In this document: piece after piece, positions 1-64,000 of the stretch
Layout of the letters: every line of letters starts with the position of its first letter
Position numbering within the stretch: the first letter of the stretch is position 1
Notes under the pieces: model-generated
Seen by the model: only the letters and a program-made list of their open reading frames with translations
The model's database searches: none
What the model was told of the DNA's origin: nothing
NCBI GenBank assembly: GCA_005881885.1
Contig: VBDX01000133.1
Location: 15,461-79,460 of the forward strand
Direction of reading: 5' to 3'
Length of the DNA stretch: 64,000 nucleotides
DNA from: Chloroflexota bacterium
GTDB lineage: Bacteria; Chloroflexota; Limnocylindria; P2-11E
Position numbers and translations under genes: made by a program

Positions 1-4
1 GGGC

Positions 5-1873
5 ATGAAGATCAACCTCGTCGACACGCCCGGTTACGCCGACTTCGCCGGCGACCAGCACGCCGCGCTGCGGGTCGCGGATGCCGCGATCGTCTTTGTC
101 GATGCGTCCGCCGGGGTCCAGGTCGGCACGCAGACCGTCTGGTCCGAGCTCGAGAAGGGCCAGACGCCGCGCGTGGTGGTCGTCGGCCGCCTCGATCGGG
201 AGAACGCCGACTTTGACGAGGTTCTCGGGCAGCTCCGCGAGGCCTACGGCATCCGCGTAGTACCCCTGCACGTGCCTCTCGGCGAAAAACAGGAGCTCAA
301 GGCCACGATCGACCTGCTCCACGGGCAGATCCTGAAAGGTCCGAAGGATCCCGTCGCCGAGCTTGCGAAAGACGAAGAGGCCGAGCGCGTGGGCCAGTAC
401 CGCCAGCAGCTCGTCGAGTCGATTGTCGAGACCGACGAGGATCTGCTGACCCGCTATCTCGATGGCAAGGAGCTTGCGTACGACGAGCTCCGAGACGCGC
501 TCCATGCGGCGGTCCGCGAAGGGAAGGTCATCCCGGTCGTCGCCACGTCGGCGCACAAGCACGTCGGATATGCGGCGCTCCTCAACACGATCCGCGAGAT
601 GCTCCCCTCGCCCGCCGAAGCGGGATCGGTGATCGGGCGGTCGGCGTCGGGAGAGGAAGTCGCGCGCAAGCCCGATCCGGCGGACAAGCTCTCGGCATTC
701 GTCTTCAAGACCCTCGCCGATCCGTTCGTCGGCAAGCTCAGCTACGTCCGCGTGTACTCGGGAACGCTGCACCACAACGCGCAGGTCTACGACGCGACGA
801 AGAAGGAGACCGAGCGTGTCGGTCAGATCTTCTTCCTCCGGGGTAAGGAGCAGGAAGCGACCGAGGCGGTCGGCGCCGGCGACATCTGCGCCATCCCCAA
901 GCTCACCGCGACGACGACCAACGCCACGCTCTGCGATAAGGACGCCGTCATCCTCTACGACCCGATCGACTTCCCACCGCCTTCGTTCTCCGTGGCCATC
1001 GAGCCGTCGAGCAAGGCCGATCTGGACAAGCTCGCCACTGCGCTCCATAAGCTCACGGACGAGGATCCGACCTTGCACGTCCGCCGCGAGGATGCGACGC
1101 ACGAGACCATCTTGTCGGCGATCGGCGAGTCGGCGATCGAGGTCGCGGTGCATCATCTGAAGAACAAGTTCGGCGTCCAGGTCGACATGCGGACGCCCCG
1201 GGTCCCCTACCGCGAGTCGATCCGTTCGAAGGCGCAGGCGCAGGGTCGCTACAAGCGGCAGACCGGCGGCCACGGGCAGTTCGGCGATGTGTTCCTCGAG
1301 ATCGAGCCACAACCCGCGGGATCAGGGGTTGTGTATGCCACGCGGATCGTGGGCGGATCCGTCCCACGGAACTTCTGGCCCGCTGTCGAGAAGGGCGTCC
1401 GTGAGACCGCGGAGAGAGGGGTCATCGCGGGATACCCGCTGTCGGACTTCAAGGCGACGCTCTACGACGGGAGCTTCCACCAGGTCGACTCGAGCGAGAT
1501 GAGCTTCAAGATCGCCGGATCGCTCGCCCTGCAGAACTGTGTGAAGGAAGCGCAGCCTTTCCTGCTCGAACCGATCATGAACGTTGAGGTCTTGGTGCCC
1601 GAGGAGCAGATGGGCGACGTGCTCGCCGATCTCAACTCGCGACGGGGCCGAGTGCTCGGGATGGAGAGCACGGGCGCGGGACACCAGCTCATCAAGGCGC
1701 ACGTCCCCATGGCCGAGACCTTCCGCTACGCGACGGACCTTCGCTCGATGACCGGCGGGCGCGGGACCTTCAGCGCGGAGATCCTTGGGTACGAGGAGTG
1801 CCCATCGCACATCGCGCAGAAGGTGATCGCGGCACACGAAGGGCAGGCTGAGGAGACGGCAGCGGCGCGCTAG
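5..1873 (+). CDS. EF-G-like translational GTPase paralog, 5' end outside the window; switch-II reads DTPGY and the G4 motif reads GRLD instead of DTPGH and NKxD
   Basis: 622-aa ORF running off the window start. Domains III-V align to EF-G (GYPLSDF...HQVDSSEMSFKIA...LEPIM...RSMTGGRG...ECPSHIAQKVI). The N-terminal 'INLVDTPGYADF' and 'VVVVGRLDREN' replace the canonical DTPGH and NKxD motifs. Confidence 0.8.
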   Translation: MKINLVDTPGYADFAGDQHAALRVADAAIVFVDASAGVQVGTQTVWSELEKGQTPRVVVVGRLDRENADFDEVLGQLREAYGIRVVPLHVPLGEKQELKATIDLLHGQILKGPKDPVAELAKDEEAERVGQYRQQLVESIVETDEDLLTRYLDGKELAYDELRDALHAAVREGKVIPVVATSAHKHVGYAALLNTIREMLPSPAEAGSVIGRSASGEEVARKPDPADKLSAFVFKTLADPFVGKLSYVRVYSGTLHHNAQVYDATKKETERVGQIFFLRGKEQEATEAVGAGDICAIPKLTATTTNATLCDKDAVILYDPIDFPPPSFSVAIEPSSKADLDKLATALHKLTDEDPTLHVRREDATHETILSAIGESAIEVAVHHLKNKFGVQVDMRTPRVPYRESIRSKAQAQGRYKRQTGGHGQFGDVFLEIEPQPAGSGVVYATRIVGGSVPRNFWPAVEKGVRETAERGVIAGYPLSDFKATLYDGSFHQVDSSEMSFKIAGSLALQNCVKEAQPFLLEPIMNVEVLVPEEQMGDVLADLNSRRGRVLGMESTGAGHQLIKAHVPMAETFRYATDLRSMTGGRGTFSAEILGYEECPSHIAQKVIAAHEGQAEETAAAR

Positions 1874-2505
1874 GCTTTCCCCAGGGAATGCTCAGCTCGG
1901 CGCAGGTTTGGCTGAGGAGGCTGCCTCTCGTACTGGGCCTTTCCGGCCAGGAATATGAGCGGGCCACTCAAGACATCTCTGATGAACGGCTCGTTCTTTC
2001 TTCTGAGCCTTCCGAATTCGGTGCGGGTTAGTTCGACGAGATTCACCTCGCGGCGGAGTTGGCGCTCGACGCTGCCGAGAGCCCTTCGCAGGAGGTCGCT
2101 GTTCGGGGATCCCACGATCAGTACGTCGAGATCGCTTGTTGGCCGATCAGTGCGGGCGGCGTACGACCCAAAGATCCAGGCAGCGTCGATACCGGCGAGG
2201 CCGCCCAGCGCTCTGCGCAACGTCCCTTCAATCCCGATTGTCCGCTGCACGAGAGCCCGAATCTCGTTGGCGCTCGGCGAGTCAGTGTCGATCTCGTAGG
2301 TGCGATTTCGGCCCTGGATGGCTGAACGGAGAACCCCGGCACGCTCGAGCCGATCTAATTCACGTCCGACGGCCGAGGCGGCACGCCCAACCCCTCGCGC
2401 AATCTCGCGGACGTGCCCACGAGCACCAGGTCGGCTGAAGAAATACAGGAGGATCTCCTTACGCAGGGAAGATCGCCCGAAAACCAGCACGTCCAATACG
2501 TACAT
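1870..2505 (-). CDS. Winged-helix (ArsR-like) DNA-binding domain fused to a minimal nucleotidyltransferase (MNT / Pol-beta superfamily) domain
   Basis: N-terminal wHTH (HVREIARGVGRAASAVGRELDRLERAGVLRS). C-terminal 'WIFGSYAARTDRPTSDLDVLIVG' matches the GS...D.D nucleotidyltransferase motif. ATG at 2505; stop forms a palindromic CTAG overlap with the EF-G-like stop. Confidence 0.6.
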   Translation of the reverse strand: MYVLDVLVFGRSSLRKEILLYFFSRPGARGHVREIARGVGRAASAVGRELDRLERAGVLRSAIQGRNRTYEIDTDSPSANEIRALVQRTIGIEGTLRRALGGLAGIDAAWIFGSYAARTDRPTSDLDVLIVGSPNSDLLRRALGSVERQLRREVNLVELTRTEFGRLRRKNEPFIRDVLSGPLIFLAGKAQYERQPPQPNLRRAEHSLGKA

Positions 2506-2528
2506 TTGTACCCGAAATCGGTTACAAT
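2500..2528. promoter_or_regulatory. AT-rich divergent control region with a 12-bp palindrome GTACA-TT-TGTAC over the start codon of the wHTH-MNT gene, and a TTACAAT (-10-like) element facing the RusA-wHTH gene
   Basis: This is the only markedly AT-rich stretch nearby. There is a perfect inverted repeat, GTACA / TGTAC. Both flanking genes encode similar wHTH domains, so it is a candidate shared operator. Confidence 0.4.
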
Positions 2529-2552
2529 CGAAAGCACGCCTAGTCCGTCGGC

Positions 2553-3345
2553 CTTGGGCGGCTTGGATCCTTACTCTCTCGCGCCCAGCGACTGGCAGCT
2601 CTTCGCGGAGCTACGTGTTGCTGGCCGACCATCGAGCATCTCCGGGCCCCACGGTGCGGCCTGGCGAGCTGCCGTCACGAGTGCGGTCACGCTTGCTCGA
2701 ATCGAACCTCCTGCCGGAAAGAGATTCTTCGTCCGGATCACATTTGCGACGCCTCGACAGACGACGCGCAGCGCGTTCTGGGATATCGACAACCTGGTCA
2801 AGCCGACACTTGATGCGATGACGGGCATATTTGGGGCGCGCCGGTGGACCGGACTGCCTCAGGCCGCCGATGATCAGGTCGACGGTCTGTACGCCGAAAG
2901 GCGCGAGGTACAAGCCGGGGAAGCCTCCGGGGCCGAGATTGCCATCTTCGTTAGGAATGCCGCAACGGAACCAGCCATAGCGGTTCGAACCAAACGGCTC
3001 AAACAGTCAGCAAGGCCCTCTCTCTTCGGCGCATCGGTGGTACGGCAGGCGATTCTTCGACATCTCTTCGAACCTCCAGCGCGCGCTGTGCATGTTCGTG
3101 AGCTCGCACGTCGGATCGGACACGATCCTGGTGCGGTCAGTCGCGAGCTGGGCCGGCTGCAGCATTCGGGCTTGGTCGTGTCGGAATGGATCGGGCGATC
3201 GAGAACTTATCGTGCCTCCTCGACCGTTCTCGCGCGCGACGTTCAACGATTGCTTAAACGAGTGCCTTCGTCTGCAGCCGAAAGACAATCGTCGTTGGCG
3301 CGCGACGCGGAACCGGTCGCACGGCGGACCGCAGGCACTTTGTAG
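2553..3345 (+). CDS. RusA-like Holliday-junction resolvase domain fused to a C-terminal winged-helix DNA-binding domain (start uncertain, probably TTG near 2553-2562)
   Basis: 'RITFATPRQTTRSAFWDIDNLVKPTLDAMTG ... DDQVDGLYAERRE ... AEIAIFV' aligns with the E. coli RusA catalytic core (RRRDLDNLQKAAFDALT ... DDAQVVDYRVVK). The C-terminal 'HVRELARRIGHDPGAVSRELGRLQHSGLVVS' is a paralog of the wHTH in the divergent neighbour. The 2413 start in the ORF track would overlap that gene. Confidence 0.55.
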
Positions 3346-3352
3346 CCCGCTG

Positions 3353-3823
3353 CTACACGCTGCCGCGCGCCACCGCGCGGATGCTCGCGAGATGCCCTCG
3401 CGTGTGCGGAAGCACGATCCGGCGGACGATGCGCTCGACGTCGAATTCGTGACCCTGATAGGTCACCGCGACGCGGCGAAGCTGCGCCTCGCTCATGACA
3501 TCCAGCAGCCTAAGCAAGCGCGATCTCCCCTTCCGGAGCTCCCGCCGGACGGCCTCCTTCGTGGGGACTCCTCGAGCGGCGACCCGCGCGTTCAACGCGT
3601 CAGTCGCTTCCCAGTCGAATACGAAGGGTGCTTTGCCGTCTCGCGCCAGTGCGATGAAGCTCGCCTGCCGGCGGAGTCCGAGCGCGATGTGGAGCGCCGT
3701 TACGGCCACGGACCAGCATTCTGCTTCGCAGGTCCGCTCCCACGCCTTGGCGTCGAGCGCTTCGATCGTCGCGGTGGCTTCGTCGATCACGGCCTCCACC
3801 TCGGGGACAACCGCGATGTTCAT
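3353..3823 (-). CDS. Hypothetical helical-bundle protein (DinB_2/ClbS-like), 156 aa from an internal ATG
   Basis: The ORF track gives 3353..3961. ATG at 3823 (MNIAVVPEV...) avoids the GC-rich N-terminal extension. Only weak family resemblance. Confidence 0.4.
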   Translation of the reverse strand: MNIAVVPEVEAVIDEATATIEALDAKAWERTCEAECWSVAVTALHIALGLRRQASFIALARDGKAPFVFDWEATDALNARVAARGVPTKEAVRRELRKGRSRLLRLLDVMSEAQLRRVAVTYQGHEFDVERIVRRIVLPHTRGHLASIRAVARGSV

Positions 3824-4176
3824 GCGCGCAGGCGCGGCACGATCCCATTCGCCCAGCACGCAGCGACGATCGCGAGACCGCCCGCGACGCCCGCGGGCAC
3901 GTGGTACCAGGCAGCGTAGAAAGCGAACGCCGCGCCGAAGAGCCGGAGCGCCTGCACCCATGGCGGCATGTAGCGGCGAACGTACGCGCCCATCGCGCTG
4001 CGGCGATAGCGGTCGAGATCGACCTCACTCATGAGCGTCGCCGAGACCAGAACCGGCGGCAGGACCGCGACGACGAGGCCCGGGACGAGCAGGTGCCGCC
4101 AGAGGAGGTCGAGCGCCATGACCGCGGACGCGACGTCCGTGAACACCTTCGCCGGATGGATCTGGTGGTAAAGCAC
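3820..4176 (-). CDS. Small hydrophobic membrane protein immediately downstream of ndh (start uncertain)
   Basis: Hydrophobic ORF (LLVPGLVVAVLPPVLVSATLM ... FGAAFAFYAAWYHVPAGVAGGLAIVAACW). The 4302 start in the track overlaps ndh. A GTG at ~4176 lies just after the ndh stop. Confidence 0.3.
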   Translation of the reverse strand: MLYHQIHPAKVFTDVASAVMALDLLWRHLLVPGLVVAVLPPVLVSATLMSEVDLDRYRRSAMGAYVRRYMPPWVQALRLFGAAFAFYAAWYHVPAGVAGGLAIVAACWANGIVPRLRA

Positions 4177-4190
4177 TCGCCGCGCGTGGG

Positions 4191-5447
4191 TCAGGGCGTG
4201 TTCGCCACCAGCCGTCCGGCGAAGAACGAGAGCACCCATTCGACGAGCAAGGTACCGCGATTCCGCACCCCGAGGAGCTGCATGAGGTAGTTCACGCGCC
4301 ACACCGTCCAGGCAGGCAGACCGCCCATCACGAAGCCGCCGAGCTTGGCGAACTCGGCCGCCGCCTGCGTTCGTCCGAGCGCGACGAGATCGCCCTTCCG
4401 GTGGTAGACGAACGGCGTCGTCGGCGCTCCGCGCACCAGGGCCAGCAGATTCCGAGCCGCGGCCGGCGCCTCGAGGACGGCGACCTGCGCCAGCTGCGGG
4501 AGGCCCTTGCCCTGGTTTTCGAAGTACGCCGCGTCGCCGAGCGCGAGGACATCGTCGCGGCCCGAAGCGCGGAAGCGGTCGTCGACGATGATGCGGCCGT
4601 CTTTCGCTCTTCGGAGGTCGAGCGAGGCGACCAGAGGATTCACTTTGACGCCGCCCGACCAGACGATCGTCCGCGCGCGGAGCTGCGCGCCGTCCTTCGT
4701 ACGGACGACGCCCGGGCCGATCTCTGAGACGAGCGTCTTCAGAAGGACCCGCACGCGCTGCTGCTCGAGGCGTCGCGCCGCTATTTTTGACAGCCGCGGG
4801 TCCATCCCCGGGATCACGCGATCGGCACCATCGAGGAGGTGGATCGTCACGTCGGCGTAGAAGTCGATCGTCGGATAGATGCGACGCAGCGTGTGGTCCA
4901 TGAGATCGCGGAGCGAGCTCGCGAGCTCCACGCCGACGGGTCCGGCGCCCACGATGATGAAGGTGAGCTGCTCGCGCCGGCGCGCGATGTCGGTCTCGGT
5001 GGCGGCGGCCTCGAACACATCAAGCACGTGCCGCTTGAGTGCTTCCGCGTCGGCGAGCCACTTCACCGGCATCGCGTTCTCGCGGACGCCCGGAATACCG
5101 AAGTCGTTGGTGACCGAGCCGAGCGCGATCACGAGGTGGTCGTACGGCAGCTCGCCCTCCGCGGTGCCCACCCGGCGGTGCTTGAGGTCTATCGAGGAGA
5201 CCTCGGTCTGCAGGAAGCGAAAGCCCACCGGCGCCGTCGCGTCGCGGAGCGGGTAAGCCACGGCGTGCGGCGGCAGCTCCCCGGTGCAGACCTGGTAGAG
5301 GAGCGGGGTGAAGAGGTGGTAGTTCTGGCGATCGACGAGGGTGAGGTCCAGCTCGTCGCGCCGCATTCGCCGCTCGAGGTGACGGACCAGATGCAGTCCG
5401 CCAAATCCGCCGCCCAAAACGACGATCTGCTTTGGAGCGTTCTTCAA
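4191..5447 (-). CDS. ndh: Type II NADH:quinone oxidoreductase (NDH-2)
   Basis: 'QIVVLGGGFGGLHLVRHL', two Rossmann dinucleotide-binding motifs, ~418 aa. TTG start overlaps the stop of the upstream TPR gene (TTGA). Confidence 0.85.
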   Translation of the reverse strand: MKNAPKQIVVLGGGFGGLHLVRHLERRMRRDELDLTLVDRQNYHLFTPLLYQVCTGELPPHAVAYPLRDATAPVGFRFLQTEVSSIDLKHRRVGTAEGELPYDHLVIALGSVTNDFGIPGVRENAMPVKWLADAEALKRHVLDVFEAAATETDIARRREQLTFIIVGAGPVGVELASSLRDLMDHTLRRIYPTIDFYADVTIHLLDGADRVIPGMDPRLSKIAARRLEQQRVRVLLKTLVSEIGPGVVRTKDGAQLRARTIVWSGGVKVNPLVASLDLRRAKDGRIIVDDRFRASGRDDVLALGDAAYFENQGKGLPQLAQVAVLEAPAAARNLLALVRGAPTTPFVYHRKGDLVALGRTQAAAEFAKLGGFVMGGLPAWTVWRVNYLMQLLGVRNRGTLLVEWVLSFFAGRLVANTP

Positions 5448-7102
5448 TTCGCTTTTCCGGTCGCGGCCTCCGCGCGCTCGAGCTCGACGAGATATGCGTG
5501 CGTCAGCGGATCGTCCGCGTTGATCGCGCTGGCGAGGCGCAGCCGTTCGCGCGCGGCGCCGAGGTCACCGGCGCGAAGGTGCGCGAAGCCTGAGTCGGCA
5601 AGGTAGCCGGCGTCGCGCGGGCGCAGCGACGCCGCCTGATCGAGGAGCGCAAGGGCTTCGTTCTGCGATCCCGAAGCGAGCAGTGCGACGCCAAGCTCGT
5701 GCAGGACGTCGGGCTGGCCGGGAGCGAGCTCGAGCGCGCGCCGGAACGAGCTCGCAGCTGCGGGGAAGTCTTCCTGCTTACGAGCGACCAGCCCGAGACC
5801 GAAGTGCGCCTCCCACAGGTTCGGGTCGAATCCCAGCACTCTCATGAATGAGGCACGAACCTCGTCGTACGACAGCGGATTCGTGGAGAGCGCGGCCCGG
5901 CCGGCGCGCTCGAGATCGGTCTCGAGATCCGGCCGCTCGAGCCCGAGGCGCAGGCGTCTCGCCTGGCCGACCGTATCGGCGTCGGTCCCCGAGCTGATGA
6001 TCGCGCCGAGCGCGTGGCGCGCGTCGTCGATGCGTCCGGCAGCGATGTGCGCGCGCGCGAGGTGCGCTTCGGCGCTCGGACGGCCGTTCGCGGCGGCGCG
6101 CTCGAGGTACGAACGCGCACCTTCGTGGTCACCCTTTCCGAGCGCGAGCACGCCTAGAAGCTCCTGCGCACGGCCGAACGACTCGCTCCCTGCCGTGATC
6201 CGCCGAAGATGGGCGGCGGCCTGGCCCGGCGCGCCTTCGGCCACGTACAGCTCGGCCAGCATCATCACGTCGACATCGCGGAGCGGCCGCAGCGCGTGTG
6301 CGTGCTCCAGCGCCACGATCGCGTGGGTGGTCTCGCCGATCTGGCGGAGGAGCTCAGCGAGCATGTAGTGCGAGCGCCACGACATTGGCTTCGTCTCGAT
6401 GACTTCCTCGAGAGCGCGCGCCGCCCGCTCCTCGTCTCCGCGCTCGACGGACTCGGCGGCCAGCACGAGCAGCCGGTCCTCGGCCCGCAGTGACGCCGGG
6501 TCCGCACGGACCGCGGCGACGTAGAGCTGGAACGCGAGGACCCGCGCGGCGTCGGCCGCGGCGGGATCGCCCGCGCGCAGCAGCGTCGCGTTCACTTCTT
6601 CTTCGAGCCCGCCCAGTAGCGCGCGGTAGGCGGTCTCGTTCGCTGTCTCCGGCTCGTCGAGTCCCGCTTGGGCGGGCACCCCCAGCGCGCCGACGAGCCA
6701 CGCGGCGAGCGCCGGTTCTGCCCGATGGAGCTCCCCCTCGGCCACCGCGAATTCGCGCGACGCGACCGCACGGCGTGCCGCGACGTCCACCAGGGTCACC
6801 AGGAAGGCTTGACCGCGCTCGTCTTCCCGGTACAGGCCGGTGAGCGCGTGGGTCGTCCCGAGCGACTCGCCGTAGCGCACGGCCAGATCGGGGTCGGGTG
6901 TCGACCCGAAGATCAGGTATCCGGCGTCGCGCTTGGTCTCCGGCATGGCCACGAGGAAGACCGGCCGCAGCTCCAGCGCGGGATCGTCGGCGAAGCGCTC
7001 CACGAGCCGGCGGGCCACCTGCCGACCGATGATGCCCGCCTCAGCGTCACGGCCCTGCGCGCCAAACGGCACGACCGCGACGACGGGGCGCGGGGTCGTC
7101 AC
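5444..7102 (-). CDS. Tetratricopeptide-repeat protein
   Basis: Multiple TPR-like helical repeats (AxxYxxLG, EEAxxxxxRALELxP). GTG start overlaps the tyrS stop (GTGA). Confidence 0.7.
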   Translation of the reverse strand: MTTPRPVVAVVPFGAQGRDAEAGIIGRQVARRLVERFADDPALELRPVFLVAMPETKRDAGYLIFGSTPDPDLAVRYGESLGTTHALTGLYREDERGQAFLVTLVDVAARRAVASREFAVAEGELHRAEPALAAWLVGALGVPAQAGLDEPETANETAYRALLGGLEEEVNATLLRAGDPAAADAARVLAFQLYVAAVRADPASLRAEDRLLVLAAESVERGDEERAARALEEVIETKPMSWRSHYMLAELLRQIGETTHAIVALEHAHALRPLRDVDVMMLAELYVAEGAPGQAAAHLRRITAGSESFGRAQELLGVLALGKGDHEGARSYLERAAANGRPSAEAHLARAHIAAGRIDDARHALGAIISSGTDADTVGQARRLRLGLERPDLETDLERAGRAALSTNPLSYDEVRASFMRVLGFDPNLWEAHFGLGLVARKQEDFPAAASSFRRALELAPGQPDVLHELGVALLASGSQNEALALLDQAASLRPRDAGYLADSGFAHLRAGDLGAARERLRLASAINADDPLTHAYLVELERAEAATGKAN

Positions 7103-8262
7103 CGGAAGCGGATGCGTGCGAAGCTGCGCTTACCCACCTGGACCCACGGTTCGCCCTTGACCGCCACGGAGGTATCGAGCTTGGCGAGCTCGCCCTCCAC
7201 ACGCACCCCGTTCTGCTCTACGAGCCGCCGCGCGGCGGCCTTGCTCGGAGCGAGCTTGGCAAGGACGAGCAGGTCGACGATGGAGATCTCCTTCGCGCCA
7301 TTCGCCTTCACGTCGATCGTCGGCATGTCGACCGGCGCCCCGCCTTCTTTGTGCACGCGGTCGAACGCGCGCTCGGCCTCCTCGGCGGCAGCCGCGGAGT
7401 GGAGCTCGGTTGTGATGGTCCGAGCGAGCTTTCGTTTCGCCTCACGCGGGTGCAGCTCCTTGGCCGCGATCGCCCGGAGGGTCGCCTGCACCTCGCTCAT
7501 CGGGAGCTCCGTCGCCCATTCGAAGTAGTGCGACATGAGCTTGTCTTCGATCGACATGACCTTGCCGTAGACGTCGTTCGGCGGGTCGGTGAGCCAGATC
7601 GCCGTGGCCGGCTTCGACTTGCTCATCTTCTCGCCGTCGAGGCCCTCGAGAAGCTGATTGATGAAGACGCTCTGCGGGCGCTGACCGATCTGTTCCTGGA
7701 GCTCGCGACCGGCGAGTATGTTGAACAGCTGGTCCGTCCCGCCGACCTCGACGTCGGATTCGATCGCGACCGAGTCGTAGGCCTGCAGCAGCGGGTAGAG
7801 GATGTCCTTGATCGGGATCGGCGTCTTCTTCTCGAGGCGTTTGCGGAACTCCTCGCGCGCGAGCATCTGCTGCGTGGTGAAGCGGGACGCGAGACGGATG
7901 ACGTCGCCGAGCCCGAACTTTCCGAACCACTCGCTCTGCATGACGATGCGGACGCCCTCGCGCGGCACGATCTTGTGGAACTGATCGAGGTAGGTCTGCG
8001 CGTTCTCGAGCACCTTCTCGTGGGACATGGTCGGGCGAGCATCGTCGCGGTCGGTCGGGTCGCCGATCTGCGTCGTCCAGTCGCCGACGATGATCACGAT
8101 CTCGTGCCCCCACTCAGCGAAGCGCTTGAGCTTCCGCAGGGGCACGGCATGTCCGATGTGAAGGTTCGGGTGCGTCGGGTCGAAGCCCTGTTTGATACGA
8201 AGCTGACGCTCCCCGGCGCGGAGCTGTTTGGCGAGCTCCTCCTTCACGATGACCTGGCTCAT
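7099..8262 (-). CDS. tyrS: Tyrosyl-tRNA synthetase
   Basis: HIGH motif 'PNLHIGHA', KMSKS motif 'EKMSKS', C-terminal S4-like domain. ATG at 8262 (MSQVIVKEEL); the upstream 395 aa of the track ORF are GC-frame noise. Confidence 0.9.
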   Translation of the reverse strand: MSQVIVKEELAKQLRAGERQLRIKQGFDPTHPNLHIGHAVPLRKLKRFAEWGHEIVIIVGDWTTQIGDPTDRDDARPTMSHEKVLENAQTYLDQFHKIVPREGVRIVMQSEWFGKFGLGDVIRLASRFTTQQMLAREEFRKRLEKKTPIPIKDILYPLLQAYDSVAIESDVEVGGTDQLFNILAGRELQEQIGQRPQSVFINQLLEGLDGEKMSKSKPATAIWLTDPPNDVYGKVMSIEDKLMSHYFEWATELPMSEVQATLRAIAAKELHPREAKRKLARTITTELHSAAAAEEAERAFDRVHKEGGAPVDMPTIDVKANGAKEISIVDLLVLAKLAPSKAAARRLVEQNGVRVEGELAKLDTSVAVKGEPWVQVGKRSFARIRFR

Positions 8263-8487
8263 CGCGCGCGTGAGGAATTCGTCGACTTCGCGTTCTGAAG
8301 GACGGGCCGGCATCAGGGAGAAGGATAGGTGGCGGTTTCGAAGGGGCAGGGGCCCCTGGGCACGGAGTGACGCCCCTTCGGTCGCTACCATGGTCGAATC
8401 GCGCGCTCGAAAACGACGCTGGACCATGCCTTCCGGCGCGGGGCATATCGCTCGAAGCGGCGCCAGGGCGGCGGCTCGTTCAGCGGT

Positions 8488-10836
8488 TTGCGCCTCGCAC
8501 TGCCGTCGGGCCTGCTCGCCATGATCCTCGCGACGGCAGGGCTTCTCGTCGTGGGGGCAGGCGCGGCGCTCGCCTTCTTCACCGAGGACCTGCCCTCGCC
8601 ACAGGATCTCGCCAAGGCCCCGCTCGCGCAGGGGACCAAGGTCTACGACCGGACCGGCAACACGCTCCTTTACCAGTTCTCGGAGGAGAACCGCGAGGTC
8701 GTGGCCTTCGATCAAATCCCACAGGTGCTCGTCGACGCGACGGTCGCGGCCGAGGACAAGAGCTTCTGGAGCAACCCAGGCGTCGACGTGCTCGGGATCA
8801 TGCGGGCCGTCTACGCCGACCTCACCAGCCGCGGAACGGGCTCCGGCGGCGCGTCGACCATCACGCAGCAGCTTGTGAAGCAGCGGATCGTCGGCGGCGA
8901 GCTCTCCATCAAGCGAAAGATTCGCGAGGCCATCCTCGCGATCCAGGTCACAAACACCTATTCGAAGCAGCAGATCCTCGAGCTCTACTTCAATCAGATC
9001 TACTACGGCAATCAGGCGTACGGCGTGAAGGCCGCCGCGCAGACCTATTTCGGGAAGACCGATCTCACTCATCTCACCCTGGCTGAAGCCGCGCTCCTCG
9101 CGGGTCTGCCGCAGGCGCCTTCGGTCCTCGATCCGACCCAGGAGGCGAACGTGGACCGCGCCGAGGAACGGCGCGCCTACGTACTCGACCAGATGGTGGA
9201 GACGGGCGCGATCACCCAGCAGCAAGCCGACGCGGCGAACGCCGTGCCGATCAAGGTCGCCGGCCCGCCGGTCGCGACGATCAAGGCGCCGCACTTTGTC
9301 TTCCAGGTGCGGAACCAGCTGTCGCAGATCCTCGGTGGCGACGAGGCGGCCGTCACTCGCGGCGGCTACCGCGTCACGACCACGCTCGATCTGACCAAGC
9401 AGGAGATCGGCGAGCGGCAGGTGCGCGAATGGGTCGAGGAGCTCCACAACCGCAACGTCTGGAACGCGGCCCTCGTATCGATCGATCCGCGCAGCGGCGA
9501 GGTCCTCACCTACGTCGGTTCGGTCGACTACAACAACCGCGACGATCCGCGCGTGCAGGGCCAGTTCGACGTGGCGGGCATCGGGCTACGTCAGCCCGGC
9601 TCGTCCTTCAAGATGTTCAACTACGTGACTGCGCTCAAGAAGGGCGCGAGCGCGGCGACCGTGGTGGTTGACGCGCGCACCGACTTCACCGGGAAGGCCG
9701 ACCCCACGCGGATGAGCGCGACGGCCTGCGGCTACTGCCCGGAGAACGCCGACCTCCAGTACCACGGTCCGGTGACGATGCGCCAAGCGATCCGCGAATC
9801 TAGGAACGTACCGGCGGTCCGGTTCCTGGCTGAGTACTCGGGCATCGAGGACACCATCCAGACCGCGCATGAGCTGGGCATCACGACGGACATCGACTCG
9901 TCGAAGGTCGGGTTATCGCTGACGCTCGGAGCGCGCGAGGTGCACCTTGTCGACATGGCCAGCGCCTACGGCGTGCTCGCGAATATGGGTGTTCGGATCG
10001 CGCCGACGTACATCCTCAAGGTCGAGGATGCCCGCGGAAAGGTCGTCTGGGAGCACAAGGACTACGAGTCCAAGCGCGTGCTCGACCAGGGGATCGCCTG
10101 GATCATGACCGACATCCTCAAAGACACGACGCAGCCGTCGCGTAACTTCATCTTCGGCCAATGGACGAATATCGGTCGCGTGGCGGCGCTCAAGACCGGC
10201 ACGACCGACAACCTGAAGGACGTGTATTCGGTCGGCTACGTGCCCTCGCTGGTGACCGGGGTGTGGATGGGCAACTCGAACGGCGACCCTATGAGCTCGC
10301 GCGACTTCAACAGCGCGATGGGCCCCGGCCAGCTCTGGCGCGACTACATGAAGGAAGCGCTCACGGACACGCCGCCGTCGGACTGGCAGCGTCCGTCCAA
10401 CGTCGTGAGCGGCACGGTCGTCTCCGCGCCCGGCGCGTTCGGCGGATATGGCTCGGGCCTTCTTCCGTCGAGCCTCACGCCGTTCTCGACCACGGAGTGG
10501 TTCATCAAGGGCACGGAGCCCGCGAGGACCGACGACTGGTTCGTCGCGGGGTGCCAGCTACCCGACGGGTCACGGAAGGTCGCGATGAGGATCCAGGACA
10601 CCCACGCGCCGGCGGCCTTCCAGCGATACACGGACCAGTGGATCCGCGATGCGATCGCCGGCCGGCATACGTACGGCCGGTACACCTGGAACCTCGTGAG
10701 CCCAGATCCCTGCCCGACGCCGTCCCCGACGCCGTCGCCCTCGCCGACGCCGTTCTTCGGGTTCCCCACCCCGACGCCGACGCCTTTCTTCGGCTCGACC
10801 CCTACGCCGCGACCGACCAGCACCAAGAGGCCGTAG
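8488..10836 (+). CDS. Class A penicillin-binding protein (transglycosylase + transpeptidase, PBP1A family) with a C-terminal Pro/Thr/Ser-rich tail
   Basis: N-terminal TM helix, GT51 motifs ([19 protein letters not shown]), transpeptidase domain, and a (PT)n-type tail [29 protein letters not shown] start; ATG at 8521 is an alternative. Confidence 0.85.
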
Positions 10837-10841
10837 CCCGG

Positions 10842-11300
10842 GTGGCCGAGGATCCGGCCGTCAGCGCGATCGTCGCCTGCGTCGATCCGAGCGGCCGGAT
10901 CCTCGTCGTCAAACAGCATCGCGGACCATTCGCCGGTGCCTGGATCCTGCCCGGAGGGAACGTCGAGCGGGGCGAGCGGGTCGAGGATGCGGCCCGCCGC
11001 GAGCTCCTCGAAGAGACCGGCTATCGCACCACTGATCTGCGACTTGTGGCTCGCTATGAGGTGAGGAGCCTGCCACCGGATGGCTTCCACTTCCTCGTCC
11101 ACATGTTCCGCGCCGGTGACCTCGCCGGGGAGCCGCGTGCGGAAGCCGGTGGTGCGATGCGCTGGCAAGATCCCCGCGCGAGCGATGCGCACCCGAGCCT
11201 GGTCACGGCTCTCGCCGATCTCGGTCTCATCGATCCCGATCGCGCAGCCCTGTTTCACAGGCTCTCACAGATTGGCGTCGAGATGCGCCGCGTCTCTTAG
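10842..11300 (+). CDS. NUDIX hydrolase
   Basis: Nudix box '[24 protein letters not shown]'. GTG start 6 nt after the PBP stop; the longer ORF in the track overlaps the PBP gene. Confidence 0.7.
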
Positions 11301-11332
11301 GCGGGAAGGCCATTGCTCACTGGTAGCGCCCT

Positions 11333-13699
11333 CTACAGCCGGACGATCGTGGCCCCATCCCCGCCCTCGGACTGACCCGCGGGCTCATGCGCGCGAACCA
11401 GAGGATGCTGCGCCAGTGCGGCGCGGATGGCCGTGCGTAGCGCGCCCGTGCCCTTTCCGTGGACGATCCGCAGGCGCTCAACGCCCGCGACCGCGGCGTC
11501 ATTCAGGTAGCGATCGAGCACCGCGAGCGCCTCCTCGGCTCGCGCGCCGCGAAGATCGAGCTGCAGCGGCACGCTCGGCGCTGAACCGTGCACGACAGGT
11601 CTCTCCGAACGGATCGGGGAGCTCTGCTCCCTACCTCCCGGCGCGGGTCGAAGCTGCGAAGCGGGAACGCGCAGCCGCAGGGCGCCGGCGGCGACGTCCG
11701 CAAGCCCGCGGTCGTCGATAGCGAGCAGCGTTCCCGGCTCGGCGACCCCCTCCACGAGCACGGGCGAGCCGATGGCGATGGGAATGGACGTGCGGGGAGC
11801 GGGCGCCGATCCGGTCGATGCGGCCCGCGCGGACTCCGCCTCGGCGAGCGCCGCGCGCGCGTCGTCGACGAGGTTCCGTTTGGCCGCACGGTCGCGGGCG
11901 TCCTCGGCCTGGCGCAGCGCGCGGCGCGCCTGCAAAAGGAGCTCGTCGGCCTCGGCGTGGGCACGCCGCAGCGCGCGCCGCGCCTCATCGCGAACACGTT
12001 CGGCCTCGCGCTCCGCCTCGGTGGTCGCGTCCGAGGCGTCGGCCGCGGCGACTCGTGCTTCCTCGAGCGCGGCGGCCAGCTCAGTCCGCTGGCGCTCGGC
12101 CTCGCGGAGCGTCCGCTCGAGCGAGCGGTGCAGCTCCCCCAGGTGCGTGTCCGCGCGCCCGAGGACCGCGCGGTCGAGGCCGAGACGCTCCGCGATCGCG
12201 AAGGCATTCGACGCGCCCGGCAGGCCGACATGCAGGCGGAACGTCGGCCGGAGCGTCTCCGAGTCGAATTCCATGCTCGCGTTGCGCACGCCCGGCGTGC
12301 TGAGCGCGAACGCCTTGAGCTCAGGGTAGTGCGTCGTCGCCGCGACGAGCACCCCCCGCTCGAGCAGCGTCTCGAGCACCGCCATGGCCAGCGCCGCGCC
12401 CTCATCCGGGTCGGTGCCGGCGCCGATCTCATCGAGCAAGGCAAGATCGCCGCGCTCCGCCCCCGCGAGCGTCGCGACGACGTTGCGCAGGTGCGAGGAG
12501 AACGTCGAGAGCGACTGCGCGATGGACTGCTCGTCGCCGATGTCCGCGAAGATGCGTCGCAGCACCGGCACGCGGCTGTTCGGCGCCGCGGGAATGGCGA
12601 GGCCGCAGGCGGCCATCAGCGTGAGAAGCCCGATGGTCTTCAGCGTGACGGTCTTGCCGCCGGTGTTCGGCCCGGTGATGACGAGCACGCGGAACTCCCC
12701 GCCGAGCTCCGCGTCTATCCCCACGACGTTCCCCTGCTCGACCAGCAAGGGGTGGCGTGCGTCTACGAGATCGAGGATCCCTTCGGCGTTCAGCGCGGGC
12801 CGGCTTGCCTCGAGCGCATCGGCATAGAGCGCTTTCGCGATCGCCAGATCGAGCCCAGCGAGCGCCTGCAGCACGGCGTCGAGGTCATCTGCGGAGCGCT
12901 CGACACGACGGGAGAGCTCGTCGAGGATGCGCTGGACCTCGGCGCGTTCGGCGAGCTCGGCTTCGCGAAGGACGTTGTTCGCCTCCATGATCTCGAGCGG
13001 CTCGATGAAGACGGTCTGCCCGCTCGCGGACTGGTCGTGGACGATCCCCTTCACCGCGCCACGGTGCTCGGCCTTGACCGGGACGACGTAGCGGCCCCCG
13101 CGCTGCGTGACGATGGGGTCCTGAAGCAGACGCGCCAGGTCGGGAGAGCGGACGAGCCCGTCGAGCCGCTGCTGGAGGCGCGCCTGCGCGGCCCGCAGGT
13201 CGGCGCGGAGCGAGCCGAGGCGGATGCTCGCGCGGTCCAGCACTTCACCTGTGGATCCGATCGCGTTCTCGATCGCGCCGGCGACGTCCGATGGAGGCCG
13301 CGCGAAACGCGCTCGTCCGGCGAGCGGCGGATACGGCCGGACGTCAGCGAAGAGGTGCTCCGCCGCGCGCACCGTGTCGGACACCGCGACGAGCTGCTCG
13401 GGGTCGAGCGTTCCCCCAAGGCGTGCGCGCCGCAGCGCGTCGCGGATGTCCCGCGCGCCGCGTAGGCCGCTCGACGGGCTCGCCCGCATCAGGTCGCGCG
13501 CGGCCGCTGTCTCGTCCTGGAGGCGCTCGGCCTCGCGAACGTCGGAGGTCGGGAAAAGTGCGTGGGCCAGCTCGCGGCCCGGCGCGAAGGCGGTGCGCTC
13601 GGCGAGGAGCGCGCGGATCGCGGGCAGCTCGAGACGGGCGAAAGCGCCCTCGTTCAAGGCCGGGATATCCCGGACGAGCCGCGGATGTAGAAGCGCCAC
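11333..13699 (-). CDS. mutS2: Endonuclease MutS2 (MutS domain + C-terminal Smr)
   Basis: Walker A 'ITGPNTGGKTVTLKT', Walker B 'LLDEIGAGTDPDEG', C-terminal Smr 'LDLRGARAEEALAVLDRYLNDA ... IVHGKGTGALR'. Confidence 0.85.
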   Translation of the reverse strand: MALLHPRLVRDIPALNEGAFARLELPAIRALLAERTAFAPGRELAHALFPTSDVREAERLQDETAAARDLMRASPSSGLRGARDIRDALRRARLGGTLDPEQLVAVSDTVRAAEHLFADVRPYPPLAGRARFARPPSDVAGAIENAIGSTGEVLDRASIRLGSLRADLRAAQARLQQRLDGLVRSPDLARLLQDPIVTQRGGRYVVPVKAEHRGAVKGIVHDQSASGQTVFIEPLEIMEANNVLREAELAERAEVQRILDELSRRVERSADDLDAVLQALAGLDLAIAKALYADALEASRPALNAEGILDLVDARHPLLVEQGNVVGIDAELGGEFRVLVITGPNTGGKTVTLKTIGLLTLMAACGLAIPAAPNSRVPVLRRIFADIGDEQSIAQSLSTFSSHLRNVVATLAGAERGDLALLDEIGAGTDPDEGAALAMAVLETLLERGVLVAATTHYPELKAFALSTPGVRNASMEFDSETLRPTFRLHVGLPGASNAFAIAERLGLDRAVLGRADTHLGELHRSLERTLREAERQRTELAAALEEARVAAADASDATTEAEREAERVRDEARRALRRAHAEADELLLQARRALRQAEDARDRAAKRNLVDDARAALAEAESARAASTGSAPAPRTSIPIAIGSPVLVEGVAEPGTLLAIDDRGLADVAAGALRLRVPASQLRPAPGGREQSSPIRSERPVVHGSAPSVPLQLDLRGARAEEALAVLDRYLNDAAVAGVERLRIVHGKGTGALRTAIRAALAQHPLVRAHEPAGQSEGGDGATIVRL

Positions 13700-14166
13700 G
13701 GTTTGTGCGTGGTGGCGTGCTGGTTCAATCCGATCCGCGCCGCGCGGACCACACGCGAGGACTGCACCGGCGACGCGTCGCGGATGGAGAGCTCGGACCG
13801 GACCAGGTCCATGTCGGTCTGCGCGGTGGTCAGGCCGAGCGCACGCGCGAGCTTTCCGGGCCCGGCGAGCGCGCGTGGATCGTCGCCGACGCCGGCGATC
13901 GGCTCGGCGCCGCGCAGGAGCACGGCGCCCGCGACACCGCCGCGTGATGCGACCACGTTCAGGCAGTGATACATGCCATACACGAAGTACACGTAGCTCC
14001 TTCCGGGCGGGCCGAACATCGGCGCGGTGCGCGCGGTCGGACCCCGGTACGCATGCGATGCGGGGTCGCTCGCTCCGAGATAGGCCTCGACCTCGACGAG
14101 CCGCACGGCGCGCCGTCCCGCGGGGCCATCGTAGACGAGCACCTTCCCGAGCAGATCGCGCGCCAC
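13654..14166 (-). CDS. mpg: DNA-3-methyladenine glycosylase (Mpg/AAG family); start uncertain
   Basis: 'VEVEAYLGASDPASHAYRGPTARTAPMFGPPGRSYVYFVYGMYHCLNVV' is typical of the AAG family. The ORF in the track extends far upstream over dppC; a GTG near 14166 gives ~170 aa. Confidence 0.65.
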   Translation of the reverse strand: MARDLLGKVLVYDGPAGRRAVRLVEVEAYLGASDPASHAYRGPTARTAPMFGPPGRSYVYFVYGMYHCLNVVASRGGVAGAVLLRGAEPIAGVGDDPRALAGPGKLARALGLTTAQTDMDLVRSELSIRDASPVQSSRVVRAARIGLNQHATTHKPWRFYIRGSSGISRP

Positions 14167-14222
14167 GCGCGCCGTGGGCCGCGCGTAAAACGACCGGGGA
14201 AGCCTCGCGCCGAGCCTTGTGG

Positions 14223-15152
14223 CTATGTCTTGCGGGGGTCGAGGGCGTCGCGTAGACCGTCGCCGATGTAGTTGATCGACAGGACGGTGACGAAGATCAG
14301 GAACCCGGGGAAGACGACCCAATGCGTTGCGATGTCGATGAAGTTCTGAGCGTCGTACAGCAGACGTCCCCAGGTCGGCACGTCCGGCGGAAACCCGAGA
14401 CCGAGGAAGGAGAGCGTGGACTCGGTGAGGATCGCGCCGCCGACGCCGATCGTCGCGGCGACGAGGACGGGCGACAACGTGTTGGGGAGGATGTGCCGCC
14501 AGATGATCGCGAGGTCCGGGTCGCCGATCGCGCGTGCGGCCTCGACGAACTCCTTCTGCTTGAGCGAGAGGAACTGCGCGCGTACAAGGCGTGCGACGGG
14601 CATCCACTCCAGCAAGCCGATGACCGTCACGATCATGATGAAGATCCCGACCTCGGGGCCGAAGGCCGCGCGCAGCACGTCGCGGAAGAGATAGATGACG
14701 ATGAGCAAGAGCGGAAGGATCGGCAGCGACAGGAAGAGATCGGTGAGCCGCATGAGGGGGTTGTCGAGCTTGTTGAAGTAGCCCGCCAGGGCCCCGACGA
14801 GCGTCCCGAGCGTGATCGCGATGAACACCGCGGAGAGGCCGACCGCGATCGACACGCGACCGCCCCACAGGGCGCGCGCGAAGATGTCGCGCCCGAGATT
14901 GTCGGTTCCGAACGGGTGATCGGCAGATGGCCCCTGGAGCGCGATCGTGTAATCAAGTGTGTCGATGCGGATGGGCCAGAAGTACGGCCCGACCACGGTC
15001 GCGACGATCAGGAAGGAGAGCACCGCCAACCCGGCCATGGCCAGCCTGTGACGCCTGAATTGGTACCAGGCATCGGTCCACAGAGATCGCGGAGGCCGCA
15101 GCATGTCGGCCTTGACCGTGGCCGTCGTGAGCCGAGCCTGGGTTGTCGCCAT
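14223..15152 (-). CDS. ABC transporter permease (DppC/OppC type)
   Basis: BPD_transp_1 permease with N-terminal OppC extension, 309 aa from ATG at 15152. That ATG overlaps the dppB stop (TAATG). Confidence 0.85.
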   Translation of the reverse strand: MATTQARLTTATVKADMLRPPRSLWTDAWYQFRRHRLAMAGLAVLSFLIVATVVGPYFWPIRIDTLDYTIALQGPSADHPFGTDNLGRDIFARALWGGRVSIAVGLSAVFIAITLGTLVGALAGYFNKLDNPLMRLTDLFLSLPILPLLLIVIYLFRDVLRAAFGPEVGIFIMIVTVIGLLEWMPVARLVRAQFLSLKQKEFVEAARAIGDPDLAIIWRHILPNTLSPVLVAATIGVGGAILTESTLSFLGLGFPPDVPTWGRLLYDAQNFIDIATHWVVFPGFLIFVTVLSINYIGDGLRDALDPRKT

Positions 15153-16111
15153 TACGTGTACCGGATACGCGGGTCGAGCACCGCGTACAGGAGATCCGCC
15201 AGCAGATTGAAGGTCACGACGAGCACCGCGAAGATGAACACCACCGTCGCGACCACCGGGATGTCCCCATTCGAGATCGAGGTCACCAGGAGCTCGCCAA
15301 TGCCCGGTACGCGGAAGATCTGCTCGGTCACGATCGCGCCGCCAAACACCGTCGGGACCCCGAGCGCCACGAGGGTGACCACCGGGATGAGGCTGTTCCG
15401 GAGAACGTGGCGAAGTACGACGAGCCGCTCCATAAGTCCCTTGCCCCGCGCCGTCCGCACGTAGTCGAGCGGAAGGTGCTCGAGCATCTCCGAGCGCACG
15501 TACCGCGCGATGGTCGCGACGTTGAACAGGCCGAGGACCGTGATCGGCATGATCGATTGCCTGATTTGGAACACGAAGCTGTCGAGGTCGTGGACCTGAG
15601 TCGTTGAGCTGTAGATGAACGGGAACCACCGCAGCTTGATGCCGAAGATGATGATGAGAAGAAGGCCGGTGAAGAACGTCGGCACCGAGAAGCCCATGAA
15701 GGCGACCGTCGTCGCCGCGTGGTCGAAGATCGAGTAACGCTTGATCGCCGAGATCATTCCGACAGGGATACCCATGAGGACGCCGAAGACGTACGCCACG
15801 CCCACGACGGCGAGGGTATTCGGGAGGCGCTGCGCGATGAGGTCGCCGACCGAGGAGTGGCTCATGAACGAGACGCCGAAGTCTCCGCGGAACATCGAGG
15901 TCATCCACTTGACGTATCGGATCGGCCAGGGCTGATTCAGGCCCAGGCTCTCCCGGATCCGCTCGCGGACTTCTGCCGGGACCCTCGGATCGGCGCCGAA
16001 CTGGGAGAGGGGGTCGATCGGAGCGAGCGCCAGGATCGCGTAGATCACAAAGCTGATGACGATCAACGTCGGGACCGCGATGAGGAGACGGCGCGCGATG
16101 TAGCGACCCAT
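15152..16111 (-). CDS. ABC transporter permease (DppB/OppB type)
   Basis: 319 aa, six-TM permease with an EAA-like loop. Confidence 0.85.
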   Translation of the reverse strand: MGRYIARRLLIAVPTLIVISFVIYAILALAPIDPLSQFGADPRVPAEVRERIRESLGLNQPWPIRYVKWMTSMFRGDFGVSFMSHSSVGDLIAQRLPNTLAVVGVAYVFGVLMGIPVGMISAIKRYSIFDHAATTVAFMGFSVPTFFTGLLLIIIFGIKLRWFPFIYSSTTQVHDLDSFVFQIRQSIMPITVLGLFNVATIARYVRSEMLEHLPLDYVRTARGKGLMERLVVLRHVLRNSLIPVVTLVALGVPTVFGGAIVTEQIFRVPGIGELLVTSISNGDIPVVATVVFIFAVLVVTFNLLADLLYAVLDPRIRYT

Positions 16112-16194
16112 CGCTAGACCCTCACCTCGCCCTTACGGTGCGGGTGGTGCGGTGGAGGTTCTCCACCGCACCACCGTAGCACGCTTGCCTGCTC

Positions 16195-17940
16195 TTACTT
16201 GGACCAGTCGGCGATGTTGTACATCACCGAGTCCCACCCTGAAACGTCGATGCCCTTGAGCGCCTTGGAGACACCGTCGGGTGTCGGTGCCACGCGGTTG
16301 ATGAGCGGGATGATCACGACATCCTTGATGAGGATGTCGTTCGCCTGGATCGCGAGCTGGGCCAGCTTGGCCTGATCGGCCTCGACAGCCATCTGGTCGA
16401 CGACCTTGTCGAAGTCGGGGTTGCAGTAGCGGTTGTAGTTGCTGCCGTTCCAGTTGTTCGCCTTGCCCGTAGCCGTCTTGCAGGTCCAGCCCCTGAAGTA
16501 GCCGGTGGGATTGGGGTCACCGCTGTTGGTGAACATCTCGACATCGGCCCAGAAGTGGTTGGCACCGTCGGGCGAGGTGTTGGTGAAGAAGGTGCTCGCG
16601 GGCACCGACTTCAGCTCGACTTGGAAGCCGACCTTCTCCCAGTTGGACTTCATGATGGCCTGCGTGCTCTGGCGGACGCTGTTCACGGTCGTCTGGTAAA
16701 GGATCTTGAGCTTCTGGCCGCCCTTGGCGCGGACGTTGTCGGAGCCTTTCGCCCAGCCGGCGTCATCGAGCTCCTTGTTGGCGGCGTTCAGGTCGAACTT
16801 GCAGATATCGAAGCTGTCGCTGTTCTTGGACTCCATCGCCGTAGGGGCCGTGAGGATGTTGCAGGTCGCCTTGCCCGTAAGGCCATCGCCGTAGAGCTGG
16901 CTCGCGACCGATGCGCGGTCCGTGGCCATCGCGAGCGCCCGGCGGACGTGGATGTCCGTGAAGAACGGGTGCTTCGTGTCCGGCTCGCCGCGCTTGTCGC
17001 CGAGCGAGGCGTCAGGGTTCGAGAAGTTGACCAGAAGCCGCTCGACGCTTGAGGCGTATGAGGTGAGGAGCCGGCCGGTGGTGCTGCTCGCGGCCATCGG
17101 CTTGAGCACGCTCGCCTCGACCTGGAGGTTCCAGGCGTAGTCAACGTCGCCGGTCTGGAAGACCGCGCGCGCGGCCGAGGCCGCGTCGCCGCCTCCCTTG
17201 AGAGTCACGGTCTTGAAGAACGGCTTGTTCGGATCGCGGAAGTTCTCGTTCAGGTCGTACTGCACGACGTCGCCGGGCTTGAACGTATTCACCTTATATG
17301 GACCGGTACCGATGGGCTTGAGGTCCGCCGGGCAGTCCTTCGCCTTCACGCCCAGGCAGTTCGCGTACTGGGCCTTCTGGATAATCGGCGTGTTGAAGCC
17401 GACGCCCCACTGGAAGTAGAAGGGCTGCGCCGGCGAGTACGTGACGACCGCGGTATTCGGGTCCTTCGCGGTGACGCTCTTCACGCCTTCGCAGACATCA
17501 ACGGTAGAAGCCGCGGTCTTTTCGTCGCACATGTAGGTGTAGGTCCCGACGACGTCATCGGCGGTGAACGGCGTCCCGTCGGACCACTTCACGCCGGTAC
17601 GGAGCTTCCAGGTCACGCTCGTGAAGTCCTTGGCGACGCCGCCGTTCGCGACAGTCGGGATCTCGGCCGCGAGGCCGTTCGCCAGCGCCTGGCCGTTCTT
17701 GTCCCAGGATGCGAGCGGCTCGAGGACGAGCCGTGACGCGTCGTTGTCCTTCGTGCCGGTCGCCTGATGCGCGTTGAGGATCGTCGGTGCCTGCCAGTAC
17801 AGGATCTTGAGCTCGCCGCCGGCGCCGCGCTGCGCGACTGGCGTTGCGCTCGCCGATGGGGCCGGGCTCGCTGCTGGCTGCTGAGTACACGCTGCTAGTG
17901 CCATGGTCGCGGTGACAGCGAGGGCGAACCCTCTACGCAC
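16195..17940 (-). CDS. ABC transporter substrate-binding lipoprotein (family 5, peptide/nickel type)
   Basis: SBP_bac_5-like, ~580 aa, lipobox 'MALAAC'. Probable GTG start at 17940 (VRRGFALAVTATMALAAC) with GGAGAG 7 nt upstream; the track gives 17955. Confidence 0.85.
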   Translation of the reverse strand: MRRGFALAVTATMALAACTQQPAASPAPSASATPVAQRGAGGELKILYWQAPTILNAHQATGTKDNDASRLVLEPLASWDKNGQALANGLAAEIPTVANGGVAKDFTSVTWKLRTGVKWSDGTPFTADDVVGTYTYMCDEKTAASTVDVCEGVKSVTAKDPNTAVVTYSPAQPFYFQWGVGFNTPIIQKAQYANCLGVKAKDCPADLKPIGTGPYKVNTFKPGDVVQYDLNENFRDPNKPFFKTVTLKGGGDAASAARAVFQTGDVDYAWNLQVEASVLKPMAASSTTGRLLTSYASSVERLLVNFSNPDASLGDKRGEPDTKHPFFTDIHVRRALAMATDRASVASQLYGDGLTGKATCNILTAPTAMESKNSDSFDICKFDLNAANKELDDAGWAKGSDNVRAKGGQKLKILYQTTVNSVRQSTQAIMKSNWEKVGFQVELKSVPASTFFTNTSPDGANHFWADVEMFTNSGDPNPTGYFRGWTCKTATGKANNWNGSNYNRYCNPDFDKVVDQMAVEADQAKLAQLAIQANDILIKDVVIIPLINRVAPTPDGVSKALKGIDVSGWDSVMYNIADWSK

Positions 17941-18099
17941 GTAACTACTCTCCACTTAGTTCACATACCTCCCTAGCGCATGGTGGCCGAGTCTATCTGG
18001 GTACCCCCCGACCTGCCCTCGGGTTCAGTCGTGGTCTGACCATTCAATCGCAGGGGCTGGCCCCTCCGACCCCTCACTCTCTTCGGCGGAGCGCACGCG

Positions 18100-20520
18100 C
18101 TAACTCCGGATCGTGGCTCCCAGGGCCTGTTGCAGCCGTCCGGCGACGCGCTTGACCAAGCGGTCCACGTCCTCTTCGCCAAGCGTGGCCGTCGCTCGGC
18201 GAAGCACCAGCCTCACCGCGAACGACTTCTTCCCTGCCCCGATCTGCGGGCCGCGATAAAGGTCGACGAGCGCGATGGACCCAAGGTCTGTTCCGCCGGC
18301 TGCGCGAATTTCGCGTTCGACGTCGCGATAGGGCGTGGCCTCGTCGACCACGATCGCGAGGTCCCGAAGCGCGGCCGGGAAGCGCGGCGGTGCGATGACC
18401 CGGGGCGGCCGGGCCGCGTCCAGCCACGAGGAGAGGTCGATCTCCGCAATGAAGGTCTCCGCCGGGAGCTCCCACTTCGCCGCGACTCGGGGGTCGAGCT
18501 GGCCGGCGACAAGGTGCCGCCGGCCGTCGTGGGCGAACGCGAGCGATCGTCCCGGGTGCAGTCCGGGTGCGTCCACCTGATCACCGGCCGTCTGGACGTC
18601 AAGGAGATCCGCGAGCGCGAGGACGTACCCCTGTAGATCGCGCACGTCCCAGGGCCGCTCCGGAGTGAGCCAGGTCTCGCCGTCGCGCACCGGCTCGGCG
18701 TTCCCCGCGAGGAGGATCCCGATCGTCCACCGCTCGTCGGGAAGGTCGCCGCGCTGGGGAAGATAGAGAGGAGCGATCTCGAAGATGGCGACCCCGGCGC
18801 GATTTCTTAGATTTCGTCGCGCCGTGTCCAACAGGCTCGCCCGAAGGGTCGGGCGTGCGGCCGACTGCGCGACGGTCGTCGGGTTGATGACGCGCAGCGG
18901 CTCGGGTGCGATACAGGATCCATCCGCCGTCAGCATCCCGAGCCACGCCGGATCGATGAGTGAATAAGAGAGCACCTCCTGCAGCCCGAACCCGGCCAGT
19001 CCATCGCGCGCCCGCTCGCGGAACTCCTGAAGCGGGTGCCGCTCGTGCAGCGGGAGGGGACCATCGGGGACGCGCACCGGGAGGCGGTCGTATCCGGCAA
19101 TGCGCCCGACCTCTTCGACGATGTCTTCGGCGATGGCGATGTCCGTTCGCACCGCAGGGGGTGTCGCGACGAGCGTGTCGCCGTCTGCCGCGGCGACGAA
19201 TTGGAGCCGGCGGAGGATATCGAGCGTCTCCTCAGGTCCGATCTCGATCCCAAGCACGCGTGGGATGTCGGAGAAGCGCATGCGGACGTTGACCACCCCG
19301 CGGCGTTTGGGGTAGCGGTCCATCACTCCGCTCACCTCGGCCCCGGCATGCTCGCGGAGCAGACGGACGGCGCGCGCGAGCGCGACCGGAACGAGATCGG
19401 GCGAGAGCTCCCACGAAAAGCGGCGCGCCGCGGCGCTCCCAGCCGAGCCGTGGAGCCCGAGGTTCGCTGCCGTCCGTCCGATGCCGCGCGGTTCGAACGA
19501 GGCGCACTCGAGGGCGACCGTCGTGGTGTCCTCGCGGATCTCCGAATCCTCGCCCCCGAGGATGCCGGCAACGCCGAGCGCGCGGTCCGCATCCGCGATC
19601 ACGAGAGTGTCGTCGTGGAGCACCCGCTCGACGCCATCGAGTGTGCGGAGCGTCTCGCCGCGACGCGCCCTTCGCGCGACGAGCAAGCCGCCACGCAGCT
19701 TGCGATGGTCGTACGCATGGAGCGGCTGGCCGAGCTCGAGCATCACGTAGTTCGTGATGTCGACGACGTTGTCGATGGGGCGCATACCCGCCGCGATCAG
19801 GCGCTGCTGGATCCAGGTGGGCGACGCCCCGATGCGTATCCCGGTGAGGAGCGCCGCCGCGAAACGCGGACAGGCGACCGGGTCCTCGATACGCACATCG
19901 AGGTCCCTGCTCGTCCTCTCCGGCAAGCGGTCGACCGGCGGCTCGCGCAGCCCAGTGGCGAGGATCGCCGCGACCTCGCGCGCGATCCCGACCACGCCGA
20001 GACAATCCGGGCGGTTCGGCTGAAGCTCGAGCGCCAGGATCGTCTCGCCGAGAACGTCCCGCAGCCGTGCTCCCACCGGAAGCTTTCGATCGAGAACCTG
20101 AATGCCGTCGTGATCCTCGCCTTGGCCGAGCTCCTTCGCCGAGAGCACCATGCCCTCGCTCTGAATGCCCCGCATCGGCTTCCCCCGAAGCGTCGTCCGC
20201 TCGCCGGTGTGCCCATCGATGATCTGCGCGCCTTCGTCGGCGAACGGCACGATGTCGCCGACGGTGAGATTCGTCGCACCGGTGACGACGGTCTTGGGAC
20301 GGTCCTCTCCGTATTCGACGGTCGCGAGCTGCAGCTTGTCCGCATTCGGATGCTTTGCGAGCTTGGAGATCCGCCCGACCCGGACTTTGTCGTCCCACCA
20401 CGGCCGTTCGACGCCCTTCACTTCGGTGCTGGACATGTGCAGCCGCAGGGCGAGCTCGTCGATGGGCACGCTGATGTCGACGTACTCGCGCAGCCACGAG
20501 ACAGGCATCTTTATCAACAT
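18100..20520 (-). CDS. pheT: Phenylalanyl-tRNA synthetase beta subunit
   Basis: 'MLIKMPVSWLREYVD ...' B3/4, B5, tRNA-binding and ferredoxin-fold anticodon-binding domains. ATG at 20520 overlaps the pheS TGA (ATGA); the upstream 80 aa of the track ORF are rejected. Confidence 0.9.
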   Translation of the reverse strand: MLIKMPVSWLREYVDISVPIDELALRLHMSSTEVKGVERPWWDDKVRVGRISKLAKHPNADKLQLATVEYGEDRPKTVVTGATNLTVGDIVPFADEGAQIIDGHTGERTTLRGKPMRGIQSEGMVLSAKELGQGEDHDGIQVLDRKLPVGARLRDVLGETILALELQPNRPDCLGVVGIAREVAAILATGLREPPVDRLPERTSRDLDVRIEDPVACPRFAAALLTGIRIGASPTWIQQRLIAAGMRPIDNVVDITNYVMLELGQPLHAYDHRKLRGGLLVARRARRGETLRTLDGVERVLHDDTLVIADADRALGVAGILGGEDSEIREDTTTVALECASFEPRGIGRTAANLGLHGSAGSAAARRFSWELSPDLVPVALARAVRLLREHAGAEVSGVMDRYPKRRGVVNVRMRFSDIPRVLGIEIGPEETLDILRRLQFVAAADGDTLVATPPAVRTDIAIAEDIVEEVGRIAGYDRLPVRVPDGPLPLHERHPLQEFRERARDGLAGFGLQEVLSYSLIDPAWLGMLTADGSCIAPEPLRVINPTTVAQSAARPTLRASLLDTARRNLRNRAGVAIFEIAPLYLPQRGDLPDERWTIGILLAGNAEPVRDGETWLTPERPWDVRDLQGYVLALADLLDVQTAGDQVDAPGLHPGRSLAFAHDGRRHLVAGQLDPRVAAKWELPAETFIAEIDLSSWLDAARPPRVIAPPRFPAALRDLAIVVDEATPYRDVEREIRAAGGTDLGSIALVDLYRGPQIGAGKKSFAVRLVLRRATATLGEEDVDRLVKRVAGRLQQALGATIRS

Positions 20521-21575
20521 CAGAACTGCTCCAAGTACCGCAGGTCGTTCTGATAGAAGAGCCGGATGTCCGGCGCGCCGGTGCGCAGCATCGCGAGTCG
20601 TTCGATCCCGCCACCGAACGCGAAGCCCTGGTAGCGCTTCGGGTCGTAGCCGACCCGCCGCAGGACGTCGGGGTGGACCATGCCGCAGCCGGCGGCCTCG
20701 ATCCAGCCGTCGCCACCGCACACCCGGCACTCCGGATCGCGACCTTCGCAGCTGAAGCAATCGAACGCGATCTCCGCCGATGGCTCGGTGAACGGGAAGT
20801 AGTCAATGCGGAAACGGATCTTGCGGTCGCTCCCGAAGATCTGCCGTGCGAACGAAAAAAGCACACCCTTCAGGTCGGCCATCGTGAGCTTCTCATCGAT
20901 GGCCAGACCCTCGTACTGGAAGAAGATCGACTCGCGGATCGCGTCGGTCGCTTCGTAGCGATAGCAGCGTCCGGGTATGACGACCCGGACCGGGGGCCTG
21001 CGCTGCTCCATCACACGGATCTGCATCGGTGAGGTGTGCGTCCGACCGAGGAGCGGACGCGACGGGTCATCCCCGAGCGGATTCGAGATCCAGAGCGTCT
21101 GCCACTTCTCGCGCGCGGGGTGTCCCGGCGGGATGTTGAGCGCCTCGAAGTTGTAGTAGTCCCACTCGATCTCAGGCCCTTCGACGGTCTCGAAACCCAT
21201 CGTCGCGAATACGCGAGACACCTCGCGTACGGTCTGCGAGATGGGGTGCAGCCGGCCGACGCGGACCCGCCGCGGCGGGAGGCTCATGTCCTCGCGCTCG
21301 CCGCCGAGGTCTCGGGCGACCCTGGCCTCGCGCAGCGCGCGGGTCCGCTCCTCGAGGGCGCGCTCGATGCGGAGCTTGCCTTCGTTGACCGCCGCGCCGT
21401 AGGCCGGCTTCTCGCCCGGAGGAAGCTTGGCGATGCGCTTCGTCGCCTCGCTCAAGGCGCCTTCCTTGCGACCCAGGTACTTCACGCGCGCAGCTTCGAG
21501 CGCGGCGTCGTCCGCGGCGCCAGCGATCTCAGCGACCGCCCGGTTCGCGAGCTCTCTCAGTTCTTCGCCCGGCAT
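20520..21575 (-). CDS. pheS: Phenylalanyl-tRNA synthetase alpha subunit
   Basis: Class II core motifs (FPFTEPSAEI, GWIEAAGCGMVHPDVL). ATG at 21575 preceded by GGAGAGG. Confidence 0.9.
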   Translation of the reverse strand: MPGEELRELANRAVAEIAGAADDAALEAARVKYLGRKEGALSEATKRIAKLPPGEKPAYGAAVNEGKLRIERALEERTRALREARVARDLGGEREDMSLPPRRVRVGRLHPISQTVREVSRVFATMGFETVEGPEIEWDYYNFEALNIPPGHPAREKWQTLWISNPLGDDPSRPLLGRTHTSPMQIRVMEQRRPPVRVVIPGRCYRYEATDAIRESIFFQYEGLAIDEKLTMADLKGVLFSFARQIFGSDRKIRFRIDYFPFTEPSAEIAFDCFSCEGRDPECRVCGGDGWIEAAGCGMVHPDVLRRVGYDPKRYQGFAFGGGIERLAMLRTGAPDIRLFYQNDLRYLEQF

Positions 21576-21849
21576 CGTCACCTCTCCAGAGAACACAACG
21601 CCCGCCGTTCGTCTCGGGACGAAGGCGGGCCTCCGCGGTACCACCCGTGTTCCCTCCTGAGGTCGCGCTCCGCGCGAAACCTAGGGAGGACGCTCGGTCG
21701 AGGCTCTATCGGGCCTCAGGCGGGCCGGCTTTTCTGCCGGTCGGCTGAGGAGCGAATTCCCGCATCGTCGGCGCGACCGCTTTCACCCGCTCCGGTCTCT
21801 CTGGTGCGCCGCGTTACGCGGTACTGCTCTCCGTCTTCGCCTTATCGCG

Positions 21850-22218
21850 CTAGCTCGATGACTTTTTCGACTTCTCTTTGATGAGATCGACATAGTGCCG
21901 AAAAACCTTGGGATCCCGGATGGCCATGTCGGCGAGGACCTTGCGGTCCAGATCGATCCCCGAGAGCCGGAGGGCGTTCATGAGCCGGCTGTAGGAAACG
22001 CCCGCCTCGCGTGCGGCGGCGTTGATCCGCGCGATCCAGAGCGCGCGGAACTGGCCCTTTCGGGCACGGCGATCCCGGTACGCATAGCGCAACGCGTGCA
22101 TCGCGGCTTCGCGCGCCGGACGGACGAGCTTGTGCTTCGAGGCGCGGCGGCCTTCGGCCTGCGAGAGCAGCTTCTTGTGCTTCTTGTGTGCGGCAACGCC
22201 GCGCTTCACTCGTGACAT
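21850..22218 (-). CDS. rplT: 50S ribosomal protein L20
   Basis: MSRVKRGVAAHKKHKKLL ... canonical L20. Confidence 0.95.
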   Translation of the reverse strand: MSRVKRGVAAHKKHKKLLSQAEGRRASKHKLVRPAREAAMHALRYAYRDRRARKGQFRALWIARINAAAREAGVSYSRLMNALRLSGIDLDRKVLADMAIRDPKVFRHYVDLIKEKSKKSSS

Positions 22219-22222
22219 CGGG

Positions 22223-22432
22223 TCAGCTCCTTACCTTGAGGTTAGGCAGCAGCTTGCGGACGAGCTGGAGATCGCCCTTGGCGACGAGCGCCTTGCCCGC
22301 GTGACGGCGCTTCCGGGACGGGCTCTTGTGCTGGTTGAGGTGGCCCTTGTACGCCTTCGACCGCCGGAGCTTGCCGCGACCGGTGAATTCGAAGCGCTTC
22401 TTGGCACCGCTATGGCTCTTGATCTTGGGCAC
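22223..22432 (-). CDS. rpmI: 50S ribosomal protein L35
   Basis: MPKIKSHSGAKKRFEFTGRGK ... canonical L35. Confidence 0.9.
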   Translation of the reverse strand: MPKIKSHSGAKKRFEFTGRGKLRRSKAYKGHLNQHKSPSRKRRHAGKALVAKGDLQLVRKLLPNLKVRS

Positions 22433-22481
22433 GCTGAACGACCTCCGGTCCTTGCGTGGTGTGAAACGTCGATTCTATGTG

Positions 22482-23210
22482 CTAAGCGGGCCGCTGCGCG
22501 CGGGGCGGCGCCGGCGGCCGGGACGCGGGCGGTCGAGCGCTCGCGGGTGGGGGCGTCGGACCGGGCCGCGGCGCCGAGGCTGCCGCTGGAGCGGGCCGGG
22601 CTGGAGTCACCGCCGGAGGTTTGGTCGCGCCGGAAGGCGTGGCCGGAGGCGGCGGCCCGGCTGCGGGCCGCGGCGGCGTTGAGGGCGCGACGGCATCCCG
22701 ACGCAACGCGTTCATGACCATGCTCATCGAGCGACCCTCCAGTAGCGGTGGGCGCTCGACGGTCCCGTGCTCCTTCAGGCGGTCGCCGATAGATAGGAGC
22801 AAGGTCCGGCCGCGTTCGGGATGGGCCAGCTCGCGCCCGCGAAAGCGCACCGTGACCTTCAGCTTGTCACCTTCATCGAGGAACTTCGCGGCCGAGCGGA
22901 TCTTTGTCCCGATATCGTGCTCGTCGATCTTCGGCGAGACCCGGATCTCCTTCCAGATGACGGCCTTCTGCTTCTTCTTCGCGTCCTTCGCCTTCTGCTG
23001 CAGGTCGTAGCGGTACTTCCCGAAGTCGCCCATACGCGCGACCGGCGGCTGCACGTTCGGCGCGATCTCGATGAGGTCGTACCCGTCTTCCTGCGCCTTC
23101 GCGAGCGCGCGCGCGGTGGGGATGATGCCCAGCTGCTCGCCGTTGGGGCCGAGAAGGCGAACGGTCGGAACACGGATCGCCTCGTTGATCCGCAGTTCGG
23201 GCGCGGCTAT
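22482..23210 (-). CDS. infC: Translation initiation factor IF-3, apparently starting on a non-canonical ATA codon and carrying a ~65-aa Pro/Ala-rich C-terminal tail
   Basis: In-frame translation upstream of the track's 23054 GTG gives 'IAAPELRINEAIRVPTVRLLGPNGEQLGIIPTARALAKAQEDGYDLIEIAPNVQPPV' (IF3 N-domain). An in-frame TAG lies 36 nt upstream with no ATG/GTG/TTG in between. GAGG sits 9 nt before the ATA at 23210. Confidence 0.7.
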   Translation of the reverse strand: MAAPELRINEAIRVPTVRLLGPNGEQLGIIPTARALAKAQEDGYDLIEIAPNVQPPVARMGDFGKYRYDLQQKAKDAKKKQKAVIWKEIRVSPKIDEHDIGTKIRSAAKFLDEGDKLKVTVRFRGRELAHPERGRTLLLSIGDRLKEHGTVERPPLLEGRSMSMVMNALRRDAVAPSTPPRPAAGPPPPATPSGATKPPAVTPARPAPAAASAPRPGPTPPPASARPPASRPPAPPRAQRPA

Positions 23211-23293
23211 AGGGAGACCTCGGTTATTGGCGTGTGAATGCCGCTAGCAGCGCGGCCGCTCCCCGTGAGAGAACTTCAAGTGCGACGAGCATA

Positions 23294-24427
23294 TCACCGG
23301 GCAAGGTACTCAAGCAGGCGTTGGCGAACGCTTGGCCACTCATCTTTGGTGATGCCGAAGATCACGCTGGTGCGTAGCGTCCCATCCGGAAGGATGCGCT
23401 CGTTCCGGAGCTCGCCTTCTTTCGTGGCGCCGAGGCGCGCGATCGCCGTTTGTGACCGTTCGTTGCGTTTGTCGGTCTGGAGCCACACGCGATTGGCATC
23501 CAGCGTTTCAAAAGCGTGACGGAGCAACAGCAGCTTGCATTCGGTGTTCACCGGCGTTCGGCGCGCGCCTTTCCCGTAGAGCGTGTAACCGATCTCGAGC
23601 GTGTGGTTGGGCGGATCGATATGCGCGTAGCGCGTGGTCCCGACAAGCGTGTCATCCGAGTTGCGGATCACGGCGAATGGCAGCTGGGTGCCGAGGATCT
23701 GCTGGTCGAGCGCCCAGCGGATGTATCTCCTACAGCCCTCGACGCCCCGCGGCCGGGGCTGCATCCAGAGCCAGATTTCGTCTTCATCCCCCGCCTCGAA
23801 GAGCGCGGGGGCGTGCTCCATGCGGAGGGGGGCGAGCCGGACGTGCTCGCCCGCGAGAGTCACCGGCCGGGGGTCGAAGTCCGGACGCGGCCGGCCCTTC
23901 ACGATGGCCATCTTGACGTCATCGACGAAGCCGTCCTCGGTGCCGACGCCGTCGCGCTCGATCCCTTCGACCTCGAACCCGACGGCCTTGTACATCGCGA
24001 TCGCGCGGTCGTTGAAGCTCACCACGGAAAGCCCCACCCGATGCAGGTCGAGGTCGTCGAACAAATAGCGGATCAGAGTCGTCAGCGCGTCACGGCCCAA
24101 GTGCCTGCCCCACAGATCCGGCTCGCCGATCCCGATCCCGATCTCCGCGCTCCGGCCCTTCGGATGGTGATCGCGATAGTTCGCGAAGCCGATCGGGCGG
24201 CCCTCGTGTTCGAGGACCCAGCACGCGGAGTCGCCGGGCCGCGACATCCGCTCGATCCATTTGCGAGCGTCCGCTTCGTCGAACACGCCTCGCGTGCGGG
24301 CCCATTGGTAGTGACGGAAATCGGGGTTGCTCCCCCACTTCATCAGGAGCGGCGTGTCCGCAGAGGTCATCGGGCGAAGCACGACACGCTCGCCGCGTAG
24401 GAGCGGAACCGCCGCGACGGTGGTCAT
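23294..24427 (-). CDS. Tandem GNAT-family N-acetyltransferase (two acetyltransferase domains)
   Basis: Two RimL-like GNAT halves (each ~170 aa). Start abuts the thrS stop. Confidence 0.7.
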   Translation of the reverse strand: MTTVAAVPLLRGERVVLRPMTSADTPLLMKWGSNPDFRHYQWARTRGVFDEADARKWIERMSRPGDSACWVLEHEGRPIGFANYRDHHPKGRSAEIGIGIGEPDLWGRHLGRDALTTLIRYLFDDLDLHRVGLSVVSFNDRAIAMYKAVGFEVEGIERDGVGTEDGFVDDVKMAIVKGRPRPDFDPRPVTLAGEHVRLAPLRMEHAPALFEAGDEDEIWLWMQPRPRGVEGCRRYIRWALDQQILGTQLPFAVIRNSDDTLVGTTRYAHIDPPNHTLEIGYTLYGKGARRTPVNTECKLLLLRHAFETLDANRVWLQTDKRNERSQTAIARLGATKEGELRNERILPDGTLRTSVIFGITKDEWPSVRQRLLEYLAR

Positions 24428-26298
24428 CCGCCGAGCGAGTCGGCGACAGAGGGGCCGTGGGGACCGAAGTCTGGTGGGAGCGCTTTGGTGTCGCGTTCGT
24501 TCGCCAATCGAGCGATCACCTCGTCGAGCTTCACGCCGCGTTCTTCTTCACCCTGGGCCGCACCCCGGCGGCGGACGGACACCGTTCGTGCCGCCGCCTC
24601 CTTATCCCCGACGACCAGCATGTACGACGCCTTCCGCTGCTGCGCCTCTTTGATCCGCGTCCGCAGATCACCCGCCTGTTCGTCGAGATGGACGCGGAGG
24701 CCTGCGCCTCGAAGTGCGGTCGCCAGCTCCTCCGCGTACGGCCGCGCGGACTCGCGTACCGGGATGATCGCGGCCTGCTCCCAGTTGAGCCAGAGCGGGA
24801 AGTTGCCGGCGAAGTGCTCGATGAGTCCGCCGACGAAGCGCTCGAGGCTGCCGAAGAGCACGCGGTGGATCATCACCGCGCGTTCGCGCTCGCCCTTCTC
24901 GTTGACGAATGTGACGTCGAAACGCTCGGGCAGGTTGAGATCGATCTGGATGGTCGGCCCCTGCCACTCGCGGCCGATCGCATCCATGACCTTGATATCG
25001 ATCTTCGGCGCGTAGAAGACCCCGCCGCCCTCGTCGACGTCGTACGGGACTTCGCGAACGCCCAGCGCGTCCGCCAGCGCCTTCTCCGCCTTGTCCCATT
25101 GCTCGTCCGTGCCGAGCCGTCGTTCCGGGCGCGTCGACAGGTAGACCCGCGGATCGCGGTACCCGAACGTCTGGAGGAATTCCATCGCGAGGTCGAACAC
25201 CTTCCCGATCTCCGCCTGCGCCTGGTCCCACGAGCAGAAGATGTGCGAGTCGTCCTGCGTGAACCCGCGCACCCGCAGCATTCCGTGCAGCGTTCCGCCG
25301 CGTTCGTAGCGGTATACCGTGCCGAGCTCGCCGATGCGCAACGGCAGCTCGCGGTAGCTGTGGATCTTCGACTGGAAGACCTTGATGTGTCCGGGGCAGT
25401 TCATCGGCTTGATCCAGAAGCGGGCGGGGGGGCGCTGCCCCCCAGTCGCCCCGGCCGAGTCGTCCAGGAGCAGCGGGCCGTACATGTTCTCGCCGTACTT
25501 CTCGAGGTGGCCCGAGCGCTGGTAGATCTTCTCGTGCGCGATGTGCGGCGTATAGACCAGCGTGTAGCCGCGCTCGCGATGGACCTTGCGCCACCAGTTC
25601 TCGAGCTCCTCACGAACGATCGAGAGGTTCGGGAGCCAAAGTACGAGGCCCGAGCCGAGCTCCTCGTCAATGCGGAAGAGCTCGAGGTCGCGGCCGAGCG
25701 CGCGATGGTCGCGACGCTCGATCTCCTTGAGCTTTTCGAGATACTCGTTCAGCTCCTTCTCGGTCGGCCAGACCGTCCCGTAGATGCGCTGCAGCTGAGG
25801 GTTGCGCTCGTTCCCGCGCCAGTACGCGCCGGCCACCGAGAGGAGCCGGAAGGCGCCGATCTTGGAGGTGCGCTCGACGTGCGGCCCGCGGCAGAGGTCG
25901 ACAAAGTCAGCGTGCTCGTAGATCGAGACGGAGCCGTTCCGCAGCTCGACCTGCTCATCCGCCTTGTCCAGCTTCTCGATCTGCTCGACCTTGTAGTCCT
26001 GGTGACGCTCGCGAAAGAAGTCGAGCGCCTCGGGCACCGGCATCTCCCGATGTTCGAAGGGCACGTCGCGTTTGGCCATCGCCCGCATGCGCTCCTCGAT
26101 GCGCGGGAGATCCTCGTCGGTGAGCGCTCGAGGGAGATCGAAGTCGTAGTAGAAGCCGTCCGCGACGGGCGGACCGAACCCGAACTTCGCGTCGGGAAAG
26201 AGCTCCAGGACCGCACCGGCCATGACGTGCGCGGTCGAGTGCCGGAGCGCGTAGAGCGCTTCGTCGCCGTGGTCGGGTTTGCGTTCCGTCTTGGCCAT
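24424..26298 (-). CDS. thrS: Threonyl-tRNA synthetase (short form lacking the N-terminal TGS domain)
   Basis: Editing-domain HxxxH 'HSTAHVMAG', class II catalytic and anticodon-binding domains. ATG at 26298 (MAKTERKPDHGDE). Confidence 0.9.
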   Translation of the reverse strand: MAKTERKPDHGDEALYALRHSTAHVMAGAVLELFPDAKFGFGPPVADGFYYDFDLPRALTDEDLPRIEERMRAMAKRDVPFEHREMPVPEALDFFRERHQDYKVEQIEKLDKADEQVELRNGSVSIYEHADFVDLCRGPHVERTSKIGAFRLLSVAGAYWRGNERNPQLQRIYGTVWPTEKELNEYLEKLKEIERRDHRALGRDLELFRIDEELGSGLVLWLPNLSIVREELENWWRKVHRERGYTLVYTPHIAHEKIYQRSGHLEKYGENMYGPLLLDDSAGATGGQRPPARFWIKPMNCPGHIKVFQSKIHSYRELPLRIGELGTVYRYERGGTLHGMLRVRGFTQDDSHIFCSWDQAQAEIGKVFDLAMEFLQTFGYRDPRVYLSTRPERRLGTDEQWDKAEKALADALGVREVPYDVDEGGGVFYAPKIDIKVMDAIGREWQGPTIQIDLNLPERFDVTFVNEKGERERAVMIHRVLFGSLERFVGGLIEHFAGNFPLWLNWEQAAIIPVRESARPYAEELATALRGAGLRVHLDEQAGDLRTRIKEAQQRKASYMLVVGDKEAAARTVSVRRRGAAQGEEERGVKLDEVIARLANERDTKALPPDFGPHGPSVADSLGG

Positions 26299-26560
26299 CG
26301 CTGTTCTCCTCTCGTCCAAACAAAAAGGCCCTCGTCCTCTTATTTCTGGGACGAGAGCCCTGGCTCCCGCGGTTCCACCCGCATTCCGCCTCGTGGCGGC
26401 ACTCATATCCGCGGTACGGGGCGGACCCACGTCGCTCGGCGGCGGTCTCTCCTATCCATTGACCGGCCGGCTCGCACCTTATCCGGCTCTCTGAACGGCC
26501 CTGCGCTGGAGCGGTGTCCGCGTCGTCGCGAGGCACAGATGATAGCGCGGGATTGAGCCG
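26299..26560 (-). promoter_or_regulatory. T-box riboswitch leader of thrS (T-box motif + intrinsic terminator/antiterminator)
   Basis: On the minus strand: 'GCGGGUGGAACCGCGGGAG' matches the T-box consensus AGGGUGGNACCGCG. It is followed by hairpin GGGCUCUCGUCCC-AGAAAUAAGA-GGACGAGGGCC + UUUUUGUUUGG ending ~25 nt before the thrS ATG. Confidence 0.6.
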
Positions 26561-26580
26561 GCCTTGACGCCGCATTGACG
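26552..26580 (+). promoter_or_regulatory. Triple direct-repeat operator-like element (ATTGAGC-cggc-CTTGACG-ccgc-ATTGACG, 11-bp periodicity), ~50 nt upstream of the Gfo/Idh/MocA-epimerase-flippase genes
   Basis: Seen directly in sequence; one of six copies of the same architecture in this window. Confidence 0.55.
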
Positions 26581-26628
26581 GCGGCTCCCGCGACCGGCCA
26601 CGCTGGTGCGCGACGGTCGCGGCGCCTC

Positions 26629-27795
26629 ATGCCGGGGCACAGCCGGCCTCAATCCACCGGCGATTTCAATAGACGTTCCGTGATCCACTCGGCGGCGCCG
26701 CGGCTCGACATCGCGGTCATCGGTTGCGGCGCGGCGGCCGAGGGCCTCTATCGGTACGCCCTCGGAGCGCTAGAGTCCCGCGGCATCGCTCGCGTCGCAG
26801 CGCTCGTCGACCCCAATCCCGTGCGGACCGCTGCGCTCCAACGACACTTTCGCGCGGCTAGAACCTTTGCCGATCCCGCAGACGCGTTCGCATCGGTAGC
26901 CGTCGACCTGGTGATCGTGGCGTCGCCGCCGGGGATGCACGCGCAGCACACGGTCGACGCCTTGGCCGCCGGCAGCCATGTGCTCTGCGAAAAGCCCATG
27001 GCGATCGGTGCCCCCGATGCCGAGCGGATGGTCGCCGCGGCCCGCGTGGCGCGGCGCATCCTCGCGGTCGGGATGACGCGACGGATGTATCCGTGTCTGG
27101 TCGAAGCGCAGCGACTCATCGCGCAGGGCACGCTCGGTGATCGACTGCGCTTCACGTACCGCGAAGGGCGCGTGTACGACTGGCCCGTCAACAGCGACGC
27201 GGCATTTCGTCGAGCGACGGCCGGGGGCGGCGTCCTCACGGACATCGGTTCGCACGTTCTTGACTTCTTGAGCGCGCTCTTCGGTGCGACGACCGCCACG
27301 AGCTACGCGGATGACGCGCACGCCGATGGCGTCGAGACGAACTGCCGGATCGAGGTCGTCTGCCCTGAGGCGAGCGGCGTCGTGCAGCTGTCCTGGAACC
27401 AGCCGCTCGTGACGAGGCTCCGCATCACGGGCTCGGCCGGAGAGCTAATGCTCGACCCCGGTCGGATCGACGCGCTCCGCGTACGGCGTGGCGGCGGCAC
27501 CTGGGAAACGCGGATCAGCACGGCGACGTGGCCGTCCGACCTCGCGACGCGCGGCCGCGGCGATACCCCGCGGACCCACCGGGACTGCGTCTACCACCAG
27601 CTCGTGCAGGTGTTGAGAGCCGTGACACACGGAGAGGATGTGCCGGTCGATGGCGAGCGGGGCCTCGCCGTCATCCGCGCGATCGATTCCTGCTACGAGC
27701 GCGCGACATCGTTCGAGCTCCCGTGGCTGGACGCGGCCGAGCGGTCGCAGGCCGACGCGCGTCACTGGACCCGGCGGCGATGCGCGGCGGCATAG
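26629..27795 (+). CDS. Gfo/Idh/MocA-family NAD(P)-dependent oxidoreductase (sugar-nucleotide dehydrogenase-like)
   Basis: N-terminal Rossmann 'LDIAVIGCGAAAEG', 'EKP' motif 'LCEKPMA'. Start uncertain (ATG 26629 or GTG ~26671). Confidence 0.8.
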   Translation: MPGHSRPQSTGDFNRRSVIHSAAPRLDIAVIGCGAAAEGLYRYALGALESRGIARVAALVDPNPVRTAALQRHFRAARTFADPADAFASVAVDLVIVASPPGMHAQHTVDALAAGSHVLCEKPMAIGAPDAERMVAAARVARRILAVGMTRRMYPCLVEAQRLIAQGTLGDRLRFTYREGRVYDWPVNSDAAFRRATAGGGVLTDIGSHVLDFLSALFGATTATSYADDAHADGVETNCRIEVVCPEASGVVQLSWNQPLVTRLRITGSAGELMLDPGRIDALRVRRGGGTWETRISTATWPSDLATRGRGDTPRTHRDCVYHQLVQVLRAVTHGEDVPVDGERGLAVIRAIDSCYERATSFELPWLDAAERSQADARHWTRRRCAAA

Positions 27796-28868
27796 CGGTC
27801 CTGGGCGCCGGCGGGTTCGTCGGCTCCCGGTTGCTCGAGAGGGCGGCGCACGCCGGTCGGACGGACATCGTGCCGGTGGTCCGCGCCGCGCGCAGCGTCG
27901 GCCGTACGGCGAACCTCGGGATCTCGCATCGGTTCGGCGATGCCTCTCGCGCCGAGACCCTCGAGCGCGCGCTGGCCGGCTGCGAGGCGGTGGTGAACCT
28001 CACCACCGGTGATCCCGCTGACATCCCGCGAACGACGGAGAACATCTACACCGCGGCGCTCGCCGCGGGGGCGCGGCTTCTCGTGCACCTGAGCTCGGCG
28101 TCGGTCTACGGCGCCGTCGAACAGCCGGATCTTCCCGATGACGCGCCACCCTGGCCCGGCCACTGGATGGCATACGCGCGGCAGAAGGGAGTGGCCGAGA
28201 ACTTCTTACGCGAGCGAATGGCCGAGCGCCGCCTGGCGATCGTGGTGCTGCGACCGGGCCTGGTGTGGGGCCCTGGTTCGCCGTGGGTCCTCGGACCCGC
28301 GACCGACCTGCTCCGCGGAGCCGCATTCCTCGCCGGCAGCGGCGGTGGCATCTGCAATCTGATGTACGTCGACGACCTCTTGCGCGGCATCGACGCCGTC
28401 GTCGCACATCGTGAGGCGCCTTCCGGGTTCTATCACGTCGGCGACAACGAAACGATCACTTGGGCCAAGTACTACGGCGCGCTCGCGGCGGGCCTGGGCG
28501 TGGATCCCGAAACGATCCGCGCGGTTCCCAGCGATCGTTACCGCACCGGTCTCCGGGACCGGGTCGATGAGCTCAAGGCCCTACCCATTTACAAGCGCGC
28601 GAGAGCTTGGCTGCCGGTCGAAGCGCGTGCTCAGATCAAACGTCGGCTCGCGCGAGTTCGCGGGCGCGAGCGCCCGATGTCGAGCGCGGCTGACAACGCA
28701 GTCGGGACCCGTGAGATCTGGCACCTGCAGACCACCCGCTACAGGCTGCCGACCACTAAGTTCCGCGCGACGTTCGGTGACCACAACATGGTCCCGTTCC
28801 CGGTCGGCATGGCCGCATCGCTGGCCTGGCTTCGATTCATCGGGATCGGGTTGGACGAGGCGGCCTAG
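27780..28868 (+). CDS. NAD-dependent epimerase/dehydratase (SDR family, sugar-nucleotide modifying)
   Basis: 'IAVLGAGGFVGSRL' Rossmann, YxxxK 'YARQK'. ATG at 27780 overlaps the upstream stop by 16 nt. Confidence 0.8.
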   Translation: MRGGIAVLGAGGFVGSRLLERAAHAGRTDIVPVVRAARSVGRTANLGISHRFGDASRAETLERALAGCEAVVNLTTGDPADIPRTTENIYTAALAAGARLLVHLSSASVYGAVEQPDLPDDAPPWPGHWMAYARQKGVAENFLRERMAERRLAIVVLRPGLVWGPGSPWVLGPATDLLRGAAFLAGSGGGICNLMYVDDLLRGIDAVVAHREAPSGFYHVGDNETITWAKYYGALAAGLGVDPETIRAVPSDRYRTGLRDRVDELKALPIYKRARAWLPVEARAQIKRRLARVRGRERPMSSAADNAVGTREIWHLQTTRYRLPTTKFRATFGDHNMVPFPVGMAASLAWLRFIGIGLDEAA

Positions 28869-28872
28869 AGCT

Positions 28873-30372
28873 GTGGCACCGCTGATCACGATCGTCCGCA
28901 ATTGGTCCGTGCTCGCCGGCGCCCAGGTCGTGTCGAGCCTGATCGCCATGGTCTTCCTGATCGTCGTCTCGCGGACGCTCGGAGAGATCGAGTTCGGCCG
29001 CCTGTATCTCGCGCTAACGCTGACCGCGATCGTCGGGGTCGTCGTCGACTTCGGCCTGAGCCAGGTGGTCACGCGCTCCGTCGCTCGTGATCGAGCGCTC
29101 GCGCGACCGTACTTCCGGCGTGCTGCCTTCATCGTGGGGACGCTGGGTGCCGGTCTCTACGTGCTATTGCTGGGGGCAGCGCTCGCTCTCGGCTACACCG
29201 CCGAGGTGTTGTCGCTCGTGCTGATCCTCGGATTGCTCATGGTCGTCGAGGCGTTCTCCCAGCTTCTCGGCGCGCTCTTCCAGGCGCATGAGCAGATGCT
29301 GATCCCCGCGATCGCGCGCGTTGGTGGTAACGTCATCACGCTCGCGCTCGTCGTCCCGCTGCTGTTCCTTGGACATGGCGCCGCGATGGTGGCGACGGTG
29401 ATCGTCGTTGCCGCGGCGGCGCGCGTCGGATTCCAGGCGATCGCCGCGCGCCGTCTCAGTGGATTCCGGTTGCCCGCCCCGGCGGCACCGTCGTGGCGAG
29501 CGATGCTCCGTGCGGGATTTCCCTTCCTGACCGCGAACGGCTTCGCGCTCTTCGTCGCTCGGGTGGACGTGCTGATCCTGGGTCAGCTCGCCGGTGCGGC
29601 GGCCGTGGGCTGGTACGGCGCCGCCTCGCGGCTTGTCGAGGCCTTCTACTTCCTTCCGGTGCTCCTCACGACGGCGACGTTTCCCGTGCTCTCGCGGCTG
29701 TGGTCAGAAGACCGGAACGAGTTCCACGCGACGGTGCGCAAGACCCTCGACCTGCTGATCGTGCTCATCGTTCCGCTATCGGTCACGTTCTTCATCCTCG
29801 CCGAGAGCATCGTCGGGTCGCTCTTCACACTTCAGTCGTATGCGCCCGCGGTGCCCCTTCTCCGGATCCAGGCGCTGTCGCTGGCCTTGATCTTTGTGGA
29901 TTACCTGCTCACCTGCATCCTGCTCGCGACCGGACGGGAGCGGACGTGGATCACGATCCTCGGCGCGGCGTGTCTTGTGAACCCGGCGGTGAACTTTGTC
30001 CTGATCCCCGCGACGAGCGCCGCCTACGCGAATGGCGCGATCGGCGCCGCGCTCGCGACGTTGCTGACGGAGATCTTCATCCTGATCTGCGCGCTGCGCG
30101 TCGTTGCCGCGGGGACATTCGATGCCGGATCGGTCCGCGTCGCGGTACGCGCCGCGGTGCTGGGTGGGATCCTGGCGACGGCTCTGCTCGCCAGCCGCCC
30201 GCTGGGGATCCCCTGGATGTTGGCGGCCGCGGTCGGCGGCGCGGGCTACCTCGCCGCAGTGGTCCGGCTGGGCTTGCTGCCGCCGGACATCAAGGCCTGG
30301 GTCGGAGGTTTGCTGCGCCGGAGGCGACCGCTCGCGCTATCGACAGTGACCACGGAGCTCGACGCCGCCTGA
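28873..30372 (+). CDS. Polysaccharide/oligosaccharide flippase (Wzx-like, MOP superfamily)
   Basis: ~12 TM segments throughout. GTG start proposed just after the epimerase stop; the track ORF (28411) overlaps the epimerase. Confidence 0.75.
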   Translation: MAPLITIVRNWSVLAGAQVVSSLIAMVFLIVVSRTLGEIEFGRLYLALTLTAIVGVVVDFGLSQVVTRSVARDRALARPYFRRAAFIVGTLGAGLYVLLLGAALALGYTAEVLSLVLILGLLMVVEAFSQLLGALFQAHEQMLIPAIARVGGNVITLALVVPLLFLGHGAAMVATVIVVAAAARVGFQAIAARRLSGFRLPAPAAPSWRAMLRAGFPFLTANGFALFVARVDVLILGQLAGAAAVGWYGAASRLVEAFYFLPVLLTTATFPVLSRLWSEDRNEFHATVRKTLDLLIVLIVPLSVTFFILAESIVGSLFTLQSYAPAVPLLRIQALSLALIFVDYLLTCILLATGRERTWITILGAACLVNPAVNFVLIPATSAAYANGAIGAALATLLTEIFILICALRVVAAGTFDAGSVRVAVRAAVLGGILATALLASRPLGIPWMLAAAVGGAGYLAAVVRLGLLPPDIKAWVGGLLRRRRPLALSTVTTELDAA

Positions 30373-30389
30373 CCCGCGGCTCGCGCTCT

Positions 30390-31106
30390 CTACATCGCGG
30401 CTTCGAGTGTCTCCCAGACCTTGCGCTGGATCTCCTGGGTGGCCGGCCAGCGGTCGTCGGCCCGCGGGGTCGCGATGCCGTTCTGGTGGATGAAGACGAA
30501 CGCGACCTGCTGGAGCATGGCGAGGGCTTCGTTCCGGGCCTCGTGGTCCTTCCACTCGAGAACGCGTGCTCGCGCACGCGTGAGTCGCTGATGGATGCGG
30601 TCGATCACGACGTAGCTGCCGCCACCCGGCCAATGCTGGCCGCGCACGTCAATCCCGTTCACGAACAGGACACTGAGCAGGGACGCCTCGGTGAAGTCGT
30701 TGCCCGTGAAGGCGTTCGTGGTGCGGACCGGGTCAATACGCTCGGCGGCGTGGCCCCACGGCTTGCCGTGGAAGGTGATGTTCCGGAAGGTGCCGGTGAA
30801 GCGGCACTCCACGAACTCGGCACACGCCGACATCCAGCCGTCGATGTTTGCGCCGGCGAAGCTGCACCGTTCGAATCGCGCCTGGCCGGGGCGGACGCCG
30901 CGCAGGTCGGCGCCGTCGAATCGGCACTCACGGAACACGCTCTGCCGGCGGCTCGCGAAGAGCGTCTGCAAACGCTCGTCGAACGACTCGCCGCGGAAAT
31001 CGCAACGCTCGAAGACGCAACCGTTCGGCGCGAATCGCTCGAACGCGGCGCGACTGAAGTCCGCGTCGCGGATGGTGACTCGATCCAGCGCGAGAACGCC
31101 CTGCAC
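30390..31106 (-). CDS. Pentapeptide-repeat protein with a unique C-terminal half
   Basis: N-terminal ~130 aa of A(D/N)LxG-like quintets (ADLRG, ANIDG, CDFRG...). Lies immediately downstream of the bactofilin gene. Confidence 0.5.
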   Translation of the reverse strand: MQGVLALDRVTIRDADFSRAAFERFAPNGCVFERCDFRGESFDERLQTLFASRRQSVFRECRFDGADLRGVRPGQARFERCSFAGANIDGWMSACAEFVECRFTGTFRNITFHGKPWGHAAERIDPVRTTNAFTGNDFTEASLLSVLFVNGIDVRGQHWPGGGSYVVIDRIHQRLTRARARVLEWKDHEARNEALAMLQQVAFVFIHQNGIATPRADDRWPATQEIQRKVWETLEAAM

Positions 31107-31129
31107 GCCTTAGCTCCTTAAGTCGCGCG

Positions 31130-31504
31130 CTAGTCCTCTTCCGACGCAGCCCGCAGGTTCACGACGTTCGATGCTTCGAGGTTCTCCATCTTGGAACGGC
31201 CTTCGAAGATGACGCCCTTCTCGACCATGAAAGATGGAGTCGTGATGTCGCCGCGCACCTTCGCCGGCCGATGGAGCTCGACGGCGCCCGTCGCCTTGAT
31301 GTTGCCGACGACCTCTCCCTCGACGATGACGGTGCCGCAGCTGATCTCCGCCGAGACCTTGGCGCCTTCGCCGATGTGCAACGTGTCGTTCGTCGAAATT
31401 TCGCCGGTGAAGTTGCCGTCGATCCGGACCTTGCCCTCAAAGGCAAGCTTGCCCTCGAACTCCGACCCGCGCCCCAGCGACGCATTGAGCTCGCTACCAG
31501 TCAT
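31130..31504 (-). CDS. Bactofilin (polymer-forming cytoskeletal protein, DUF583)
   Basis: 'GKVRIDGNFTGEISTNDTLHIGEGAKVSAEISCGTVIVEGEVVGNIKATGAVELHRPAKVRGDITTPSFMVEKG' beta-helical bactofilin repeats. ATG at 31504 (GGGAGG 7 nt upstream); alternative ATG at 31528. Confidence 0.75.
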   Translation of the reverse strand: MTGSELNASLGRGSEFEGKLAFEGKVRIDGNFTGEISTNDTLHIGEGAKVSAEISCGTVIVEGEVVGNIKATGAVELHRPAKVRGDITTPSFMVEKGVIFEGRSKMENLEASNVVNLRAASEED

Positions 31505-31955
31505 GTAGGCCTCCCGCTGTTGCTGCATGTCTCTTCTTTCCTCCGCTTCTTCAGCCCGCGGCGGCGCGGGGGTGTCTGCCTGCTGGTGCTGGGGCACCTG
31601 CCACGCCGGCTGACGATCCTCGGCTTTGCCGCTTCCTCGCTTGAACGTGGATCGGAACACTACGCTCTCAACGCGACAAGTTCGAGAACGTTGTCGTCGC
31701 AATCCGGTCTGTAACTCTCGCCGATCCGGGCCCCACTCGCGACAAAACCGCGGGACTTCGAAGCTTGGTCGCGCCATCCGCTGGTCCGCATCGGCGGGCG
31801 TCGGCTGCCTTCTCGTACCTCGCCCCTCGAGTGCGTTCATCGTCGGTGGCGGGCGCACCTGCGCACGGGTCGCGTCTCTTGCGGGGCGCGCGGACCGCGG
31901 GCCCGGATGCGATCCGCCCGAAACGGCCGGTCGCTGAATTGGCGCCGTTACGGTC

Positions 31956-34900
31956 ATGGCCCGAAGGTCGTCAGCGGTCCTAGGACGGCCCCCTGTACCA
32001 GTTCGCCCCTCTACACAGAACAGCGCAGGACTAATCCTCCAGGTTGTGTACGAGGTTAGGGAGGGCGGATCCCACTGGGTCCGCGGATTCGCCGGAGCGC
32101 TTGTCGTCGTCATCGCGGCGCTTGGGTTCGTCGTGTGGTCCCCGATGCCCACGCCCCTCACCGAGTTCGGGTTCCACGCCTCGCTTGTCGATCAAGGCCC
32201 GTCACCGGCGCTCGCGCCCGGCGCGGCGACCACCTATTCGATGCAGTTCCGCAATACCGGCCTCGTCGCGTGGCAACGCGGGACCGAGAAACAGGTGACG
32301 CTAGGCGTCAGCGGTGACGCGCGTAGTTACGCCGACTCGGGCATGGCGGTCGACTGGCTCTCGCCCGCTCGGATCGCGACCACGTCGGAAGGGCTCGTGC
32401 TTCCCGGGATGATCGGAACGTTCACCTTCAACGTGCGCGCACCGATGACACCGGGTACCTATCGCGTGCCGGTCCGACTGGTCGTAGACGGATTAGCTTG
32501 GCTCGACCACGAGCCGGTGGCCCTCTCGATCACCAGCGACCTCGGATTCCATAGCCGGTTTCTCGATCAATCGGCGCACGTCATCCTCAAACCCGGGGAG
32601 ATGAGCGCTCCTTTGATGCTGCACATCCGAAACACCGGGGCGAAGACCTGGAGCCGCGGCGTCCCCGGGCAGCAGGCGAACCTCGGACTGACCGGCGATG
32701 ATCGAGCGCTCAGCGCGCTCGGGGTTGGTTGGCCCTCACCGGATCGCGTGGCCATCCAGAGCGAGCCGAGCGTGGGGCCGGGCGCCGTGGCGACCTTCAC
32801 CTTCCGTGTCCGGGGTCCATATGTCCCGGGCACCTATGCCCTGCGCCTGCGGCCCGTCGTCGACGGCCTCACGTGGCTCGAGGACGAGGGGATCGTGAGT
32901 CTCATCACGGTCCTCGATCCCTCCGGCGCGGCGGCCACGCCGGTGCCTGGCGAGGCCTTCAAGAACGTCCAGCCGACCGGCTTCGCGTTCGACGCATCCG
33001 TCGATCCGAGTAGCGTCGCGCCGGGCAAGTCGGTGAACATCAGCGCGACCGTCGCGACCGGATCGACCGGAAACGCCCTGATCGGCGTCGAGGTCTACTC
33101 TCCGAGCGGCACCACGCTGGCCTTCCAGAAGTGGTTCCACAACGAGAACTTCATCGCCGGGCAGGCCAAGTCCTACAGCGTGAGCTGGGATGTCCCGTTC
33201 GGCACCGCCTCTGGGACGTACACCGTAACCGTCAGCGCCTACGCCGATGCCTGGAAGACGCGGTACGCCGCGAAGGCGTCGGCCGCCAAGTTCGCCGTCG
33301 CCGCGCCGCTCGTCACTCCGCCTTCGCCCGCGCCCACCGGAACGGCGGCCCCGACGGCCACCGCGCCCCTTGGCTCGACCGCGCCGAGTGCGACGCCGAC
33401 GGCGGCGCCCACCGTCGCGCCAACCGCGACCCCAGCCCCGACCGCGAGCCCGTCCGCCAGCTTCGCGTCGACGGCATCGCTCAGCCTGACGAGCGTCCTC
33501 GCCGGCGGATCGGTCGGCCTGACCGACAACGTCACCAGCGCCACGGCCACGAGTGCGCTCGTCGACATCGAGCTCTGGGCAGCGGCCGCCGCGAGCCCCG
33601 TTTATCAGGTGTGGTTTGACAACCAGACCTTCGCTGCCGGCCAACAGCGCTCGTATCCTGCGACCTGGCAGGTCCCCGCCAACGCCGCCGTGGGGACTTA
33701 CACCGTGAAGCTCGGCGTCTACGCGCCGCAGTGGGCTTCGCTCTACGGGATGACCGACGGCGGCACGTTCACGGTCGCCGCGGCCGCCCCCGCGCCGTCA
33801 CCGGCGCCGACGGCGGCGCCCACGCCCGTGCCGACGGCTGCGCCTACGCCCGTGGCGACGCCGGCCCCCACGGCTGCGCCGACACCGGTCCCGACCGCCG
33901 TTCCGACCCCCGTGCCGACAGTCGTTCCGACACCAGTCCCGACCCCGGTCCCGACCGCGGCGCCGACCCCGACGCCGGTTCCCACGGCCGCGCCGTCGCC
34001 GAGCTTCACGTCGACCTCCGCGCTCGTCCCGACGAGCGTCGCGCTCGGCGGCTCGATCACGATCACGTCGAAGGTCACGAGCGCAACCGCGGTCACGGGG
34101 ATCGTCAACATCGAGGTGTACGCGCCCGGCGCTCCGACAGGCTCGTACCAGGTCTGGTACGACAACCAGTCCTTCGCGGCGGGCCAGCAGCGTACCTACA
34201 CCTCGACGTGGGCCGTGCCTCTCACCGGAGCGACCGGAACGTACAAGGTCGCCATCGGGGTGTACTCGCTGGGCTGGACGACGCTGTATACGCTGTCCGA
34301 TCCCGCCGGGACGTTCACCGTCACGTCGGCCGCGCCGACACCCGTTCCGACCGTCGCGCCGACGCCTGTGCCGACCCCCGCGCCGACGAGCGTGCCGACT
34401 CCGACCCCCGCGCCGACCGCGACGCCGGCTCCGGGCGCGCTCTCGCCGTTGCACGTGCAGGGCAACAAGCTGGTCAACGCGTCCGGTCAAACAGTCGTGC
34501 TTCACGGCGTGAACCACTCCGGCACCGAGTACGCCTGCGTCCAGGGCTGGGGCATGGGCGACGGGCCGACGTACGACCAGTCGGTGGTCACGGCGATCAA
34601 GAGCTGGCGGACGAACGCGGTGCGCGTGCCGCTCAATGAGGATTGCTGGCTCGCGATCAACGGCGTCCCGGCCGCGTATTCCGGCGCGACCTACCAGCAG
34701 TTCATCAAGAACTGGGTGACCCTGCTCAATAACAACGGCATCTACGCGATCCTCGAGCTCAAGTGGACCGCGCCCGGAGGCACCCCTGCGACGGGCCAGG
34801 TGCCGATGCCCGATATCGATCACTCGCCAACCTTCTGGTCACAGGTCGCAAACGCCTACAAGGGGAACAACGCCGTCATCTTCGAGCTCTTCAACGAGCC

Positions 34901-35423
34901 GTTCCCCGACAACCAGCAGAACAGCACCGCGGCGTGGACATGCTGGCGCGACGGCGGCACGTGCTCGGGCGTCTCATTCCAGGCGGCCGGCATGCAGAGC
35001 CTCGTGAATGCCGTGCGCGGCACCGGAGCGACGAACGTTGTCGCGCTCGGTGGCGTCTCCTACGCCAATGCGCTCTATCAATGGTTGGCCTACAAGCCGA
35101 ACGACCCGCTCAACAACATGGCCGCGGTGTGGCACGTCTACAACTTCAACATCTGCAACACCGTCAGCTGCTACAACGCGAACGCCGGACCGGTCCTCGC
35201 ACAGGTCCCGGTGATCGTGACGGAGACCGGCGCCGACACGTGCGACGCGACGTGGTGGAACACCTACCTGAGCTGGCTCGACACCAGCGGCGTGAGCTAC
35301 CTCGCCTGGGTCTGGAACACCTGGGGTGCTTCGTGCACGACGCTCTCATTGATCAACGACTACGCAGGCACGCCTACGCAGATGGGGCAGATCTACAAGA
35401 CCCACCTCGGCGGGCTTCCCTAA
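31956..35423 (+). CDS. Large membrane-anchored/secreted multidomain glycoside hydrolase: N-terminal TM, 2 + 3 tandem beta-sandwich repeats separated by Pro/Thr/Ala linkers, C-terminal GH5 (cellulase-family) catalytic domain
   Basis: GH5 signature '[11 protein letters not shown]' (acid/base) and 'VIVTETGAD' (nucleophile). Repeats ending 'GTYTVTVS', '[10 protein letters not shown]' and '[10 protein letters not shown]', separated by (TP/AP)n linkers. Confidence 0.8.
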
Positions 35424-36685
35424 ACAGCCGCCTCGACCGGCGCGTCGGCCCAACGATGGGCTGAGCCAAGAAGCGACCTGACCACGCGCTGGGCCACGCC
35501 CAGACCGTGGTTCTGCTCGAGGTAGGCGTACCCGGCGCCGCGGAGGTTCGCCTGCAGCTCGGTGGACATCGCGACCTTCGCGAATCGGACGGCGAAAGCC
35601 CGCGGGTCGGATTCGACGAACACCTCTCGTCCGGGTTCGACCGCGAGACCCCGCGCCCCATCGGGCGTCGTCACCACGGGCACCCCATTGCGAAAGGCCT
35701 CGAGCAGCTTCATGCGCACGCCGGAACCGCCCAGCACCGGCGCGACCATCAGAGCGGACCGCTCGTACAGGGGCCCGAGCTCGGGAACTAACCCGAGGAC
35801 CGTTATCCCGGGCGCGCGCCACGCCGAGGGGACCAGCGGCGCGGCGCGCGAGCCATCCTCCAACCCCGAGCCCGCGATCTCCAGCGTCGCGGTCGGAAGC
35901 AGATCACGCACATGCGGCCACACCTGCCCGCAGAACCAGTCCAGCCCGCGCACGTTCGGATGCCAGGTAAGCGTTCCGACATAGCAGGCCCGCGGCGCGG
36001 CGCGCGTCTCGTTACGGCGTTCGAACGAGACGACCTGCGGTACCACGCGGGCTTCGACGCCCGCCAGTTCGCGATAGGCGCGCGCGTCGTCCGCGGAGAT
36101 CGCGCCGACGGCATCCACCTCACGGAGCACGTCGATCTCGAAGCGACGCGCGCGACGCCACTCGGCCTCGGCGACCGCGCGGCGGACACCACGCTGCCGT
36201 CGCGCGAACTGCGCCCAGATGTCGCTCTCCACGTTGTGCTGGTCGAGGACGATTCGCGCGCGCGGCTGGAGACGCCGGACCAGCGGCAGGTAGCGCGCGG
36301 TGCCGAGGGCGCCGAGCCACACTACGTCGAAGGGCTGACCGCGTAGCTCTCGCTCGATTGCGCTCCGCACCAGCGGCGACTCCCACTTCCCGGAGAGGTA
36401 CGGAACCCCGTGCACGATCCGTAGCCACGCGACGCGGGGAACGTAGCGGGGATGTTGAAAGAGATGGATCGGATGGAAGATCGGGTCGAGCACATCGACC
36501 TTCGGCATCTCGCGCGCGAGCCCGGCGCGAGCCGTGAAGGACGCCCGATCTTCGCTGAGCCAGAAGACCCGGATGCGTTCGACCTCAGGAAGCGACGAGA
36601 GCACTGCCAGCTGCGAGAGGACGCGAACCTGCCCCCCGCGAAGCGCCGGCCAGCCGAAATCAGGCGCCAGATAGAGAAGGCGCAT
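35420..36685 (-). CDS. Glycosyltransferase family 4
   Basis: GT-B fold with C-terminal '[20 protein letters not shown]' (EX7E-like region). ATG at 36685 ([13 protein letters not shown]). Confidence 0.75.
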
Positions 36686-36695
36686 TTGGTCCGTA

Positions 36696-36744
36696 GTTGA
36701 TGAACGACCCGCGGCATTGAGGGCCGGTATCGGGCCTGATTGAG
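36696..36744 (+). promoter_or_regulatory. Variant direct-repeat element (GTTGATG-N13-ATTGAGGGCC-N12-ATTGAGGGCC; 20/22-bp spacing) in the GT4/GT-C divergent intergenic region
   Basis: Same ATTGAG heptamer as the other five sites, at double helical spacing. Confidence 0.4.
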
Positions 36745-36870
36745 GGCCCGCCCGCCGCATGCCAGGCCGCGGGAGCCGTCTCCAGCAGAGCGCCCGCTTG
36801 GCCCGAAACGGCCTCAATGGGCCGGTCTAAGCCGCTTCAACCGCCGGAGTCCAACTTCGACTCTGCTCAC

Positions 36871-38487
36871 ATGCCCGATCTCTCCGTGGGCCTCGCGCCC
36901 CGACGGGCGGCGGCGGCCGCCTGGCCCCGCCCGGCGTGGCCACGCGCCCTCCGGGCGGCCGGACAGGTGGACGGCGCGGTGGCTCTGGGCCTCGCCGCGG
37001 TGGCGCTCGGGCTCGACCTCTTCAGGCTTCCCGGCCTGAGCCTTTGGGGAGATGAGCTCTTCTCGGTCCAGCTGGCGAGCCGGCCGTGGCCGGTCTTCTG
37101 GGAATTCCTCTCGCGGTACGAGCCGAACATGGCGCTCTACTACGTAGTGCTGCGGGGCTGGCTGGGGCTCACGAGTCTCCTCGGCATCGTTCCCGACGAG
37201 CTCGTCGTACGCGTGCCCTCGATCTTTTTCGCTGTCCTCAGCGTGATCGTCGTTTTCTGGATCGGGCGGCGGTTCTTCGGACGGACCGTCGGGATCGTGG
37301 GAGCGCTCCTGTACGCGCTCAATCTCATTCAGTTGACAGCGGCGCGCGAGGCGCGTTCCTACGGTCTCGAGATGTTCCTCTTGTGCCTAGGCTGGTACGC
37401 GTTCTTGCTGATCGTGACGCGGGACCGCCCTGGGCCGCGCGTGTACCTCGGATATATCGTCGCGATGGCGCTCGCCATCTATGCACACCTCTTCAGCACG
37501 CTGGTGCTCGCGTCGCAGGTGATCACATTCGCGGCCCTGCTCAGCCTCGACGGCGACTCGCGAGTGCGTCTGCGTCGCTCGGCCGGCGCGTTCGCGCGGA
37601 GTGTGGCGGCGATCGGCGTCGCCGTGATCCCGATGGGTGCCTACTTCTTCCGTCACGGATCGACGAACGCGTGGCTGCCGCCGGCGGACGCCACGGGTCT
37701 TGTTCGGTTGCTCTGGAATGTCGCCGGCCACCAGGTCATCTATGGCGTTCTTCTCGGGGTCGCGGTGCTCGCCGTTGTCGTTCTGGCCATCCGCGCGAGA
37801 GGTCACCGGGCGAAGGCCGCGCACGCCTGGCCGCGACTTGGGCCTTTGATCGCGCTCGGAGCCTGGGTCTGTGTCCCTGTCGCGCTGAGCTACGCCGCGA
37901 GCCAACCGCGGCTGAACCTGCACCTCTTCTCTTGGGGCTATCTCATCGTTGTGGTCCCTGCGCTCTGCTTGCTCGCCGGCATCAGCATCGCGGCCATCCG
38001 GCGGCCTCTTGCGCGACGTGCCGTCGCGACCAGTCTGGTTGCTGCCGCGGCACTGGCGATGCCGATCCTCACCTCTGCGCCGCAACAGGATTTCCGTACG
38101 GCCGCGCGCTGGGTCGAGGAGCGCTACCTGCCCGGCGACGGGCTCGTCGCCACGTCCTGGTCGTCCTCGCTCGCGATGGACTACTACGTGCGGATCGACG
38201 GCGCTCCAAACGAGCTGCTCGCGGCGTCACCGGCGCCCTGGTCCTGGACCGCAGGCGGGGACCAGCGGCTCGAGCAGCGCGCTATCGCCGAGTACACGGT
38301 CGCTCGCCACCGCATCTTCCTCGTGGACTCGCCGCTCGAGGGCGACTCGCCCGACGTAAAAGCGCGGTCGTGGATGGCGCGGACTTGGTTCGACTCCCGG
38401 TACGCGCTGGTCAGCGAAATCGCGCTACCGTCGGCGCTCGGGCAGGTCCGCGTGCGCCTGTATGACGTCGAGGAATTGCTGGACTAG
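36871..38487 (+). CDS. Integral-membrane GT-C-fold glycosyltransferase (ArnT/PMT-like, GT39/GT83-type)
   Basis: ~13 predicted TM helices, N-terminal periplasmic-loop 'LWGDELFS' acidic motif. Start 36817 (track) or ATG 36871. Confidence 0.6.
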   Translation: MPDLSVGLAPRRAAAAAWPRPAWPRALRAAGQVDGAVALGLAAVALGLDLFRLPGLSLWGDELFSVQLASRPWPVFWEFLSRYEPNMALYYVVLRGWLGLTSLLGIVPDELVVRVPSIFFAVLSVIVVFWIGRRFFGRTVGIVGALLYALNLIQLTAAREARSYGLEMFLLCLGWYAFLLIVTRDRPGPRVYLGYIVAMALAIYAHLFSTLVLASQVITFAALLSLDGDSRVRLRRSAGAFARSVAAIGVAVIPMGAYFFRHGSTNAWLPPADATGLVRLLWNVAGHQVIYGVLLGVAVLAVVVLAIRARGHRAKAAHAWPRLGPLIALGAWVCVPVALSYAASQPRLNLHLFSWGYLIVVVPALCLLAGISIAAIRRPLARRAVATSLVAAAALAMPILTSAPQQDFRTAARWVEERYLPGDGLVATSWSSSLAMDYYVRIDGAPNELLAASPAPWSWTAGGDQRLEQRAIAEYTVARHRIFLVDSPLEGDSPDVKARSWMARTWFDSRYALVSEIALPSALGQVRVRLYDVEELLD

Positions 38488-38502
38488 CGGTCCGGCCCGG
38501 GC

Positions 38503-39519
38503 TCAACCGGCGTAGCGGTAGAAGAGCTCCCCCACCGTTCGGCACATCCATGGCGCGGAGTTCCGGATCACTTTTCCCATCATCTGCTGGAACTTGCGCG
38601 AGGATGGCTTGATCGGCCGATTCGCGATCCACGAATAGGCCAGCGGCTTCTCAAGCGCTCCCCATCCGTTCTTGAAGCCGCGGAGCGGCGCCTGCTCGAG
38701 ATCAGACCGACCCAGGTCGACCGTGTGGCAGCCGTTTTCGCTGGCGATCCGTATTGCGGTCCAGATGAGGAGATAGTTCGCGTCGAGCTTGGCGAAGCGT
38801 TCGTCGCGCGCGCTGTACTTGTAGATGAGCGTTCCGTTCCACGACCCGAAGATCGCCGCAGCGATAGGGGTGTCGCCGGAATATGCGGTGAGCACGAATC
38901 CCAGGCCCGGCGCGACGACGCGCTCGAGCAGCAGACGGAAGAAGCGGCGCGGCTGAATGGGTACGCCCAGGCGTCTGCGGGTGCGCAGATGCAACCGGTA
39001 GAACGTCTCCATGTCGGCCGCTGAGGAGCCGCGCGCGATGCGCACGCCGCCACGCTCGGCGAGCCGGACGTTGCGACGGTGATTCTTGAAGAGACCCGCC
39101 CACGTCACGGTGATGTCGTCCGTCAGCGCGAGCTCGTGGCGAACGTGAGCGGAGCGGAGCTGGATCCCCGCGTGATCGGCGACCGGCGCGCGGAGCTCGA
39201 GCGCACGGACCGCGCGCGCTCTCGTGAGCGCCGCGAGCTCCTCGACGAGCTCTGGCTCCCGCTGGGCGGCGAGCGGCGGGCAGTAGTCGGTGAATGGCAG
39301 GGAGACCCAGCGGCGCTGGCCGAGTGGCCGGCTCACTTCGACGACCGGCAGGCCCGCGGTGACCGCGCCGGCGCCATCGGTCAAGGCGAGGGCCATCGCC
39401 CGGTAGCCATAGCAGTCGACCAGCAGCCGCGCCCAGGCGGGATGGTGGAAGAGCGTCGCCTCAGGCCGGCCGCGCACGAACTCGACCCAGCCGGGATCCT
39501 CGAGCTCAAGGAGCCTCAT
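38503..39519 (-). CDS. FemAB-like / GNAT-fold aminoacyl-transferase family protein (Acetyltransf_6-like)
   Basis: ~338 aa from ATG 39519 (MRLLELEDPGWVEF...). Two GNAT-like halves typical of FemAB/peptidoglycan-bridge enzymes. ATG overlaps the ATP-grasp stop (ATGA). Confidence 0.6.
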   Translation of the reverse strand: MRLLELEDPGWVEFVRGRPEATLFHHPAWARLLVDCYGYRAMALALTDGAGAVTAGLPVVEVSRPLGQRRWVSLPFTDYCPPLAAQREPELVEELAALTRARAVRALELRAPVADHAGIQLRSAHVRHELALTDDITVTWAGLFKNHRRNVRLAERGGVRIARGSSAADMETFYRLHLRTRRRLGVPIQPRRFFRLLLERVVAPGLGFVLTAYSGDTPIAAAIFGSWNGTLIYKYSARDERFAKLDANYLLIWTAIRIASENGCHTVDLGRSDLEQAPLRGFKNGWGALEKPLAYSWIANRPIKPSSRKFQQMMGKVIRNSAPWMCRTVGELFYRYAG

Positions 39520-40772
39520 CGCGATGCGCCCTGGCCCGAGGGCACGGCCGTTGCGAGGGATTCGGGCAGGTCGCGCCTGGCGCTCGCGCGCCGCCAGGCG
39601 AGGTAGAGCACCGCGGGAAGCTCGATGAGGGCGGGTACCGGATCGTCGGTGGCCAGGATCGCGAACTCGATCGGACCGCGGAGTGAAGAAAGGTACGCAG
39701 CGACGGAGAGTCGACCTGCGCGTATCTCGCCGAACGCCGTGGGCAGGTCGGTGAGCGCGCGCACCCAGCGCACGCCGCTCCTCCCGCGGACCTCTGGCAC
39801 CGAGGCGCCGCTCGTCATCCGCCAGAGCAGGTAGGGGAAGTCGACGCCGGCGCGACCGGCGAGCGTGTGCCAGCCCCACACGCGTGGGTTGACGTCGAGC
39901 AGCTTCAAGCGACCGTCGCGCGGGTCGCGCTTGAATTCGACCTCGACGATCCCTTCGTAGCCCAACACGGCGAGGAGCCGCGCGGCGATCTCTTCGACGT
40001 CAGGCGCCTCGATCGTCTCCACGTACGTGCTGGCCCGACCGAAGTCCATAGGCCACTGCCGAGTCCGGCGCGCGACCACCGACGCCACCGGTTGGCCTTC
40101 GCGGCAGAGCGCGGCGTACGAGAGCTGGCACGCCCCGCCGCCCACGATCAGCTCCTGGACCATGATGAGCGACGGGTCGACCAGCGCCGAGGCCTCCGCG
40201 TAGCGCGCCGCGAGCTCGGCGGGATCCTCGACTCGCCAGGCCTTCGACATCGTGAAGCGATTGAGCTCCGTCCGGATCGCCGGCTTGAGGATCGCCGGAT
40301 ACCGAACGTCCAAGCCTTGAAGGTCTTCCGCGGTCTGCGGGTAATGCGTACGCGGGTGGTCGATGTCGAGCCCGGCGGCGAGCCGGTACGTTAGGCGCTT
40401 GTCGTAGGCCCACCGCAGCACGTCCCAGCGCGGCACGGTGAGCCGGTACCTCTCGCCGAGCGCGCGCCGGTTGCGGGCCAGAAGCGCCGCCGTTTCGTCG
40501 TCGGTCGGGAAGATCGTCCAGCCTTCGATCGCGCTGCGCTCGCAGAGCTCGAGGAGGTAGCGGACGCGCTCCGCCTCGCCGACCGCGGGCCACGAGAGGG
40601 TCCGCACGCAGTAACGGGAATAGCCCGCGAGCGCGTGCTCGTCCTGGAGGACCCACACCGGGATCCCATGCCGCCCGAGGCTCCGGACGATGCCGAGCGC
40701 TTTGTAGTCGCTGCCGAGGACGAGCGCGCCTGGTGCGGCTTGGTGCGTTCGACCGTCGATCGCCATCGTCAT
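39516..40772 (-). CDS. ATP-grasp domain protein (carboxylate-amine ligase-like)
   Basis: 'ILKPAIRT ... MVQELIVGGGACQLSYAALC ... VEVEFKRDPRDGRLKLLDVNPR' ATP-grasp fold. ATG 40772 overlaps the upstream stop (ATGA). Confidence 0.65.
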   Translation of the reverse strand: MTMAIDGRTHQAAPGALVLGSDYKALGIVRSLGRHGIPVWVLQDEHALAGYSRYCVRTLSWPAVGEAERVRYLLELCERSAIEGWTIFPTDDETAALLARNRRALGERYRLTVPRWDVLRWAYDKRLTYRLAAGLDIDHPRTHYPQTAEDLQGLDVRYPAILKPAIRTELNRFTMSKAWRVEDPAELAARYAEASALVDPSLIMVQELIVGGGACQLSYAALCREGQPVASVVARRTRQWPMDFGRASTYVETIEAPDVEEIAARLLAVLGYEGIVEVEFKRDPRDGRLKLLDVNPRVWGWHTLAGRAGVDFPYLLWRMTSGASVPEVRGRSGVRWVRALTDLPTAFGEIRAGRLSVAAYLSSLRGPIEFAILATDDPVPALIELPAVLYLAWRRASARRDLPESLATAVPSGQGASR

Positions 40773-41992
40773 TCCGCCGTTCGGTAGTCCACGATGCGAT
40801 CGGCGGAGGCGACCGGGGCCTGCTTCACCTCGTGCCGAGCGACCCACGTGGTGAGCGCCCGAGCTCCGAATTGGGTCCCGGCGACGAACCGGACGAGCGG
40901 CCCGAAGGAGAACCCCGCGGGCGCGCCGAGGAAGTGCAGGCCGGGAACCGATGACTCGAGGCCCGCATCGAGGACCGGATGGCCCTCGACGATGCGCAGC
41001 GCCGCGAGCAGCGAGGGCGACAGGAAGCCGTACTTGCGCACATCGACGCGGTAACCGGTCGCGAGCAGGAGATGGTCGACGCGGCGGGTGGTGGCGTCGT
41101 CCAGCGCGAGCTCGAGATGGCCGTTCACGCGTGTCGCCGCGGTCACGTGCCGCCCGGTGCTGATGGCCATCCCCTCTGATCGCGGCCGAAGCCAGAGGGA
41201 TGCGCCCGGCGCGAGCGAGCGCCGCATCGCCGCGCGTCGCATGGAGCCGGGCAGGTGCCGCAGCAGCATCGGTCGTGCGACGATGTGACTCACACCGGCG
41301 GGACCGACATCCGTCCGGTCGAAGAGGAGACGCCCCAGGAATCCCTTCCGCGTCGCGCGGCCGACCCAGCGGATGCGCGGAGCGCGCATGATCAGCTCGA
41401 CATCCACCCCCGCCTCGTGCAGCAGGACCGCTGACTCGAATGCGCTCTGCCCACCGCCGACGACCGCGACGCGTTGTCCGGCGAAGCGCGCGAGATCGTC
41501 GTGCTCGCTCGAGTGGCTCGCGAACTTCCGCGGTACGTGATCGAACTCGCGCGGACGCCACGCGAAGGCAGCGATGCCCGCGGCGACGACGACGCGTTCG
41601 GATTCGATCGACTCCCCATCATCCAGCAGAACACGGAAGCGACCGTCGGCGCGCTCCACTCGCTCGGCCTGACGCTCGTCGATCGCCGGTCCGGCTAGCT
41701 TTTGGAACCAGTGCCCGTACGCCACGAAATCGGAGAGCGGTACGGGCCGGTCGATGCGTTCCCCGCGGCCACGCTCGAAATCGTCGAGCGTCAGGGCCGC
41801 AGCGGGATCGGCGATATGCGAGGCGGCCCACGGGCTCCGGAGCCGCATGCCTTTCGGCATGTGCCGCATCCAGAACGACATCGGCTTGCCGAGAACGCGT
41901 ACGTTCGCTCCGGCGCCGCGAAGGTGCGCGCTCGCGGCGAGGCCGTAGGGGCCCGCACCGATGACGATGACGTCAGTCTTCTGCCCGCTCAT
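40769..41992 (-). CDS. FAD/NAD(P)-dependent class B flavoprotein monooxygenase (FATGY-motif; N-hydroxylating/FMO-like)
   Basis: 'VIVIGAGPYGLA' FAD motif, second 'VAVVGGGQSAFE' NAD(P) motif, 'LLLATGYRVD' FATGY-type motif. ATG 41992 overlaps the upstream stop (ATGA). Confidence 0.65.
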   Translation of the reverse strand: MSGQKTDVIVIGAGPYGLAASAHLRGAGANVRVLGKPMSFWMRHMPKGMRLRSPWAASHIADPAAALTLDDFERGRGERIDRPVPLSDFVAYGHWFQKLAGPAIDERQAERVERADGRFRVLLDDGESIESERVVVAAGIAAFAWRPREFDHVPRKFASHSSEHDDLARFAGQRVAVVGGGQSAFESAVLLHEAGVDVELIMRAPRIRWVGRATRKGFLGRLLFDRTDVGPAGVSHIVARPMLLRHLPGSMRRAAMRRSLAPGASLWLRPRSEGMAISTGRHVTAATRVNGHLELALDDATTRRVDHLLLATGYRVDVRKYGFLSPSLLAALRIVEGHPVLDAGLESSVPGLHFLGAPAGFSFGPLVRFVAGTQFGARALTTWVARHEVKQAPVASADRIVDYRTAE

Positions 41993-43287
41993 TTTCGCTT
42001 CCACCCCCTGAATGAAGTGCTCCGTGTCTCCCACGAGCGGGTGACGAAGTCGCGAAGCGTGAGCGCATCGACGTCGCCCGTGACGGCGAGCGCGCTACGC
42101 GCCCCGTCCGGCCATCTCCAGATCCGGACCAGCGGTCCGGGCGCCGTCTCGATCTCGCGCAAGATGTCGCCCTCCGACCAGCGCGCCGTCGCGACGTCCA
42201 CGTGCGCGCCGTATGCGCGCGCGTCGTCGGAGATCTCGAACGGCAGACCCTCCTCCGCAAGGAATCGGTGGACCGCGTCGGGCGACCGGTGCGACACGCC
42301 GACGACTGGCGCCCGTGCTGACTCCGTTTCGAAGTCGAACCGGTCCGTGCGCCGGTCACGCCCGTACCAGGGCTCCGCGCTTATCGCGAGCCCGCGAACG
42401 AGCACGGTCGCGTCCCCATCCGCGCCCACCTGGATGCGATACCGGCAGCCGCCGAGGCGCGTCACGCGGAGCGTGAAGCGACTGCGTCGCAGCCACCAGG
42501 ATGCGATCTCGTCGAGGCGCGCGATGAAGATGGCCGGCACGCGGCGGCGCGCCGCACCGAGGACGGCCTGAAGAGCGTTCCCCAGCTCCGGGATGCGCTC
42601 CGGATGAAGCTGGATCGTGAACAGGTCGCCGCGGCCAAAAGTCAGATCGAGCACGTGGCACCACTGGGAGGCCGCGGCGCACTCGGACCAGCGCAGACGC
42701 TCGACGAGCGTCTCGTCGTCCGGGATGGCGACGGGCACATCGACCAGTCCGTCACGAAGTCGTGGGATCACCGCGACGTCGCGCGCCGCGATGGCGGAGT
42801 ACAGCTCGAGTGCCAGCTCGTACCCCCGCGTCGCTTCGCTGCGCAGCGGAAAATGCACCGCCTGGCTGCTGTGGTACCGGAAACCGAGCTCGCGGAGGAC
42901 CTCGAGCGTCGCCTGGTTGTAGCGGAGGTACGGTCCGCGGAAGCCCGTCGGCTCGAGGCCGGCGCGCGTGAACAGCTCCATCGCCCGAGCGATGGTGTCG
43001 TGCTGCCGCTGGCGGTCCATCGCGGCGTGATCGCCGTGGACGAGGCCGTGCACCGGGATCTCCGCGCCCCGCGCGGCGAATCGCTGGAGCACCTCCGGGT
43101 GCCGGGCGAGGACGCACGCCGTCGTCGGCCAGGTCGGCCGGATGCCGAGCTCGGACGTGAGCGCGTCGTAGCGCTCGAGGCGCTGCACCATCGCTCCAGG
43201 GGTGGCCCCGAAGCGGGCGAGCACCTTCGCCGTGCGTGCCGCCGAACCGGCGGGGCCACGTCCGCGCAGGCTCATCGCGAGGCTCAT
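41989..43287 (-). CDS. Polysaccharide deacetylase (CE4 family) with a C-terminal extension
   Basis: 'IPVHGLVHGDH' and NodB-like motifs. ATG 43287 overlaps the GT4 stop (ATGA). Confidence 0.6.
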   Translation of the reverse strand: MSLAMSLRGRGPAGSAARTAKVLARFGATPGAMVQRLERYDALTSELGIRPTWPTTACVLARHPEVLQRFAARGAEIPVHGLVHGDHAAMDRQRQHDTIARAMELFTRAGLEPTGFRGPYLRYNQATLEVLRELGFRYHSSQAVHFPLRSEATRGYELALELYSAIAARDVAVIPRLRDGLVDVPVAIPDDETLVERLRWSECAAASQWCHVLDLTFGRGDLFTIQLHPERIPELGNALQAVLGAARRRVPAIFIARLDEIASWWLRRSRFTLRVTRLGGCRYRIQVGADGDATVLVRGLAISAEPWYGRDRRTDRFDFETESARAPVVGVSHRSPDAVHRFLAEEGLPFEISDDARAYGAHVDVATARWSEGDILREIETAPGPLVRIWRWPDGARSALAVTGDVDALTLRDFVTRSWETRSTSFRGWKRK

Positions 43288-44510
43288 GCGCGCTCCGCTC
43301 CGTCCACGGCGACGGGAACCGATCGCCGTAGCGTGTCCGCGGCGGCGAGGTGCTCCACCAGTTCGACGTAGCGCTTGGCCTGGCGCACCCAGCGGTATGG
43401 CTCGTTGACCTCGGTCGCCCGCCGGACGAGCCGCTGACGCAGCTCGGGATCCTCGTAGAGCTCGAGGATCGCGCGCGCGAGGTCCTGCTCGTTGCCCGAC
43501 TCGAACAGCTGGAAGCATTCGTCGCCGAAGTACGCCTCCACCGCGCGGGTCCGCGACGTGACGACAGGCTTCTGCATCGCGATGAGGTCGTACATCTTGT
43601 TGCTGTGCGTCAGGTCGAAGCACGCGTCCCTCCTGATCGCGACGACGCCGACGTCCGCCTCCGCGATCCTCGGGAGCAGCTCGTCCATGGGGACCCACCC
43701 ACGGCTGAACCAGACCAGATCCTCGACACCGAGCTCCTTCGCGAGGGCTTCGATGGATTCGCGACGCGGCCCGTCGCCGTAGATGCGAAGGAGGAGGCCG
43801 GGGATGCGGTGGCGGAGCCGCGCGATCGCGCGCACGACCAGGTCGAGGCCGTACATGTCGTCGATGGTTCCGTGGAAGACGAGCACGAAGTGCCCGCGAT
43901 CCCTCTTCACCGCGGAATACCGCCGCGGGTCGAACCGCTGATCATCGAAGGAGTTGAGGATGACCCCGATCTTCTCTTTGCGCGCTCCGCGCTCCGCGAA
44001 CCGCTCGCGCATCTGCTCAGTGCAGGTGATGGCCGCGTCGGCGAATCGAATGCTCACCTGCTCGCAGAGACCGAGCGCGCGGACCAGTGTGTGCTGCGCT
44101 GGCAGCTTGTACTTCAGCGAGAAGAATTCGGGCATGCATTCGTGGAGGTCCAAAAGGACGCGAGCGCCGAGCAGCCGTGGCACGAGCGCCGCGAAGACTA
44201 GGCAGTCAGGCAGCGAGTTCACCTGGACCACGTCGTAGCGCTCCCGCAAGTGCAGCCTCGTGGCGCGCAGCGCGGCGAGGACGAAGAAGGCGCCGTACTC
44301 GAGGACGTAGCTGATCTTCCCGCGACGCTGACGCTCGATCGGCAGGCGGTACACGGTGAGGCGGCCGCTCCGTTCATGCCGTGGCTGGTCGCCCCAGCGC
44401 TGGCAGATGAGGTCGACCTCATGACCCGCGGCGATGAGCGCCTTGACCTCGCGCGTTAAGCGCGCGTCGAACGGGAAGACGCCTTGGCGGATGACGCAGA
44501 TCCGGGCCAC
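43284..44510 (-). CDS. Glycosyltransferase family 4
   Basis: GT-B fold ('RICVIRQGVFPFDARL ... FHGTIDDMYGLDLVV ... NKMYDLIAMQKPVV'). GTG start overlaps the Wzy-like TAG (TAGTG). Confidence 0.75.
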   Translation of the reverse strand: MARICVIRQGVFPFDARLTREVKALIAAGHEVDLICQRWGDQPRHERSGRLTVYRLPIERQRRGKISYVLEYGAFFVLAALRATRLHLRERYDVVQVNSLPDCLVFAALVPRLLGARVLLDLHECMPEFFSLKYKLPAQHTLVRALGLCEQVSIRFADAAITCTEQMRERFAERGARKEKIGVILNSFDDQRFDPRRYSAVKRDRGHFVLVFHGTIDDMYGLDLVVRAIARLRHRIPGLLLRIYGDGPRRESIEALAKELGVEDLVWFSRGWVPMDELLPRIAEADVGVVAIRRDACFDLTHSNKMYDLIAMQKPVVTSRTRAVEAYFGDECFQLFESGNEQDLARAILELYEDPELRQRLVRRATEVNEPYRWVRQAKRYVELVEHLAAADTLRRSVPVAVDGAERA

Positions 44511-46039
44511 TAGCGCACCTGCTCGACCGCGGGGGATTCGAGCGATGCGGAGCGAACCAGGAACGCGCAGATCCCGAGGGCCGTCCCGAGGACGATCATC
44601 GACCGGCTGAACGTCATTCCCTGGTCGACGGAGGAGAAGATGACCTGACAGATAACGATCGCCAGGGGAAGCGCCGCGAGCCAGCGAAGCTCCCCGTCGC
44701 GCTGCTCTCGGACGAAGAGAGCCGAGCACACGAGAACCGCGCGCGCGACCAGGAACCAGAGCGCGAGCGCCGCGAAGGGACCCGCCTTCAGCCAGAGCCA
44801 GAGCAGCGCGTTGTGGGTGATGTTGCGCCAGTACGGCAACCCGTAGAGCGGCGGTGGCTGCTGCTGAAAGAGGTACTCCTGGCCAAGGCCGACGCCGGTC
44901 AGCGGCAGCTGACGCACGGTGTACGCGATATTCCGGTTCTCGATGACGCGCCACGCGTTCGAGCTCTGATCGCGCGTGCTGCTGGACGACGGCTCGACCA
45001 CCGCGCGCACCGCCCTCACCGGCTCGGCGATGGGCCCGCTCGAGTCCCAAAAGAGCGCTCCGTACGCGGCGAGGCCGACCGCCGCGACCCCGGCGAGCAC
45101 GAGCGCTCGGCGTCGGCGGACGAAGAACGTGAGCAAGGTGATGACGGCGAAGACCGCGGCCATCGCGATGAAGGCGGTCCGCCGCTGGTCGAGAAGCAGA
45201 GCGACGAGGATCACCGGCTGCAGCCCAAGCAGGAAATAACCGAACCTCGTGCGCACCCGCAGCGCCACCATCGCGATGGCGAGGGCGATGGCGGCGTCGA
45301 AGAAGACGATGTCCTCATGGCTCGTCACGGAGCCGGCGTCATATGGTGTCCAAGCGGGGCCCTCCTGGTAGTTACCGATCCCCTGGAGCGCCTTGACGGC
45401 GACAAGCGCAACGAACATCCACACGATGACCATGAGCTGGCGGCGGTCCTCGACGAGGTTCGCCGCGAGGAAGTAGAGGGCGCACAGCTCGATCGGCGCG
45501 CGCACCTCGTTCAACCCCGCCTCGAGGTCCACTCCGCCGCGGGCGACACCGATCAGGCCGCCGAGCGCGAAGGCGGCTCCGTACCCGACGATCGCCCAGC
45601 CGAACGGACCCATTCGCAACGCCTCGCGCCGTCCGGTCAGCCGATGGAAGACGAGACTCGCGCCGGTGAGCAGCATCAAGAGTTCCGCGAGGCTCAGACG
45701 GATCGGCAGGGGCGTGTAGGCGGACACATTCTGGAAGAGATGCGACTGCGCGGTGAGCGGGGCGAGGCCCGCGATCGCGAACTGCTCGAAGAGCAGCGCC
45801 GCGCCGAACAGCAGGTACACGCCGGTGACGGGGTGCGCGCCGACCATGAGTACGACGAGCGCGCCGACCACCGGAGCGAGCGCGAGCACGTCGCCGCCGG
45901 TGGCGATGATCACGGCGGCGTACGCGCCTGCGAATGCCACGGTCAGTACGAAACCGACGATCGCGCCGCGGCGCGCGCGCCACGCGTACGCATCGCTCGT
46001 CGGCCAGGCCCGCGCGCCAGTCTGGAGCACGGCGCTCAT
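44510..46039 (-). CDS. O-antigen ligase / Wzy-like polysaccharide polymerase (multi-TM)
   Basis: ~12 TM helices with a large periplasmic loop; Wzy_C-like. ATG 46039. Confidence 0.7.
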   Translation of the reverse strand: MSAVLQTGARAWPTSDAYAWRARRGAIVGFVLTVAFAGAYAAVIIATGGDVLALAPVVGALVVLMVGAHPVTGVYLLFGAALLFEQFAIAGLAPLTAQSHLFQNVSAYTPLPIRLSLAELLMLLTGASLVFHRLTGRREALRMGPFGWAIVGYGAAFALGGLIGVARGGVDLEAGLNEVRAPIELCALYFLAANLVEDRRQLMVIVWMFVALVAVKALQGIGNYQEGPAWTPYDAGSVTSHEDIVFFDAAIALAIAMVALRVRTRFGYFLLGLQPVILVALLLDQRRTAFIAMAAVFAVITLLTFFVRRRRALVLAGVAAVGLAAYGALFWDSSGPIAEPVRAVRAVVEPSSSSTRDQSSNAWRVIENRNIAYTVRQLPLTGVGLGQEYLFQQQPPPLYGLPYWRNITHNALLWLWLKAGPFAALALWFLVARAVLVCSALFVREQRDGELRWLAALPLAIVICQVIFSSVDQGMTFSRSMIVLGTALGICAFLVRSASLESPAVEQVR

Positions 46040-46188
46040 CGCGAGCCGACGAGTAGCGCGAACTGGGCGGCGACCATCGCCGCCGCGAAGGTCGCGGCGA
46101 CCCAGGGGCGCGCGACGCGAGATCCGCCCATGGCGCCGAGACCCGCGCAGAGCACGAAGAGGAGCACCGCCAAGGCCGTGTAGGTCAC
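46036..46188 (-). CDS. Putative 50-aa two-TM micro-protein wedged between the CpsD-like and Wzy-like genes
   Basis: GTG start overlaps the CpsD-like TGA (GTGA). Its TGA overlaps the Wzy ATG (ATGA). Product: VTYTALAVLLFVLCAGLGAMGGSRVARPWVAAATFAAAMVAAQFALLVGSR (two hydrophobic helices, basic loop). Confidence 0.3.
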   Translation of the reverse strand: MTYTALAVLLFVLCAGLGAMGGSRVARPWVAATFAAAMVAAQFALLVGSR

Positions 46189-46811
46189 GCGCGTGCCGCG
46201 AGGAGCGCCGCGGGGACGTCGACCGAGGATCCTCTGGCTCGGTTCAGAACGATGTAGGGCGGCGCCGCGAGGCTGAGCTTGCCGAGGGCCTGCTGGATCA
46301 GGGGTAGCGGTGTGGCTCCTTCGCGCAGTACGACGAAGAGCTGGTCGACCAGCGCGGCCCAGGGCAGCACGAACGTTTCGCCGGCAAGCACCGGCGGAAG
46401 GTCCACGATGACCGTCTCGAAGGAGACGGCCTCCTTGGCCACGAACGATGCGAGCCCCCGGAGGGTCGGCCTCGCGCCCATGCCGTCGCCGAGTGGCAGG
46501 AAGGCAACGCGCGAGGGGGCGTACCGGCGGATGCAGGCCGCGGCGTCGGCCCGGTCCGCAAGTAGCTCGGCCAGCCCAACGCTCGATTCGAGACGAGCGT
46601 CGCGTGTCAGCGAGGGATGGATCCAGTTCGCGTCGACGAGCAGCACGCTGCCCCTGCGCATCGCCGCGAGCGAAAGCGCCGTGCCGAGCGCGAGCGTGCT
46701 GACGCCCTCGCCGAGCAGGGCACTGGTGAAACCGATTGTGCGAAAGCCCATCGCATCGACGCGGCTGGCCAGCCCGTCGAACGTGGCCATGAGGCTCGCC
46801 GGTGCGCTCAT
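46185..46811 (-). CDS. CpsD/Wzc-type (BY-kinase/MinD-like) ATPase domain protein with a degenerate Walker A (GEGVST)
   Basis: 'FTSALLGEGVSTLALGTALSLA' in place of the canonical 'SxxPGEGKST'. Walker A' 'VLLVDANWIHPSL'. Walker B 'VIVDLPPVL'. ATG overlaps the Wzz-like stop (ATGA). Confidence 0.65.
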   Translation of the reverse strand: MSAPASLMATFDGLASRVDAMGFRTIGFTSALLGEGVSTLALGTALSLAAMRRGSVLLVDANWIHPSLTRDARLESSVGLAELLADRADAAACIRRYAPSRVAFLPLGDGMGARPTLRGLASFVAKEAVSFETVIVDLPPVLAGETFVLPWAALVDQLFVVLREGATPLPLIQQALGKLSLAAPPYIVLNRARGSSVDVPAALLAARA

Positions 46812-47848
46812 CCGCTCACCTCTCCGTTTCGCGCGCCGCCGTCCGCGAATGCGATCGCGGCGAGCGAGGTGCGCAGGTCACCAGGACTCGCGCCGCCACC
46901 CGCTCGCGTCACGCGGGGTACGGCCGCGAAGAGCCGGGCGGGTGCGAGCCGGCTGACATCGGCGGGTCCTGATACGTGCGCCGGAAGCAGCGTGCCGATG
47001 ACCACGAGGAGCGCGGCGAGGGCGCACCCCGCGGCGATCGCGACGGCGCCGATCATCGCGGCGGATCGAGTACCGCCTCGCGGCGAGGTCTCGACCTGTG
47101 GCTGGTCGACGACCTGGAACTCCATGCCGCTCACTGACAGGATGGCGGGCGCGAGGGCCGCTTGGTTGATGCGGCCGCGCAGGTCGCCGAGGCGGATCTG
47201 CGCGTAGTCGAGAGTCAGCCGGAGTTGATCCTTCAGATGCTGCTCGATATCGCTGAGCGCTCCGGGATGGCTCGCGTCGAACTCGTCGAGCGCGCGCTGG
47301 GCATCGAGCGCCTGGGCCTGGGCGACCTGGAGCTGCTTCTGGTAAAGCGTGTTCGTGATCGTCGTGAAGGTGGTACTCGCCTGCGCCACCCGATCCGCTC
47401 GAACAGCGAGGATGGCGTTGACCATCTCCGGTCCGAGCGGCGGATCGTGGGCCGCGAACGAGACGGTCAGCAGATTGTTCCCGTGTGTCTGGACGCGGAA
47501 GCTCTTCTGGACACCGGCCAGGAATTTCGTCTCGTCCGGCGCGGCTGCGAGCGCCGCGCGCAGGGAGGTCTGCCGGACCACGTCGCGAAGGAACTCCTTC
47601 GTCTGTAACAGCTGATTCAGCAGGTCAGCCTGCTGGGAAGCGGCCGTCTGAATGACCGTCGCATTCGGGTCGTCAGGGCTCGTCGTCGCCAATTCCGGCG
47701 AGGCCCGGAGCACCCAGATCGTGGCCTCGGACTCGAAGGTCGTCGCGTACTCCGTGTAGGCGGCGACGATCCCGGCTCCCCAGATGATCGCCAGGACCGC
47801 CCCGAGCAGCCAGCGATAGCGATGAGCAGTGGTGAGGTACGGCCGCAT
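46808..47848 (-). CDS. Polysaccharide co-polymerase (Wzz/CpsC-like chain-length determinant)
   Basis: N-terminal and C-terminal TM helices flanking a ~250-aa coiled-coil-rich periplasmic domain. Confidence 0.7.
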   Translation of the reverse strand: MRPYLTTAHRYRWLLGAVLAIIWGAGIVAAYTEYATTFESEATIWVLRASPELATTSPDDPNATVIQTAASQQADLLNQLLQTKEFLRDVVRQTSLRAALAAAPDETKFLAGVQKSFRVQTHGNNLLTVSFAAHDPPLGPEMVNAILAVRADRVAQASTTFTTITNTLYQKQLQVAQAQALDAQRALDEFDASHPGALSDIEQHLKDQLRLTLDYAQIRLGDLRGRINQAALAPAILSVSGMEFQVVDQPQVETSPRGGTRSAAMIGAVAIAAGCALAALLVVIGTLLPAHVSGPADVSRLAPARLFAAVPRVTRAGGGASPGDLRTSLAAIAFADGGARNGEVSG

Positions 47849-48002
47849 GACGGCGACGACCGTATCGGCGCCTCATTGAAGGAGTGTTAGTTGGGCCATT
47901 ATTTCCCGTCGGTCGCCTGGTCGGTCGGGGGGAGGCTCGGCCAGGACGGCCTCAGCAAGCGCTACACCCACCCTCAATGCCGCCGCCGCTCCATAGGCGA
48001 GC

Positions 48003-49028
48003 ATGCGAGCCGCCGACAACCCGACCGTTAGCGTCATCGTACCGACCTACAACCGTCGCACGCGGTTGGGCCGGCTCCTCGCGGCACTCGACAGGCAGCA
48101 TCGGTCCGGGGTCCGTTTCGAGGTCGTCATCACGGTAGACGGCGCAACGGACGGCACGGCCGAGATGCTCGCGCGCCTGCGGCCTTCCTTCCCGCTCGAG
48201 GTCATCAAGCGGGCGCAGGGCGGTCCGGCGGCGGCGCGGAACGCCGCGATCGCCGCGGCCACAGGCGAGGTGCTGCTGTTCCTCGACGATGACGTCGTCC
48301 CGCAGGACGGTCTCTTCGAGCGGCACCTGGCGGTCCATCGGCGCGACCCGCGCGCCGCCGCGGTCGGACGGATGAGCGCGCCGCCCGGAGCGGTGCTTCC
48401 GCCGTGGCTCGACTGGGAGGCCGCGCTGCTCGACCGGCATTACGACAGGATCCTGTCGGGTGTCATCCCCGTCGACTGGCGGATCTTCTTCACGGCGAAC
48501 GCATCGGTGCGCCGCGAGCACGCCGTCGCGGTCGGGTGCTTCGACGCGCGCTTCGTACGCGAGGAGGACCTCGAGTTCGCGCACCGGCTCGCGGATCGTG
48601 GCGTCGGGTTCCAGTTCATCTCCGACGCGGTCGTGCACCACGACCCGGACCGCACCCTCGCGGGCTGGCGGCATATGGCCTTCGAGCGCGGACGCCACGA
48701 CTACATGCTCGAGACCCAGCTCGGCCGGGCCGAGCGATCGATGCGCGACGAGTGGGAGCAGCGGCACGCCGTGAATCGTGCGCTGGCGCGCTACTGCGTG
48801 GGCCATCGGCGCCGCACGCAGGTCGTCGCCCGCGCGCTCGAGCACGCGATCACGTCGGCATTCCAGCGTTCGCGTCGCCTGCGCCTTCTGCTCTGCAGCG
48901 CGCTCTTCAACGTCATGTACTGGGAGGGGGTCGCGCAAGCCGCGGGACTCGGCGCCGAGATCTGGAACGCTTTTCTCGAACGGCCGAGCTACGGCGCCGT
49001 CACGAACTCGAGCAACGCGAAACCATAA
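48003..49028 (+). CDS. Glycosyltransferase family 2
   Basis: 'VSVIVPTYNR ... VVITVDGATDGT ... LFLDDDVVP' GT-A/DxD. Confidence 0.8.
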   Translation: MRAADNPTVSVIVPTYNRRTRLGRLLAALDRQHRSGVRFEVVITVDGATDGTAEMLARLRPSFPLEVIKRAQGGPAAARNAAIAAATGEVLLFLDDDVVPQDGLFERHLAVHRRDPRAAAVGRMSAPPGAVLPPWLDWEAALLDRHYDRILSGVIPVDWRIFFTANASVRREHAVAVGCFDARFVREEDLEFAHRLADRGVGFQFISDAVVHHDPDRTLAGWRHMAFERGRHDYMLETQLGRAERSMRDEWEQRHAVNRALARYCVGHRRRTQVVARALEHAITSAFQRSRRLRLLLCSALFNVMYWEGVAQAAGLGAEIWNAFLERPSYGAVTNSSNAKP

Positions 49029-50476
49029 CCGGCGAGGGTCAGGGTCGCGGCGTTCCCACCGGCGAGGCTCACAAGACTGGGCCCGTTCTCAAGAGGCGTG
49101 GTCGCATCGACCCGCCTCAGCGTCACCCCGATCACCGGCGGGAGACCCGAGATCGTCACTCGCACGGTGGCCGGAGATCCCCGTCCGCCCACCGCGCTGT
49201 CGCTATCTGCGCGATGGTTGACGACGAGCACGCGGACGTTCGCCGACCCCGGAGCTAGCGCGGCGAGGGTTTCAACCTCATCGAGGCTCGACGTGGCCGA
49301 GACGAGAACGCTTCCGGGCGGGAAATAGCGCGCGAGGTAGTAGTCACGCCAATACGGAAGGAGCGGCGCACCCGCGGCATCCAACAACGAGAACTGCCGA
49401 AGCGTCGGATGTACGAACTGGAACTGATAGACCGTATCGACGCCCGCTCGCGCGAAACGCGCGAATGCGCTGGCACCCCACGCGGCGCCGTACGCGGTCC
49501 ACGGGCGCGCCGCGGGGTCGTCGCCATCCCAGGCGGCGTTCACGTTGACCTCGGTGATCCAGATCGGCGTATCGCCGGCGAGCGCACGCACCCTCGCGAG
49601 GCCGCGGTCGATTCCGGCGAGCCCGCAGCAGGCCCCGTCGCCACTGAACAGGAACCGATCGGTCTGTGCGTTCTGCCAACCGCCGTAGGCGTGGAAGCTA
49701 ACGACGTCGGGCCGATGCCGAGCGCCCGATAGCACCGCGGGGAGATAGTCCGGGACCCGCGAGGTGACCGGGCCACCCGTGGTCGGGCCGACGAGCTTGA
49801 TGGACGGGTCCACCGCGAGCATTGCGTCGGCCGAGGCGTTCCACATGCCCACGTACTGCTCGGGGGAGAGGCCCGGGCCGGGCGGGCACGCGGAGTGGTG
49901 CTGGTCCGGTTCGTTCCAGAGCTCCCAGTACGTGGCGCGGTTCCCGGTCGCGGCGGGATTCAGGATCTGCCGCCCGTCCTCGGCCACGAACGAACCGGTG
50001 TTGTAGTACGCGACCAGCCGCGCGGCGTACGCTGCGAATTCGCCGAACGTGGGATCACGCAGCGTCCGGGTACCGCAGTCCCACATCCATTGCGGTGGGT
50101 ACGCGATCGTCATGAGGATCCGAGCTCCGGCGGCGCGTGCGTCGCCGACTATCAAGTCGAGGTTGGCGAAGTCCCAGTCGCCTTGCGTGAGTCCCGCCGG
50201 CATCACGAGGGGCAGCCCGGGATAACCATCCGTCGTCACATTGATGCGGATGATCGTGGGCGCGAGCGCGGCGAAGCGCGCGCGGGCCTCCCGGCTCCGA
50301 TCGAGACCGCCGGGCCACACGAACTGGGTGCCAAGATGCGTCCGCACCGGCCCCAGCTCGTTGTCCGCGCGCACCGCGACCGCGACGTCGGCCGACGAAG
50401 CCGGAAGGGACGTGGCGAAGGGTGCGGCCACGGCGATCGTGATCAAGCCGATCGCGACTACGAAAACGCGGCGCAT
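48989..50476 (-). CDS. Secreted clan GH-A glycoside hydrolase (GH39/GH5-like; PslG-type candidate)
   Basis: Signal peptide, 'YWELWNEPD' (acid/base NEP) and 'IWITEVN' (nucleophile TE) on a (beta/alpha)8 scaffold, C-terminal beta-sandwich. Confidence 0.65.
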   Translation of the reverse strand: MRRVFVVAIGLITIAVAAPFATSLPASSADVAVAVRADNELGPVRTHLGTQFVWPGGLDRSREARARFAALAPTIIRINVTTDGYPGLPLVMPAGLTQGDWDFANLDLIVGDARAAGARILMTIAYPPQWMWDCGTRTLRDPTFGEFAAYAARLVAYYNTGSFVAEDGRQILNPAATGNRATYWELWNEPDQHHSACPPGPGLSPEQYVGMWNASADAMLAVDPSIKLVGPTTGGPVTSRVPDYLPAVLSGARHRPDVVSFHAYGGWQNAQTDRFLFSGDGACCGLAGIDRGLARVRALAGDTPIWITEVNVNAAWDGDDPAARPWTAYGAAWGASAFARFARAGVDTVYQFQFVHPTLRQFSLLDAAGAPLLPYWRDYYLARYFPPGSVLVSATSSLDEVETLAALAPGSANVRVLVVNHRADSDSAVGGRGSPATVRVTISGLPPVIGVTLRRVDATTPLENGPSLVSLAGGNAATLTLAGYGFALLEFVTAP

Positions 50477-50503
50477 CAGCCGGACTTAGAGGACTGTGCG
50501 CGG

Positions 50504-50532
50504 ATTGAGCGCCGATTGACGGTGCATTGAAG
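50504..50532 (+). promoter_or_regulatory. Triple direct-repeat element ATTGAGC-gccg-ATTGACG-gtgc-ATTGAAG upstream of the sugar-transferase operon
   Basis: Exact 11-bp periodicity; the same heptamer family as at 26552, 53360, 54456 and 61354. Confidence 0.55.
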
Positions 50533-50621
50533 AGCGCCCGCCAGGGCCCGGCCCGACCGTGGGGAGCGTCGGGAAAACGTCATGGTCAGGCCGTACCGAT
50601 CCTCAATGGTGCGGGGCTTCC

Positions 50622-51395
50622 ATGCTCCTCGTGGCAGCGGACCCGATCGCTCTCCAGTCCACGATGCCAGCCCGTGCGGACGGCGCACGGCTTTCCGATT
50701 GGTCGGTTGCGGGAGCGCAGGCCGACGCACCTGCGCTCTCCGCCGTTGCTCAGGCACTCGGGGCGGCGGCCCGTCGCGAGACCTTCTACGCATTCTCCAA
50801 GCGAGCGCTCGACCTGATGATCGCCGCCGTGCTCCTTCTGGGACTCGTGCCGCTTTTCGCGCTGGTCGCTATCGCGATCCGCTTCGACGGACCCGGGCCC
50901 ATCTTCTACCGTGGCGAGCGGCTCGGTCGCTACGGCAGCCGCTTCAGTGTCGTCAAGTTCCGATCGATGCGCGCCGACGCGGATCCGAACTCGCATTGCG
51001 CATTCCTCCGGAGCCTGATGCAGCAGGGCACAACGTGCACCGTTTACAAGGTCCCCGACGATCCCCGGATCACGCGGGTCGGCGCCATCCTTCGCAAGAC
51101 GAGCCTCGACGAGCTGCCGCAGCTCTGGAATGTGCTCCGCGGCGAGATGAGCCTCGTCGGTCCCCGCCCGGACGTCCCTTACGCCGTCGCGGAGTACAGC
51201 GACTGGATCCACCGCCGGCTTCTCGTGAAGCCGGGGATCACGGGCTTGTGGCAGGTCAGCGGTCGCAGCCGCCTGAGTCCCCTCGAGATGTACCGCCTCG
51301 ATGTGGCGTACGTCGCCGCGGCGTCACTGGCGTTCGACCTGCGGATCCTCCTGCGCACCATCCCGGTCGTCCTCACCCGGGACGGAGCGGCCTAG
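50622..51395 (+). CDS. Polyprenyl-phosphate sugar phosphotransferase (bacterial sugar transferase, WbaP/CpsE C-domain type; initiating enzyme)
   Basis: '[18 protein letters not shown] ... [10 protein letters not shown] ... [21 protein letters not shown]'. Start uncertain (ATG 50622 or 50664). Confidence 0.8.
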
Positions 51396-51398
51396 GCG

Positions 51399-52199
51399 GT
51401 GAGCGTGGCGATCGCAGCGCCCGCCGCCGGACAGCGCGCCCGAAAGATCCGCAGGGTCCGCAACTCGGACATCCTGCTTGGCGTCGTCGCCAGGGCGGTC
51501 CGCAGATCGCTCAGCGATCCAGAGCTTCGCCGCCGACTGCTGAAGGAGATCTGGATCGCGCTCAAGCGCTCCGCCGCCCAGAACGTCAAAGCCGTCGAGC
51601 TCTCACGCCTCCGCGGCATCGAGGCCGTCAGGGTGGACGGACCGATCACTCGTCTTTGCCCACTGGTCCTGAGCGCGCTCGCAACGATCCTCGAGTGCGA
51701 GACGATCTTCGAGTTCGGGACATTCCGCGGCGAGACCGCGTGGCTCCTCGCGCACAATCTTCCGAAGGCGCGCATCTTCACCCTCGACCTGCCCGGACAG
51801 GATGCGCACGACCACGCCGCGCTCGAGCTCACCGACGGGCCCGAATACTTCACCACCTGGGACCGCGGCGGCCGCTTCCGGGGAACGCCGGAGGCCGAGC
51901 GGATCACGCAGGTCCTCGGCGATTCGGCGACATTCGACTTCGCCCCGTACAGCGGCAAGGTCGACCTCGTGTACATCGACGCGAGCCACAGCTACAGCTA
52001 CGTCAAGGCCGATACCGAATCGGCGTTCGGGATGCTCTCTGAGCTCGGAACGATCGTCTGGGACGATTACACGTACTACCCGGGCATCTACGCGTATGTG
52101 AACGAGCTCGCGCCCACCCTCGACCGCCCTGTCTACCACATCCTCGGTACGCGCCTCGCGCTCTACAGCCGTTGGGACATCGTGGTCCCCGACATGTGA
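51399..52199 (+). CDS. Class I SAM-dependent O-methyltransferase (TylF/Methyltransf_24-like)
   Basis: 'ETIFEFGTFRGETAWLLAHNL ... DLVYIDASHSYSYVKAD'. GTG start. Confidence 0.7.
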   Translation: MSVAIAAPAAGQRARKIRRVRNSDILLGVVARAVRRSLSDPELRRRLLKEIWIALKRSAAQNVKAVELSRLRGIEAVRVDGPITRLCPLVLSALATILECETIFEFGTFRGETAWLLAHNLPKARIFTLDLPGQDAHDHAALELTDGPEYFTTWDRGGRFRGTPEAERITQVLGDSATFDFAPYSGKVDLVYIDASHSYSYVKADTESAFGMLSELGTIVWDDYTYYPGIYAYVNELAPTLDRPVYHILGTRLALYSRWDIVVPDM

Positions 52200-53386
52200 C
52201 GGAAGCCGAGCCGCGCATTCTCGTTGTCCTCGGCACCCGGCCCGAAGCGATCAAGCTCGCTCCGGTCATCAACGCTCTGCGCGCGACGCCCGATGCGCTG
52301 AGCGTCGGGGTGTGTGTTACCGGTCAGCATCGCGAGATGTTGACGCCGATCCTCGAGCTCTTCGGGATCGTGCCGGACTACCAGCTCGGCCTCATGACGC
52401 CGAACCAAAAGCTAGCGCGGCTCACGTCGGCGATCCTCGACGAGATCACGCCGGTCCTCGATGCCTTCCGTCCCGATTGGGTCATCGTCCAGGGTGATAC
52501 GACGACAGCTCTTGCCGCATGCCTCGCCTCGTTCTACCAAGGCGTTCGCGTGGCTCACGTGGAGGCCGGCCTGCGCACGAACGACAAGCGCCGACCTTTC
52601 CCCGAGGAGGCGAATCGCCGCATCGTCGATACGCTCTCCGACCTGCACTTCGCTCCCACCGAACGCGCCCGGCGGAGCCTCCTCGCGGAAGGGACCAACC
52701 CAGCGACCGTGCACGTGACCGGCAACACGGTCATCGACGCGCTCTGCCAGACCAGCGCGCGCGAGTACGACGTCGGGTCCGGTCCTCTCGCCGGGGTCCC
52801 CTTCGATCGGCGCATCGTCCTGGTCACCGCTCATCGACGGGAGAGCTTCGGCCAGGGCATGATCGCGATCTGCCGCGCCCTCGCGCGGCTCGTCGACGAG
52901 GTGCCGGACGTTCAGGTCGTGTATCCCGTGCATCTCAATCCGAACGTGCGTGACCCGGTGCGAGAGCGACTGGGCGGCGATCCACGGATCAGTCTTCTCC
53001 CGCCACTCGACTATCAGGCGCTCGTTCATTTGATGCGCCGGGCCACGCTGATCCTGACCGACTCAGGGGGCATCCAGGAAGAGGCGCCGACCCTAGGAAA
53101 GCCGGTGCTCGTCCTCCGCGAGGTGACCGAAAGGCCGGAAGCGATCGAAGCCGGTTGCGCCCGACTCGTCGGCACCGACGCGAGCCGCATCGTGAGCGAG
53201 GCGCGACGGCTTCTCCAAGACCGTGGCGCCTACGACCGGATGGCGCGAGTCGTGAATCCATTCGGCGACGGCCGCGCGAGCGAACGCATCGTCGCTGTGC
53301 TGCGGTCGGCCGATGTCGCCGCTCGCTCGGCGGCACGGGAGACTACCTCGCGGCAAGGGATTGAGGCCGCCTTGACGCCGAATTGA
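52196..53386 (+). CDS. wecB: UDP-N-acetylglucosamine 2-epimerase (non-hydrolysing)
   Basis: 'RILVVLGTRPEAIKLAPV ... VHVEAGLRT ... PEEANRR ... VTGNTVIDAL'. GTG at 52196 overlaps the methyltransferase TGA (GTGA); ATG 52172 is an alternative. Confidence 0.85.
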   Translation: MTEAEPRILVVLGTRPEAIKLAPVINALRATPDALSVGVCVTGQHREMLTPILELFGIVPDYQLGLMTPNQKLARLTSAILDEITPVLDAFRPDWVIVQGDTTTALAACLASFYQGVRVAHVEAGLRTNDKRRPFPEEANRRIVDTLSDLHFAPTERARRSLLAEGTNPATVHVTGNTVIDALCQTSAREYDVGSGPLAGVPFDRRIVLVTAHRRESFGQGMIAICRALARLVDEVPDVQVVYPVHLNPNVRDPVRERLGGDPRISLLPPLDYQALVHLMRRATLILTDSGGIQEEAPTLGKPVLVLREVTERPEAIEAGCARLVGTDASRIVSEARRLLQDRGAYDRMARVVNPFGDGRASERIVAVLRSADVAARSAARETTSRQGIEAALTPN

Positions 53387-53388
53387 AG
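53360..53388 (+). promoter_or_regulatory. Triple direct-repeat element ATTGAGG-ccgc-CTTGACG-ccga-ATTGAAG upstream of secreted-protein paralog A (overlaps the last codons of wecB)
   Basis: Exact 11-bp periodicity. Confidence 0.55.
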
Positions 53389-53529
53389 ACTCGCAGCGCC
53401 GCCAGCGCGGTCGGAAGACCCCGGCCGCAAGAAGTAACGCCGTGCCTCAGCGCTCCTCAACGCCCCGGCTTTGTCATCAGACGCGACGGCCAGGGTGCCG
53501 GTATTTGCCGTTGGAACGAGGAGATCTGA

Positions 53530-54441
53530 ATGAAGACTTCGCTGCTGCGCCGCCTTAGTCCGTTCGCAATCGTCGCGGTCGTCCTGCTCCAGCTAACCGT
53601 TGGTGCGCGACCCGCCGCCGCGGCGCCAGGTGCCGTGATCGCCGACGTCGTCGTGCCCTTCGGAGACGATGGAACGCTCTGGCCCGTGGGCATCTCATCC
53701 AGCGTCGCCTTTGACGGAAAGTATCTCTACTACGCCGAGTACAGCGGTCCGATCCTGCATCGCATCGACGTGCCCCCGGCGGGCGGGCCGACCCCGGCGA
53801 CGAACAAGATAGACATGCCGATCGTCGGGATGCACGCCGGAGCGATGTCGCTCGCCTACGACCGCGGCCGCGACATGTTCTGGGCGATCGGTGGCGACGG
53901 ACTCTCGGTCTATCTCCTCAGCAAGACCGGCATCGCAACGCTCATGTTCACGATCAACGCGGCGACCGACCGCCCCGGCTATCAGCCCACGACCTACGCG
54001 ACAGAGACCAAGCTCGCATACGACCGGTCCGACGACACGATCTGGTACGCGCCGGACGCCAATTCGCGCATCTTCCACTACCGGGCGTTTGGGGACACTC
54101 TCGGCTTCGCCCAGCTCGTCGCCGGGTCGCCATTCTTGGACGTCAGCGTGCCGCCGAACGACATGACACCGCAGTGCGGATACAGCATCGTGAGCGGGGT
54201 CGCGGTCGGTGGTCGCGACCTCTTCCTGGACATCGCGGGCTGTCCCTACTACTTCGAATATTCCAAGACCGGGACGAAGATCGGTTGGTTCCCTCTCGCG
54301 GGCACCGCCGCTGGCGACGTGGAATGCGACAACGTGAGCTACGGCGTGTCCGTGCTGTGGGTGAAGGACGCGTGGGCCGGTCACTTCCGGGCGTACGAGC
54401 AGCCCTCGGCGGGCGCGTGTGCCTTCGGCGGCGGGCTCTGA
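53530..54441 (+). CDS. Secreted protein of unknown function, beta-propeller-like (paralog A)
   Basis: Signal peptide, strong GGAGA RBS. Recurrent blade-like units 'VAFDGKYLYY', 'LAYDRGRDMFWA', 'KLAYDRSDDTIWY', 'DANSRIFHY'. 60-70% identical in blocks to the gene at 61470. Confidence 0.6.
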   Translation: MKTSLLRRLSPFAIVAVVLLQLTVGARPAAAAPGAVIADVVVPFGDDGTLWPVGISSSVAFDGKYLYYAEYSGPILHRIDVPPAGGPTPATNKIDMPIVGMHAGAMSLAYDRGRDMFWAIGGDGLSVYLLSKTGIATLMFTINAATDRPGYQPTTYATETKLAYDRSDDTIWYAPDANSRIFHYRAFGDTLGFAQLVAGSPFLDVSVPPNDMTPQCGYSIVSGVAVGGRDLFLDIAGCPYYFEYSKTGTKIGWFPLAGTAAGDVECDNVSYGVSVLWVKDAWAGHFRAYEQPSAGACAFGGGL

Positions 54442-54455
54442 CCCGCCCTTCGCGC

Positions 54456-54484
54456 ATTGAGCGCTCGTTGACGCTGGGTTGACC
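54456..54484 (+). promoter_or_regulatory. Triple direct-repeat element ATTGAGC-gctc-GTTGACG-ctgg-GTTGACC upstream of the 979-aa secreted protein
   Basis: Exact 11-bp periodicity. It overlaps the TTG used as the ORF start in the track, which argues for a later true start. Confidence 0.55.
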
Positions 54485-54580
54485 GGAATGGGCAAAGAGC
54501 GGCGCTATCGCGAGGCGCGTTCCGAAAGGTCATGCCGTCGCCGCAGCGCTCCTCAATCCGCGACGTGTTTGATCCCACCC

Positions 54581-57418
54581 GTGCGCGGAGATCTCCGGCA
54601 TCGGCTCGCGCTGATCCTCGTCACGGCGATGGTCGGTGTATACCTCTACGCCGCGGAGCCGTCACCGGCGACGACGGCCCTTGGCGCCGACAATCCGATC
54701 GTCGTTGAGAACCAGTTCCCGGGATCGAACGCGTGGCTTCCGGGATCGTCCATCGCCGACGATGCGGCCGGACAGATCAAGGGCTACGCCTCGGCGACCA
54801 GCGTCGCTCAGGGACAGAGCATCAGCCTGTTCGTCACGGTCAGCCCGGCCCAGACCTACACGATCGACTTCTACCGGCTCGGCTACTACGCCGGCGCCGG
54901 TGGCCGGCTTCGTCTGCAGACCGGCCCGCTCAACGGCGTCACGCAGGCCCCGTGCGGTGCGGACTCGACCACGGGCCTCATCGAGTGCAACTGGCCGCCG
55001 AGCTACACGCTGACCATCCCGAGCGATTGGACGAGCGGCGTCTACATCGTCAAGCTGACGAACTCCCTCGGATATCAGAACTACGTCATGTTCGTCGTCA
55101 AAGACGGGCGCCCGGCGCCGTACCTCTACCAGCAGGCCGTCCTCACCGACCAGGCCTACAACAACTACCCGAACAATCACGTGACCGGGAAGAGCCTCTA
55201 CAGCTTCAATAGCTACGGGCCGAACACGGTCGCCGGCGAAACGCGGGCGGTCAAAGTCTCGTTCGATCGTCCCTACGCGGACTACGGCTTTCCAGAGGTG
55301 GATGCCATCGAGTTCATCCGCTGGATCGAGCGTTCTGGTTACGACGTCACGTACTCGACGAATGTCGACACGCATGCGAATGGTTCAGCCCTCCTGACTC
55401 ACAAGGCCTTCATGTCGATCGGCCACGACGAGTACTGGTCGAAGCCGATGTTCGACGCGGTCCAGGCCGCCCGCGACGCGGGGGTTGGTCTGGCGTTCTT
55501 CGGAGCGGACGCGGTCAGCGTGCAGGTGCGAATCGAGTCTGCGACCGACGGCGAACCTAACCGCGTGGTGGTCTGCTACAAGAGCGCGGCCCTCGACCCG
55601 GTGCAGGGTCCGACGACCACGGTCGCGTGGCGCAGCGCACCGGTGAATCGTCCCGAACAGGCACTCCGGGGGATCCAGGACACCTTCCACGCGATCGTGA
55701 ACTCGAACGTGGATTACGTGGTCAACAACAGCTCTCACTGGATCTATGCCGGGACCGGCTTCAAGGACAACGATGTGGTGCCGGGGATCGTCGGCTACGA
55801 GAGCGACCGCTTCATGACCGGGTTCCCCGCTCCGAACTCGACGAACCAAACGCTCTTGTCGCATTCGCCGTTCACCAACAACGAGGGCGGCGCCGAGTAC
55901 CAGAACTCCTCCATCTACCAGGCCCCGAGCGGCGCATGGGTCTTCTCGTCCGGCACGATGTCGTGGAGCTGGGGCCTGGACAGCTTCTGGCACGGACGCG
56001 CAGACGCCCGGATCCAGCTAACGACGACCAACCTCCTCAACGCGTTCACCGCCGCTCCCGCCCCCACACCCACTCCGACGCCAACACCTACTCCAACCCC
56101 GACACCTACTCCCACGCCGACGCCTACTCCGACACCGACGCCAACTCCGACGCCAACTCCGACGCCGACACCTACCCCGACGCCGACACCTACTCCCACA
56201 CCGACGCCACCACCGAGCGGCGTCCACGATCTTCGGGTGACGGCCGCGGCGACCACGACTGCGGGCCAGTCCTTCACCGTCGGTGTGACCGCCGAGGACG
56301 CGCTGGGCAGCCCGGTCACGTCTTACAGCGGCACCGTTCACTTCGCCAGCAGCGACACGTCGTCGGGGGTCGTGCTGCCAGCCGACTCGACCTTGACGAA
56401 CGGTCAGGGCACCTTCTCGCTGACCCTGACCAAGGCCGGATCGCAAACGGTCACCGTTTCCGACGCCGCGAACGCGCTCACCACGACCGCGACAATGGGC
56501 GTCACTGCCGCGGCGGCCAACAGTCTCGCGCTCGCCACCGCGGCCAGCCCGAAGGCCGGGACGCCCTTCCAGTTCACCGTGACCGCGAAGGACTCGTTCG
56601 GCAACACCGACACGTCCTACGCCGGGACGGTGCACTTCACGAGCAGCGATAGCGCGAGCGGCGTGTCGCTTCCGGCTGACGGCAGCCTGACGAACGGTCA
56701 GCAGACCTTCTCGGCGACGCTGGTCACGCTCGGCTCGCAGACCATCACGGCCACCGGCGCGACGATCACCGGAACGCTTTCGGTCACCGTCAGCCCGGGG
56801 AACGCGTCGAAGCTCGTGCTTGCCACCAGCGGCACTCCGACCGCCGGTACGGCTTTCCAGTTCACCGTGACCGCGCAGGACCCCTTTGGTAACACGGCCA
56901 CGTCCTACACCGGGACGGTGCACTTCACGAGCAGCGACACGTCCTCGGGCGTCGTGCTCCCGGCCGACTCGACCTTGACGAACGGCCAGCGGACGTTCTC
57001 GGCGACGCTCATCAGGGCCGGTGCCCAGACGATCACCGCGACGGACAAAGTCACCTCGAGCATCACCGGGAACCTCAATGTCTCGGTGCGGCCCGGCGCC
57101 GCCGCGGTCGTCATCGTCGCGGCGCCAGCGACCGTCGTGGCGGGCCAGTCCTTCAACTTCACGGTCACGCTGAAGGACGGCTTCGGGAACGCGGCGACCG
57201 GCTACACCGGGACGATGCACTTCACGACCAACGACATCTCGCCGCTCGTCGTGTTGCCAGCGGACTACGCCTTCAATGGCGGCGACGCCGGAGCGCACAC
57301 CTTCTCGGCGACCCTCTGGACGCCGCCGAGCCGGCCGATCACCGCGACGGACACCGTAAACGCGAGCCTCACCGGCACGGCGGCGGTAGGAGTGACGCTG
57401 GTGCCACCGCTCCCGTAG
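54581..57418 (+). CDS. Large secreted protein: N-terminal ~500-aa domain (possibly N,N-dimethylformamidase-large-subunit-like), (PT)n linker, and four tandem ~95-aa bacterial Ig-like (Big-type) repeats
   Basis: Likely GTG start at ~54581 giving the signal peptide 'RGDLRHRLALILVTAMVGVYLYAA'. Repeats of 'GTPFQFTVTAKDSFGNTDTSYAGTVHFTSSD ... LTNGQ.TFSATL'. The family assignment of the N-domain is from memory only. Confidence 0.6.
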   Translation: MRGDLRHRLALILVTAMVGVYLYAAEPSPATTALGADNPIVVENQFPGSNAWLPGSSIADDAAGQIKGYASATSVAQGQSISLFVTVSPAQTYTIDFYRLGYYAGAGGRLRLQTGPLNGVTQAPCGADSTTGLIECNWPPSYTLTIPSDWTSGVYIVKLTNSLGYQNYVMFVVKDGRPAPYLYQQAVLTDQAYNNYPNNHVTGKSLYSFNSYGPNTVAGETRAVKVSFDRPYADYGFPEVDAIEFIRWIERSGYDVTYSTNVDTHANGSALLTHKAFMSIGHDEYWSKPMFDAVQAARDAGVGLAFFGADAVSVQVRIESATDGEPNRVVVCYKSAALDPVQGPTTTVAWRSAPVNRPEQALRGIQDTFHAIVNSNVDYVVNNSSHWIYAGTGFKDNDVVPGIVGYESDRFMTGFPAPNSTNQTLLSHSPFTNNEGGAEYQNSSIYQAPSGAWVFSSGTMSWSWGLDSFWHGRADARIQLTTTNLLNAFTAAPAPTPTPTPTPTPTPTPTPTPTPTPTPTPTPTPTPTPTPTPTPTPTPTPTPPPSGVHDLRVTAAATTTAGQSFTVGVTAEDALGSPVTSYSGTVHFASSDTSSGVVLPADSTLTNGQGTFSLTLTKAGSQTVTVSDAANALTTTATMGVTAAAANSLALATAASPKAGTPFQFTVTAKDSFGNTDTSYAGTVHFTSSDSASGVSLPADGSLTNGQQTFSATLVTLGSQTITATGATITGTLSVTVSPGNASKLVLATSGTPTAGTAFQFTVTAQDPFGNTATSYTGTVHFTSSDTSSGVVLPADSTLTNGQRTFSATLIRAGAQTITATDKVTSSITGNLNVSVRPGAAAVVIVAAPATVVAGQSFNFTVTLKDGFGNAATGYTGTMHFTTNDISPLVVLPADYAFNGGDAGAHTFSATLWTPPSRPITATDTVNASLTGTAAVGVTLVPPLP
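56060..56215 (+). repeat. Hexanucleotide tandem repeat (ccgacg/ccaacg/cctact units) encoding a (Pro-Thr)n linker
   Basis: ~26 consecutive PT dipeptides. Similar DNA repeats recur at 62405-62700, 59690-59770, 33290-33460/33780-34000 and 10720-10830. Confidence 0.7.
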
Positions 57419-57596
57419 GGCGGCGAGCACAGCCAGGCACGCTCGGAATGAAGCCTGAGTGAGAGGACGCCGACGAGTTCAGCGGCCCAGAGCCAGCGCC
57501 TGGCTGGAAGCTCGCCTTGTTCTCCGGGTAGAGCGTATCGACGATCCCCTCACTTTGGCCCTCGGCCGAACGCCTGTATCCTTGGCTCTACGCGGG

Positions 57597-58334
57597 GTGG
57601 GTGCTGCCGAGAACGATGCCGGTCAGCGCGTCGGGATCCTCGTTGTCGATGACGACCGGGAGCTCGTCGACCTTCTTGCCTTCCTTATGGAGCAATCCGG
57701 GCTGACCCCGCTCTGCGCGACCGAACCCGTCGCCGCGCTCGAGCTCTTCGACAAGGAAGACCCGTACGTGGCGGTCGTCGATCTCAACCTCAAGCCGTGG
57801 GATGGCTTCGAGCTGCTTGCGGAGCTCCGCCGGCGCAGCGCGCGGATCCCGATCCTCGTCCTCACCGGGCGCGGCAGCGAGGACGACAAGGTGCGAGCGC
57901 TCGACATGGGCGCGGATGACTACGTCGTCAAGCCTTTCTTGCACCGCGAGCTTGTGGCCCGGATCCGAGCGCTTGCACGGCGCGCGCAGATGGACCGCAA
58001 TGTCATCGAGCCGACCATCCTGGAGGCGGGTCCGCTCCGCCTCGACCTCAAAGAGCGTGGGCTCCAGATCGACGGAGCCGACGTCCGCCTCACCGGGACC
58101 GAGTTCCGGCTCCTGGAATACCTGATGCGCCACCTCGACAGCGTCGTCTCCACGACCTCGCTGGCGCGGCACGTGTGGGGCTATGACGACCCCCCGGCGC
58201 GTGACGTGGTGCGAGTGACGGTGCACCGGCTGCGCCGCAAGCTTGGCGACGATGGCGAGAGCCCGCGTTTCGTCCACACCGTTCCGGGCGTCGGACTCAA
58301 GCTTCGGTCCACACCGTCTCAACGGGCGAGCTAG
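57597..58334 (+). CDS. OmpR/PhoB-family response regulator (receiver + winged-helix)
   Basis: 'GILVVDDDREL ... VVDLNLKPWDGFELL ... YVVKPF' receiver domain, then an OmpR-type wHTH. GTG start ~57597; the track ORF (57459) has a GC-rich extension. Confidence 0.8.
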   Translation: MGAAENDAGQRVGILVVDDDRELVDLLAFLMEQSGLTPLCATEPVAALELFDKEDPYVAVVDLNLKPWDGFELLAELRRRSARIPILVLTGRGSEDDKVRALDMGADDYVVKPFLHRELVARIRALARRAQMDRNVIEPTILEAGPLRLDLKERGLQIDGADVRLTGTEFRLLEYLMRHLDSVVSTTSLARHVWGYDDPPARDVVRVTVHRLRRKLGDDGESPRFVHTVPGVGLKLRSTPSQRAS

Positions 58335-58468
58335 CCCCCGCTGTAACGGCATTGTGTCGGCTGCCGGGCCGGTGTAACGCCTTTGTTCCCTAACGCTTAA
58401 CGCATCGAGGCATCCCATTTGCGGTTTCTACAGGCCGTGGCTCGGTGAGCCGCGACTCGCATGGGGGT

Positions 58469-59281
58469 ATGGATTTCATGATCAAGATCCTGCTGGTCGA
58501 AGACGATCTCGACATGCTCGACCTGACCGCGTATGTCCTTCGGAGAGAGCGATTCGTCGTGATGGAGGCCTCGGACGGCGCAGCGGCCCTGCGGCGATGG
58601 AGAGCCGACCGTCCGGACCTCGTCGTCCTCGACCTTGGTCTGCCGAGCCTCGATGGGTTCGAGGTCCTGCGTCGCATCCGTGCCGACGACGAGACGCCGA
58701 TACTCGTCCTCACCGGTCGGCGCGACGCCCAGGACATTTTGCGGGTCTTCAACCTGGGATCCGATGACTTCCTCGCCAAGCCGTTCGAGTTCAAGGAGCT
58801 CATCGCACGGATTCGCGCGATCCTGCGCCGCGTCCAAACATCCCCGAAGGAGAACACCGAGCCCCGCGTCGAAGTCGACGGGCTCAAGCTCGACCCCGAG
58901 GCATACGAGGTGGCGTGGAGAGATGCCTACGTCCGACTCACGCCCACCGAGTTCCGCATCCTCTACCTCCTCGTGACGAATGCCGGACACGTGGTCTCCG
59001 CCAATCGCCTCTACACGTACGTGTGGGGCAGCGAAGGCGGCGACGCGAACGCGTTGCGATCGCACATCAGCCACCTGCGGCGAAAGCTCGAGACGACGGG
59101 GGAAACGCCGGGCACGATCTCGTCGGTGCCGGCGATCGGCTACGTCTACCGCAAAGTCGCGCAGCCCGCGACCGTCCCGGTGGAGACGACCGCGATCGCA
59201 CCATCGGCACCGAGTTCGAAAGACGACCGGGTCCCGACCCCTACGGCGACGGCGCAGGTCGCTCCCGCGGCATCCGGCTAG
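58469..59281 (+). CDS. OmpR/PhoB-family response regulator (second, adjacent)
   Basis: 'KILLVEDDLDML ... LVVLDLGLPSLDGFEVL ... FLAKPF' receiver + wHTH, with a C-terminal Pro/Thr/Ala tail. No histidine kinase nearby. Confidence 0.8.
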   Translation: MDFMIKILLVEDDLDMLDLTAYVLRRERFVVMEASDGAAALRRWRADRPDLVVLDLGLPSLDGFEVLRRIRADDETPILVLTGRRDAQDILRVFNLGSDDFLAKPFEFKELIARIRAILRRVQTSPKENTEPRVEVDGLKLDPEAYEVAWRDAYVRLTPTEFRILYLLVTNAGHVVSANRLYTYVWGSEGGDANALRSHISHLRRKLETTGETPGTISSVPAIGYVYRKVAQPATVPVETTAIAPSAPSSKDDRVPTPTATAQVAPAASG

Positions 59282-59431
59282 CGGGCGCGGTCGAGCGCCG
59301 CGAGCGGCGGGAAGGCGAGGTCGGTTCACGACGACGCGCTTCCCGGCCCGGCAGCAGCCTCGAGTCAGGAGAACACGCGGTGGGCCGTGTGAAGGGAAAC
59401 GAAAGCGAGAGCCCGGCCCTCGCCCTTTCCG

Positions 59432-59505
59432 TGGGCTCTGCGTGGCTCGAACACGCGACCTCAGCGATGTCAACGCTGCGCTCTAACCAGCTGAGCTAAG
59501 AGCCC
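59432..59505 (-). tRNA. tRNA-Val (anticodon GAC), 74 nt, CCA not encoded
   Basis: Minus-strand sequence GGGCUCU-UA-GCUC-AGCUGGUUA-GAGC-G-CAGCG-UUGACAU-CGCUG-AGGUC-GCGUG-UUCGAGC-CACGC-AGAGCCC-A folds as a canonical cloverleaf with anticodon GAC. Confidence 0.85.
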
Positions 59506-59571
59506 GAGAACCAAAGTCTACTTCAAAGATCGTCTTCTGATCCCGGCCAGTAACGGGCGCGCGCCGGCCCG

Positions 59572-60198
59572 ATGTTTGAATCGCGCCACATGCGTCATCT
59601 CGCCGCAGGCATCGCGCTAACGATCGCTCTCACGGCTTGCGGATCGAGTACGGCGTCCGTGCCACAACCCGTGCCGACCCCCGCGGCGCCGACCGTCACC
59701 CCGTACCAGACGATGACGCCGACTCCGATCCCGCCGACACCGGCTCCGACGCCGACACCGACGCCAGGCCCCACGCTCTCCTCGGTGGCGGCCGAAAAGT
59801 ACTTCCATCCGCTCGCGGGGTACGAGCTCGTCGTCCCGCCCCCAGAAGTCGCGACGCAGCTGCAGGCCCTCGTCTCGGCCCCCGAGGTGACCGACATCGC
59901 CACCGGCGTTGCGCTGCGCTTGGTGACCCGGAACGGCGATGCAGCGAACATGGCCGTCCTCAGCCTCTCGCTGCTGCCGTCGTACGCTGCGCTCCCCGGA
60001 GTCCTCGACGAATTCGCCGCGAGCTACTCGCAGGCCGCGGTCGAGCGCTTCACACTCGCCGGCCATCCGGCGCTCTACTACCAGACCGCCCCGAAGAGCC
60101 TCGTGTGGGCCCACCGCACGTACATCCTCGTGGTCTACGGCACCGACCGAGCGGCGATGACCCGGTTGGGCGAAGCACTCATCGCATCGAACCCGTAG
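59572..60198 (+). CDS. Lipoprotein of unknown function with a Pro/Thr-rich linker
   Basis: Lipobox 'LTACGSS', then '[34 protein letters not shown]', then a ~130-aa domain. Confidence 0.5.
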   Translation: MFESRHMRHLAAGIALTIALTACGSSTASVPQPVPTPAAPTVTPYQTMTPTPIPPTPAPTPTPTPGPTLSSVAAEKYFHPLAGYELVVPPPEVATQLQALVSAPEVTDIATGVALRLVTRNGDAANMAVLSLSLLPSYAALPGVLDEFAASYSQAAVERFTLAGHPALYYQTAPKSLVWAHRTYILVVYGTDRAAMTRLGEALIASNP

Positions 60199-61288
60199 CG
60201 CTGGTCGCGCCGAACATCCGCAGGCTCTCCGTCGGAGCATCCTTCGCGAAACACACCACCCTGAACGCGCCCAACCCATTCGGATCGAGCAACGCGTCGA
60301 TCGCCGAGCGCCGGCTCGCCGCGCGCAGTTGCTCGATCGGGATCGACGGTCGCGCCGTGGCCTCGCGGATGCCGAGCGCGAGCAACACCTCGCGCTGCAT
60401 CGCGGATCCCGCGAAGCGAAGTCCCGCGCCTTCCGCGGCACGGCGGATCGCCGTGAAGTCAACGCTCGCGGTCAGGTCGTGGCGGCCAGGCTCGGCCAGC
60501 GGATCGGAGATGAGGCGATGACCAGCGAACCCGCGGATCGTGCCCGCGCCGTCGCGCGTCAGGAGATCGGTCTCCTCGCCACCGTAGTCGACGAAGACGA
60601 CGTAGCCCGACACCAGGGCGCCCGCGAGGCTTGCGACCCAGCCTTCAGCCGCGGGGCTGGTCTCCCACCGGCCGCCGAGGGGCACGGATTCGGGGACACG
60701 CCAGCGCAGATCCTGGCTGGGCACGCGTAAGACCTCCACGAGCGCCCCGCTCTGTTCGCCGACGAAGACCTCGCGCACACCCTCGGGCGTTCTGATCAAG
60801 ACGTGGACCGGAAACGCGTCGAGGACCTCATTCGCGAACAGGACGCCCTTGATGGGCGCGAGGCTGTGAGCGACGGACGCCCATCGCAGGTCACGCCCCT
60901 CGAGCGCGAGCGATTGCTGCCCGCGCATGCGCGGCGAGACCTCGACGATCGCGGGCCGCACCCCTCGAACGGCGTCGGATCGTTCGCGCTCCAGCGCGGA
61001 GAGCAGATCGCGCATGAGGATGCCGCGTCCCGCACCTGCTTCGACGAGATCCCAGACCGCCGGCCGTCCCATGTGCGACCAGAGATCAGAGACGCCGCGC
61101 GCCAGCGATTTCCCGAACGCTGGGCCCAGGTCCGCCGAGGTGACGTAATCGCCGTCGAATCCGATCGACGCCCGAGTCGTGTAGTAACCATCCTCCGGGT
61201 CGTAGAGGGCCGCCTCCATGTAGTCGGCGAATGTGATCGCTCCACCCGAGCGAATCCGCGCGACGATCCGATCGCCGAGCTTCCCCAC
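60179..61288 (-). CDS. MidA/NDUFAF7-like class I SAM-dependent methyltransferase (DUF185)
   Basis: 'EAGAGRGILMRDLL' SAM motif and 'FANEVLDAFPVH' typical of MidA. Confidence 0.65.
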   Translation of the reverse strand: MGKLGDRIVARIRSGGAITFADYMEAALYDPEDGYYTTRASIGFDGDYVTSADLGPAFGKSLARGVSDLWSHMGRPAVWDLVEAGAGRGILMRDLLSALERERSDAVRGVRPAIVEVSPRMRGQQSLALEGRDLRWASVAHSLAPIKGVLFANEVLDAFPVHVLIRTPEGVREVFVGEQSGALVEVLRVPSQDLRWRVPESVPLGGRWETSPAAEGWVASLAGALVSGYVVFVDYGGEETDLLTRDGAGTIRGFAGHRLISDPLAEPGRHDLTASVDFTAIRRAAEGAGLRFAGSAMQREVLLALGIREATARPSIPIEQLRAASRRSAIDALLDPNGLGAFRVVCFAKDAPTESLRMFGATSATGSMR

Positions 61289-61353
61289 GCGGTCGAGGGT
61301 ATATGGCAGCTAAAGGCGGCGCGGGATCCGTAAAGATCCGGTAACGCTCATGG

Positions 61354-61382
61354 ATTGAGCATCCGTTGACGTCGAGTTGACG
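61354..61382 (+). promoter_or_regulatory. Triple direct-repeat element ATTGAGC-atcc-GTTGACG-tcga-GTTGACG upstream of secreted-protein paralog B
   Basis: Exact 11-bp periodicity; GTAACGC lies 13 nt upstream. Confidence 0.55.
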
Positions 61383-61469
61383 CTCGTGACGTCGGGGTGC
61401 TCTCTAATGCGAAAAGCCGCTCAAAACGTATGCGGGCGGCGCAACGCCGCTCAACCCGGGTCCGCTCGA

Positions 61470-62711
61470 ATGACTGAGGTGCAGCCGACAAGGGACCGCC
61501 ACGCCCGCCGAATCGGATTCATTCCGATCATGGCGCTGGTCCTGATGCAGCTCGCGGTGTTCGGCGCGCGGCCCGCAGCCGCCACCGGTGGCGATCTCAT
61601 CGCCGACGTCATGGTGAACGAGCCGTACCCAGACTACGTCGCTCCGAGCGTCGCATTCGACGGGCGGTACCTGTACCACACCGGGTACGGCACATCAGTC
61701 CTCCATCGGATCAACGTGCCGCCGAGGGGGACTTCCGGCAACGGGACGGGCCAGGTCGACGTCCCGATCACCGGCGCGTCCTCGGGGATCATGACGCTCG
61801 CCTATGATGCCGGCCGCGACGCCTTCTGGGCCGTAAGCGGCGACGGGCTATCCATCTACATGCTGAGCAAGACCGGTGCGGCCACGCTTGCCTTCCGGAT
61901 CGATCCGAACACTGACAGGCCCGGCTATCAGCCTGTCGGCAACTACCCGAACGAAGTCAAGCTCGCGTACGACCGCGCCGACGACACCATCTGGTACAGC
62001 AACGACGCTAACTCGCGCATCTTCCATTACCAGACGTTCGCCGAGGCAGACGGGACCGCGGCCCTCGTCCCAGGGACGCCATACATCGACATCAACGTCC
62101 CGCCGAACTCGATGGATGCGGAGTGTGGCTATAGCCAGAGCAGCGGCGTGACCGTGGGAGGAGCCCACATCTTCATCACGGTCGCCGGCTGCAACTACCT
62201 GTTCGAGTTCACGAAGACCGGCGGCAAGGTGGCCTCGTACGCCTACCACCCGTATCCCGGAACGGGGCCCCAAGATCTCGAGTGCGACAACCTGAGCTAT
62301 GGCGTAGCCGTTTTCTGGATCCGCGACACGTATGACGGCCACATCCGCGCGTTCGAACAGCCCACATCGACATCCTGTCTCTACGGCGGTGGCACCGCCG
62401 CACGTCCGACCCCCACTCCCACGCCGACGCCTACTCCTACACCCACGCCGACCCCGACTCCGACACCCACACCAACGCCAACGCCTACCCCGACCCCCCC
62501 AACACCAACGCCAACGCCTACCCCGACCCCCACGCCGACCCCGACGCCCGCACCAACACCGACGCCAACACCGACGCCAACACCGACGCCGACGCCAACC
62601 CCAACCCCGACTCCTACGCCAACACCGACGCCGACGCTGCCACTTCCGACCCTTCCGCCGCTTCCGACGCCCCCGTTGCCTACGCTCCCGCCGCCACCTC
62701 CGTTGCCCTAA
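61470..62711 (+). CDS. Secreted beta-propeller-like protein (paralog B of 53530..54441) with a ~100-aa C-terminal (PT)n/proline-rich tail
   Basis: '[11 protein letters not shown]', '[12 protein letters not shown]', '[13 protein letters not shown]', 'DANSRIFHY', '[16 protein letters not shown]' colinear with paralog A. Tail '[11 protein letters not shown]...[19 protein letters not shown]'. Confidence 0.6.
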
Positions 62712-62729
62712 CGCGCGGCGCGGCAAGAC

Positions 62730-63419
62730 TTACACGACGAGCATCTCGCGTAAGCGTTCGATTTCGGCGCGCAGCACGCCGATCCGCTCCAGATATGCAG
62801 CCGCGTCAGCGTGCTCCGCGCGCACGGCCGTCAGCAGCTGGCCAATGACCCACGCACGCCGGGCCTGGCGCTCCGCCATGTCGGCGGCGACTTCCGGGTG
62901 TTCCGATCTGAAGCGCGCGTACTCGTCGGCGAGCTCGACGTCGCTCGCGCAGTAGTCGGCGACGATGTCGTCGTGGGCGACCTCGAGCGCGGCGAGCAGC
63001 AGCGCCACGACGATCCCGGTTCGGTCCCGCCCGGCCTGGCAATGGACGACGACCGCCGGATCCGCGCTCGCGATCGCGGCGAGTGCCGCTCGCAGCCCGC
63101 TCCCCGGCCGCGCGAGATCGACGAGCTGTTGCGCCATCGTTCCGGCGATCGCATGTTCGTGCAGCTTCAGGGTGTGCTCGCCGTCGACACGGACGTTCCG
63201 GTACGCGAGGCCCAGCCCGAACGGGTTTGGCAGCGCCGTCACCTCATCCGGCCCACGCAGGTCGATAACGGTCTTGACGCCGTGAGCGCGGATGGCGACC
63301 GACCCTGCCGGCGTGAGCGATCCCAAGGTCGATGCGCGCACGAGGGCCCCGCTCCTGATCACGCCGCCAGCGCAGCGAAGGCCACCGAGATCGCGCACGT
63401 TGAGGTACGCGTCCCACAT
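62730..63419 (-). CDS. Protein tyrosine/dual-specificity phosphatase (CX5R active site)
   Basis: 'VVHCQAGRDRTGIVVALLL' P-loop. Confidence 0.7.
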   Translation of the reverse strand: MWDAYLNVRDLGGLRCAGGVIRSGALVRASTLGSLTPAGSVAIRAHGVKTVIDLRGPDEVTALPNPFGLGLAYRNVRVDGEHTLKLHEHAIAGTMAQQLVDLARPGSGLRAALAAIASADPAVVVHCQAGRDRTGIVVALLLAALEVAHDDIVADYCASDVELADEYARFRSEHPEVAADMAERQARRAWVIGQLLTAVRAEHADAAAYLERIGVLRAEIERLREMLVV

Positions 63420-63439
63420 CAGGCGCCGATCGTGTGCGA

Positions 63440-64000
63440 TCAGGCGTCCCAGCGCGGCGGACCGGGCGGGCGGATCTCAGGCGGGCGCGGCGCGTTGTGG
63501 CCGTCGAGCGGGATCTCTTCCGACGGCTTCCACGTACGCGCGGCGGCGAGTTCTTCTTTCGCCAGCACCGTCCTCCCGAAGCGACCGTAGGTCGAGAGCT
63601 CGAAGTTCGGGGTCTCGCCGAGCGCGCCGTGCGGGCAGACCTCGACACAGTCGCCGCAGTAGATGCAGCGGACGATGTCCAGCTCGTACGTCTGCAGGTC
63701 GCGCTCGCGCATCATCAGCGCTCCAGTCGGGCAGGTCTCAGCGCACGCACCGCATGACACGCAGTCGGTGTACTTGAGCGAGACGTTCCATGGTGTGGTG
63801 ACGATCGAGTCGTAGCCCCCGCCCATCAGGCCATAGCAGTTCGCGCCGATGACGTCGCGGCAGATGCGCACGCACTGTGTGCAGTTGATGCACTTGTTGA
63901 GGTCGCGAAGGATGAAGTCATGGCTGAAGTCGTACTCGTAGTCGTGATAGTCCACCGGCTCGGCACGGTGGAAGCGGTTGTCGGTGAGCCCATGCTCGAG
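63440..64000 (-). CDS. 4Fe-4S ferredoxin-type iron-sulfur protein (NuoI/HycF-like), N-terminus beyond the window end
   Basis: Three CxxCxxCxxxC(P) clusters (CINCTQCVRIC, CVSCGACAETCP, CIYCGDCVEVCP). The reading frame stays open to position 64000. Confidence 0.55.
   Translation of the reverse strand, partial: LEHGLTDNRFHRAEPVDYHDYEYDFSHDFILRDLNKCINCTQCVRICRDVIGANCYGLMGGGYDSIVTTPWNVSLKYTDCVSCGACAETCPTGALMMRERDLQTYELDIVRCIYCGDCVEVCPHGALGETPNFELSTYGRFGRTVLAKEELAAARTWKPSEEIPLDGHNAPRPPEIRPPGPPRWDA

What the first reader, a model, noticed from the sequence alone, without database searches (positions are those of the whole stretch)
46036..46188. Unannotated 50-aa two-transmembrane micro-ORF exactly bridging the CpsD-like stop and the Wzy-like start
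The 145-nt gap between the CpsD-like and Wzy-like genes is filled precisely by an ORF. Its GTG overlaps the upstream TGA (GTGA) and its TGA overlaps the downstream ATG (ATGA), the same coupling grammar as every other junction in the operon.

The product (VTYTALAVLLFVLCAGLGAMGGSRVARPWVAAATFAAAMVAAQFALLVGSR) is two hydrophobic helices joined by a basic loop. Such micro-proteins are routinely missed by annotation pipelines. It could be an accessory subunit of the polymerase/co-polymerase complex.
Basis: seen in the sequence. Interest (0 to 1): 0.5.

Follow-up and report, generated by a model that had tools for sequence, protein, structure and literature searches.

The report
Conserved two-helix membrane microprotein gene
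The 50-codon reading frame between the kinase-like gene and the polymerase gene is a real gene for a tiny two-helix membrane protein, kept in the same sugar-polymer gene cluster across an uncultured group of soil bacteria, though its job has never been tested.

Summary
A 50-codon ORF lies on the minus strand at 46036..46188. Its GTG overlaps the TGA of the 208-aa CpsD-like gene, and its TGA overlaps the ATG of the Wzy-like gene.

An open frame alone means little here: 54-60% of 49-codon stretches in this 68% GC DNA have no stop. Comparison settles it.
- 76 distinct homologues of 46-52 aa fall into 48 clusters at 50% identity. All are stand-alone and none is fused to a larger protein.
- Starting from Wzy homologues alone, the gene turned up in 14 of 16 Chloroflexota/Limnocylindria MAG loci. 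The other two contigs cannot show the expected site.
- dN/dS is 0.09-0.5 in frame and above 1 in the shifted frames.
- A35 and Q42 are invariant and G18 is 99% conserved. Length changes are whole codons, in the loop.
- The gene survives three gene orders, one of which places it away from Wzy.

AlphaFold predicts a helical hairpin, and the basic loop suggests both termini face outward. No Pfam, NCBIfam, PDB or Rfam match was found. Consecutive accessions imply the source NCBI record does not annotate it.

A role as a small subunit or modulator of the Wzy/Wzz machinery is plausible but unproven. I rate it an uncharacterised family of a known kind, of moderate interest.

The parts
46036..46188 (-). 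Micro-gene: 50 codons plus stop, GTG start. It encodes a two-helix membrane microprotein.
   Evidence: ORF and translation. Homologues. In-frame dN/dS 0.09-0.5 against above 1 in shifted frames.
46185..46188 (-). GTGA: the micro-gene start codon overlaps the TGA stop of the 208-aa kinase-like gene.
   Evidence: The same RTGA overlap occurs in all A-type loci where the upstream gene is on the contig. No Shine-Dalgarno-like motif in the 20 nt upstream (gcgctcctcgcggcacgcgc).
46036..46039 (-). ATGA: the micro-gene TGA stop overlaps the ATG of the Wzy-like gene.
   Evidence: Of the 18 loci where Wzy follows the micro-gene, 17 have a start codon 3 nt before the micro-gene's last base; in one of them (L034) that frame stays open for only 82 codons. 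The exception, L031, has a 5-codon relay ORF between the two genes.
46129..46185 (-). Predicted helix 1 (residues 2-20). It includes Y3, T4, C14 and the 99%-conserved G18 (codon 46135..46137).
   Evidence: AlphaFold2 with a 49-sequence alignment gives helix 2-20, mean pLDDT 75.9. Column conservation.
46108..46128 (-). Short basic loop (residues 21-27, GGSRVAR). All length variation in the family falls here.
   Evidence: Mean K+R is 2.4 in the loop, against 0.08 at the N-terminus and 0.29 at the C-terminus.
46042..46107 (-). Predicted helix 2 (residues 28-49). It is Ala-rich, with invariant A35 and Q42 (Q42 codon CAG at 46063..46065).
46185..46811 (-). Upstream neighbour: 208-aa BY-kinase-like (CpsD/CapB-like) protein. 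It lacks the Walker A lysine and has no C-terminal tyrosine cluster.
   Evidence: NCBIfam TIGR03018 3.7e-15, below cutoff. PDB VpsO 1.3e-09 and BceF 2.6e-06, with GEGVST aligned to GEGKTT. The same substitution occurs in 11 loci. NCBI name.
46808..47848 (-). 346-aa chain-length-determinant-like (Wzz/PCP-like) protein, the first gene of the run.
   Evidence: TIGR03007 1.3e-14, below cutoff. Homologues precede the micro-gene directly in L016 and L037.
44510..46039 (-). Downstream neighbour: 509-aa Wzy-like repeat-unit polymerase.
   Evidence: Pfam Wzy_C 2.3e-14, above cutoff. NF041870 Wzy_EPS 1.2e-12, below cutoff.
43284..44510 (-). 408-aa GT4 glycosyltransferase. Its orthologue is the gene directly downstream of the micro-gene in B-type loci.

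Best explanation
**What it is**
- The ORF is a real gene for a 50-residue integral membrane microprotein, a helical hairpin (helix 2-20, basic loop, helix 28-49).
- The short Arg-rich loop most likely faces the cytoplasm, with both termini on the outer face.
- It is a constant member of a Wzx/Wzy-type exopolysaccharide operon found in the soil Chloroflexota class Limnocylindria.

**How it is made**
- In this window it has no ribosome-binding site of its own.
- It is most likely translated by termination-reinitiation. Ribosomes finishing the kinase-like gene restart at the GTG (GTGA), and ribosomes finishing the microprotein restart at the Wzy ATG (ATGA).
- This would couple translation of the three products.

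**What it most likely does**
- It sits in the membrane as a small subunit or modulator of the polymer-assembly machinery.
- Wzy, or the Wzy/Wzz-like pair, is the most likely partner.
- Contact would be through an Ala/Gly-rich helix face and a conserved polar cluster (Y3, T4, Q42) near the outer end of the hairpin.

**Shown versus inferred**
- Shown: the gene, selection on the peptide, conservation and synteny.
- Inferred: topology, the coupling mechanism and the partner.
For: **Reality of the gene**
- 11 called proteins of 48-51 aa at 59-98% identity.
- A profile search of 1.84 billion representatives finds 48 clusters at 50% identity, all of 37-78 aa (mostly 46-52). None is part of a larger protein.
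- Across 76 distinct sequences, A35 and Q42 are invariant. G18 is 99%, L46 93% and Y3 92% conserved.

**Selection on the peptide**
- Median NG86 dN/dS is 0.38 in frame, against 1.22 and 2.21 in the shifted frames.
- Close pairs show 16 synonymous against 4 non-synonymous codon changes (WIN/L022, dN/dS 0.105) and 12 against 4 (L001/L019, 0.088).
- All ORF lengths are 147, 150 or 153 nt, and indels fall in the loop.

**Unbiased synteny test**
- Loci were fetched with the Wzy protein only.
- They carry exactly one copy in 14 of 16 cases, at E 1e-13 to 1e-23. The next best hit is E 0.28.
- L038 starts inside Wzy, so the position expected for its gene order is off the contig. L033 has no room upstream of Wzy and no hit in the 4 kb downstream that it covers.

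**Independence from one context**
- The gene survives three gene orders.

**Structure and topology**
- AlphaFold2 predicts helix-loop-helix with pLDDT 75.9.
- K+R averages 2.4 in the loop, 0.08 at the N-terminus and 0.29 at the C-terminus.

**Link to the machinery**
- The stop/start overlap with Wzy occurs in all but one (L031) of the 18 distinct loci where Wzy follows the micro-gene.
- All 28 distinct loci where the family was found lie beside recognisable genes of this cluster; the full set of Wzz-like, Wzy, GT4, deacetylase, FAD-oxidoreductase, ATP-grasp and FemAB-like genes was mapped in the longer ones.

**Precedents**
- Small membrane proteins are known to act on such machinery. RmpD binds Wzc (PMC12648545). 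ExoX/PsiA are proposed to act on ExoY/PssA (PMC1403797).
Against: - No experiment or interaction prediction links the protein to any partner.
- In 10 distinct B-type loci the gene is two genes away from Wzy, directly in front of a GT4 glycosyltransferase. Adjacency therefore does not single out Wzy.
- The kinase-like neighbour was not detected in the B-type or A'-type loci examined, so it cannot be an obligatory partner.
- Operon co-membership is equally compatible with a partner among Wzx, the Wzz-like protein or GT4.
- Topology rests only on the positive-inside rule.
- Translation has not been observed.
- The AlphaFold model has moderate confidence, and a hairpin is what any two hydrophobic segments would give.
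Confidence: 0.6

Rival explanations
1. It is a real microprotein of the same operon, but its partner is not the polymerase. It may anchor or modulate the GT4 glycosyltransferase that follows it in B-type loci, or act on the Wzx flippase or another membrane step of the pathway.
For: - In 10 distinct loci it lies directly upstream of the GT4 orthologue and 2.8-3 kb from Wzy.
- In the window the order micro-Wzy-GT4 becomes micro-GT4 if Wzy is removed.
- All pathway genes co-occur, so the genomics cannot discriminate between partners.
Against: - GT4 enzymes are normally peripheral cytoplasmic proteins. The microprotein exposes only about 7 loop residues to the cytoplasm, and its conserved polar residues sit at the other end of the hairpin (inference).
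- The majority arrangement couples it to Wzy.
Confidence: 0.22
2. The ORF matters mainly as a translational relay. It carries ribosomes from the kinase-like gene to the Wzy start, which has no ribosome-binding site, and the peptide itself is incidental.
For: - Both ends overlap neighbouring genes, and no Shine-Dalgarno-like sequence precedes the micro-gene or Wzy.
- The operon family clearly uses relays. In all 10 distinct B-type loci and in L031, a 3-9-codon ORF with a non-conserved peptide bridges the next spacer in exactly this way.
Against: - A relay needs no particular peptide. Here dN/dS is 0.09-0.5, residues are invariant, and length and hairpin design are kept across 48 clusters at 50% identity.
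- The true relay ORFs show what an unconstrained peptide looks like.
- The gene is retained where the downstream gene is different and where spacers replace the overlaps.
Confidence: 0.1
3. It is a fragment of a neighbouring gene. It could be the N-terminal two helices of Wzy, or a C-terminal extension of the kinase-like gene, cut off by a frameshift, a sequencing error or programmed frameshifting.
For: - The 4-nt overlaps mean that a single-base slip would fuse the frames.
- The micro-ORF frame stays open for more than 100 codons upstream.
- One cluster member of 139 aa exists (P0081).
Against: - The same separate ORF occurs in 28 distinct sequences from many independent assemblies.
- In B-type loci it stands alone, with an in-frame stop 12-16 nt upstream and a spacer downstream.
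- No fused form appears among 1.84 billion representatives.
- Wzy here already aligns to the Wzy_EPS model from model position 25 of 486.
- The upstream open frame has no start codon and no conservation. The 139-aa entry is a read-level fragment.
Confidence: 0.03
4. It is a chance open frame in GC-rich intergenic DNA.
For: 54-60% of 49-codon stretches in this DNA lack stops.
Against: All the comparative evidence argues against it.
Confidence: 0.01

Closest known systems
RmpD of hypervirulent Klebsiella pneumoniae (58 aa)
   Same: A small membrane protein acting in a Wzy-dependent polysaccharide pathway. It binds the machinery (Wzc, the chain-length/tyrosine-kinase protein) and changes chain length (PMC12648545). 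[quoted passage not shown]
   Different: RmpD has one N-terminal helix and a basic cytosolic C-terminal tail, and it lies in a regulatory rmp locus. The microprotein here has two helices and almost no soluble part, and it sits inside the biosynthetic operon. RmpD was not compared directly, so sequence relatedness was not tested. The kinase-like partner here lacks the Walker A lysine and was not detected in the loci without it that were examined.
ExoX / PsiA of rhizobia (about 10 kDa)
   Same: Small inner-membrane-attached proteins encoded with exopolysaccharide genes. They are proposed to act post-translationally by binding a membrane enzyme of the pathway, in a dose-dependent ratio (PMC1403797).
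   Different: They are about twice as long and are proposed to target the priming transferase ExoY/PssA. They act as inhibitors and are separately regulated rather than translationally coupled. No Pfam family reached threshold for any of 49 members.
Iap, the phage-encoded 'inhibitor of alpha polymerase'
   Same: A phage-encoded seroconversion protein named as an inhibitor of the O-antigen polymerase; it is listed among viral seroconversion proteins in PMC8787464. That it is a very small hydrophobic peptide acting on Wzy is from my own knowledge. It shows that Wzy can be controlled by a micro-peptide in the membrane.
   Different: It is phage-borne and inhibitory, and I recall it as having a single helix. 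The gene here is a chromosomal core member of the operon.
Small flippase-type proteins GtrA and ArnE/ArnF
   Same: Small membrane proteins encoded in glycan-modification loci (PMC13390465).
   Different: They have 3-4 helices (PMC13390465), are more than 100 residues long by my recollection, and have Pfam models. No such hit appears here, and 50 residues with two helices is too small for that fold.

Membership tests
Any Pfam-A or NCBIfam family | A score above the curated cutoff of a family model. | tested here: not met
   The window protein has 0 families at E<=0.01 in Pfam and NCBIfam. Scanning all 49 members of A2 gives only scattered sub-threshold hits (best 0.009, DUF7525 in 5 of 49) to unrelated small-membrane families.
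Solved structures (PDB) | Profile similarity to a chain of known structure. | tested here: not met
   The best hit is E=2, to SecG residues 2-16.
RmpD-like Wzc-binding microproteins | A single N-terminal transmembrane helix followed by a positively charged cytosolic C-terminal region. | tested here: not met
   Two predicted helices. Mean K+R at the C-terminus is 0.29.
RmpD-like Wzc-binding microproteins | Physical binding to the chain-length/tyrosine-kinase protein, with an effect on chain length. | not testable with these tools
   Needs two-hybrid or co-purification assays and polymer sizing.
ExoX/PsiA post-translational EPS inhibitors | An inner-membrane-attached protein of about 10 kDa whose excess over the priming transferase blocks synthesis. 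| not tested
   At 5 kDa the size differs and no Pfam family reaches threshold. ExoX itself was not compared, and the dosage phenotype cannot be tested here.
Bacterial lipoprotein | A basic n-region followed by a lipobox [LVI][ASTVI][GAS]C. | tested here: not met
   The window has FVLC (position -1 is Leu) and no basic N-terminus. A proper LIGC occurs only in the L001/L019/L020/L039 subgroup. In the other members that column is A, S, V or L.
PEP-CTERM sorting-signal proteins (the neighbours resemble XrtA-associated EPS genes) | A Pro-Glu-Pro motif, a hydrophobic helix and a C-terminal Arg cluster, with a passenger domain between the signal peptide and the sorting signal. | tested here: not met
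   There is no PEP motif (RPW/RPR instead), no passenger region in 50 residues and no NCBIfam hit. The neighbours match the XrtA-associated models only below cutoff.
Rfam RNA families / intrinsic terminator / sigma-70 promoter in the gap | A match to a covariance model or a consensus site. | tested here: not met
   0 Rfam matches at E<=1 over 45000..47200. No promoter-like site was found, and the only terminator-like site (on the + strand at 47505) lies outside the gap.
Protein-coding gene under purifying selection | Excess of synonymous change in one frame, indels in whole codons, and start and stop conserved in orthologous loci. | tested here: met

The most novel reading that the evidence does not exclude
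The microprotein could be an obligatory third membrane subunit of the Wzy/Wzz-type polymerase complex in Limnocylindria. It would be made in step with Wzy through stop/start coupling, and its outer-leaflet polar cluster (Y3, T4, Q42) would help hold the lipid-linked repeat unit or set chain length. That would be a component with no counterpart in the textbook Wzx/Wzy/Wzz scheme.
Probability: 0.25. Interest if true: 0.6.

Novelty: new member of a known kind. Interest (0 to 1): 0.4.

Why it matters
- Wzy polymerases are hard to study, and how they are regulated and assembled with co-polymerases is still open.
- A conserved 5-kDa membrane partner encoded in front of Wzy would be a concrete, testable candidate for a missing component.
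- It is also a clean example of a microprotein family with no Pfam or NCBIfam model that appears to have been skipped in the source record's annotation.
- The family is confined, as far as seen, to an uncultured soil Chloroflexota class. The immediate impact is therefore on annotation and on comparative study of exopolysaccharide loci.
- The relay mini-ORFs found alongside it are a useful warning. Exact bridging of a gap can be selected for translation alone.

Tried and rejected
**Searches that gave nothing or little**
- A scan of species-representative genomes with the microprotein alignment A1 found nothing. The patterns were too specific. The Wzy-based scan followed by my own HMM showed the gene is present in those genomes.
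- An exact look-up of the window Wzy through the look-up of encoding contigs found nothing. The listing of cluster members later found it as TMG46933.1.
- Pfam, NCBIfam, PDB profile and Rfam searches found no family.
- The promoter/terminator scan found nothing in the gap.
- The structure comparison against afdb50 was unavailable. I did not run the PDB libraries, because a two-helix hairpin matches too many things to be informative.
- A literature search for Limnocylindria plus exopolysaccharide returned 0 papers.

**Ideas considered and rejected**
- Lipoprotein signal: the lipobox occurs in one subgroup only.
- PEP-CTERM sorting signal: no PEP motif.
- Split N-terminus of Wzy: no fused relatives, and Wzy aligns from near the model start.
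- Toxin- or holin-like peptide: the gene is found only in the sense orientation inside these operons.
- Antisense long ORF 44813..46183 (+): a GC-rich shadow frame, since selection is on the minus frame.

**Not attempted**
- Co-folding of the microprotein with Wzy. The structure tool takes single chains made of window or search-returned sequences only.
Full report
**1. The observation**

The ORF exists as described, on the minus strand at 46036..46188 (GTG start, 50 codons, TGA stop).
- Its GTG overlaps the TGA of the 208-aa ORF 46185..46811 (GTGA).
- Its TGA overlaps the ATG of the 509-aa ORF 44510..46039 (ATGA).
- The gap it fills is 145 nt.

The peptide is VTYTALAVLLFVLCAGLGAMGGSRVARPWVAATFAAAMVAAQFALLVGSR.

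The same overlap style runs through the operon. Of seven junctions from 47848 to 39516, five are 4-nt xTGA overlaps, one is a 1-nt overlap and one is a 2-nt gap.

- The 509-aa protein hits Wzy_C (2.3e-14).
- The 208-aa protein matches the XrtA-associated tyrosine autokinase model below cutoff. It also matches the kinase domains of VpsO and BceF in the PDB.
- The 346-aa protein matches the chain-length-determinant model below cutoff.

**2. Is it more than chance?**

Taken alone, hardly. In this 68% GC DNA, 60% of shuffles of the inner 147 nt have no in-frame stop. Across the six frames of the window, 54% of all 49-codon stretches are open.

GC by codon position (0.71/0.59/0.88) does look like the neighbouring genes. 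The question had to be settled by comparison with other sequences.

**3. Comparative evidence**

*Homologues.* A search of called proteins returned 11 homologues of 48-51 aa at 59-98% identity, all small stand-alone proteins.

A profile search of 1.84 billion cluster representatives found 48 clusters at 50% identity. All are 37-78 aa, mostly 46-52, and none lies within a larger protein.

*Unbiased synteny test.* I fetched loci from species-representative genomes using only the Wzy protein. That gave 16 loci, all Chloroflexota/Limnocylindria soil MAGs apart from two oddly labelled bins. I then scanned their six-frame translations with an HMM of the microprotein.
- Fourteen loci hold exactly one copy, at E 1e-13 to 1e-23. 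The next best hit anywhere is E 0.28.
- L038 begins inside Wzy, so the expected position for its gene order is off the contig.
- L033 has no room upstream of Wzy and no hit in the 4 kb downstream that it covers.

*Selection.* Codon alignments of 15 distinct nucleotide versions give these values:

| Comparison | Result |
|---|---|
| Median NG86 dN/dS, in frame | 0.38 |
| Median dN/dS, frame shifted by 1 | 1.22 |
| Median dN/dS, frame shifted by 2 | 2.21 |
| WIN vs L022 | 16 synonymous, 4 non-synonymous codon changes (dN/dS 0.105) |
| L001 vs L019 | 12 synonymous, 4 non-synonymous (dN/dS 0.088) |

All versions are 147, 150 or 153 nt long, and the length changes lie in the loop.

*Conservation.* Over 76 distinct proteins, A35 and Q42 are invariant. 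G18 is 99%, L46 93%, Y3 92%, V39 89%, A31 88% and T4 84% conserved.

This is a protein-coding gene under purifying selection.

**4. Gene orders**

The gene occurs in three arrangements.

| Type | Gene order | Loci |
|---|---|---|
| A | Wzz-like / 208-aa kinase-like / micro / Wzy, with RTGA overlaps at both ends | 16 distinct loci including the window; L028 starts just upstream of the micro-gene, so its upstream gene is unknown |
| A' | Wzz-like / micro / Wzy, no kinase-like gene | L016, L037 |
| B | Wzz-like / Wzy / Wzx / GT4 (about 444 aa) / micro / GT4 (about 403 aa) | 10 distinct loci |

In type B the gene stands alone. The upstream gene's stop lies 12-16 nt before it, or overlaps its start (ATGA) in the L014/L021/L024 subgroup, and a 12-25 nt spacer follows it.

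In every locus long enough to show it, the surrounding gene set is the same: deacetylase, FAD oxidoreductase, ATP-grasp and FemAB-like genes. By NCBIfam these weakly resemble XrtA/PEP-CTERM-associated EPS loci, all below cutoff.

The microprotein is therefore a constant member of this operon type. It does not depend on the kinase-like gene, and it is not always next to Wzy.

**5. Structure and topology**

AlphaFold2 with the 49-sequence alignment gives helix 2-20, loop 21-27 and helix 28-49 (mean pLDDT 75.9).

Basic residues concentrate in the loop. Mean K+R is 2.4 there, against 0.08 at the N-terminus and 0.29 at the C-terminus. By the positive-inside rule, the loop would face the cytoplasm and both termini would face outward. 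This is an inference.

In a hairpin, Y3 and T4 would lie level with Q42 near the outer end. Helix 2 is a run of small residues (A31, A35, A36/A37, A40/A41) of the kind that packs tightly against other helices. This too is an inference.

**6. Mechanism**

No Shine-Dalgarno-like sequence precedes the micro-gene or Wzy in the window. The overlaps therefore point to termination-reinitiation, which would link synthesis of the kinase-like protein, the microprotein and Wzy.

The peptide itself is under selection and survives in the B arrangement, so its role is not only to relay ribosomes.

The most likely role is a small membrane subunit or modulator of the polymer-assembly machinery, with Wzy or the Wzy/Wzz-like pair as first candidates. 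A partner among GT4 or Wzx is not excluded.

My confidence by level:
- About 0.95 that it is a real gene.
- About 0.6 that it acts on the assembly machinery.
- About 0.3-0.35 that Wzy is the direct partner.

**7. Comparison with what is known**

No Pfam, NCBIfam, PDB or Rfam family matches.

The functional analogues are all unrelated in architecture:
- RmpD is 58 aa and binds Wzc and sets capsule chain length (PMC12648545).
- ExoX/PsiA are small inner-membrane proteins proposed to inhibit the priming transferase (PMC1403797).
- Iap is a phage-encoded inhibitor of the O-antigen polymerase (mentioned in PMC8787464).

It is thus an uncharacterised family of a known kind.

**8. Annotation status**

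The exact flanking proteins are NCBI TMG46933.1 (E6H91_10885, Wzy-like), TMG46934.1 ('CpsD/CapB family tyrosine-protein kinase') and TMG46935.1 (E6H91_10895). They come from a 'Chloroflexi bacterium' MAG contig of 82,270 nt.

Consecutive accessions and locus-tag steps of 5 leave no slot for the micro-gene.

The exact peptide was nevertheless called on 53 + 24 contigs by other pipelines. Homologues in other MAGs are annotated as 'hypothetical protein'.

**9. Verdict**

The finding is real and the reading frame is conserved. The functional guess is reasonable but untested. Interest is moderate at 0.4. It is a good annotation catch and a testable candidate partner of Wzy, in an uncultured lineage.

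Noticed in passing
Loci L001 6145-6172, L019, L020, L039, L032, L036, L030, L014, L021, L024 (spacer after the micro-gene); L031 about 8964-8984: - In all 10 distinct B-type loci, the 12-25 nt spacer between the micro-gene and the next gene is itself spanned by a 3-9-codon ORF.
- Its RTG overlaps the micro-gene TGA, and its TGA overlaps the next ATG (TGATG). L031 has the same kind of relay in front of Wzy.
- The peptides are not conserved (MSANGGVD, VSARGEVA, MSV, VTEGAR and others), but the frame is kept at five different lengths.
- This is either a relic of an in-frame loss of Wzy (L001 still reads ATGAGCGCC, like the window's Wzy start) or a selected ribosome relay.
   Followed up: partly
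window 46185-46811 (-): - The CpsD/CapB-like protein has GEGVST where BY-kinases have GxGK[ST] (aligned to GEGKTT of VpsO).
- It has DANW where the Walker A' motif has DxD.
- It has no C-terminal tyrosine cluster.
- The lysine is replaced (by V, T or A) in all 11 loci checked.
- It looks like a conserved catalytically dead kinase-like protein.
   Followed up: partly
The sequence encodes 50 (WVAATF).
   Followed up: yes
L026 (DATLPP010000085.1, labelled Candidatus Udaeobacter) and L040 (DASPWX010000123.1, labelled Candidatus Bathyarchaeia); also HYV22437.1: Two MAGs assigned to a verrucomicrobial genus and to an archaeal class carry the same Chloroflexota-type locus. Their Wzy is 55-64% identical to the window's, and the micro-gene and the 208-aa gene are present. 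These contigs are probably mis-binned.
   Followed up: no
L034 6450-7831: The Wzy homologue is open for only 82 codons from the overlapping GTG and then continues in another frame. This is a frameshift, from either an assembly error or a pseudogene.
   Followed up: no
L001, L019, L020, L039 micro-gene, residues 16-19: One subgroup of the family has a lipobox-like LIGC. The window protein and most other members do not, and none has a basic N-terminus.
   Followed up: partly
window 35459-36730 (-) and 29563-30189 (+): The orthologue of the 444-aa GT4 that precedes the micro-gene in B-type loci lies about 10 kb away in the window, at the far end of the operon. The only Wzx-like match is a partial one at 29.5-30.2 kb on the other strand. 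The same gene set is heavily reshuffled between relatives.
   Followed up: partly
window 54479-57418 (+): A 979-aa ORF has a long (Thr-Pro)n linker followed by about five tandem repeats of a roughly 90-residue unit (...TSYSGTVHFTSSDTSSGVVLPADSTLTNGQ...). I saw it in the translation and did not analyse it.
   Followed up: no
window 44813-46183 (+): A 456-aa ORF runs antisense to Wzy and the micro-gene. It is a GC-rich shadow frame. Substitution patterns show that selection acts on the minus-strand frame.
   Followed up: yes

What the first reader, a model, noticed from the sequence alone, without database searches (positions are those of the whole stretch)
46185..46811. CpsD/BY-kinase-like ATPase with the Walker-A lysine replaced (GEGVST): probable pseudo-kinase partner of the Wzz-like co-polymerase
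The domain order and motifs of a Gram-positive-type split BY-kinase are all present (Walker A', Walker B 'VIVDLPPVL'; upstream CpsC/Wzz-like TM modulator, ATGA-coupled). However, the P-loop reads 'LLGEGVSTLALG' instead of the canonical 'GEGKS(T)'.

The invariant lysine that contacts the beta/gamma-phosphates is a valine, and the C-terminal tyrosine cluster typical of BY-kinases is absent (the tail is 'GSSVDVPAALLAARA'). This points to a non-phosphorylating scaffolding/ATP-independent role.
Basis: partly seen in the sequence, partly recalled or inferred. Interest (0 to 1): 0.55.

Follow-up and report, generated by a model that had tools for sequence, protein, structure and literature searches.

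The report
Lysine-less tyrosine-kinase-like scaffold in polysaccharide locus
This gene encodes a degenerate, probably catalytically dead copy of a bacterial tyrosine kinase that sits beside the chain-length protein and polymerase of a sugar-polymer pathway in an uncultured soil Chloroflexota bacterium; such "pseudokinases" were described recently, so this is a new example, not a new principle.

Summary
ORF 46185-46811 (-) encodes a 208-aa protein with a BY-kinase catalytic-domain fold (VpsO E 3.5e-22 by profile; Foldseek TM 0.75-0.79). Its Walker-A lysine is Val37 (GEGVST) and it has no C-terminal Tyr cluster.

It is not an artefact. The identical protein occurs on at least 23 independently assembled contigs. 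All 111 aligned homologues carry V, A or T at that site, and dN/dS is about 0.3.

- Walker A' is also degenerate (DxDxR becomes D-A-N-W-I).
- Both arginines of the ExxRxxR oligomerisation motif are lost.
- The other phosphate/Mg ligands (G34, E35, G36, S38, T39, D60, D137) are nearly invariant.

The gene lies in a translationally coupled module conserved in about 20 Limnocylindria/Chloroflexota loci. The order is PCP-2b-like protein, pseudokinase, an unannotated 50-aa two-helix membrane ORF, then Wzy-like polymerase. This module sits inside a complete Wzx/Wzy polysaccharide locus that has no canonical kinase.

Best reading: a BY pseudokinase acting as the cytoplasmic scaffold of its PCP without tyrosine phosphorylation, like EcpK/EpsV and HfsB/HfsA (J Bacteriol 2025). 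"ATP-independent" is not supported, because nucleotide/Mg binding may persist.

It is a new member of a known kind, of modest interest.

The parts
46185..46811 (-). Lys-less BY-kinase-like protein (BY pseudokinase), 208 aa
   Evidence: ORF. NCBIfam hits are all far below cutoff: TIGR03018 55.8 bits against 230.65, TIGR01007 18.8 against 108. No Pfam hit even at E<=10. Profile vs PDB finds VpsO at 3.5e-22, then BceF, CapB, Etk and Wzc. AF2 pLDDT is 87, and Foldseek TM is 0.75-0.79 to BY-kinase domains. dN/dS is 0.27-0.35.
46695..46712 (-). Degenerate Walker A: G34-E35-G36-V37-S38-T39, with Val at the catalytic Lys position
   Evidence: Column counts in 111 homologues: G108, E111, G111, V81/A17/T13, S105/T6, T111. 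The segment aligns on GEGK(T/S)T of VpsO and CapB.
46614..46646 (-). Degenerate Walker A': V56-L-L-V-D60-A-N62-W63-I64-H-P66
   Evidence: D60 is invariant. N62 is 110/111 where the canonical residue is Asp. W63 is 110/111. Position 64 is L/I/V where the canonical residue is Arg (alignment to VpsO LLIDCDLRKP).
46392..46415 (-). Retained Walker B: T133-V-I-V-D137-L-P-P140
   Evidence: D137 and L138 are invariant. P139 and P140 are 110/111.
46808..47848 (-). PCP-2b-like co-polymerase: 346 aa, two TM helices (~11-33 and ~261-296), with a ~50-60 aa cytoplasmic C-terminal tail
   Evidence: NCBIfam TIGR03007 chain-length determinant scores 1.3e-14, below cutoff. No Pfam or PDB sequence hit. TM segments. 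ATGA overlap with the pseudokinase start. Adjacent and coupled in all related loci.
46811..46984 (-). Cytoplasmic tail of the PCP (residues ~289-346) with conserved 'GPADVxRLAPxxLFAxVPxV' and 'DLRxxLAAxAF' segments. Candidate docking element for the pseudokinase
   Evidence: Alignment of 20 PCP orthologues. P, L and F of the tail are invariant in the chimera alignment. In the AF2 chimera only residues 27-32 reach pLDDT >=50 and form a beta-strand. The Foldseek alignment to the CapAB chimeras lengthens from 204 to 223 columns (2ved_B) and from 197 to 215 (3bfv_A). This is weak evidence.
46036..46188 (-). Unannotated conserved small ORF of 50 aa (MTYTALAVLLFVLCAGLGAMGGSRVARPWVAATFAAAMVAAQFALLVGSR), a predicted two-helix membrane hairpin. 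Its GTG start overlaps the pseudokinase stop (GTGA), and its stop overlaps the Wzy start (ATGA)
   Evidence: A 47-51 aa ORF with the same overlaps and hydrophobic pattern is present in every related Chloroflexota locus in which both flanking genes were detected. Public gene callers called it in L001, L003, L004 and L028-L031. dN/dS is 0.28-0.69. Junction sequences.
44510..46039 (-). Wzy-like repeat-unit polymerase: 509 aa, multi-TM
   Evidence: Pfam Wzy_C scores 2.3e-14, above cutoff. NCBIfam Wzy_EPS scores 1.2e-12, below cutoff. At least 9 hydrophobic segments.
43284..44510 (-). GT4 glycosyltransferase (408 aa), 1-nt overlap with the Wzy stop
   Evidence: Pfam Glyco_trans_4_4 and Glycos_transf_1. 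Gene boundaries from L028 and junction.
41989..43287 (-). Polysaccharide deacetylase-family protein (432 aa)
   Evidence: Pfam Polysacc_deac_1 at 4.2e-11. Same position in related loci.
50520..51395 (+). Initiating phosphoglycosyl transferase (Bac_transf) of the same locus
   Evidence: Pfam PF02397 at 6.3e-63.
28363..30372 (+). Wzx-type flippase (Polysacc_synt) of the same locus
   Evidence: Pfam PF01943 at 2.6e-30.

Best explanation
The 208-aa protein is a bacterial-tyrosine (BY) pseudokinase. It keeps the P-loop fold of a CpsD/CapB/Wzc-type kinase domain but can no longer phosphorylate tyrosine.

It is made in fixed stoichiometry with three partners through overlapping stop/start codons:
- a two-TM polysaccharide co-polymerase (PCP-2b-like);
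- a 50-aa membrane hairpin protein;
- a Wzy-like polymerase.

**Proposed mechanism**
- Inferred: the pseudokinase binds the conserved cytoplasmic C-terminal tail of the PCP, as CapB binds CapA and EcpK binds EpsV.
- It then acts as the cytoplasmic scaffold that stabilises or organises PCP oligomers during Wzy-dependent polymerisation.
- No phosphorylation/dephosphorylation cycle is involved.
- Inferred, about 50%: because the rest of the phosphate/Mg2+ site is almost invariant, the pocket probably still binds Mg-nucleotide as a non-hydrolysed structural or allosteric ligand. This would be a natural counterpart of Wzc K540M.

**Shown:** homology and fold, motif losses, family-wide conservation, purifying selection, conserved gene order and coupling.

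**Inferred:** physical interaction, oligomerisation, nucleotide binding, lack of activity.
For: **Fold and homology**
- Profile vs PDB: VpsO 3.5e-22, BceF 8e-13, CapB 1e-8, Wzc/Etk about 1e-6. MinD/FlhG are much weaker.
- AF2 pLDDT 87. Foldseek top 50 are all BY-kinase domains.

**Loss of catalytic and substrate features, family-wide**
- Lys becomes V, A or T in 111/111.
- The second Walker-A' Asp becomes Asn in 110/111, and the Walker-A' Arg becomes L/I/V.
- The ExxRxxR arginines become D12 (99/111) and A15 (111/111).
- There is 0 or 1 Tyr in the last 25 aa in 111/111.

**A functional gene, not decay**
- dN/dS is 0.27-0.35.
- Identical on at least 23 contigs.
- 15 columns are invariant.

**Partner and context**
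- ATGA coupling to a PCP whose tail is conserved.
- The order PCP, pseudokinase, small ORF, Wzy is conserved in about 20 loci in two paralogous clades.
- The locus is a complete Wzx/Wzy locus with Wzx, Bac_transf, GTs and Wzy.
- The window holds no paralogue and no canonical BY-kinase.

**Precedent**
- GumC has been called a 'pseudo-BY-kinase' (PMC9800525).

**Retained nucleotide site**
- G34, E35, G36, S38, T39, D60, D137 and N190 are conserved in at least 97% of members.
- K540M Wzc still binds ATP-Mg and oligomerises (PMC9800525).
- PDB entries of Wzc K540M variants carry MgADP.
Against: - No biochemical data exist. Inactivity is inferred from motifs only.
- Interaction with the PCP tail is not demonstrated. 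In the AF2 chimera the tail was mostly below pLDDT 50.
- The oligomerisation motif is remodelled, so a Wzc-like octameric ring is not assured.
- The strong conservation of the remaining P-loop could instead mean residual enzymatic activity of another kind.
- A canonical BY-kinase and phosphatase might exist elsewhere in the genome. A Y_phosphatase3 gene lies 16 kb away.
- Direct sequence relationship to EcpK or HfsB was not tested.
Confidence: 0.75

Rival explanations
1. Active enzyme with a non-canonical P-loop. The positive charge normally given by the Walker-A Lys would come from elsewhere. Candidates are a conserved Arg of the protein itself (R114 replaces the Asn of the canonical 'NP' motif; R163 is another) or an Arg of the PCP tail acting in trans. 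The complex would then still hydrolyse ATP or transfer phosphate, in a 'WNK-like' relocation.
For: - The remaining Mg/phosphate ligands and the glycine loop are nearly invariant.
- Conserved basic residues are R17, R24, R114, R163, R173 and R191.
- The PCP tail carries conserved Arg in 'xRLAP' and 'DLR'.
- The CapA tail is known to complete the CapB nucleotide site via Phe221 (PMC3795738).
- An invariant Phe exists in this PCP tail.
Against: - There is no Tyr cluster to phosphorylate.
- The second Walker-A' Asp is Asn and the Walker-A' Arg is lost.
- Position 37 drifts among V, A and T with no compensating pattern detected.
- No coordinates were available to place any Arg near the phosphates.
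- K-to-M, A or I substitutions abolish ATPase activity in Wzc and ExoP (PMC9800525).
Confidence: 0.1
2. Nucleotide-free inert scaffold, the first reader's 'ATP-independent' version. The pocket binds nothing, and motif conservation is purely structural.
For: - EcpK functions with no recognisable Walker motifs at all (PMC12004946).
- Loss of Lys usually lowers nucleotide affinity.
Against: - Unlike EcpK, this family keeps GEGxST, D60, D137 and N190 at 97-100% while the rest of the protein diverges to about 45% identity.
- A pocket without a ligand would be expected to drift.
Confidence: 0.3
3. Artefact or decaying pseudogene: a sequencing or assembly error, or a dead BY-kinase copy.
For: None beyond the missing lysine.
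Against: - The identical protein occurs on at least 23 contigs from different assemblies.
- The Val codon GTC is at least 2 changes from a Lys codon.
- 111 homologues all lack the Lys.
- dN/dS is about 0.3.
- Translational coupling is conserved on both sides.
Confidence: 0.01
4. A MinD/ParA/Mrp-type positioning ATPase unrelated to polysaccharide chain-length control, as the automatic names 'Mrp family chromosome partitioning ATPase' imply.
For: Source annotations, and weak MinD/FlhG matches (E 5e-5 to 6e-3).
Against: - BY-kinase domains score 15-17 orders of magnitude better than MinD/FlhG.
- No deviant Walker-A signature lysine is present.
- The genomic context is invariably PCP and Wzy.
Confidence: 0.02

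Closest known systems
EcpK/EpsV of Myxococcus xanthus (BY pseudokinase + PCP-2 lacking a kinase domain; PMC12004946)
   Same: - Stand-alone BYK-fold protein without catalytic residues or Tyr tail.
- Encoded in a Wzx/Wzy locus.
- Proposed to bind the cytoplasmic C-terminus of its PCP and act as a phosphorylation-independent scaffold.
   Different: - EcpK has none of the Walker A, A' or B motifs. This protein keeps the glycine loop, the Ser/Thr, the first A' Asp and Walker B.
- The phylum differs (Chloroflexota versus Myxococcota).
- No OPX/Wza was seen here.
- An extra conserved 50-aa membrane ORF is present.
- Direct sequence relationship was not tested.
HfsB/HfsA of Caulobacter crescentus, and the pairs listed from Cuthbertson et al. 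2009 (e.g. Syntrophus SYN_00779/80), as cited in PMC12004946
   Same: - A split PCP-2 plus a kinase-dead BYK-like partner.
- Lys-less relatives found here in Deltaproteobacteria (L022, L023, L027; GEGAST) are probably of this type.
   Different: - Those are from Gram-negative bacteria and have OPX neighbours.
- Only 24-36% identity to this protein.
CapA/CapB (S. aureus) and CpsC/CpsD: Firmicutes-type split BY-kinases (PDB 2ved, 3bfv, 4jlv, 4jmp)
   Same: - Same gene order (modulator then kinase-like protein), size and fold.
- The modulator has a C-terminal cytoplasmic tail.
- The CapB K55M mutant and the inactive paralogue CapB1 still bind ADP-Mg (PMC3795738).
   Different: - CapB has GAGKST, DGDMR, ExxRxxR and a Tyr cluster, and autophosphorylates.
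- All four of those features are missing here.
VpsO kinase domain (Vibrio cholerae, PDB 6u1q)
   Same: Best sequence and structure match: E 3.5e-22, TM 0.75, 25% identity.
   Different: VpsO is an active PCP-2a kinase with GEGKTT, DCDLRKP and a Y-cluster.
E. coli Wzc K540M (engineered Walker-A mutant; PDB 3la6, 7nhr, 9exo)
   Same: A Lys-less P-loop in the same fold. The mutant is kinase- and ATPase-dead, yet it binds Mg-nucleotide and forms stable octamers (PMC9800525). It is a useful mechanistic model for this natural variant.
   Different: - It is a laboratory mutant of a fused PCP-2a.
- It retains the oligomerisation motif and the Tyr tail.
GumC of Xanthomonas campestris ('pseudo-BY-kinase', PMC9800525)
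   Same: A BYK-like cytosolic domain without a Y-cluster. It modulates chain length without phosphorylation.
   Different: It is fused to the PCP in one polypeptide, and it comes from the Proteobacteria.

Membership tests
BY-kinase (CpsD/CapB/Wzc catalytic domain) | P-loop (SIMIBI-type) fold of the BY-kinase catalytic domain | tested here: met
   AF2 pLDDT 87. Foldseek TM 0.72-0.79 to VpsO, Wzc, CapB, BceF and Etk. HMM E 3.5e-22.
BY-kinase (CpsD/CapB/Wzc catalytic domain) | Walker A GxxGxGK[ST] with catalytic Lys | tested here: not met
   The sequence is GEGVST. The Lys position is V81/A17/T13 in 111 homologues, and there is no Lys in columns 28-44.
BY-kinase (CpsD/CapB/Wzc catalytic domain) | Walker A' hhhhDxDxR | tested here: not met
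   The sequence is VLLVD-A-N-W-I. The second Asp is Asn in 110/111 and the Arg is L/I/V.
BY-kinase (CpsD/CapB/Wzc catalytic domain) | Walker B hhhhDxxP | tested here: met
   The sequence is VIVDLPP, and D137 is invariant.
BY-kinase (CpsD/CapB/Wzc catalytic domain) | C-terminal tyrosine cluster (autophosphorylation substrate) | tested here: not met
   0 Tyr in the last 25 aa here. Across the family the count is 0 in 95 members and 1 in 16.
BY-kinase (CpsD/CapB/Wzc catalytic domain) | ExxRxxR oligomerisation motif on helix alpha2 | tested here: not met
   Aligned on CapB 'EKFRGIR', the family reads [R/H]-x-F-D12-G-L-A15. Both Arg residues are replaced.
BY-kinase (CpsD/CapB/Wzc catalytic domain) | Curated model cut-offs (NCBIfam TIGR01007, TIGR03018, TIGR03029; Pfam) | tested here: not met
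   Scores against cut-offs: 18.8 vs 108; 55.8 vs 230.65; 31.3 vs 313.8. No Pfam family even at E<=10.
BY-kinase (CpsD/CapB/Wzc catalytic domain) | Tyr autophosphorylation / ATPase activity | not testable with these tools
   Needs biochemistry.
BY pseudokinase / phosphorylation-independent bipartite PCP-2 (EcpK/EpsV, HfsB/HfsA) | BYK-like fold lacking catalytic residues and the Tyr-rich tail | tested here: met
   Definition taken from PMC12004946.
BY pseudokinase / phosphorylation-independent bipartite PCP-2 (EcpK/EpsV, HfsB/HfsA) | Cognate PCP-2 without a kinase domain, in a Wzx/Wzy-dependent locus | tested here: met
   The adjacent, ATGA-coupled 346-aa protein has two TM helices and matches TIGR03007 at 1.3e-14. 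The locus also holds Wzx, Wzy, Bac_transf and GTs. The arrangement is conserved in about 20 loci.
BY pseudokinase / phosphorylation-independent bipartite PCP-2 (EcpK/EpsV, HfsB/HfsA) | Direct binding of the pseudokinase to the cytoplasmic C-terminus of the PCP | tested here: inconclusive
   The PCP tail is conserved. In the AF2 chimera only a short strand (residues 28-31) docks, at pLDDT around 50. The Foldseek alignment to CapAB lengthens by about 18 columns.
BY pseudokinase / phosphorylation-independent bipartite PCP-2 (EcpK/EpsV, HfsB/HfsA) | Required for polysaccharide synthesis | not testable with these tools
   The organism is uncultured (all relatives are MAGs or metagenome contigs).
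BY pseudokinase / phosphorylation-independent bipartite PCP-2 (EcpK/EpsV, HfsB/HfsA) | Sequence orthology to EcpK or HfsB | not tested
Different motif retention suggests independent degeneration.
MinD/ParA/Mrp ATPases (name given by automatic annotation) | Deviant Walker A KGGxGK[ST] and best similarity to MinD/ParA/Mrp | tested here: not met
   No such motif is present. MinD/FlhG score E 5e-5 to 6e-3, against 3.5e-22 for BY-kinase.

The most novel reading that the evidence does not exclude
The Lys-less but otherwise intact P-loop could be a ligand-gated assembly switch, not a dead relic. Mg-ATP would bind without hydrolysis, perhaps capped by the invariant Phe of the PCP tail, or with a positive charge supplied by R114/R163 or a tail Arg. 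This binding would drive assembly and disassembly of a PCP, pseudokinase, 50-aa protein and Wzy complex. Chain-length control would then be coupled to cellular energy state instead of to a phosphorylation timer. The conserved 50-aa hairpin protein would be a previously unrecognised core subunit linking co-polymerase and polymerase.
Probability: 0.15. Interest if true: 0.65.

Novelty: new member of a known kind. Interest (0 to 1): 0.33.

Why it matters
This finding extends the recently defined phosphorylation-independent PCP-2 / BY-pseudokinase class to Chloroflexota (Ca. Limnocylindria), an abundant uncultured soil lineage.

In the sample examined, Lys-less and Tyr-tail-less BYK-like proteins form many sequence clusters across phyla: 88 of the 141 best 50%-identity representatives. 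That sample is biased towards Lys-less proteins by the query. Even so, automatic names such as 'tyrosine-protein kinase' or 'Mrp ATPase' are misleading for a sizeable part of the superfamily.

The family is a natural counterpart of the K540M and K55M laboratory mutants. It also has a clean four-gene, translationally coupled module that includes an unannotated 50-aa membrane protein. That module could be reconstituted heterologously to ask how a PCP works without a phosphorylation cycle.

Tried and rejected
- **Pfam** on the 208-aa protein, the PCP and the small ORF at E<=10 found nothing useful.
- **PADLOC defence models** gave no hits, so a defence-system reading was dropped.
- **phmmer of the PCP against PDB** gave no hit.
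- **Search for a paralogue or canonical BY-kinase in the window**, using the family HMM against all ORFs of at least 80 aa, found none.
I re-ran it with an MSA covering only the kinase-like part. The tail was then mostly low confidence, so docking remains inconclusive.
- **Natural PCP-tail fusions** were sought among the longer homologues (P0049, P0087, P0094, P0097, P0122). These carry a TPR-like N-terminal extension, not a PCP tail.
- **A charge-swapped oligomerisation interface** (D12 pairing with R173 or E145) was considered. The partner positions are basic or acidic in canonical kinases too (alignments), so there is no support.
- **R24 as a 'signature-lysine' substitute** was considered. 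It lies at the far end of strand beta1, so it was rejected on topology.
- **The Y_phosphatase3 gene at 62730-63476 as a cognate phosphatase** was considered. It is 16 kb away, it is neither the LMW-PTP nor the PHP type, and it does not appear within the 10 kb fetched on each side of the relative L032. I did not adopt it.
- **Literature search** for Limnocylindria plus exopolysaccharide returned nothing.
Full report
**1. Observation**

The ORF 46185..46811 on the minus strand is real and encodes 208 aa.
- It has the codon-position GC pattern of the neighbouring genes, with GC3 0.83.
- A GGAGAGG Shine-Dalgarno-like sequence lies upstream, and its ATG overlaps the stop of the upstream ORF as ATGA.
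- Residues 34-39 read G-E-G-V-S-T. Val37 is GTC (46701-46703), at least two substitutions from any Lys codon.
- phmmer and profile alignments to solved BY-kinase domains place Val37 exactly on the Walker-A lysine of VpsO (GEGKTT), BceF (GIGKS) and CapB (GAGKST). It also aligns with the Met of the CapB K55M crystal construct.
- Walker B (VIVD137LPP) is present.
- The C-terminal tail has no tyrosine. The protein has only Y97 and Y186.

Walker A' is not intact: canonical hhhhDxDxR (VpsO LLIDCDLRKP) reads VLLVD60-A-N62-W63-I64-H-P.

**2. Not an artefact: a conserved Lys-less family**

- The identical protein is encoded on at least 23 contigs from independent metagenome assemblies.
- A word-indexed search returned 208 homologues. 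All 120 listed have GEG[V/A/T][S/T]T.
- In an alignment of 111 full-length members (45-88% identity to the query) the Lys position is V81/A17/T13, and no Lys occurs anywhere in columns 28-44.
- The surrounding phosphate/Mg-binding residues are almost invariant:

| Residue | Count out of 111 |
|---|---|
| G34 | 108 |
| E35 | 111 |
| G36 | 111 |
| S38 | 105 (+6 Thr) |
| T39 | 111 |
| D60 | 111 |
| D137 | 111 |
| N190 | 110 |

- The catalytic or substrate features are replaced family-wide:
  - N62 replaces the second Walker-A' Asp (110/111).
  - A hydrophobic residue replaces the Walker-A' Arg.
  - D12 (99/111) and A15 (111/111) replace the two arginines of the ExxRxxR oligomerisation motif, by alignment on CapB 'EKFRGIR'.
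  - There is 0-1 Tyr in the last 25 residues in every member.
- Pairwise dN/dS against ten orthologues of the closer clade is 0.27-0.35 at dS around 0.9-1.1 (0.52 for the most divergent, L014), so the gene is under purifying selection.

**3. What it is related to**

- No Pfam model matches even at E<=10.
- NCBIfam BY-kinase models match far below their cut-offs. The best is TIGR03018 at 55.8 bits against 230.65.
- A family profile finds BY-kinase catalytic domains in the PDB: VpsO 3.5e-22, BceF 8e-13, CapB 1e-8, Etk/Wzc about 1e-6. MinD/FlhG score only 5e-5 to 6e-3.
- The AF2 model is confident (pLDDT 87, pTM 0.85) with a disordered tail at 195-208.
- Its 50 best Foldseek matches in the PDB are all BY-kinase domains, with TM 0.72-0.79.
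- An exhaustive profile search of 1.84 billion representatives gave 48,608 hits at E<=1e-3. Only 18 were at E<=1e-30, followed by a plateau of general BY-kinase relatives. The family is therefore a discrete clade.

**4. Organism and distribution**

- A scan of one genome per GTDB species found the family almost only in soil Chloroflexota / Candidatus Limnocylindria MAGs.
  - Two exceptions are bins labelled Udaeobacter and Bathyarchaeia, which are probably mis-binned.
  - There are two paralogous clades, at about 60-65% and about 40% identity to the query. Both can occur in one MAG.
- The window is chromosomal. It carries EF-G, a class A PBP, MutS2, PheST, IF3 and ThrRS.
- More distant Lys-less relatives exist in several other groups:
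  - Deltaproteobacteria (GEGAST);
  - Planctomycetes;
  - Vicinamibacteria;
  - Microcoleus, where the domain (GEGTST) is fused in a 745-aa PCP-2a-like protein.
- Among the 141 best 50%-identity representatives with an alignable P-loop, 88 lack the Lys (V40, R24, A11, T10, S2, C1).
  - 87 of those 88 have at most 1 Tyr in the tail.
  - By contrast, 24 of the 53 Lys-containing ones have at least 3 Tyr.
  - They fall into several separate sequence clusters.
  - The sample is biased towards Lys-less sequences by the query profile. It still shows that the state is common and is coupled to loss of the Tyr cluster.

**5. Context**

The gene sits in a complete Wzx/Wzy-type polysaccharide locus spanning about 26.5-52 kb:
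- Wzx flippase, 28363-30372;
- several glycosyltransferases (GT4-family, GT2 and a PMT_2-type);
- GH5-like and GH39-like proteins;
- a polysaccharide deacetylase;
- the Bac_transf initiating enzyme, 50520-51395;
- a Wzy_C polymerase, 44510-46039.

No paralogue or canonical BY-kinase is present in the window. No OPX/Wza was seen among the genes scanned.

The upstream 346-aa protein has these features:
- two TM segments, at about 11-33 and about 261-296;
- a partial match to the TIGR03007 chain-length-determinant model at 1.3e-14;
- a cytoplasmic tail with conserved 'GPADVxRLAPxxLFAxVPxV' and 'DLRxxLAAxAF' segments, with P, L and F invariant.

From memory, the first segment resembles the 'EDIExxLGxPVLGxIP' activator segment of CapA, CpsC and the Wzc linker. 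A Deltaproteobacterial PCP in L027 ends '...EDVERYLGRQVFASIPEL'.

In every Chloroflexota locus with both flanks available, the order is PCP, pseudokinase, a 47-51-aa ORF, then Wzy. In most of these loci a GT4 follows, and in the closer (~60% identity) clade a deacetylase too.

**6. The small ORF**

The small ORF (window 46036-46188, minus strand) was below the first ORF listing's length cut-off.
- Its GTG overlaps the pseudokinase stop (GTGA) and its stop overlaps the Wzy ATG (ATGA).
- The same overlaps, length and two-hydrophobic-helix pattern recur in both paralogous clades.
- Within the closer (~60% identity) clade there is a conserved 'xIYTAL...C.G.G...AMV.AQ' signature.
- dN/dS is 0.28-0.69.
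- Public gene callers called it on several contigs.
- It has no family match. The best is DUF4229 at E 0.37.

**7. Mechanism**

*Shown:*
- BY-kinase fold;
- loss of the Lys, the second A' Asp, the A' Arg, both ExxRxxR arginines and the Tyr substrate;
- retention of the rest of the Mg/phosphate site;
- purifying selection;
- conserved translational coupling to the PCP, the small membrane protein and Wzy.

*Inferred:*
- The protein cannot autophosphorylate. It serves as the cytoplasmic scaffold of a bipartite PCP-2, binding the PCP tail as CapB binds CapA and as modelled for EcpK/EpsV and HfsB/HfsA (PMC12004946).
- I tested the docking with an AF2 model of a PCP-tail-pseudokinase chimera. The MSA was allowed only for the kinase-like part.
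  - Most of the tail was below pLDDT 50.
  - Only residues 27-32 (the 'VPRV' region) were at or above 50 and formed a beta-strand.
  - The Foldseek alignment to the CapAB chimeras lengthened from 204 to 223 columns (2ved_B) and from 197 to 215 (3bfv_A).
  - This is consistent with CapA-like strand addition but remains inconclusive.
  - EcpK has no recognisable Walker motifs (PMC12004946), whereas this family keeps everything except the catalytic side chains.
  - Wzc K540M is ATPase-dead but closes and oligomerises on ATP-Mg or Mg2+ (PMC9800525).
  - PDB entries of K540M variants contain MgADP.
  - Inactive CapB1 binds ADP-Mg with CapA Phe221 stacked on the base (PMC3795738).
  - I therefore rate retained, non-hydrolytic nucleotide/Mg binding at about 50%.

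**8. Rivals**

- **Artefact or pseudogene.** Refuted.
- **MinD/ParA/Mrp-type ATPase.** Rejected on similarity and context.
- **Active enzyme with a relocated positive charge.**
  - Candidates are R114, which replaces the Asn of the canonical 'NP' motif, R163, or a tail Arg.
  - This cannot be excluded without coordinates or biochemistry.
  - It is unlikely, given the missing Tyr cluster and the missing second A' Asp.

**9. Comparison with the known, and novelty**

- EcpK/EpsV and HfsB/HfsA;
- examples from Cuthbertson et al. 2009, such as Syntrophus SYN_00779/80 (PMC12004946);
- GumC, called a 'pseudo-BY-kinase' (PMC9800525).

The window protein fails five sequence-defined features of a BY-kinase, namely the Walker-A Lys, Walker A', the Tyr cluster, the ExxRxxR motif and the curated model cut-offs. 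It meets the testable features of the pseudokinase class.

It differs from EcpK in four ways:
- it retains the P-loop scaffold and Walker B;
- it comes from a different phylum;
- its module includes the extra 50-aa membrane protein;
- a sub-lineage carries a 100-175-aa TPR-like N-terminal extension.

I found no literature on Limnocylindria exopolysaccharide systems.

**Verdict:** a new member of a known kind, of modest interest (0.33). Two of its details are not.

Noticed in passing
window 46036-46188 (-): An unannotated 50-aa ORF with two hydrophobic helices lies between the pseudokinase and Wzy. Its GTG start overlaps the pseudokinase stop (GTGA) and its stop overlaps the Wzy start (ATGA). 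It is conserved in length, overlaps and pattern in all related Chloroflexota loci in which both flanking genes were detected, and matches no known family.
   Followed up: partly
P0049, P0087, P0094, P0097, P0122; locus L033 1989-2984: A sub-lineage of the Lys-less family carries a conserved 100-175-aa N-terminal extension with weak TPR similarity (E 0.05). In L033 it still sits between the PCP and the small ORF/Wzy.
   Followed up: partly
representatives P0121-P0267: Many other BYK-like clusters lack the Walker-A Lys (GEGR, GEGV, GEGT or GEGA). Several of these clusters share a C-terminal 'P-x-W-[LIV]-x-R' tail instead of a Tyr cluster. Some clusters keep the Lys but also lack the Tyr tail.
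   Followed up: partly
L022, L023, L027 (Deltaproteobacteria MAGs), about 7800-13500: A Lys-less BYK-like gene (GEGAST, tail PIPPWIYQRL) is followed by a 582-aa protein, a lipoprotein-like 344-aa protein, a 198-aa protein, and a PCP ending '...EDVERYLGRQVFASIPEL'. This may be the XrtA/PEP-CTERM-type EPS locus to which the best NCBIfam hits point.
   Followed up: no
L026 2388-4625 (Microcoleus sp.): A 745-aa fused PCP-2a-like protein whose kinase-like domain has GEGTST (no Lys) but keeps D-A-D in Walker A'.
   Followed up: no
window 62730-63476 (-): A Y_phosphatase3-family protein tyrosine phosphatase (PF13350, 1.6e-44) lies 16 kb from the pseudokinase. It is neither the usual LMW-PTP nor the PHP type. 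Any link to the locus is unknown.
   Followed up: no
window 57459-58334 (+) and 58394-59281 (+): Two tandem OmpR-type response regulators (Response_reg + Trans_reg_C) lie downstream of the polysaccharide locus. No histidine kinase was found among the genes I scanned.
   Followed up: no
window 54461-57418 (+): A 985-aa protein combines a DMFA2_C domain (N,N-dimethylformamidase beta-subunit-like, 6.7e-107) with Ig-like domains. A homologous 1106-aa protein flanks the related loci L001 and L002.
   Followed up: no
L006 (Ca. Udaeobacter bin) and L012 (Ca. Bathyarchaeia bin): Loci with the full Chloroflexota-type module (60-63% identity, same gene order) are binned in a verrucomicrobial MAG and an archaeal MAG. 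This is most likely mis-binning, not horizontal transfer.
   Followed up: no
P0074 (346 aa): A database protein fuses the pseudokinase directly to the N-terminal part of the Wzy-like protein and skips the small ORF. It is probably a frameshift or assembly artefact in that contig.
   Followed up: no

Follow-up and report, generated by a model that had tools for sequence, protein, structure and literature searches.

Two five-bladed beta-propeller proteins of a previously unannotated family in a conserved cell-envelope polysaccharide regulon of Limnocylindria

INTRODUCTION

Limnocylindria are abundant uncultured soil Chloroflexota, and to our knowledge nothing is known about their cell surface. 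In a stretch of 64,000 nucleotides from a member of this lineage (contig VBDX01000133.1 of assembly GCA_005881885.1, positions 15,461 to 79,460 of the forward strand; hereafter the window), two similar genes, A and B, are found near genes for polysaccharide synthesis. This locus raises the question of what kind of proteins A and B are, and whether they act together with the glycan that is made next to them. A first description of the window, made from its letters without database searches (the sequence-only reading), left both proteins outside any named family and suggested extracellular glycan binding, lyase or processing roles.

RESULTS

Two paralogous genes encode one shared domain

Both open reading frames lie on the plus strand, at the positions where they had first been described:

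53530..54441, +, paralog A gene, 303 aa, with GGAG 6 nt 5′ of the ATG
53530..53622, +, predicted signal peptide of A, residues 1-31, cleavage predicted between AAA and APG; read from the sequence
53623..54438, +, five-bladed beta-propeller of A
61470..62711, +, paralog B gene, 413 aa counted from the ATG at 61470
61470..61583, +, predicted signal peptide of B, residues 1-38, cleavage predicted between AAA and TGG; read from the sequence, aligned with A
61584..62393, +, five-bladed beta-propeller of B
62394..62708, +, (PT)n/LPxLP proline-rich C-terminal tail of B, ~105 aa

A and B are 55% identical across 301 colinear residues (BLASTP, E = 5e-118), and all motifs that the sequence-only reading had quoted for the pair fall within this alignment, in agreement with its description of colinear paralogs. 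Both reading frames show codon-position GC of the coding type (GC3 of 0.85 for A in a window of 67% GC). A search of the six-frame translation of the window with an HMM of the domain returned exactly two copies, A and B. A TTG at 61377 was considered as the start of B and dropped because it overlaps the operator described below, which leaves the ATG at 61470 as the credible start. B-type orthologs of other metagenome-assembled genomes (MAGs) are 69-72% identical to B of the window, compared to 55% between A and B, and the A-type and B-type copies form orthologous pairs across MAGs. The duplication is thus old, and both copies have been maintained.

The N-termini of both proteins carry a basic n-region, a hydrophobic h-region and an A-x-A site (GARPAAA followed by APG in A and by TGG in B), which supports the signal peptides claimed for them before. 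These calls were made by inspection and family conservation rather than with a dedicated predictor. The n-, h- and c-regions are conserved across the family, including A29, A31, A32 and G34 of A, and residues 2-24 of A form one helix in the predicted model. Both proteins are probably exported by the Sec pathway. The long (PT)n/poly-Pro tail that had been noticed on B is present and begins after the GGG end of the domain common to A and B. An equivalent tail (PT/LPPLP) is carried by the ortholog P0116 of locus L004. Among 120 close homologs, 12 have Pro-rich tails and 72 lack a Pro/Thr-rich region altogether, as does paralog A. The C-terminus of B-type proteins is variable: in L015 and L016 it carries ‘HFTSxDxSSGVxLP’ Ig-like repeats, as in the DMFA2_C protein of the window.

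The domain folds as a five-bladed beta-propeller

The structure of A was predicted with AlphaFold2 from a 51-sequence alignment, giving a confident all-beta model (mean pLDDT 90.1, pTM 0.85). The earlier idea of beta-propeller-like blade units was borne out in this model, in which A is predicted to fold as a five-bladed propeller, each blade being made of four antiparallel strands and all of them surrounding a central channel. The blades span approximately residues 58-97, 105-141, 160-196, 223-255 and 261-290, and the ring is closed by the N-terminal strand 36-41, which completes blade 5. Each of the previously quoted units corresponds to the strand A-turn-strand B hairpin of a blade, with the motif h-A-[FY]-D-x(2-4)-h-[FWY]-h. 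The invariant Asp of the individual blades (D62, D111, D165, D267) and the Trp residues W118, W172 and W277 are accounted for by this motif.

Among 110 diverse representatives, G34, D62/G63, D111, R114, W118, D165, D169, H183, S222/G223, K246, D263, E265, C266, D267, W277 and C297 are each kept at 84% or more. Cys266 and Cys297 co-occur in 109 of the 110 sequences. For Cys216/Cys238, 86 sequences have both residues, 19 have neither and five have only one of the two. Since the cysteines co-occur in pairs and a signal peptide is present, Cys216/Cys238 and Cys266/Cys297 probably form two disulfides in an extracytoplasmic protein. Judging from the strand order of the model, D62, D111, D165 and D267 share one end of the innermost strands, where they could ring a structural cation. 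By the same reasoning, S222, D263 and E265 would be placed at the opposite opening of the channel. Indel-rich loops were located near residues 42-57 and 256-260 in the family alignment.

A direct-repeat operator and promoter-like boxes precede both genes

The following elements were found around A and B:

53360..53386, +, operator copy before A, ATTGAGGCCGCCTTGACGCCGAATTGA, three TTGA-type half-sites
53434..53461, +, promoter-like boxes before A, GTAACG-N16-CTCAAC
61354..61380, +, operator copy before B, ATTGAGCATCCGTTGACGTCGAGTTGA
61427..61455, +, promoter-like boxes before B, CGTATG-N17-CTCAAC, ending 14 nt before the ATG of B
57459..58334 and 58445..59281, +, two adjacent OmpR/PhoB-type response-regulator genes (Response_reg and Trans_reg_C)

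The operator ATTGAG-N6-TTGACG-N4-RTTGA has five exact plus-strand matches in the window, where 0.00 are expected. These start at 26552, 50504, 53360, 54456 and 61354, each before plus-strand genes; A and B each have their own copy, as had been stated for both paralogs. The copy of A is located 144 nt upstream of its start and shares sequence with the final codons and the stop (TGA) of a UDP-GlcNAc 2-epimerase gene. The copy of B is located 90 nt upstream of the ATG, an arrangement that also precedes the B-type ortholog in L015. Written as TTGA-N7-TTGAC-N6-TTGA, the operator consists of three direct TTGA half-sites with an 11-bp period. It also precedes the equivalent operons of other MAGs, even where the proteins share only 50-60% identity. 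The operator shared with polysaccharide genes and its conservation in other genomes support the co-regulation that had been proposed.

Every copy has an invariant CTCAA(T/C) box at a fixed distance of 68-71 nt 3′ of the operator. A (G)TCATG box is found 16-17 nt 5′ of it (GTCATG-N17-CTCAAT in other copies), and CATG and CGTG boxes follow downstream. A scan of 53300..54700 with the sigma-70 consensus returned no site, and we therefore call these boxes promoter-like by their spacing only. Two other readings of this region were rejected. A structured leader RNA was considered (GTCATG and CGTGAC can pair), but RNAalifold found 0 pairs in 12 copies and Rfam gave no match there. A leader peptide was dropped since the CTCAA frame differs among the copies and one copy has an early stop. 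We read the conserved block as a putative core promoter or as further protein-binding sites.

The OmpR family prefers direct repeats that are about 11 bp apart. The operator shows this architecture, with direct repeats of ~11-bp period upstream of the target promoters, and for this reason it is a putative binding site of OmpR-type regulators. Synteny of the two response-regulator genes with the propeller genes extends to many loci, and it seems most likely that the two proteins, as candidate binders, read the TTGA triple repeat.

The propeller genes adjoin a complete polysaccharide locus

Upstream of A and between A and B, the window contains:

26552..53386, Wzx/Wzy-type polysaccharide locus of the same regulon, with operator copies at 26552 and 50504
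54456..57418, +, operator (54456..54482), followed by the gene of a secreted protein that combines a DMFA2_C domain, a PT linker and four Ig-like repeats

A complete Wzx/Wzy-type locus occupies the region between 26.5 and 53.4 kb. It encodes a GFO-type oxidoreductase, a Wzx flippase, a GH5+Ig protein, GT1/4, PMT_2, Wzy_C, GT2, a GH39-like protein, a Bac_transf priming enzyme, the methyltransferase MT24 and the UDP-GlcNAc 2-epimerase (Epimerase_2). The locus is followed by A, the DMFA2_C gene (start at 54629 according to the gene callers), the two OmpR-type regulators, a tRNA gene, a PT-rich lipoprotein-like ORF of 208 aa, a divergent Methyltransf_28 gene and B.

The same gene order was observed in MAGs whose proteins are only 50-60% identical. 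In most of 19 genome loci, and also in metagenome loci, a propeller gene is accompanied by Bac_transf, MT24, Epimerase_2, DMFA2_C+Ig, the two regulators and MT28. The epimerase gene of L004 ends 3 nt ahead of the A-type start, and the B-type gene of this locus adjoins Methyltransf_28 as in the window.

A and B belong to a fairly large, previously unannotated domain family

At a threshold as lax as E ≤ 1, searches of Pfam and NCBIfam gave no match for A or B, and the close-family profile had 0 matches among PDB sequences at E ≤ 10. The two proteins are members of a previously unannotated domain family, in line with the earlier failure to place them. Assignment to a well-characterised housekeeping family unrelated to glycans, which would have spoken against the glycan role suggested before, was found for neither protein in these Pfam, NCBIfam and PDB sequence searches. 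A word-indexed search yielded 214 close homologs, nearly all of them labelled ‘hypothetical protein’, and the few with a named source come from Candidatus Limnocylindria MAGs. A scan of species-representative genomes gave 19 loci, all in soil MAGs; it used the close-family profile and thus retrieved close relatives only. The MAGs of 16 loci are labelled Chloroflexi or Candidatus Limnocylindria. The labels of the other three (Acidobacteria, Candidatus Eisenbacteria and Candidatus Udaeobacter) may be binning errors. An exhaustive profile search extended the family to 724 cluster representatives at E ≤ 1e-3 (438 at E ≤ 1e-10; clusters at 50% identity), and two distant members are labelled as proteins of archaeal MAGs, one of Nitrosopumilaceae and one of Thermoplasmatota. 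The exact protein A was found in 88 blocks of a metagenome collection; the three places shown for it include a critical-zone sample and a JGI metagenome.

In the relatives, the propeller is almost always N-terminal, immediately after the signal peptide. The modules that follow it include Big_1, Big_3_5, Big_7, fn3, SLH, LPXTG, a T9SS tail, PKD, choice-of-anchor P and PxKF. The NCBIfam model ‘choice-of-anchor P’ was also considered as the family of the propeller itself and rejected, as it maps to residues 400-670 of a distant relative, outside the propeller. Two or three divergent propeller paralogs are kept per genome. A quarter of the close homologs add a beta-sandwich domain, for which the best, weak match is a phage receptor-binding head. 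For the fused C-terminal domain of ~220 aa in relatives of 519 aa, the beta-sandwich match is only weak, and we regard it as a hint and not as evidence.

The family lies beside known propeller families

The nearest sequence models were only marginally reached. PF06977 (YjiK/CarP, ‘SdiA-regulated’) gave a weak, below-threshold match in 11 of 65 distant relatives (best E = 4.8e-6; for example, 11.6 bits against a cut-off of 21 for relative P0049), while A and B did not match it even at E ≤ 1. SGL and Phytase-like were matched by nine relatives each. In hmmsearch, the broad family profile reached E. coli YjiK (PDB 3QQZ) at a marginal E = 0.008. With hhalign, the probability for the broad profile was 7.4% (E = 0.0047), with one colinear stretch at profile positions 87-216, approximately blades 2-4. 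YjiK/CarP proteins are 14% identical to the propellers described here and differ from them in that the present family has two conserved cysteine pairs, presumed disulfides, a polysaccharide-locus context and an occurrence in Chloroflexota and archaeal lineages. We know of no established molecular function of YjiK/CarP. For CarP, Ca2+-responsive expression and a part in Ca2+ homeostasis have been described (PMC10574481).

The fold also resembles that of type I glutaminyl cyclases (QC), in which a structural cation is ringed within the propeller (PMC7948796). Their sequences (PDB 3MBR, 3NOK, 3NOL) are, however, only ~10% identical, and neither the genomic context nor the attachment of the domain to stalks of surface proteins resembles QC. 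The corresponding Pfam model, Glu_cyclase_2, was matched by neither A nor B at E ≤ 1, and it is absent from the 25 families most often matched by the 65 relatives (72 families were matched overall). No QC chain in the PDB was reached at E ≤ 10 by the close-family or the broad profile. Because the sequence links to known families are marginal, we place the family beside YjiK/CarP and type I cyclases and inside neither, with a distant kinship mainly by fold.

Other five-bladed propellers are further away. A and B matched no sequence model of GH43/GH62-type propeller glycosidases, and the structural scores of GH43/GH62/GH32-type propellers are clearly lower than those of QC and YjiK. The best PDB sequence match of the broad profile, an archaeal S-layer YVTN propeller (E = 5e-6), holds at the repeat level only. 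RbmC and Bap1 of Vibrio cholerae are secreted beta-propeller proteins that are encoded beside exopolysaccharide genes, are co-controlled by response regulators and bind polymer and surfaces. They combine eight-bladed propellers with beta-prism lectin domains, whereas A and B are five-bladed; the resemblance is a functional analogy alone and no homology is expected. In the receptor-binding protein of the Staphylococcus phage phi11, a QC-like five-bladed propeller has been proposed as a GlcNAc-recognising module (PMC4901313). In contrast to A and B, this protein (Gp45, the ‘platform’ in PDB 5EFV) is a trimeric phage tail protein without a signal peptide; a sequence relation to A/B is undetectable, and its sugar binding is modelled, not demonstrated.

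DISCUSSION

Our data indicate that A and B are members of a conserved cell-envelope polysaccharide regulon, a conclusion that is well supported. From this context, it appears on balance probable that the propellers act outside the cell on or with the glycan of the cluster. Within such a role, the context allows binding to be proposed tentatively, and catalysis is the less probable form, in our view rather unlikely.

The explanation that best unites the observations, and to which we give about an even chance, is that of exported propellers which belong to an envelope regulon and serve as glycan-recognising heads. The operator, which precedes the Wzx/Wzy genes, the secreted DMFA2_C+Ig protein and both propellers, marks one regulon, and its TTGA triple repeat would serve the neighbouring OmpR-type regulators as an upstream activator site. 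The propeller would be an extracellular ligand-binding head that recognises the polysaccharide of the neighbouring locus. Such a head would be similar to a lectin or matrix protein and would follow the logic of RbmC/Bap1 or of the phi11 propeller. Paralog A may represent the free form, while paralog B may be held at the surface via its (PT)n/LPxLP tail. We favour a glycan-recognising head because the domain serves across the family as the N-terminal head of proteins with Ig-like stalks and anchors, because two or three divergent paralogs, whose loops are rich in indels, are retained per genome, and because a quarter of the close homologs add a beta-sandwich that weakly matches a phage receptor-binding head. 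The proposed GlcNAc-recognising propeller of phi11 (PMC4901313) is a further reason.

Several other explanations have to be weighed against this one. Instead of binding the secreted polysaccharide, the propellers might trim or modify it as glycanases, lyases or de-esterifying enzymes, and would then form a new carbohydrate-active family. Enzymes of this kind are encoded in other exopolysaccharide loci (PslG, AlgL, BcsZ and ExoK), and the conserved His, Ser and acidic residues would be in keeping with catalysis. However, no similarity to any CAZy family was detected by Pfam, NCBIfam or PDB sequence searches, GH-type propellers score clearly below QC and YjiK, and GH5 and GH39-like proteins are already present in the locus. 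Moreover, a head-stalk-anchor architecture with several divergent paralogs is more typical of binding modules, and we consider an enzyme unlikely, though it is the most serious of the alternatives. The similarity in fold could also mean that A and B are divergent type I glutaminyl cyclases, which would convert N-terminal Gln or Glu of exported proteins to pyroglutamate. Apart from the ~10% identity and the unmatched QC model and PDB chains, mature A and B are predicted to begin with Ala and Thr instead of Gln, the conserved context lacks any N-terminal-processing gene, and two to three paralogs per genome on adhesin-type stalks would be odd for a QC. This makes cyclase activity very improbable.

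If the propellers were instead CarP/YjiK-like envelope proteins for Ca2+ handling or envelope-stress signalling under two-component control, their polysaccharide neighbourhood would reflect a shared envelope regulon only. This is improbable, given an hhalign probability of only 7% and no match of A or B to PF06977 at E ≤ 1. The operator also drives the glycosyltransferase and epimerase operons, and the possible translational coupling to the epimerase points to the polysaccharide pathway itself. A comparably low probability is assigned to a role as structural, S-layer- or sheath-like surface glycoproteins that are glycosylated by the cluster and thus are its substrates and not partners of a polymer. 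In that case, glycosylation would involve the Bac_transf priming enzyme, Wzy_C as an O-oligosaccharyltransferase and the GT-C protein PMT_2, and other PT-rich secreted proteins would be substrates too. The PMT_2 and Wzy_C proteins of the cluster, the PT-rich linkers and tails in B, GH5+Ig, DMFA2_C+Ig and the 208-aa lipoprotein-like ORF, the SLH domains in some relatives and the match of the broad profile to the archaeal S-layer propeller are consistent with this idea. On the other hand, the S-layer match rests on a generic blade motif, Pro/Thr-rich regions are absent from A and from 72 of the 120 close homologs, the Wzx flippase and Wzy_C pair is equally the standard polymer pathway, and a self-assembly feature is not evident.

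We return to the glycan-recognising head as the preferred explanation. A bolder proposition is that the domain founds a new functional class of five-bladed propeller directed specifically at the surface glycan of Limnocylindria and of related uncultured bacteria and archaea in soil, either a new CAZyme family or a dedicated exopolysaccharide-binding matrix lectin, with a free A, a tethered B and a two-regulator switch; we regard this as rather doubtful. The five-bladed propeller is a known kind of fold, the family is new, and current understanding is not contradicted.

With 724 clusters, an unannotated and fairly large family can now be defined as a Pfam-style domain. In all its members, this domain is probably extracytoplasmic. 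Its link to a Wzx/Wzy locus in the Limnocylindria lineage, together with a clear signature of cis-regulation, makes the propellers candidate partners of, or enzymes acting on, the surface glycan of these bacteria. The compact regulon, with its operator, promoter-like boxes and two regulators, can be used for annotation and for reading soil metatranscriptomes.

A conserved block downstream of the operator

Each copy of the operator, a triple TTGA direct repeat, is accompanied 68-71 nt further 3′ by a second conserved block, (G)TCATG-N16/17-CTCAA(T/C), after which CATG and CGTG boxes follow at fixed spacing. In the window, this post-operator block was located at:

26622-26700
50576-50640
53434-53490
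54527-54600
61427-61490

The block is also present in L001, L004, L009, L014, L015 and L026, related loci that carry members of the propeller family. A search of the block for an RNA consensus structure found none, and Rfam gave no match. The block is probably the core promoter of the regulon or a set of additional protein-binding sites.

The operator before paralog A overlaps the end of the preceding UDP-GlcNAc 2-epimerase gene, whose TGA stop codon (53384-53386) doubles as the final TGA of the third TTGA half-site. The A-type gene of L004 has no separate operator; its start lies 3 nt past the end of the 2-epimerase gene.

Gene neighbourhood and relatives

54629-57418, secreted DMFA2_C (N,N-dimethylformamidase beta-like) protein, domain E=6.6e-107
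59432-59505, minus strand, tRNA gene, Rfam 66.7 bits
46185-47848, minus strand, two adjacent ORFs of 208 and 346 aa, adjoining the Wzy_C gene

Besides its DMFA2_C domain, the product of 54629-57418 carries a (PT)n linker and four Ig-like repeats of ~97 aa each. Its position is occupied in L004 by an SGNH-lipase+fn3 protein, and in L015 and L016 its Ig repeats are borne by the B-type propeller. In some MAGs, two propeller paralogs with 66-68% mutual identity stand in tandem directly upstream of the DMFA2_C+Ig gene (L017, 2222-4137; L018, 579-2434).

The tRNA gene is flanked by the second response-regulator gene on one side and by a PT-rich lipoprotein-like ORF (59572..60198) on the other. Neither the 208-aa nor the 346-aa ORF has a Pfam match; at the corresponding position, L001 and L004 have ORFs of comparable size, likewise without a Pfam match.

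Close family members (49-60% identity) were also found on the contigs of L020, L021 and L026, whose labels are Acidobacteria, Candidatus Eisenbacteria and Candidatus Udaeobacter. Because L026 shows complete Limnocylindria-type synteny together with the operator, a binning error probably accounts for its label. For L020 and L021, the context scan detected no further syntenic gene beyond the family member.

Proline-rich tails and possible O-glycosylation

62394-62708, Pro-rich tail of paralog B with the recurring C-terminal motif
36817-38487 and 44510-46039, PMT_2-type GT-C glycosyltransferase and Wzy_C protein of the polysaccharide cluster

At their extreme C-terminus, Pro-rich tails of the family end in a recurring motif, (PT)n-LLPxPLPLPT(I/F)R(I/V)GF(G/R) or LPPLPPLP, which is shared by paralog B and the homologs P0073, P0083, P0102, P0114, P0116 and P0117. 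No transmembrane segment follows this motif, which may act in sorting or in association with the cell wall. Since the polysaccharide cluster encodes both PMT_2 and Wzy_C proteins and the co-regulated secreted proteins contain many (PT)n linkers, it is possible that the cluster serves protein O-glycosylation, either replacing free polymer synthesis or alongside it.
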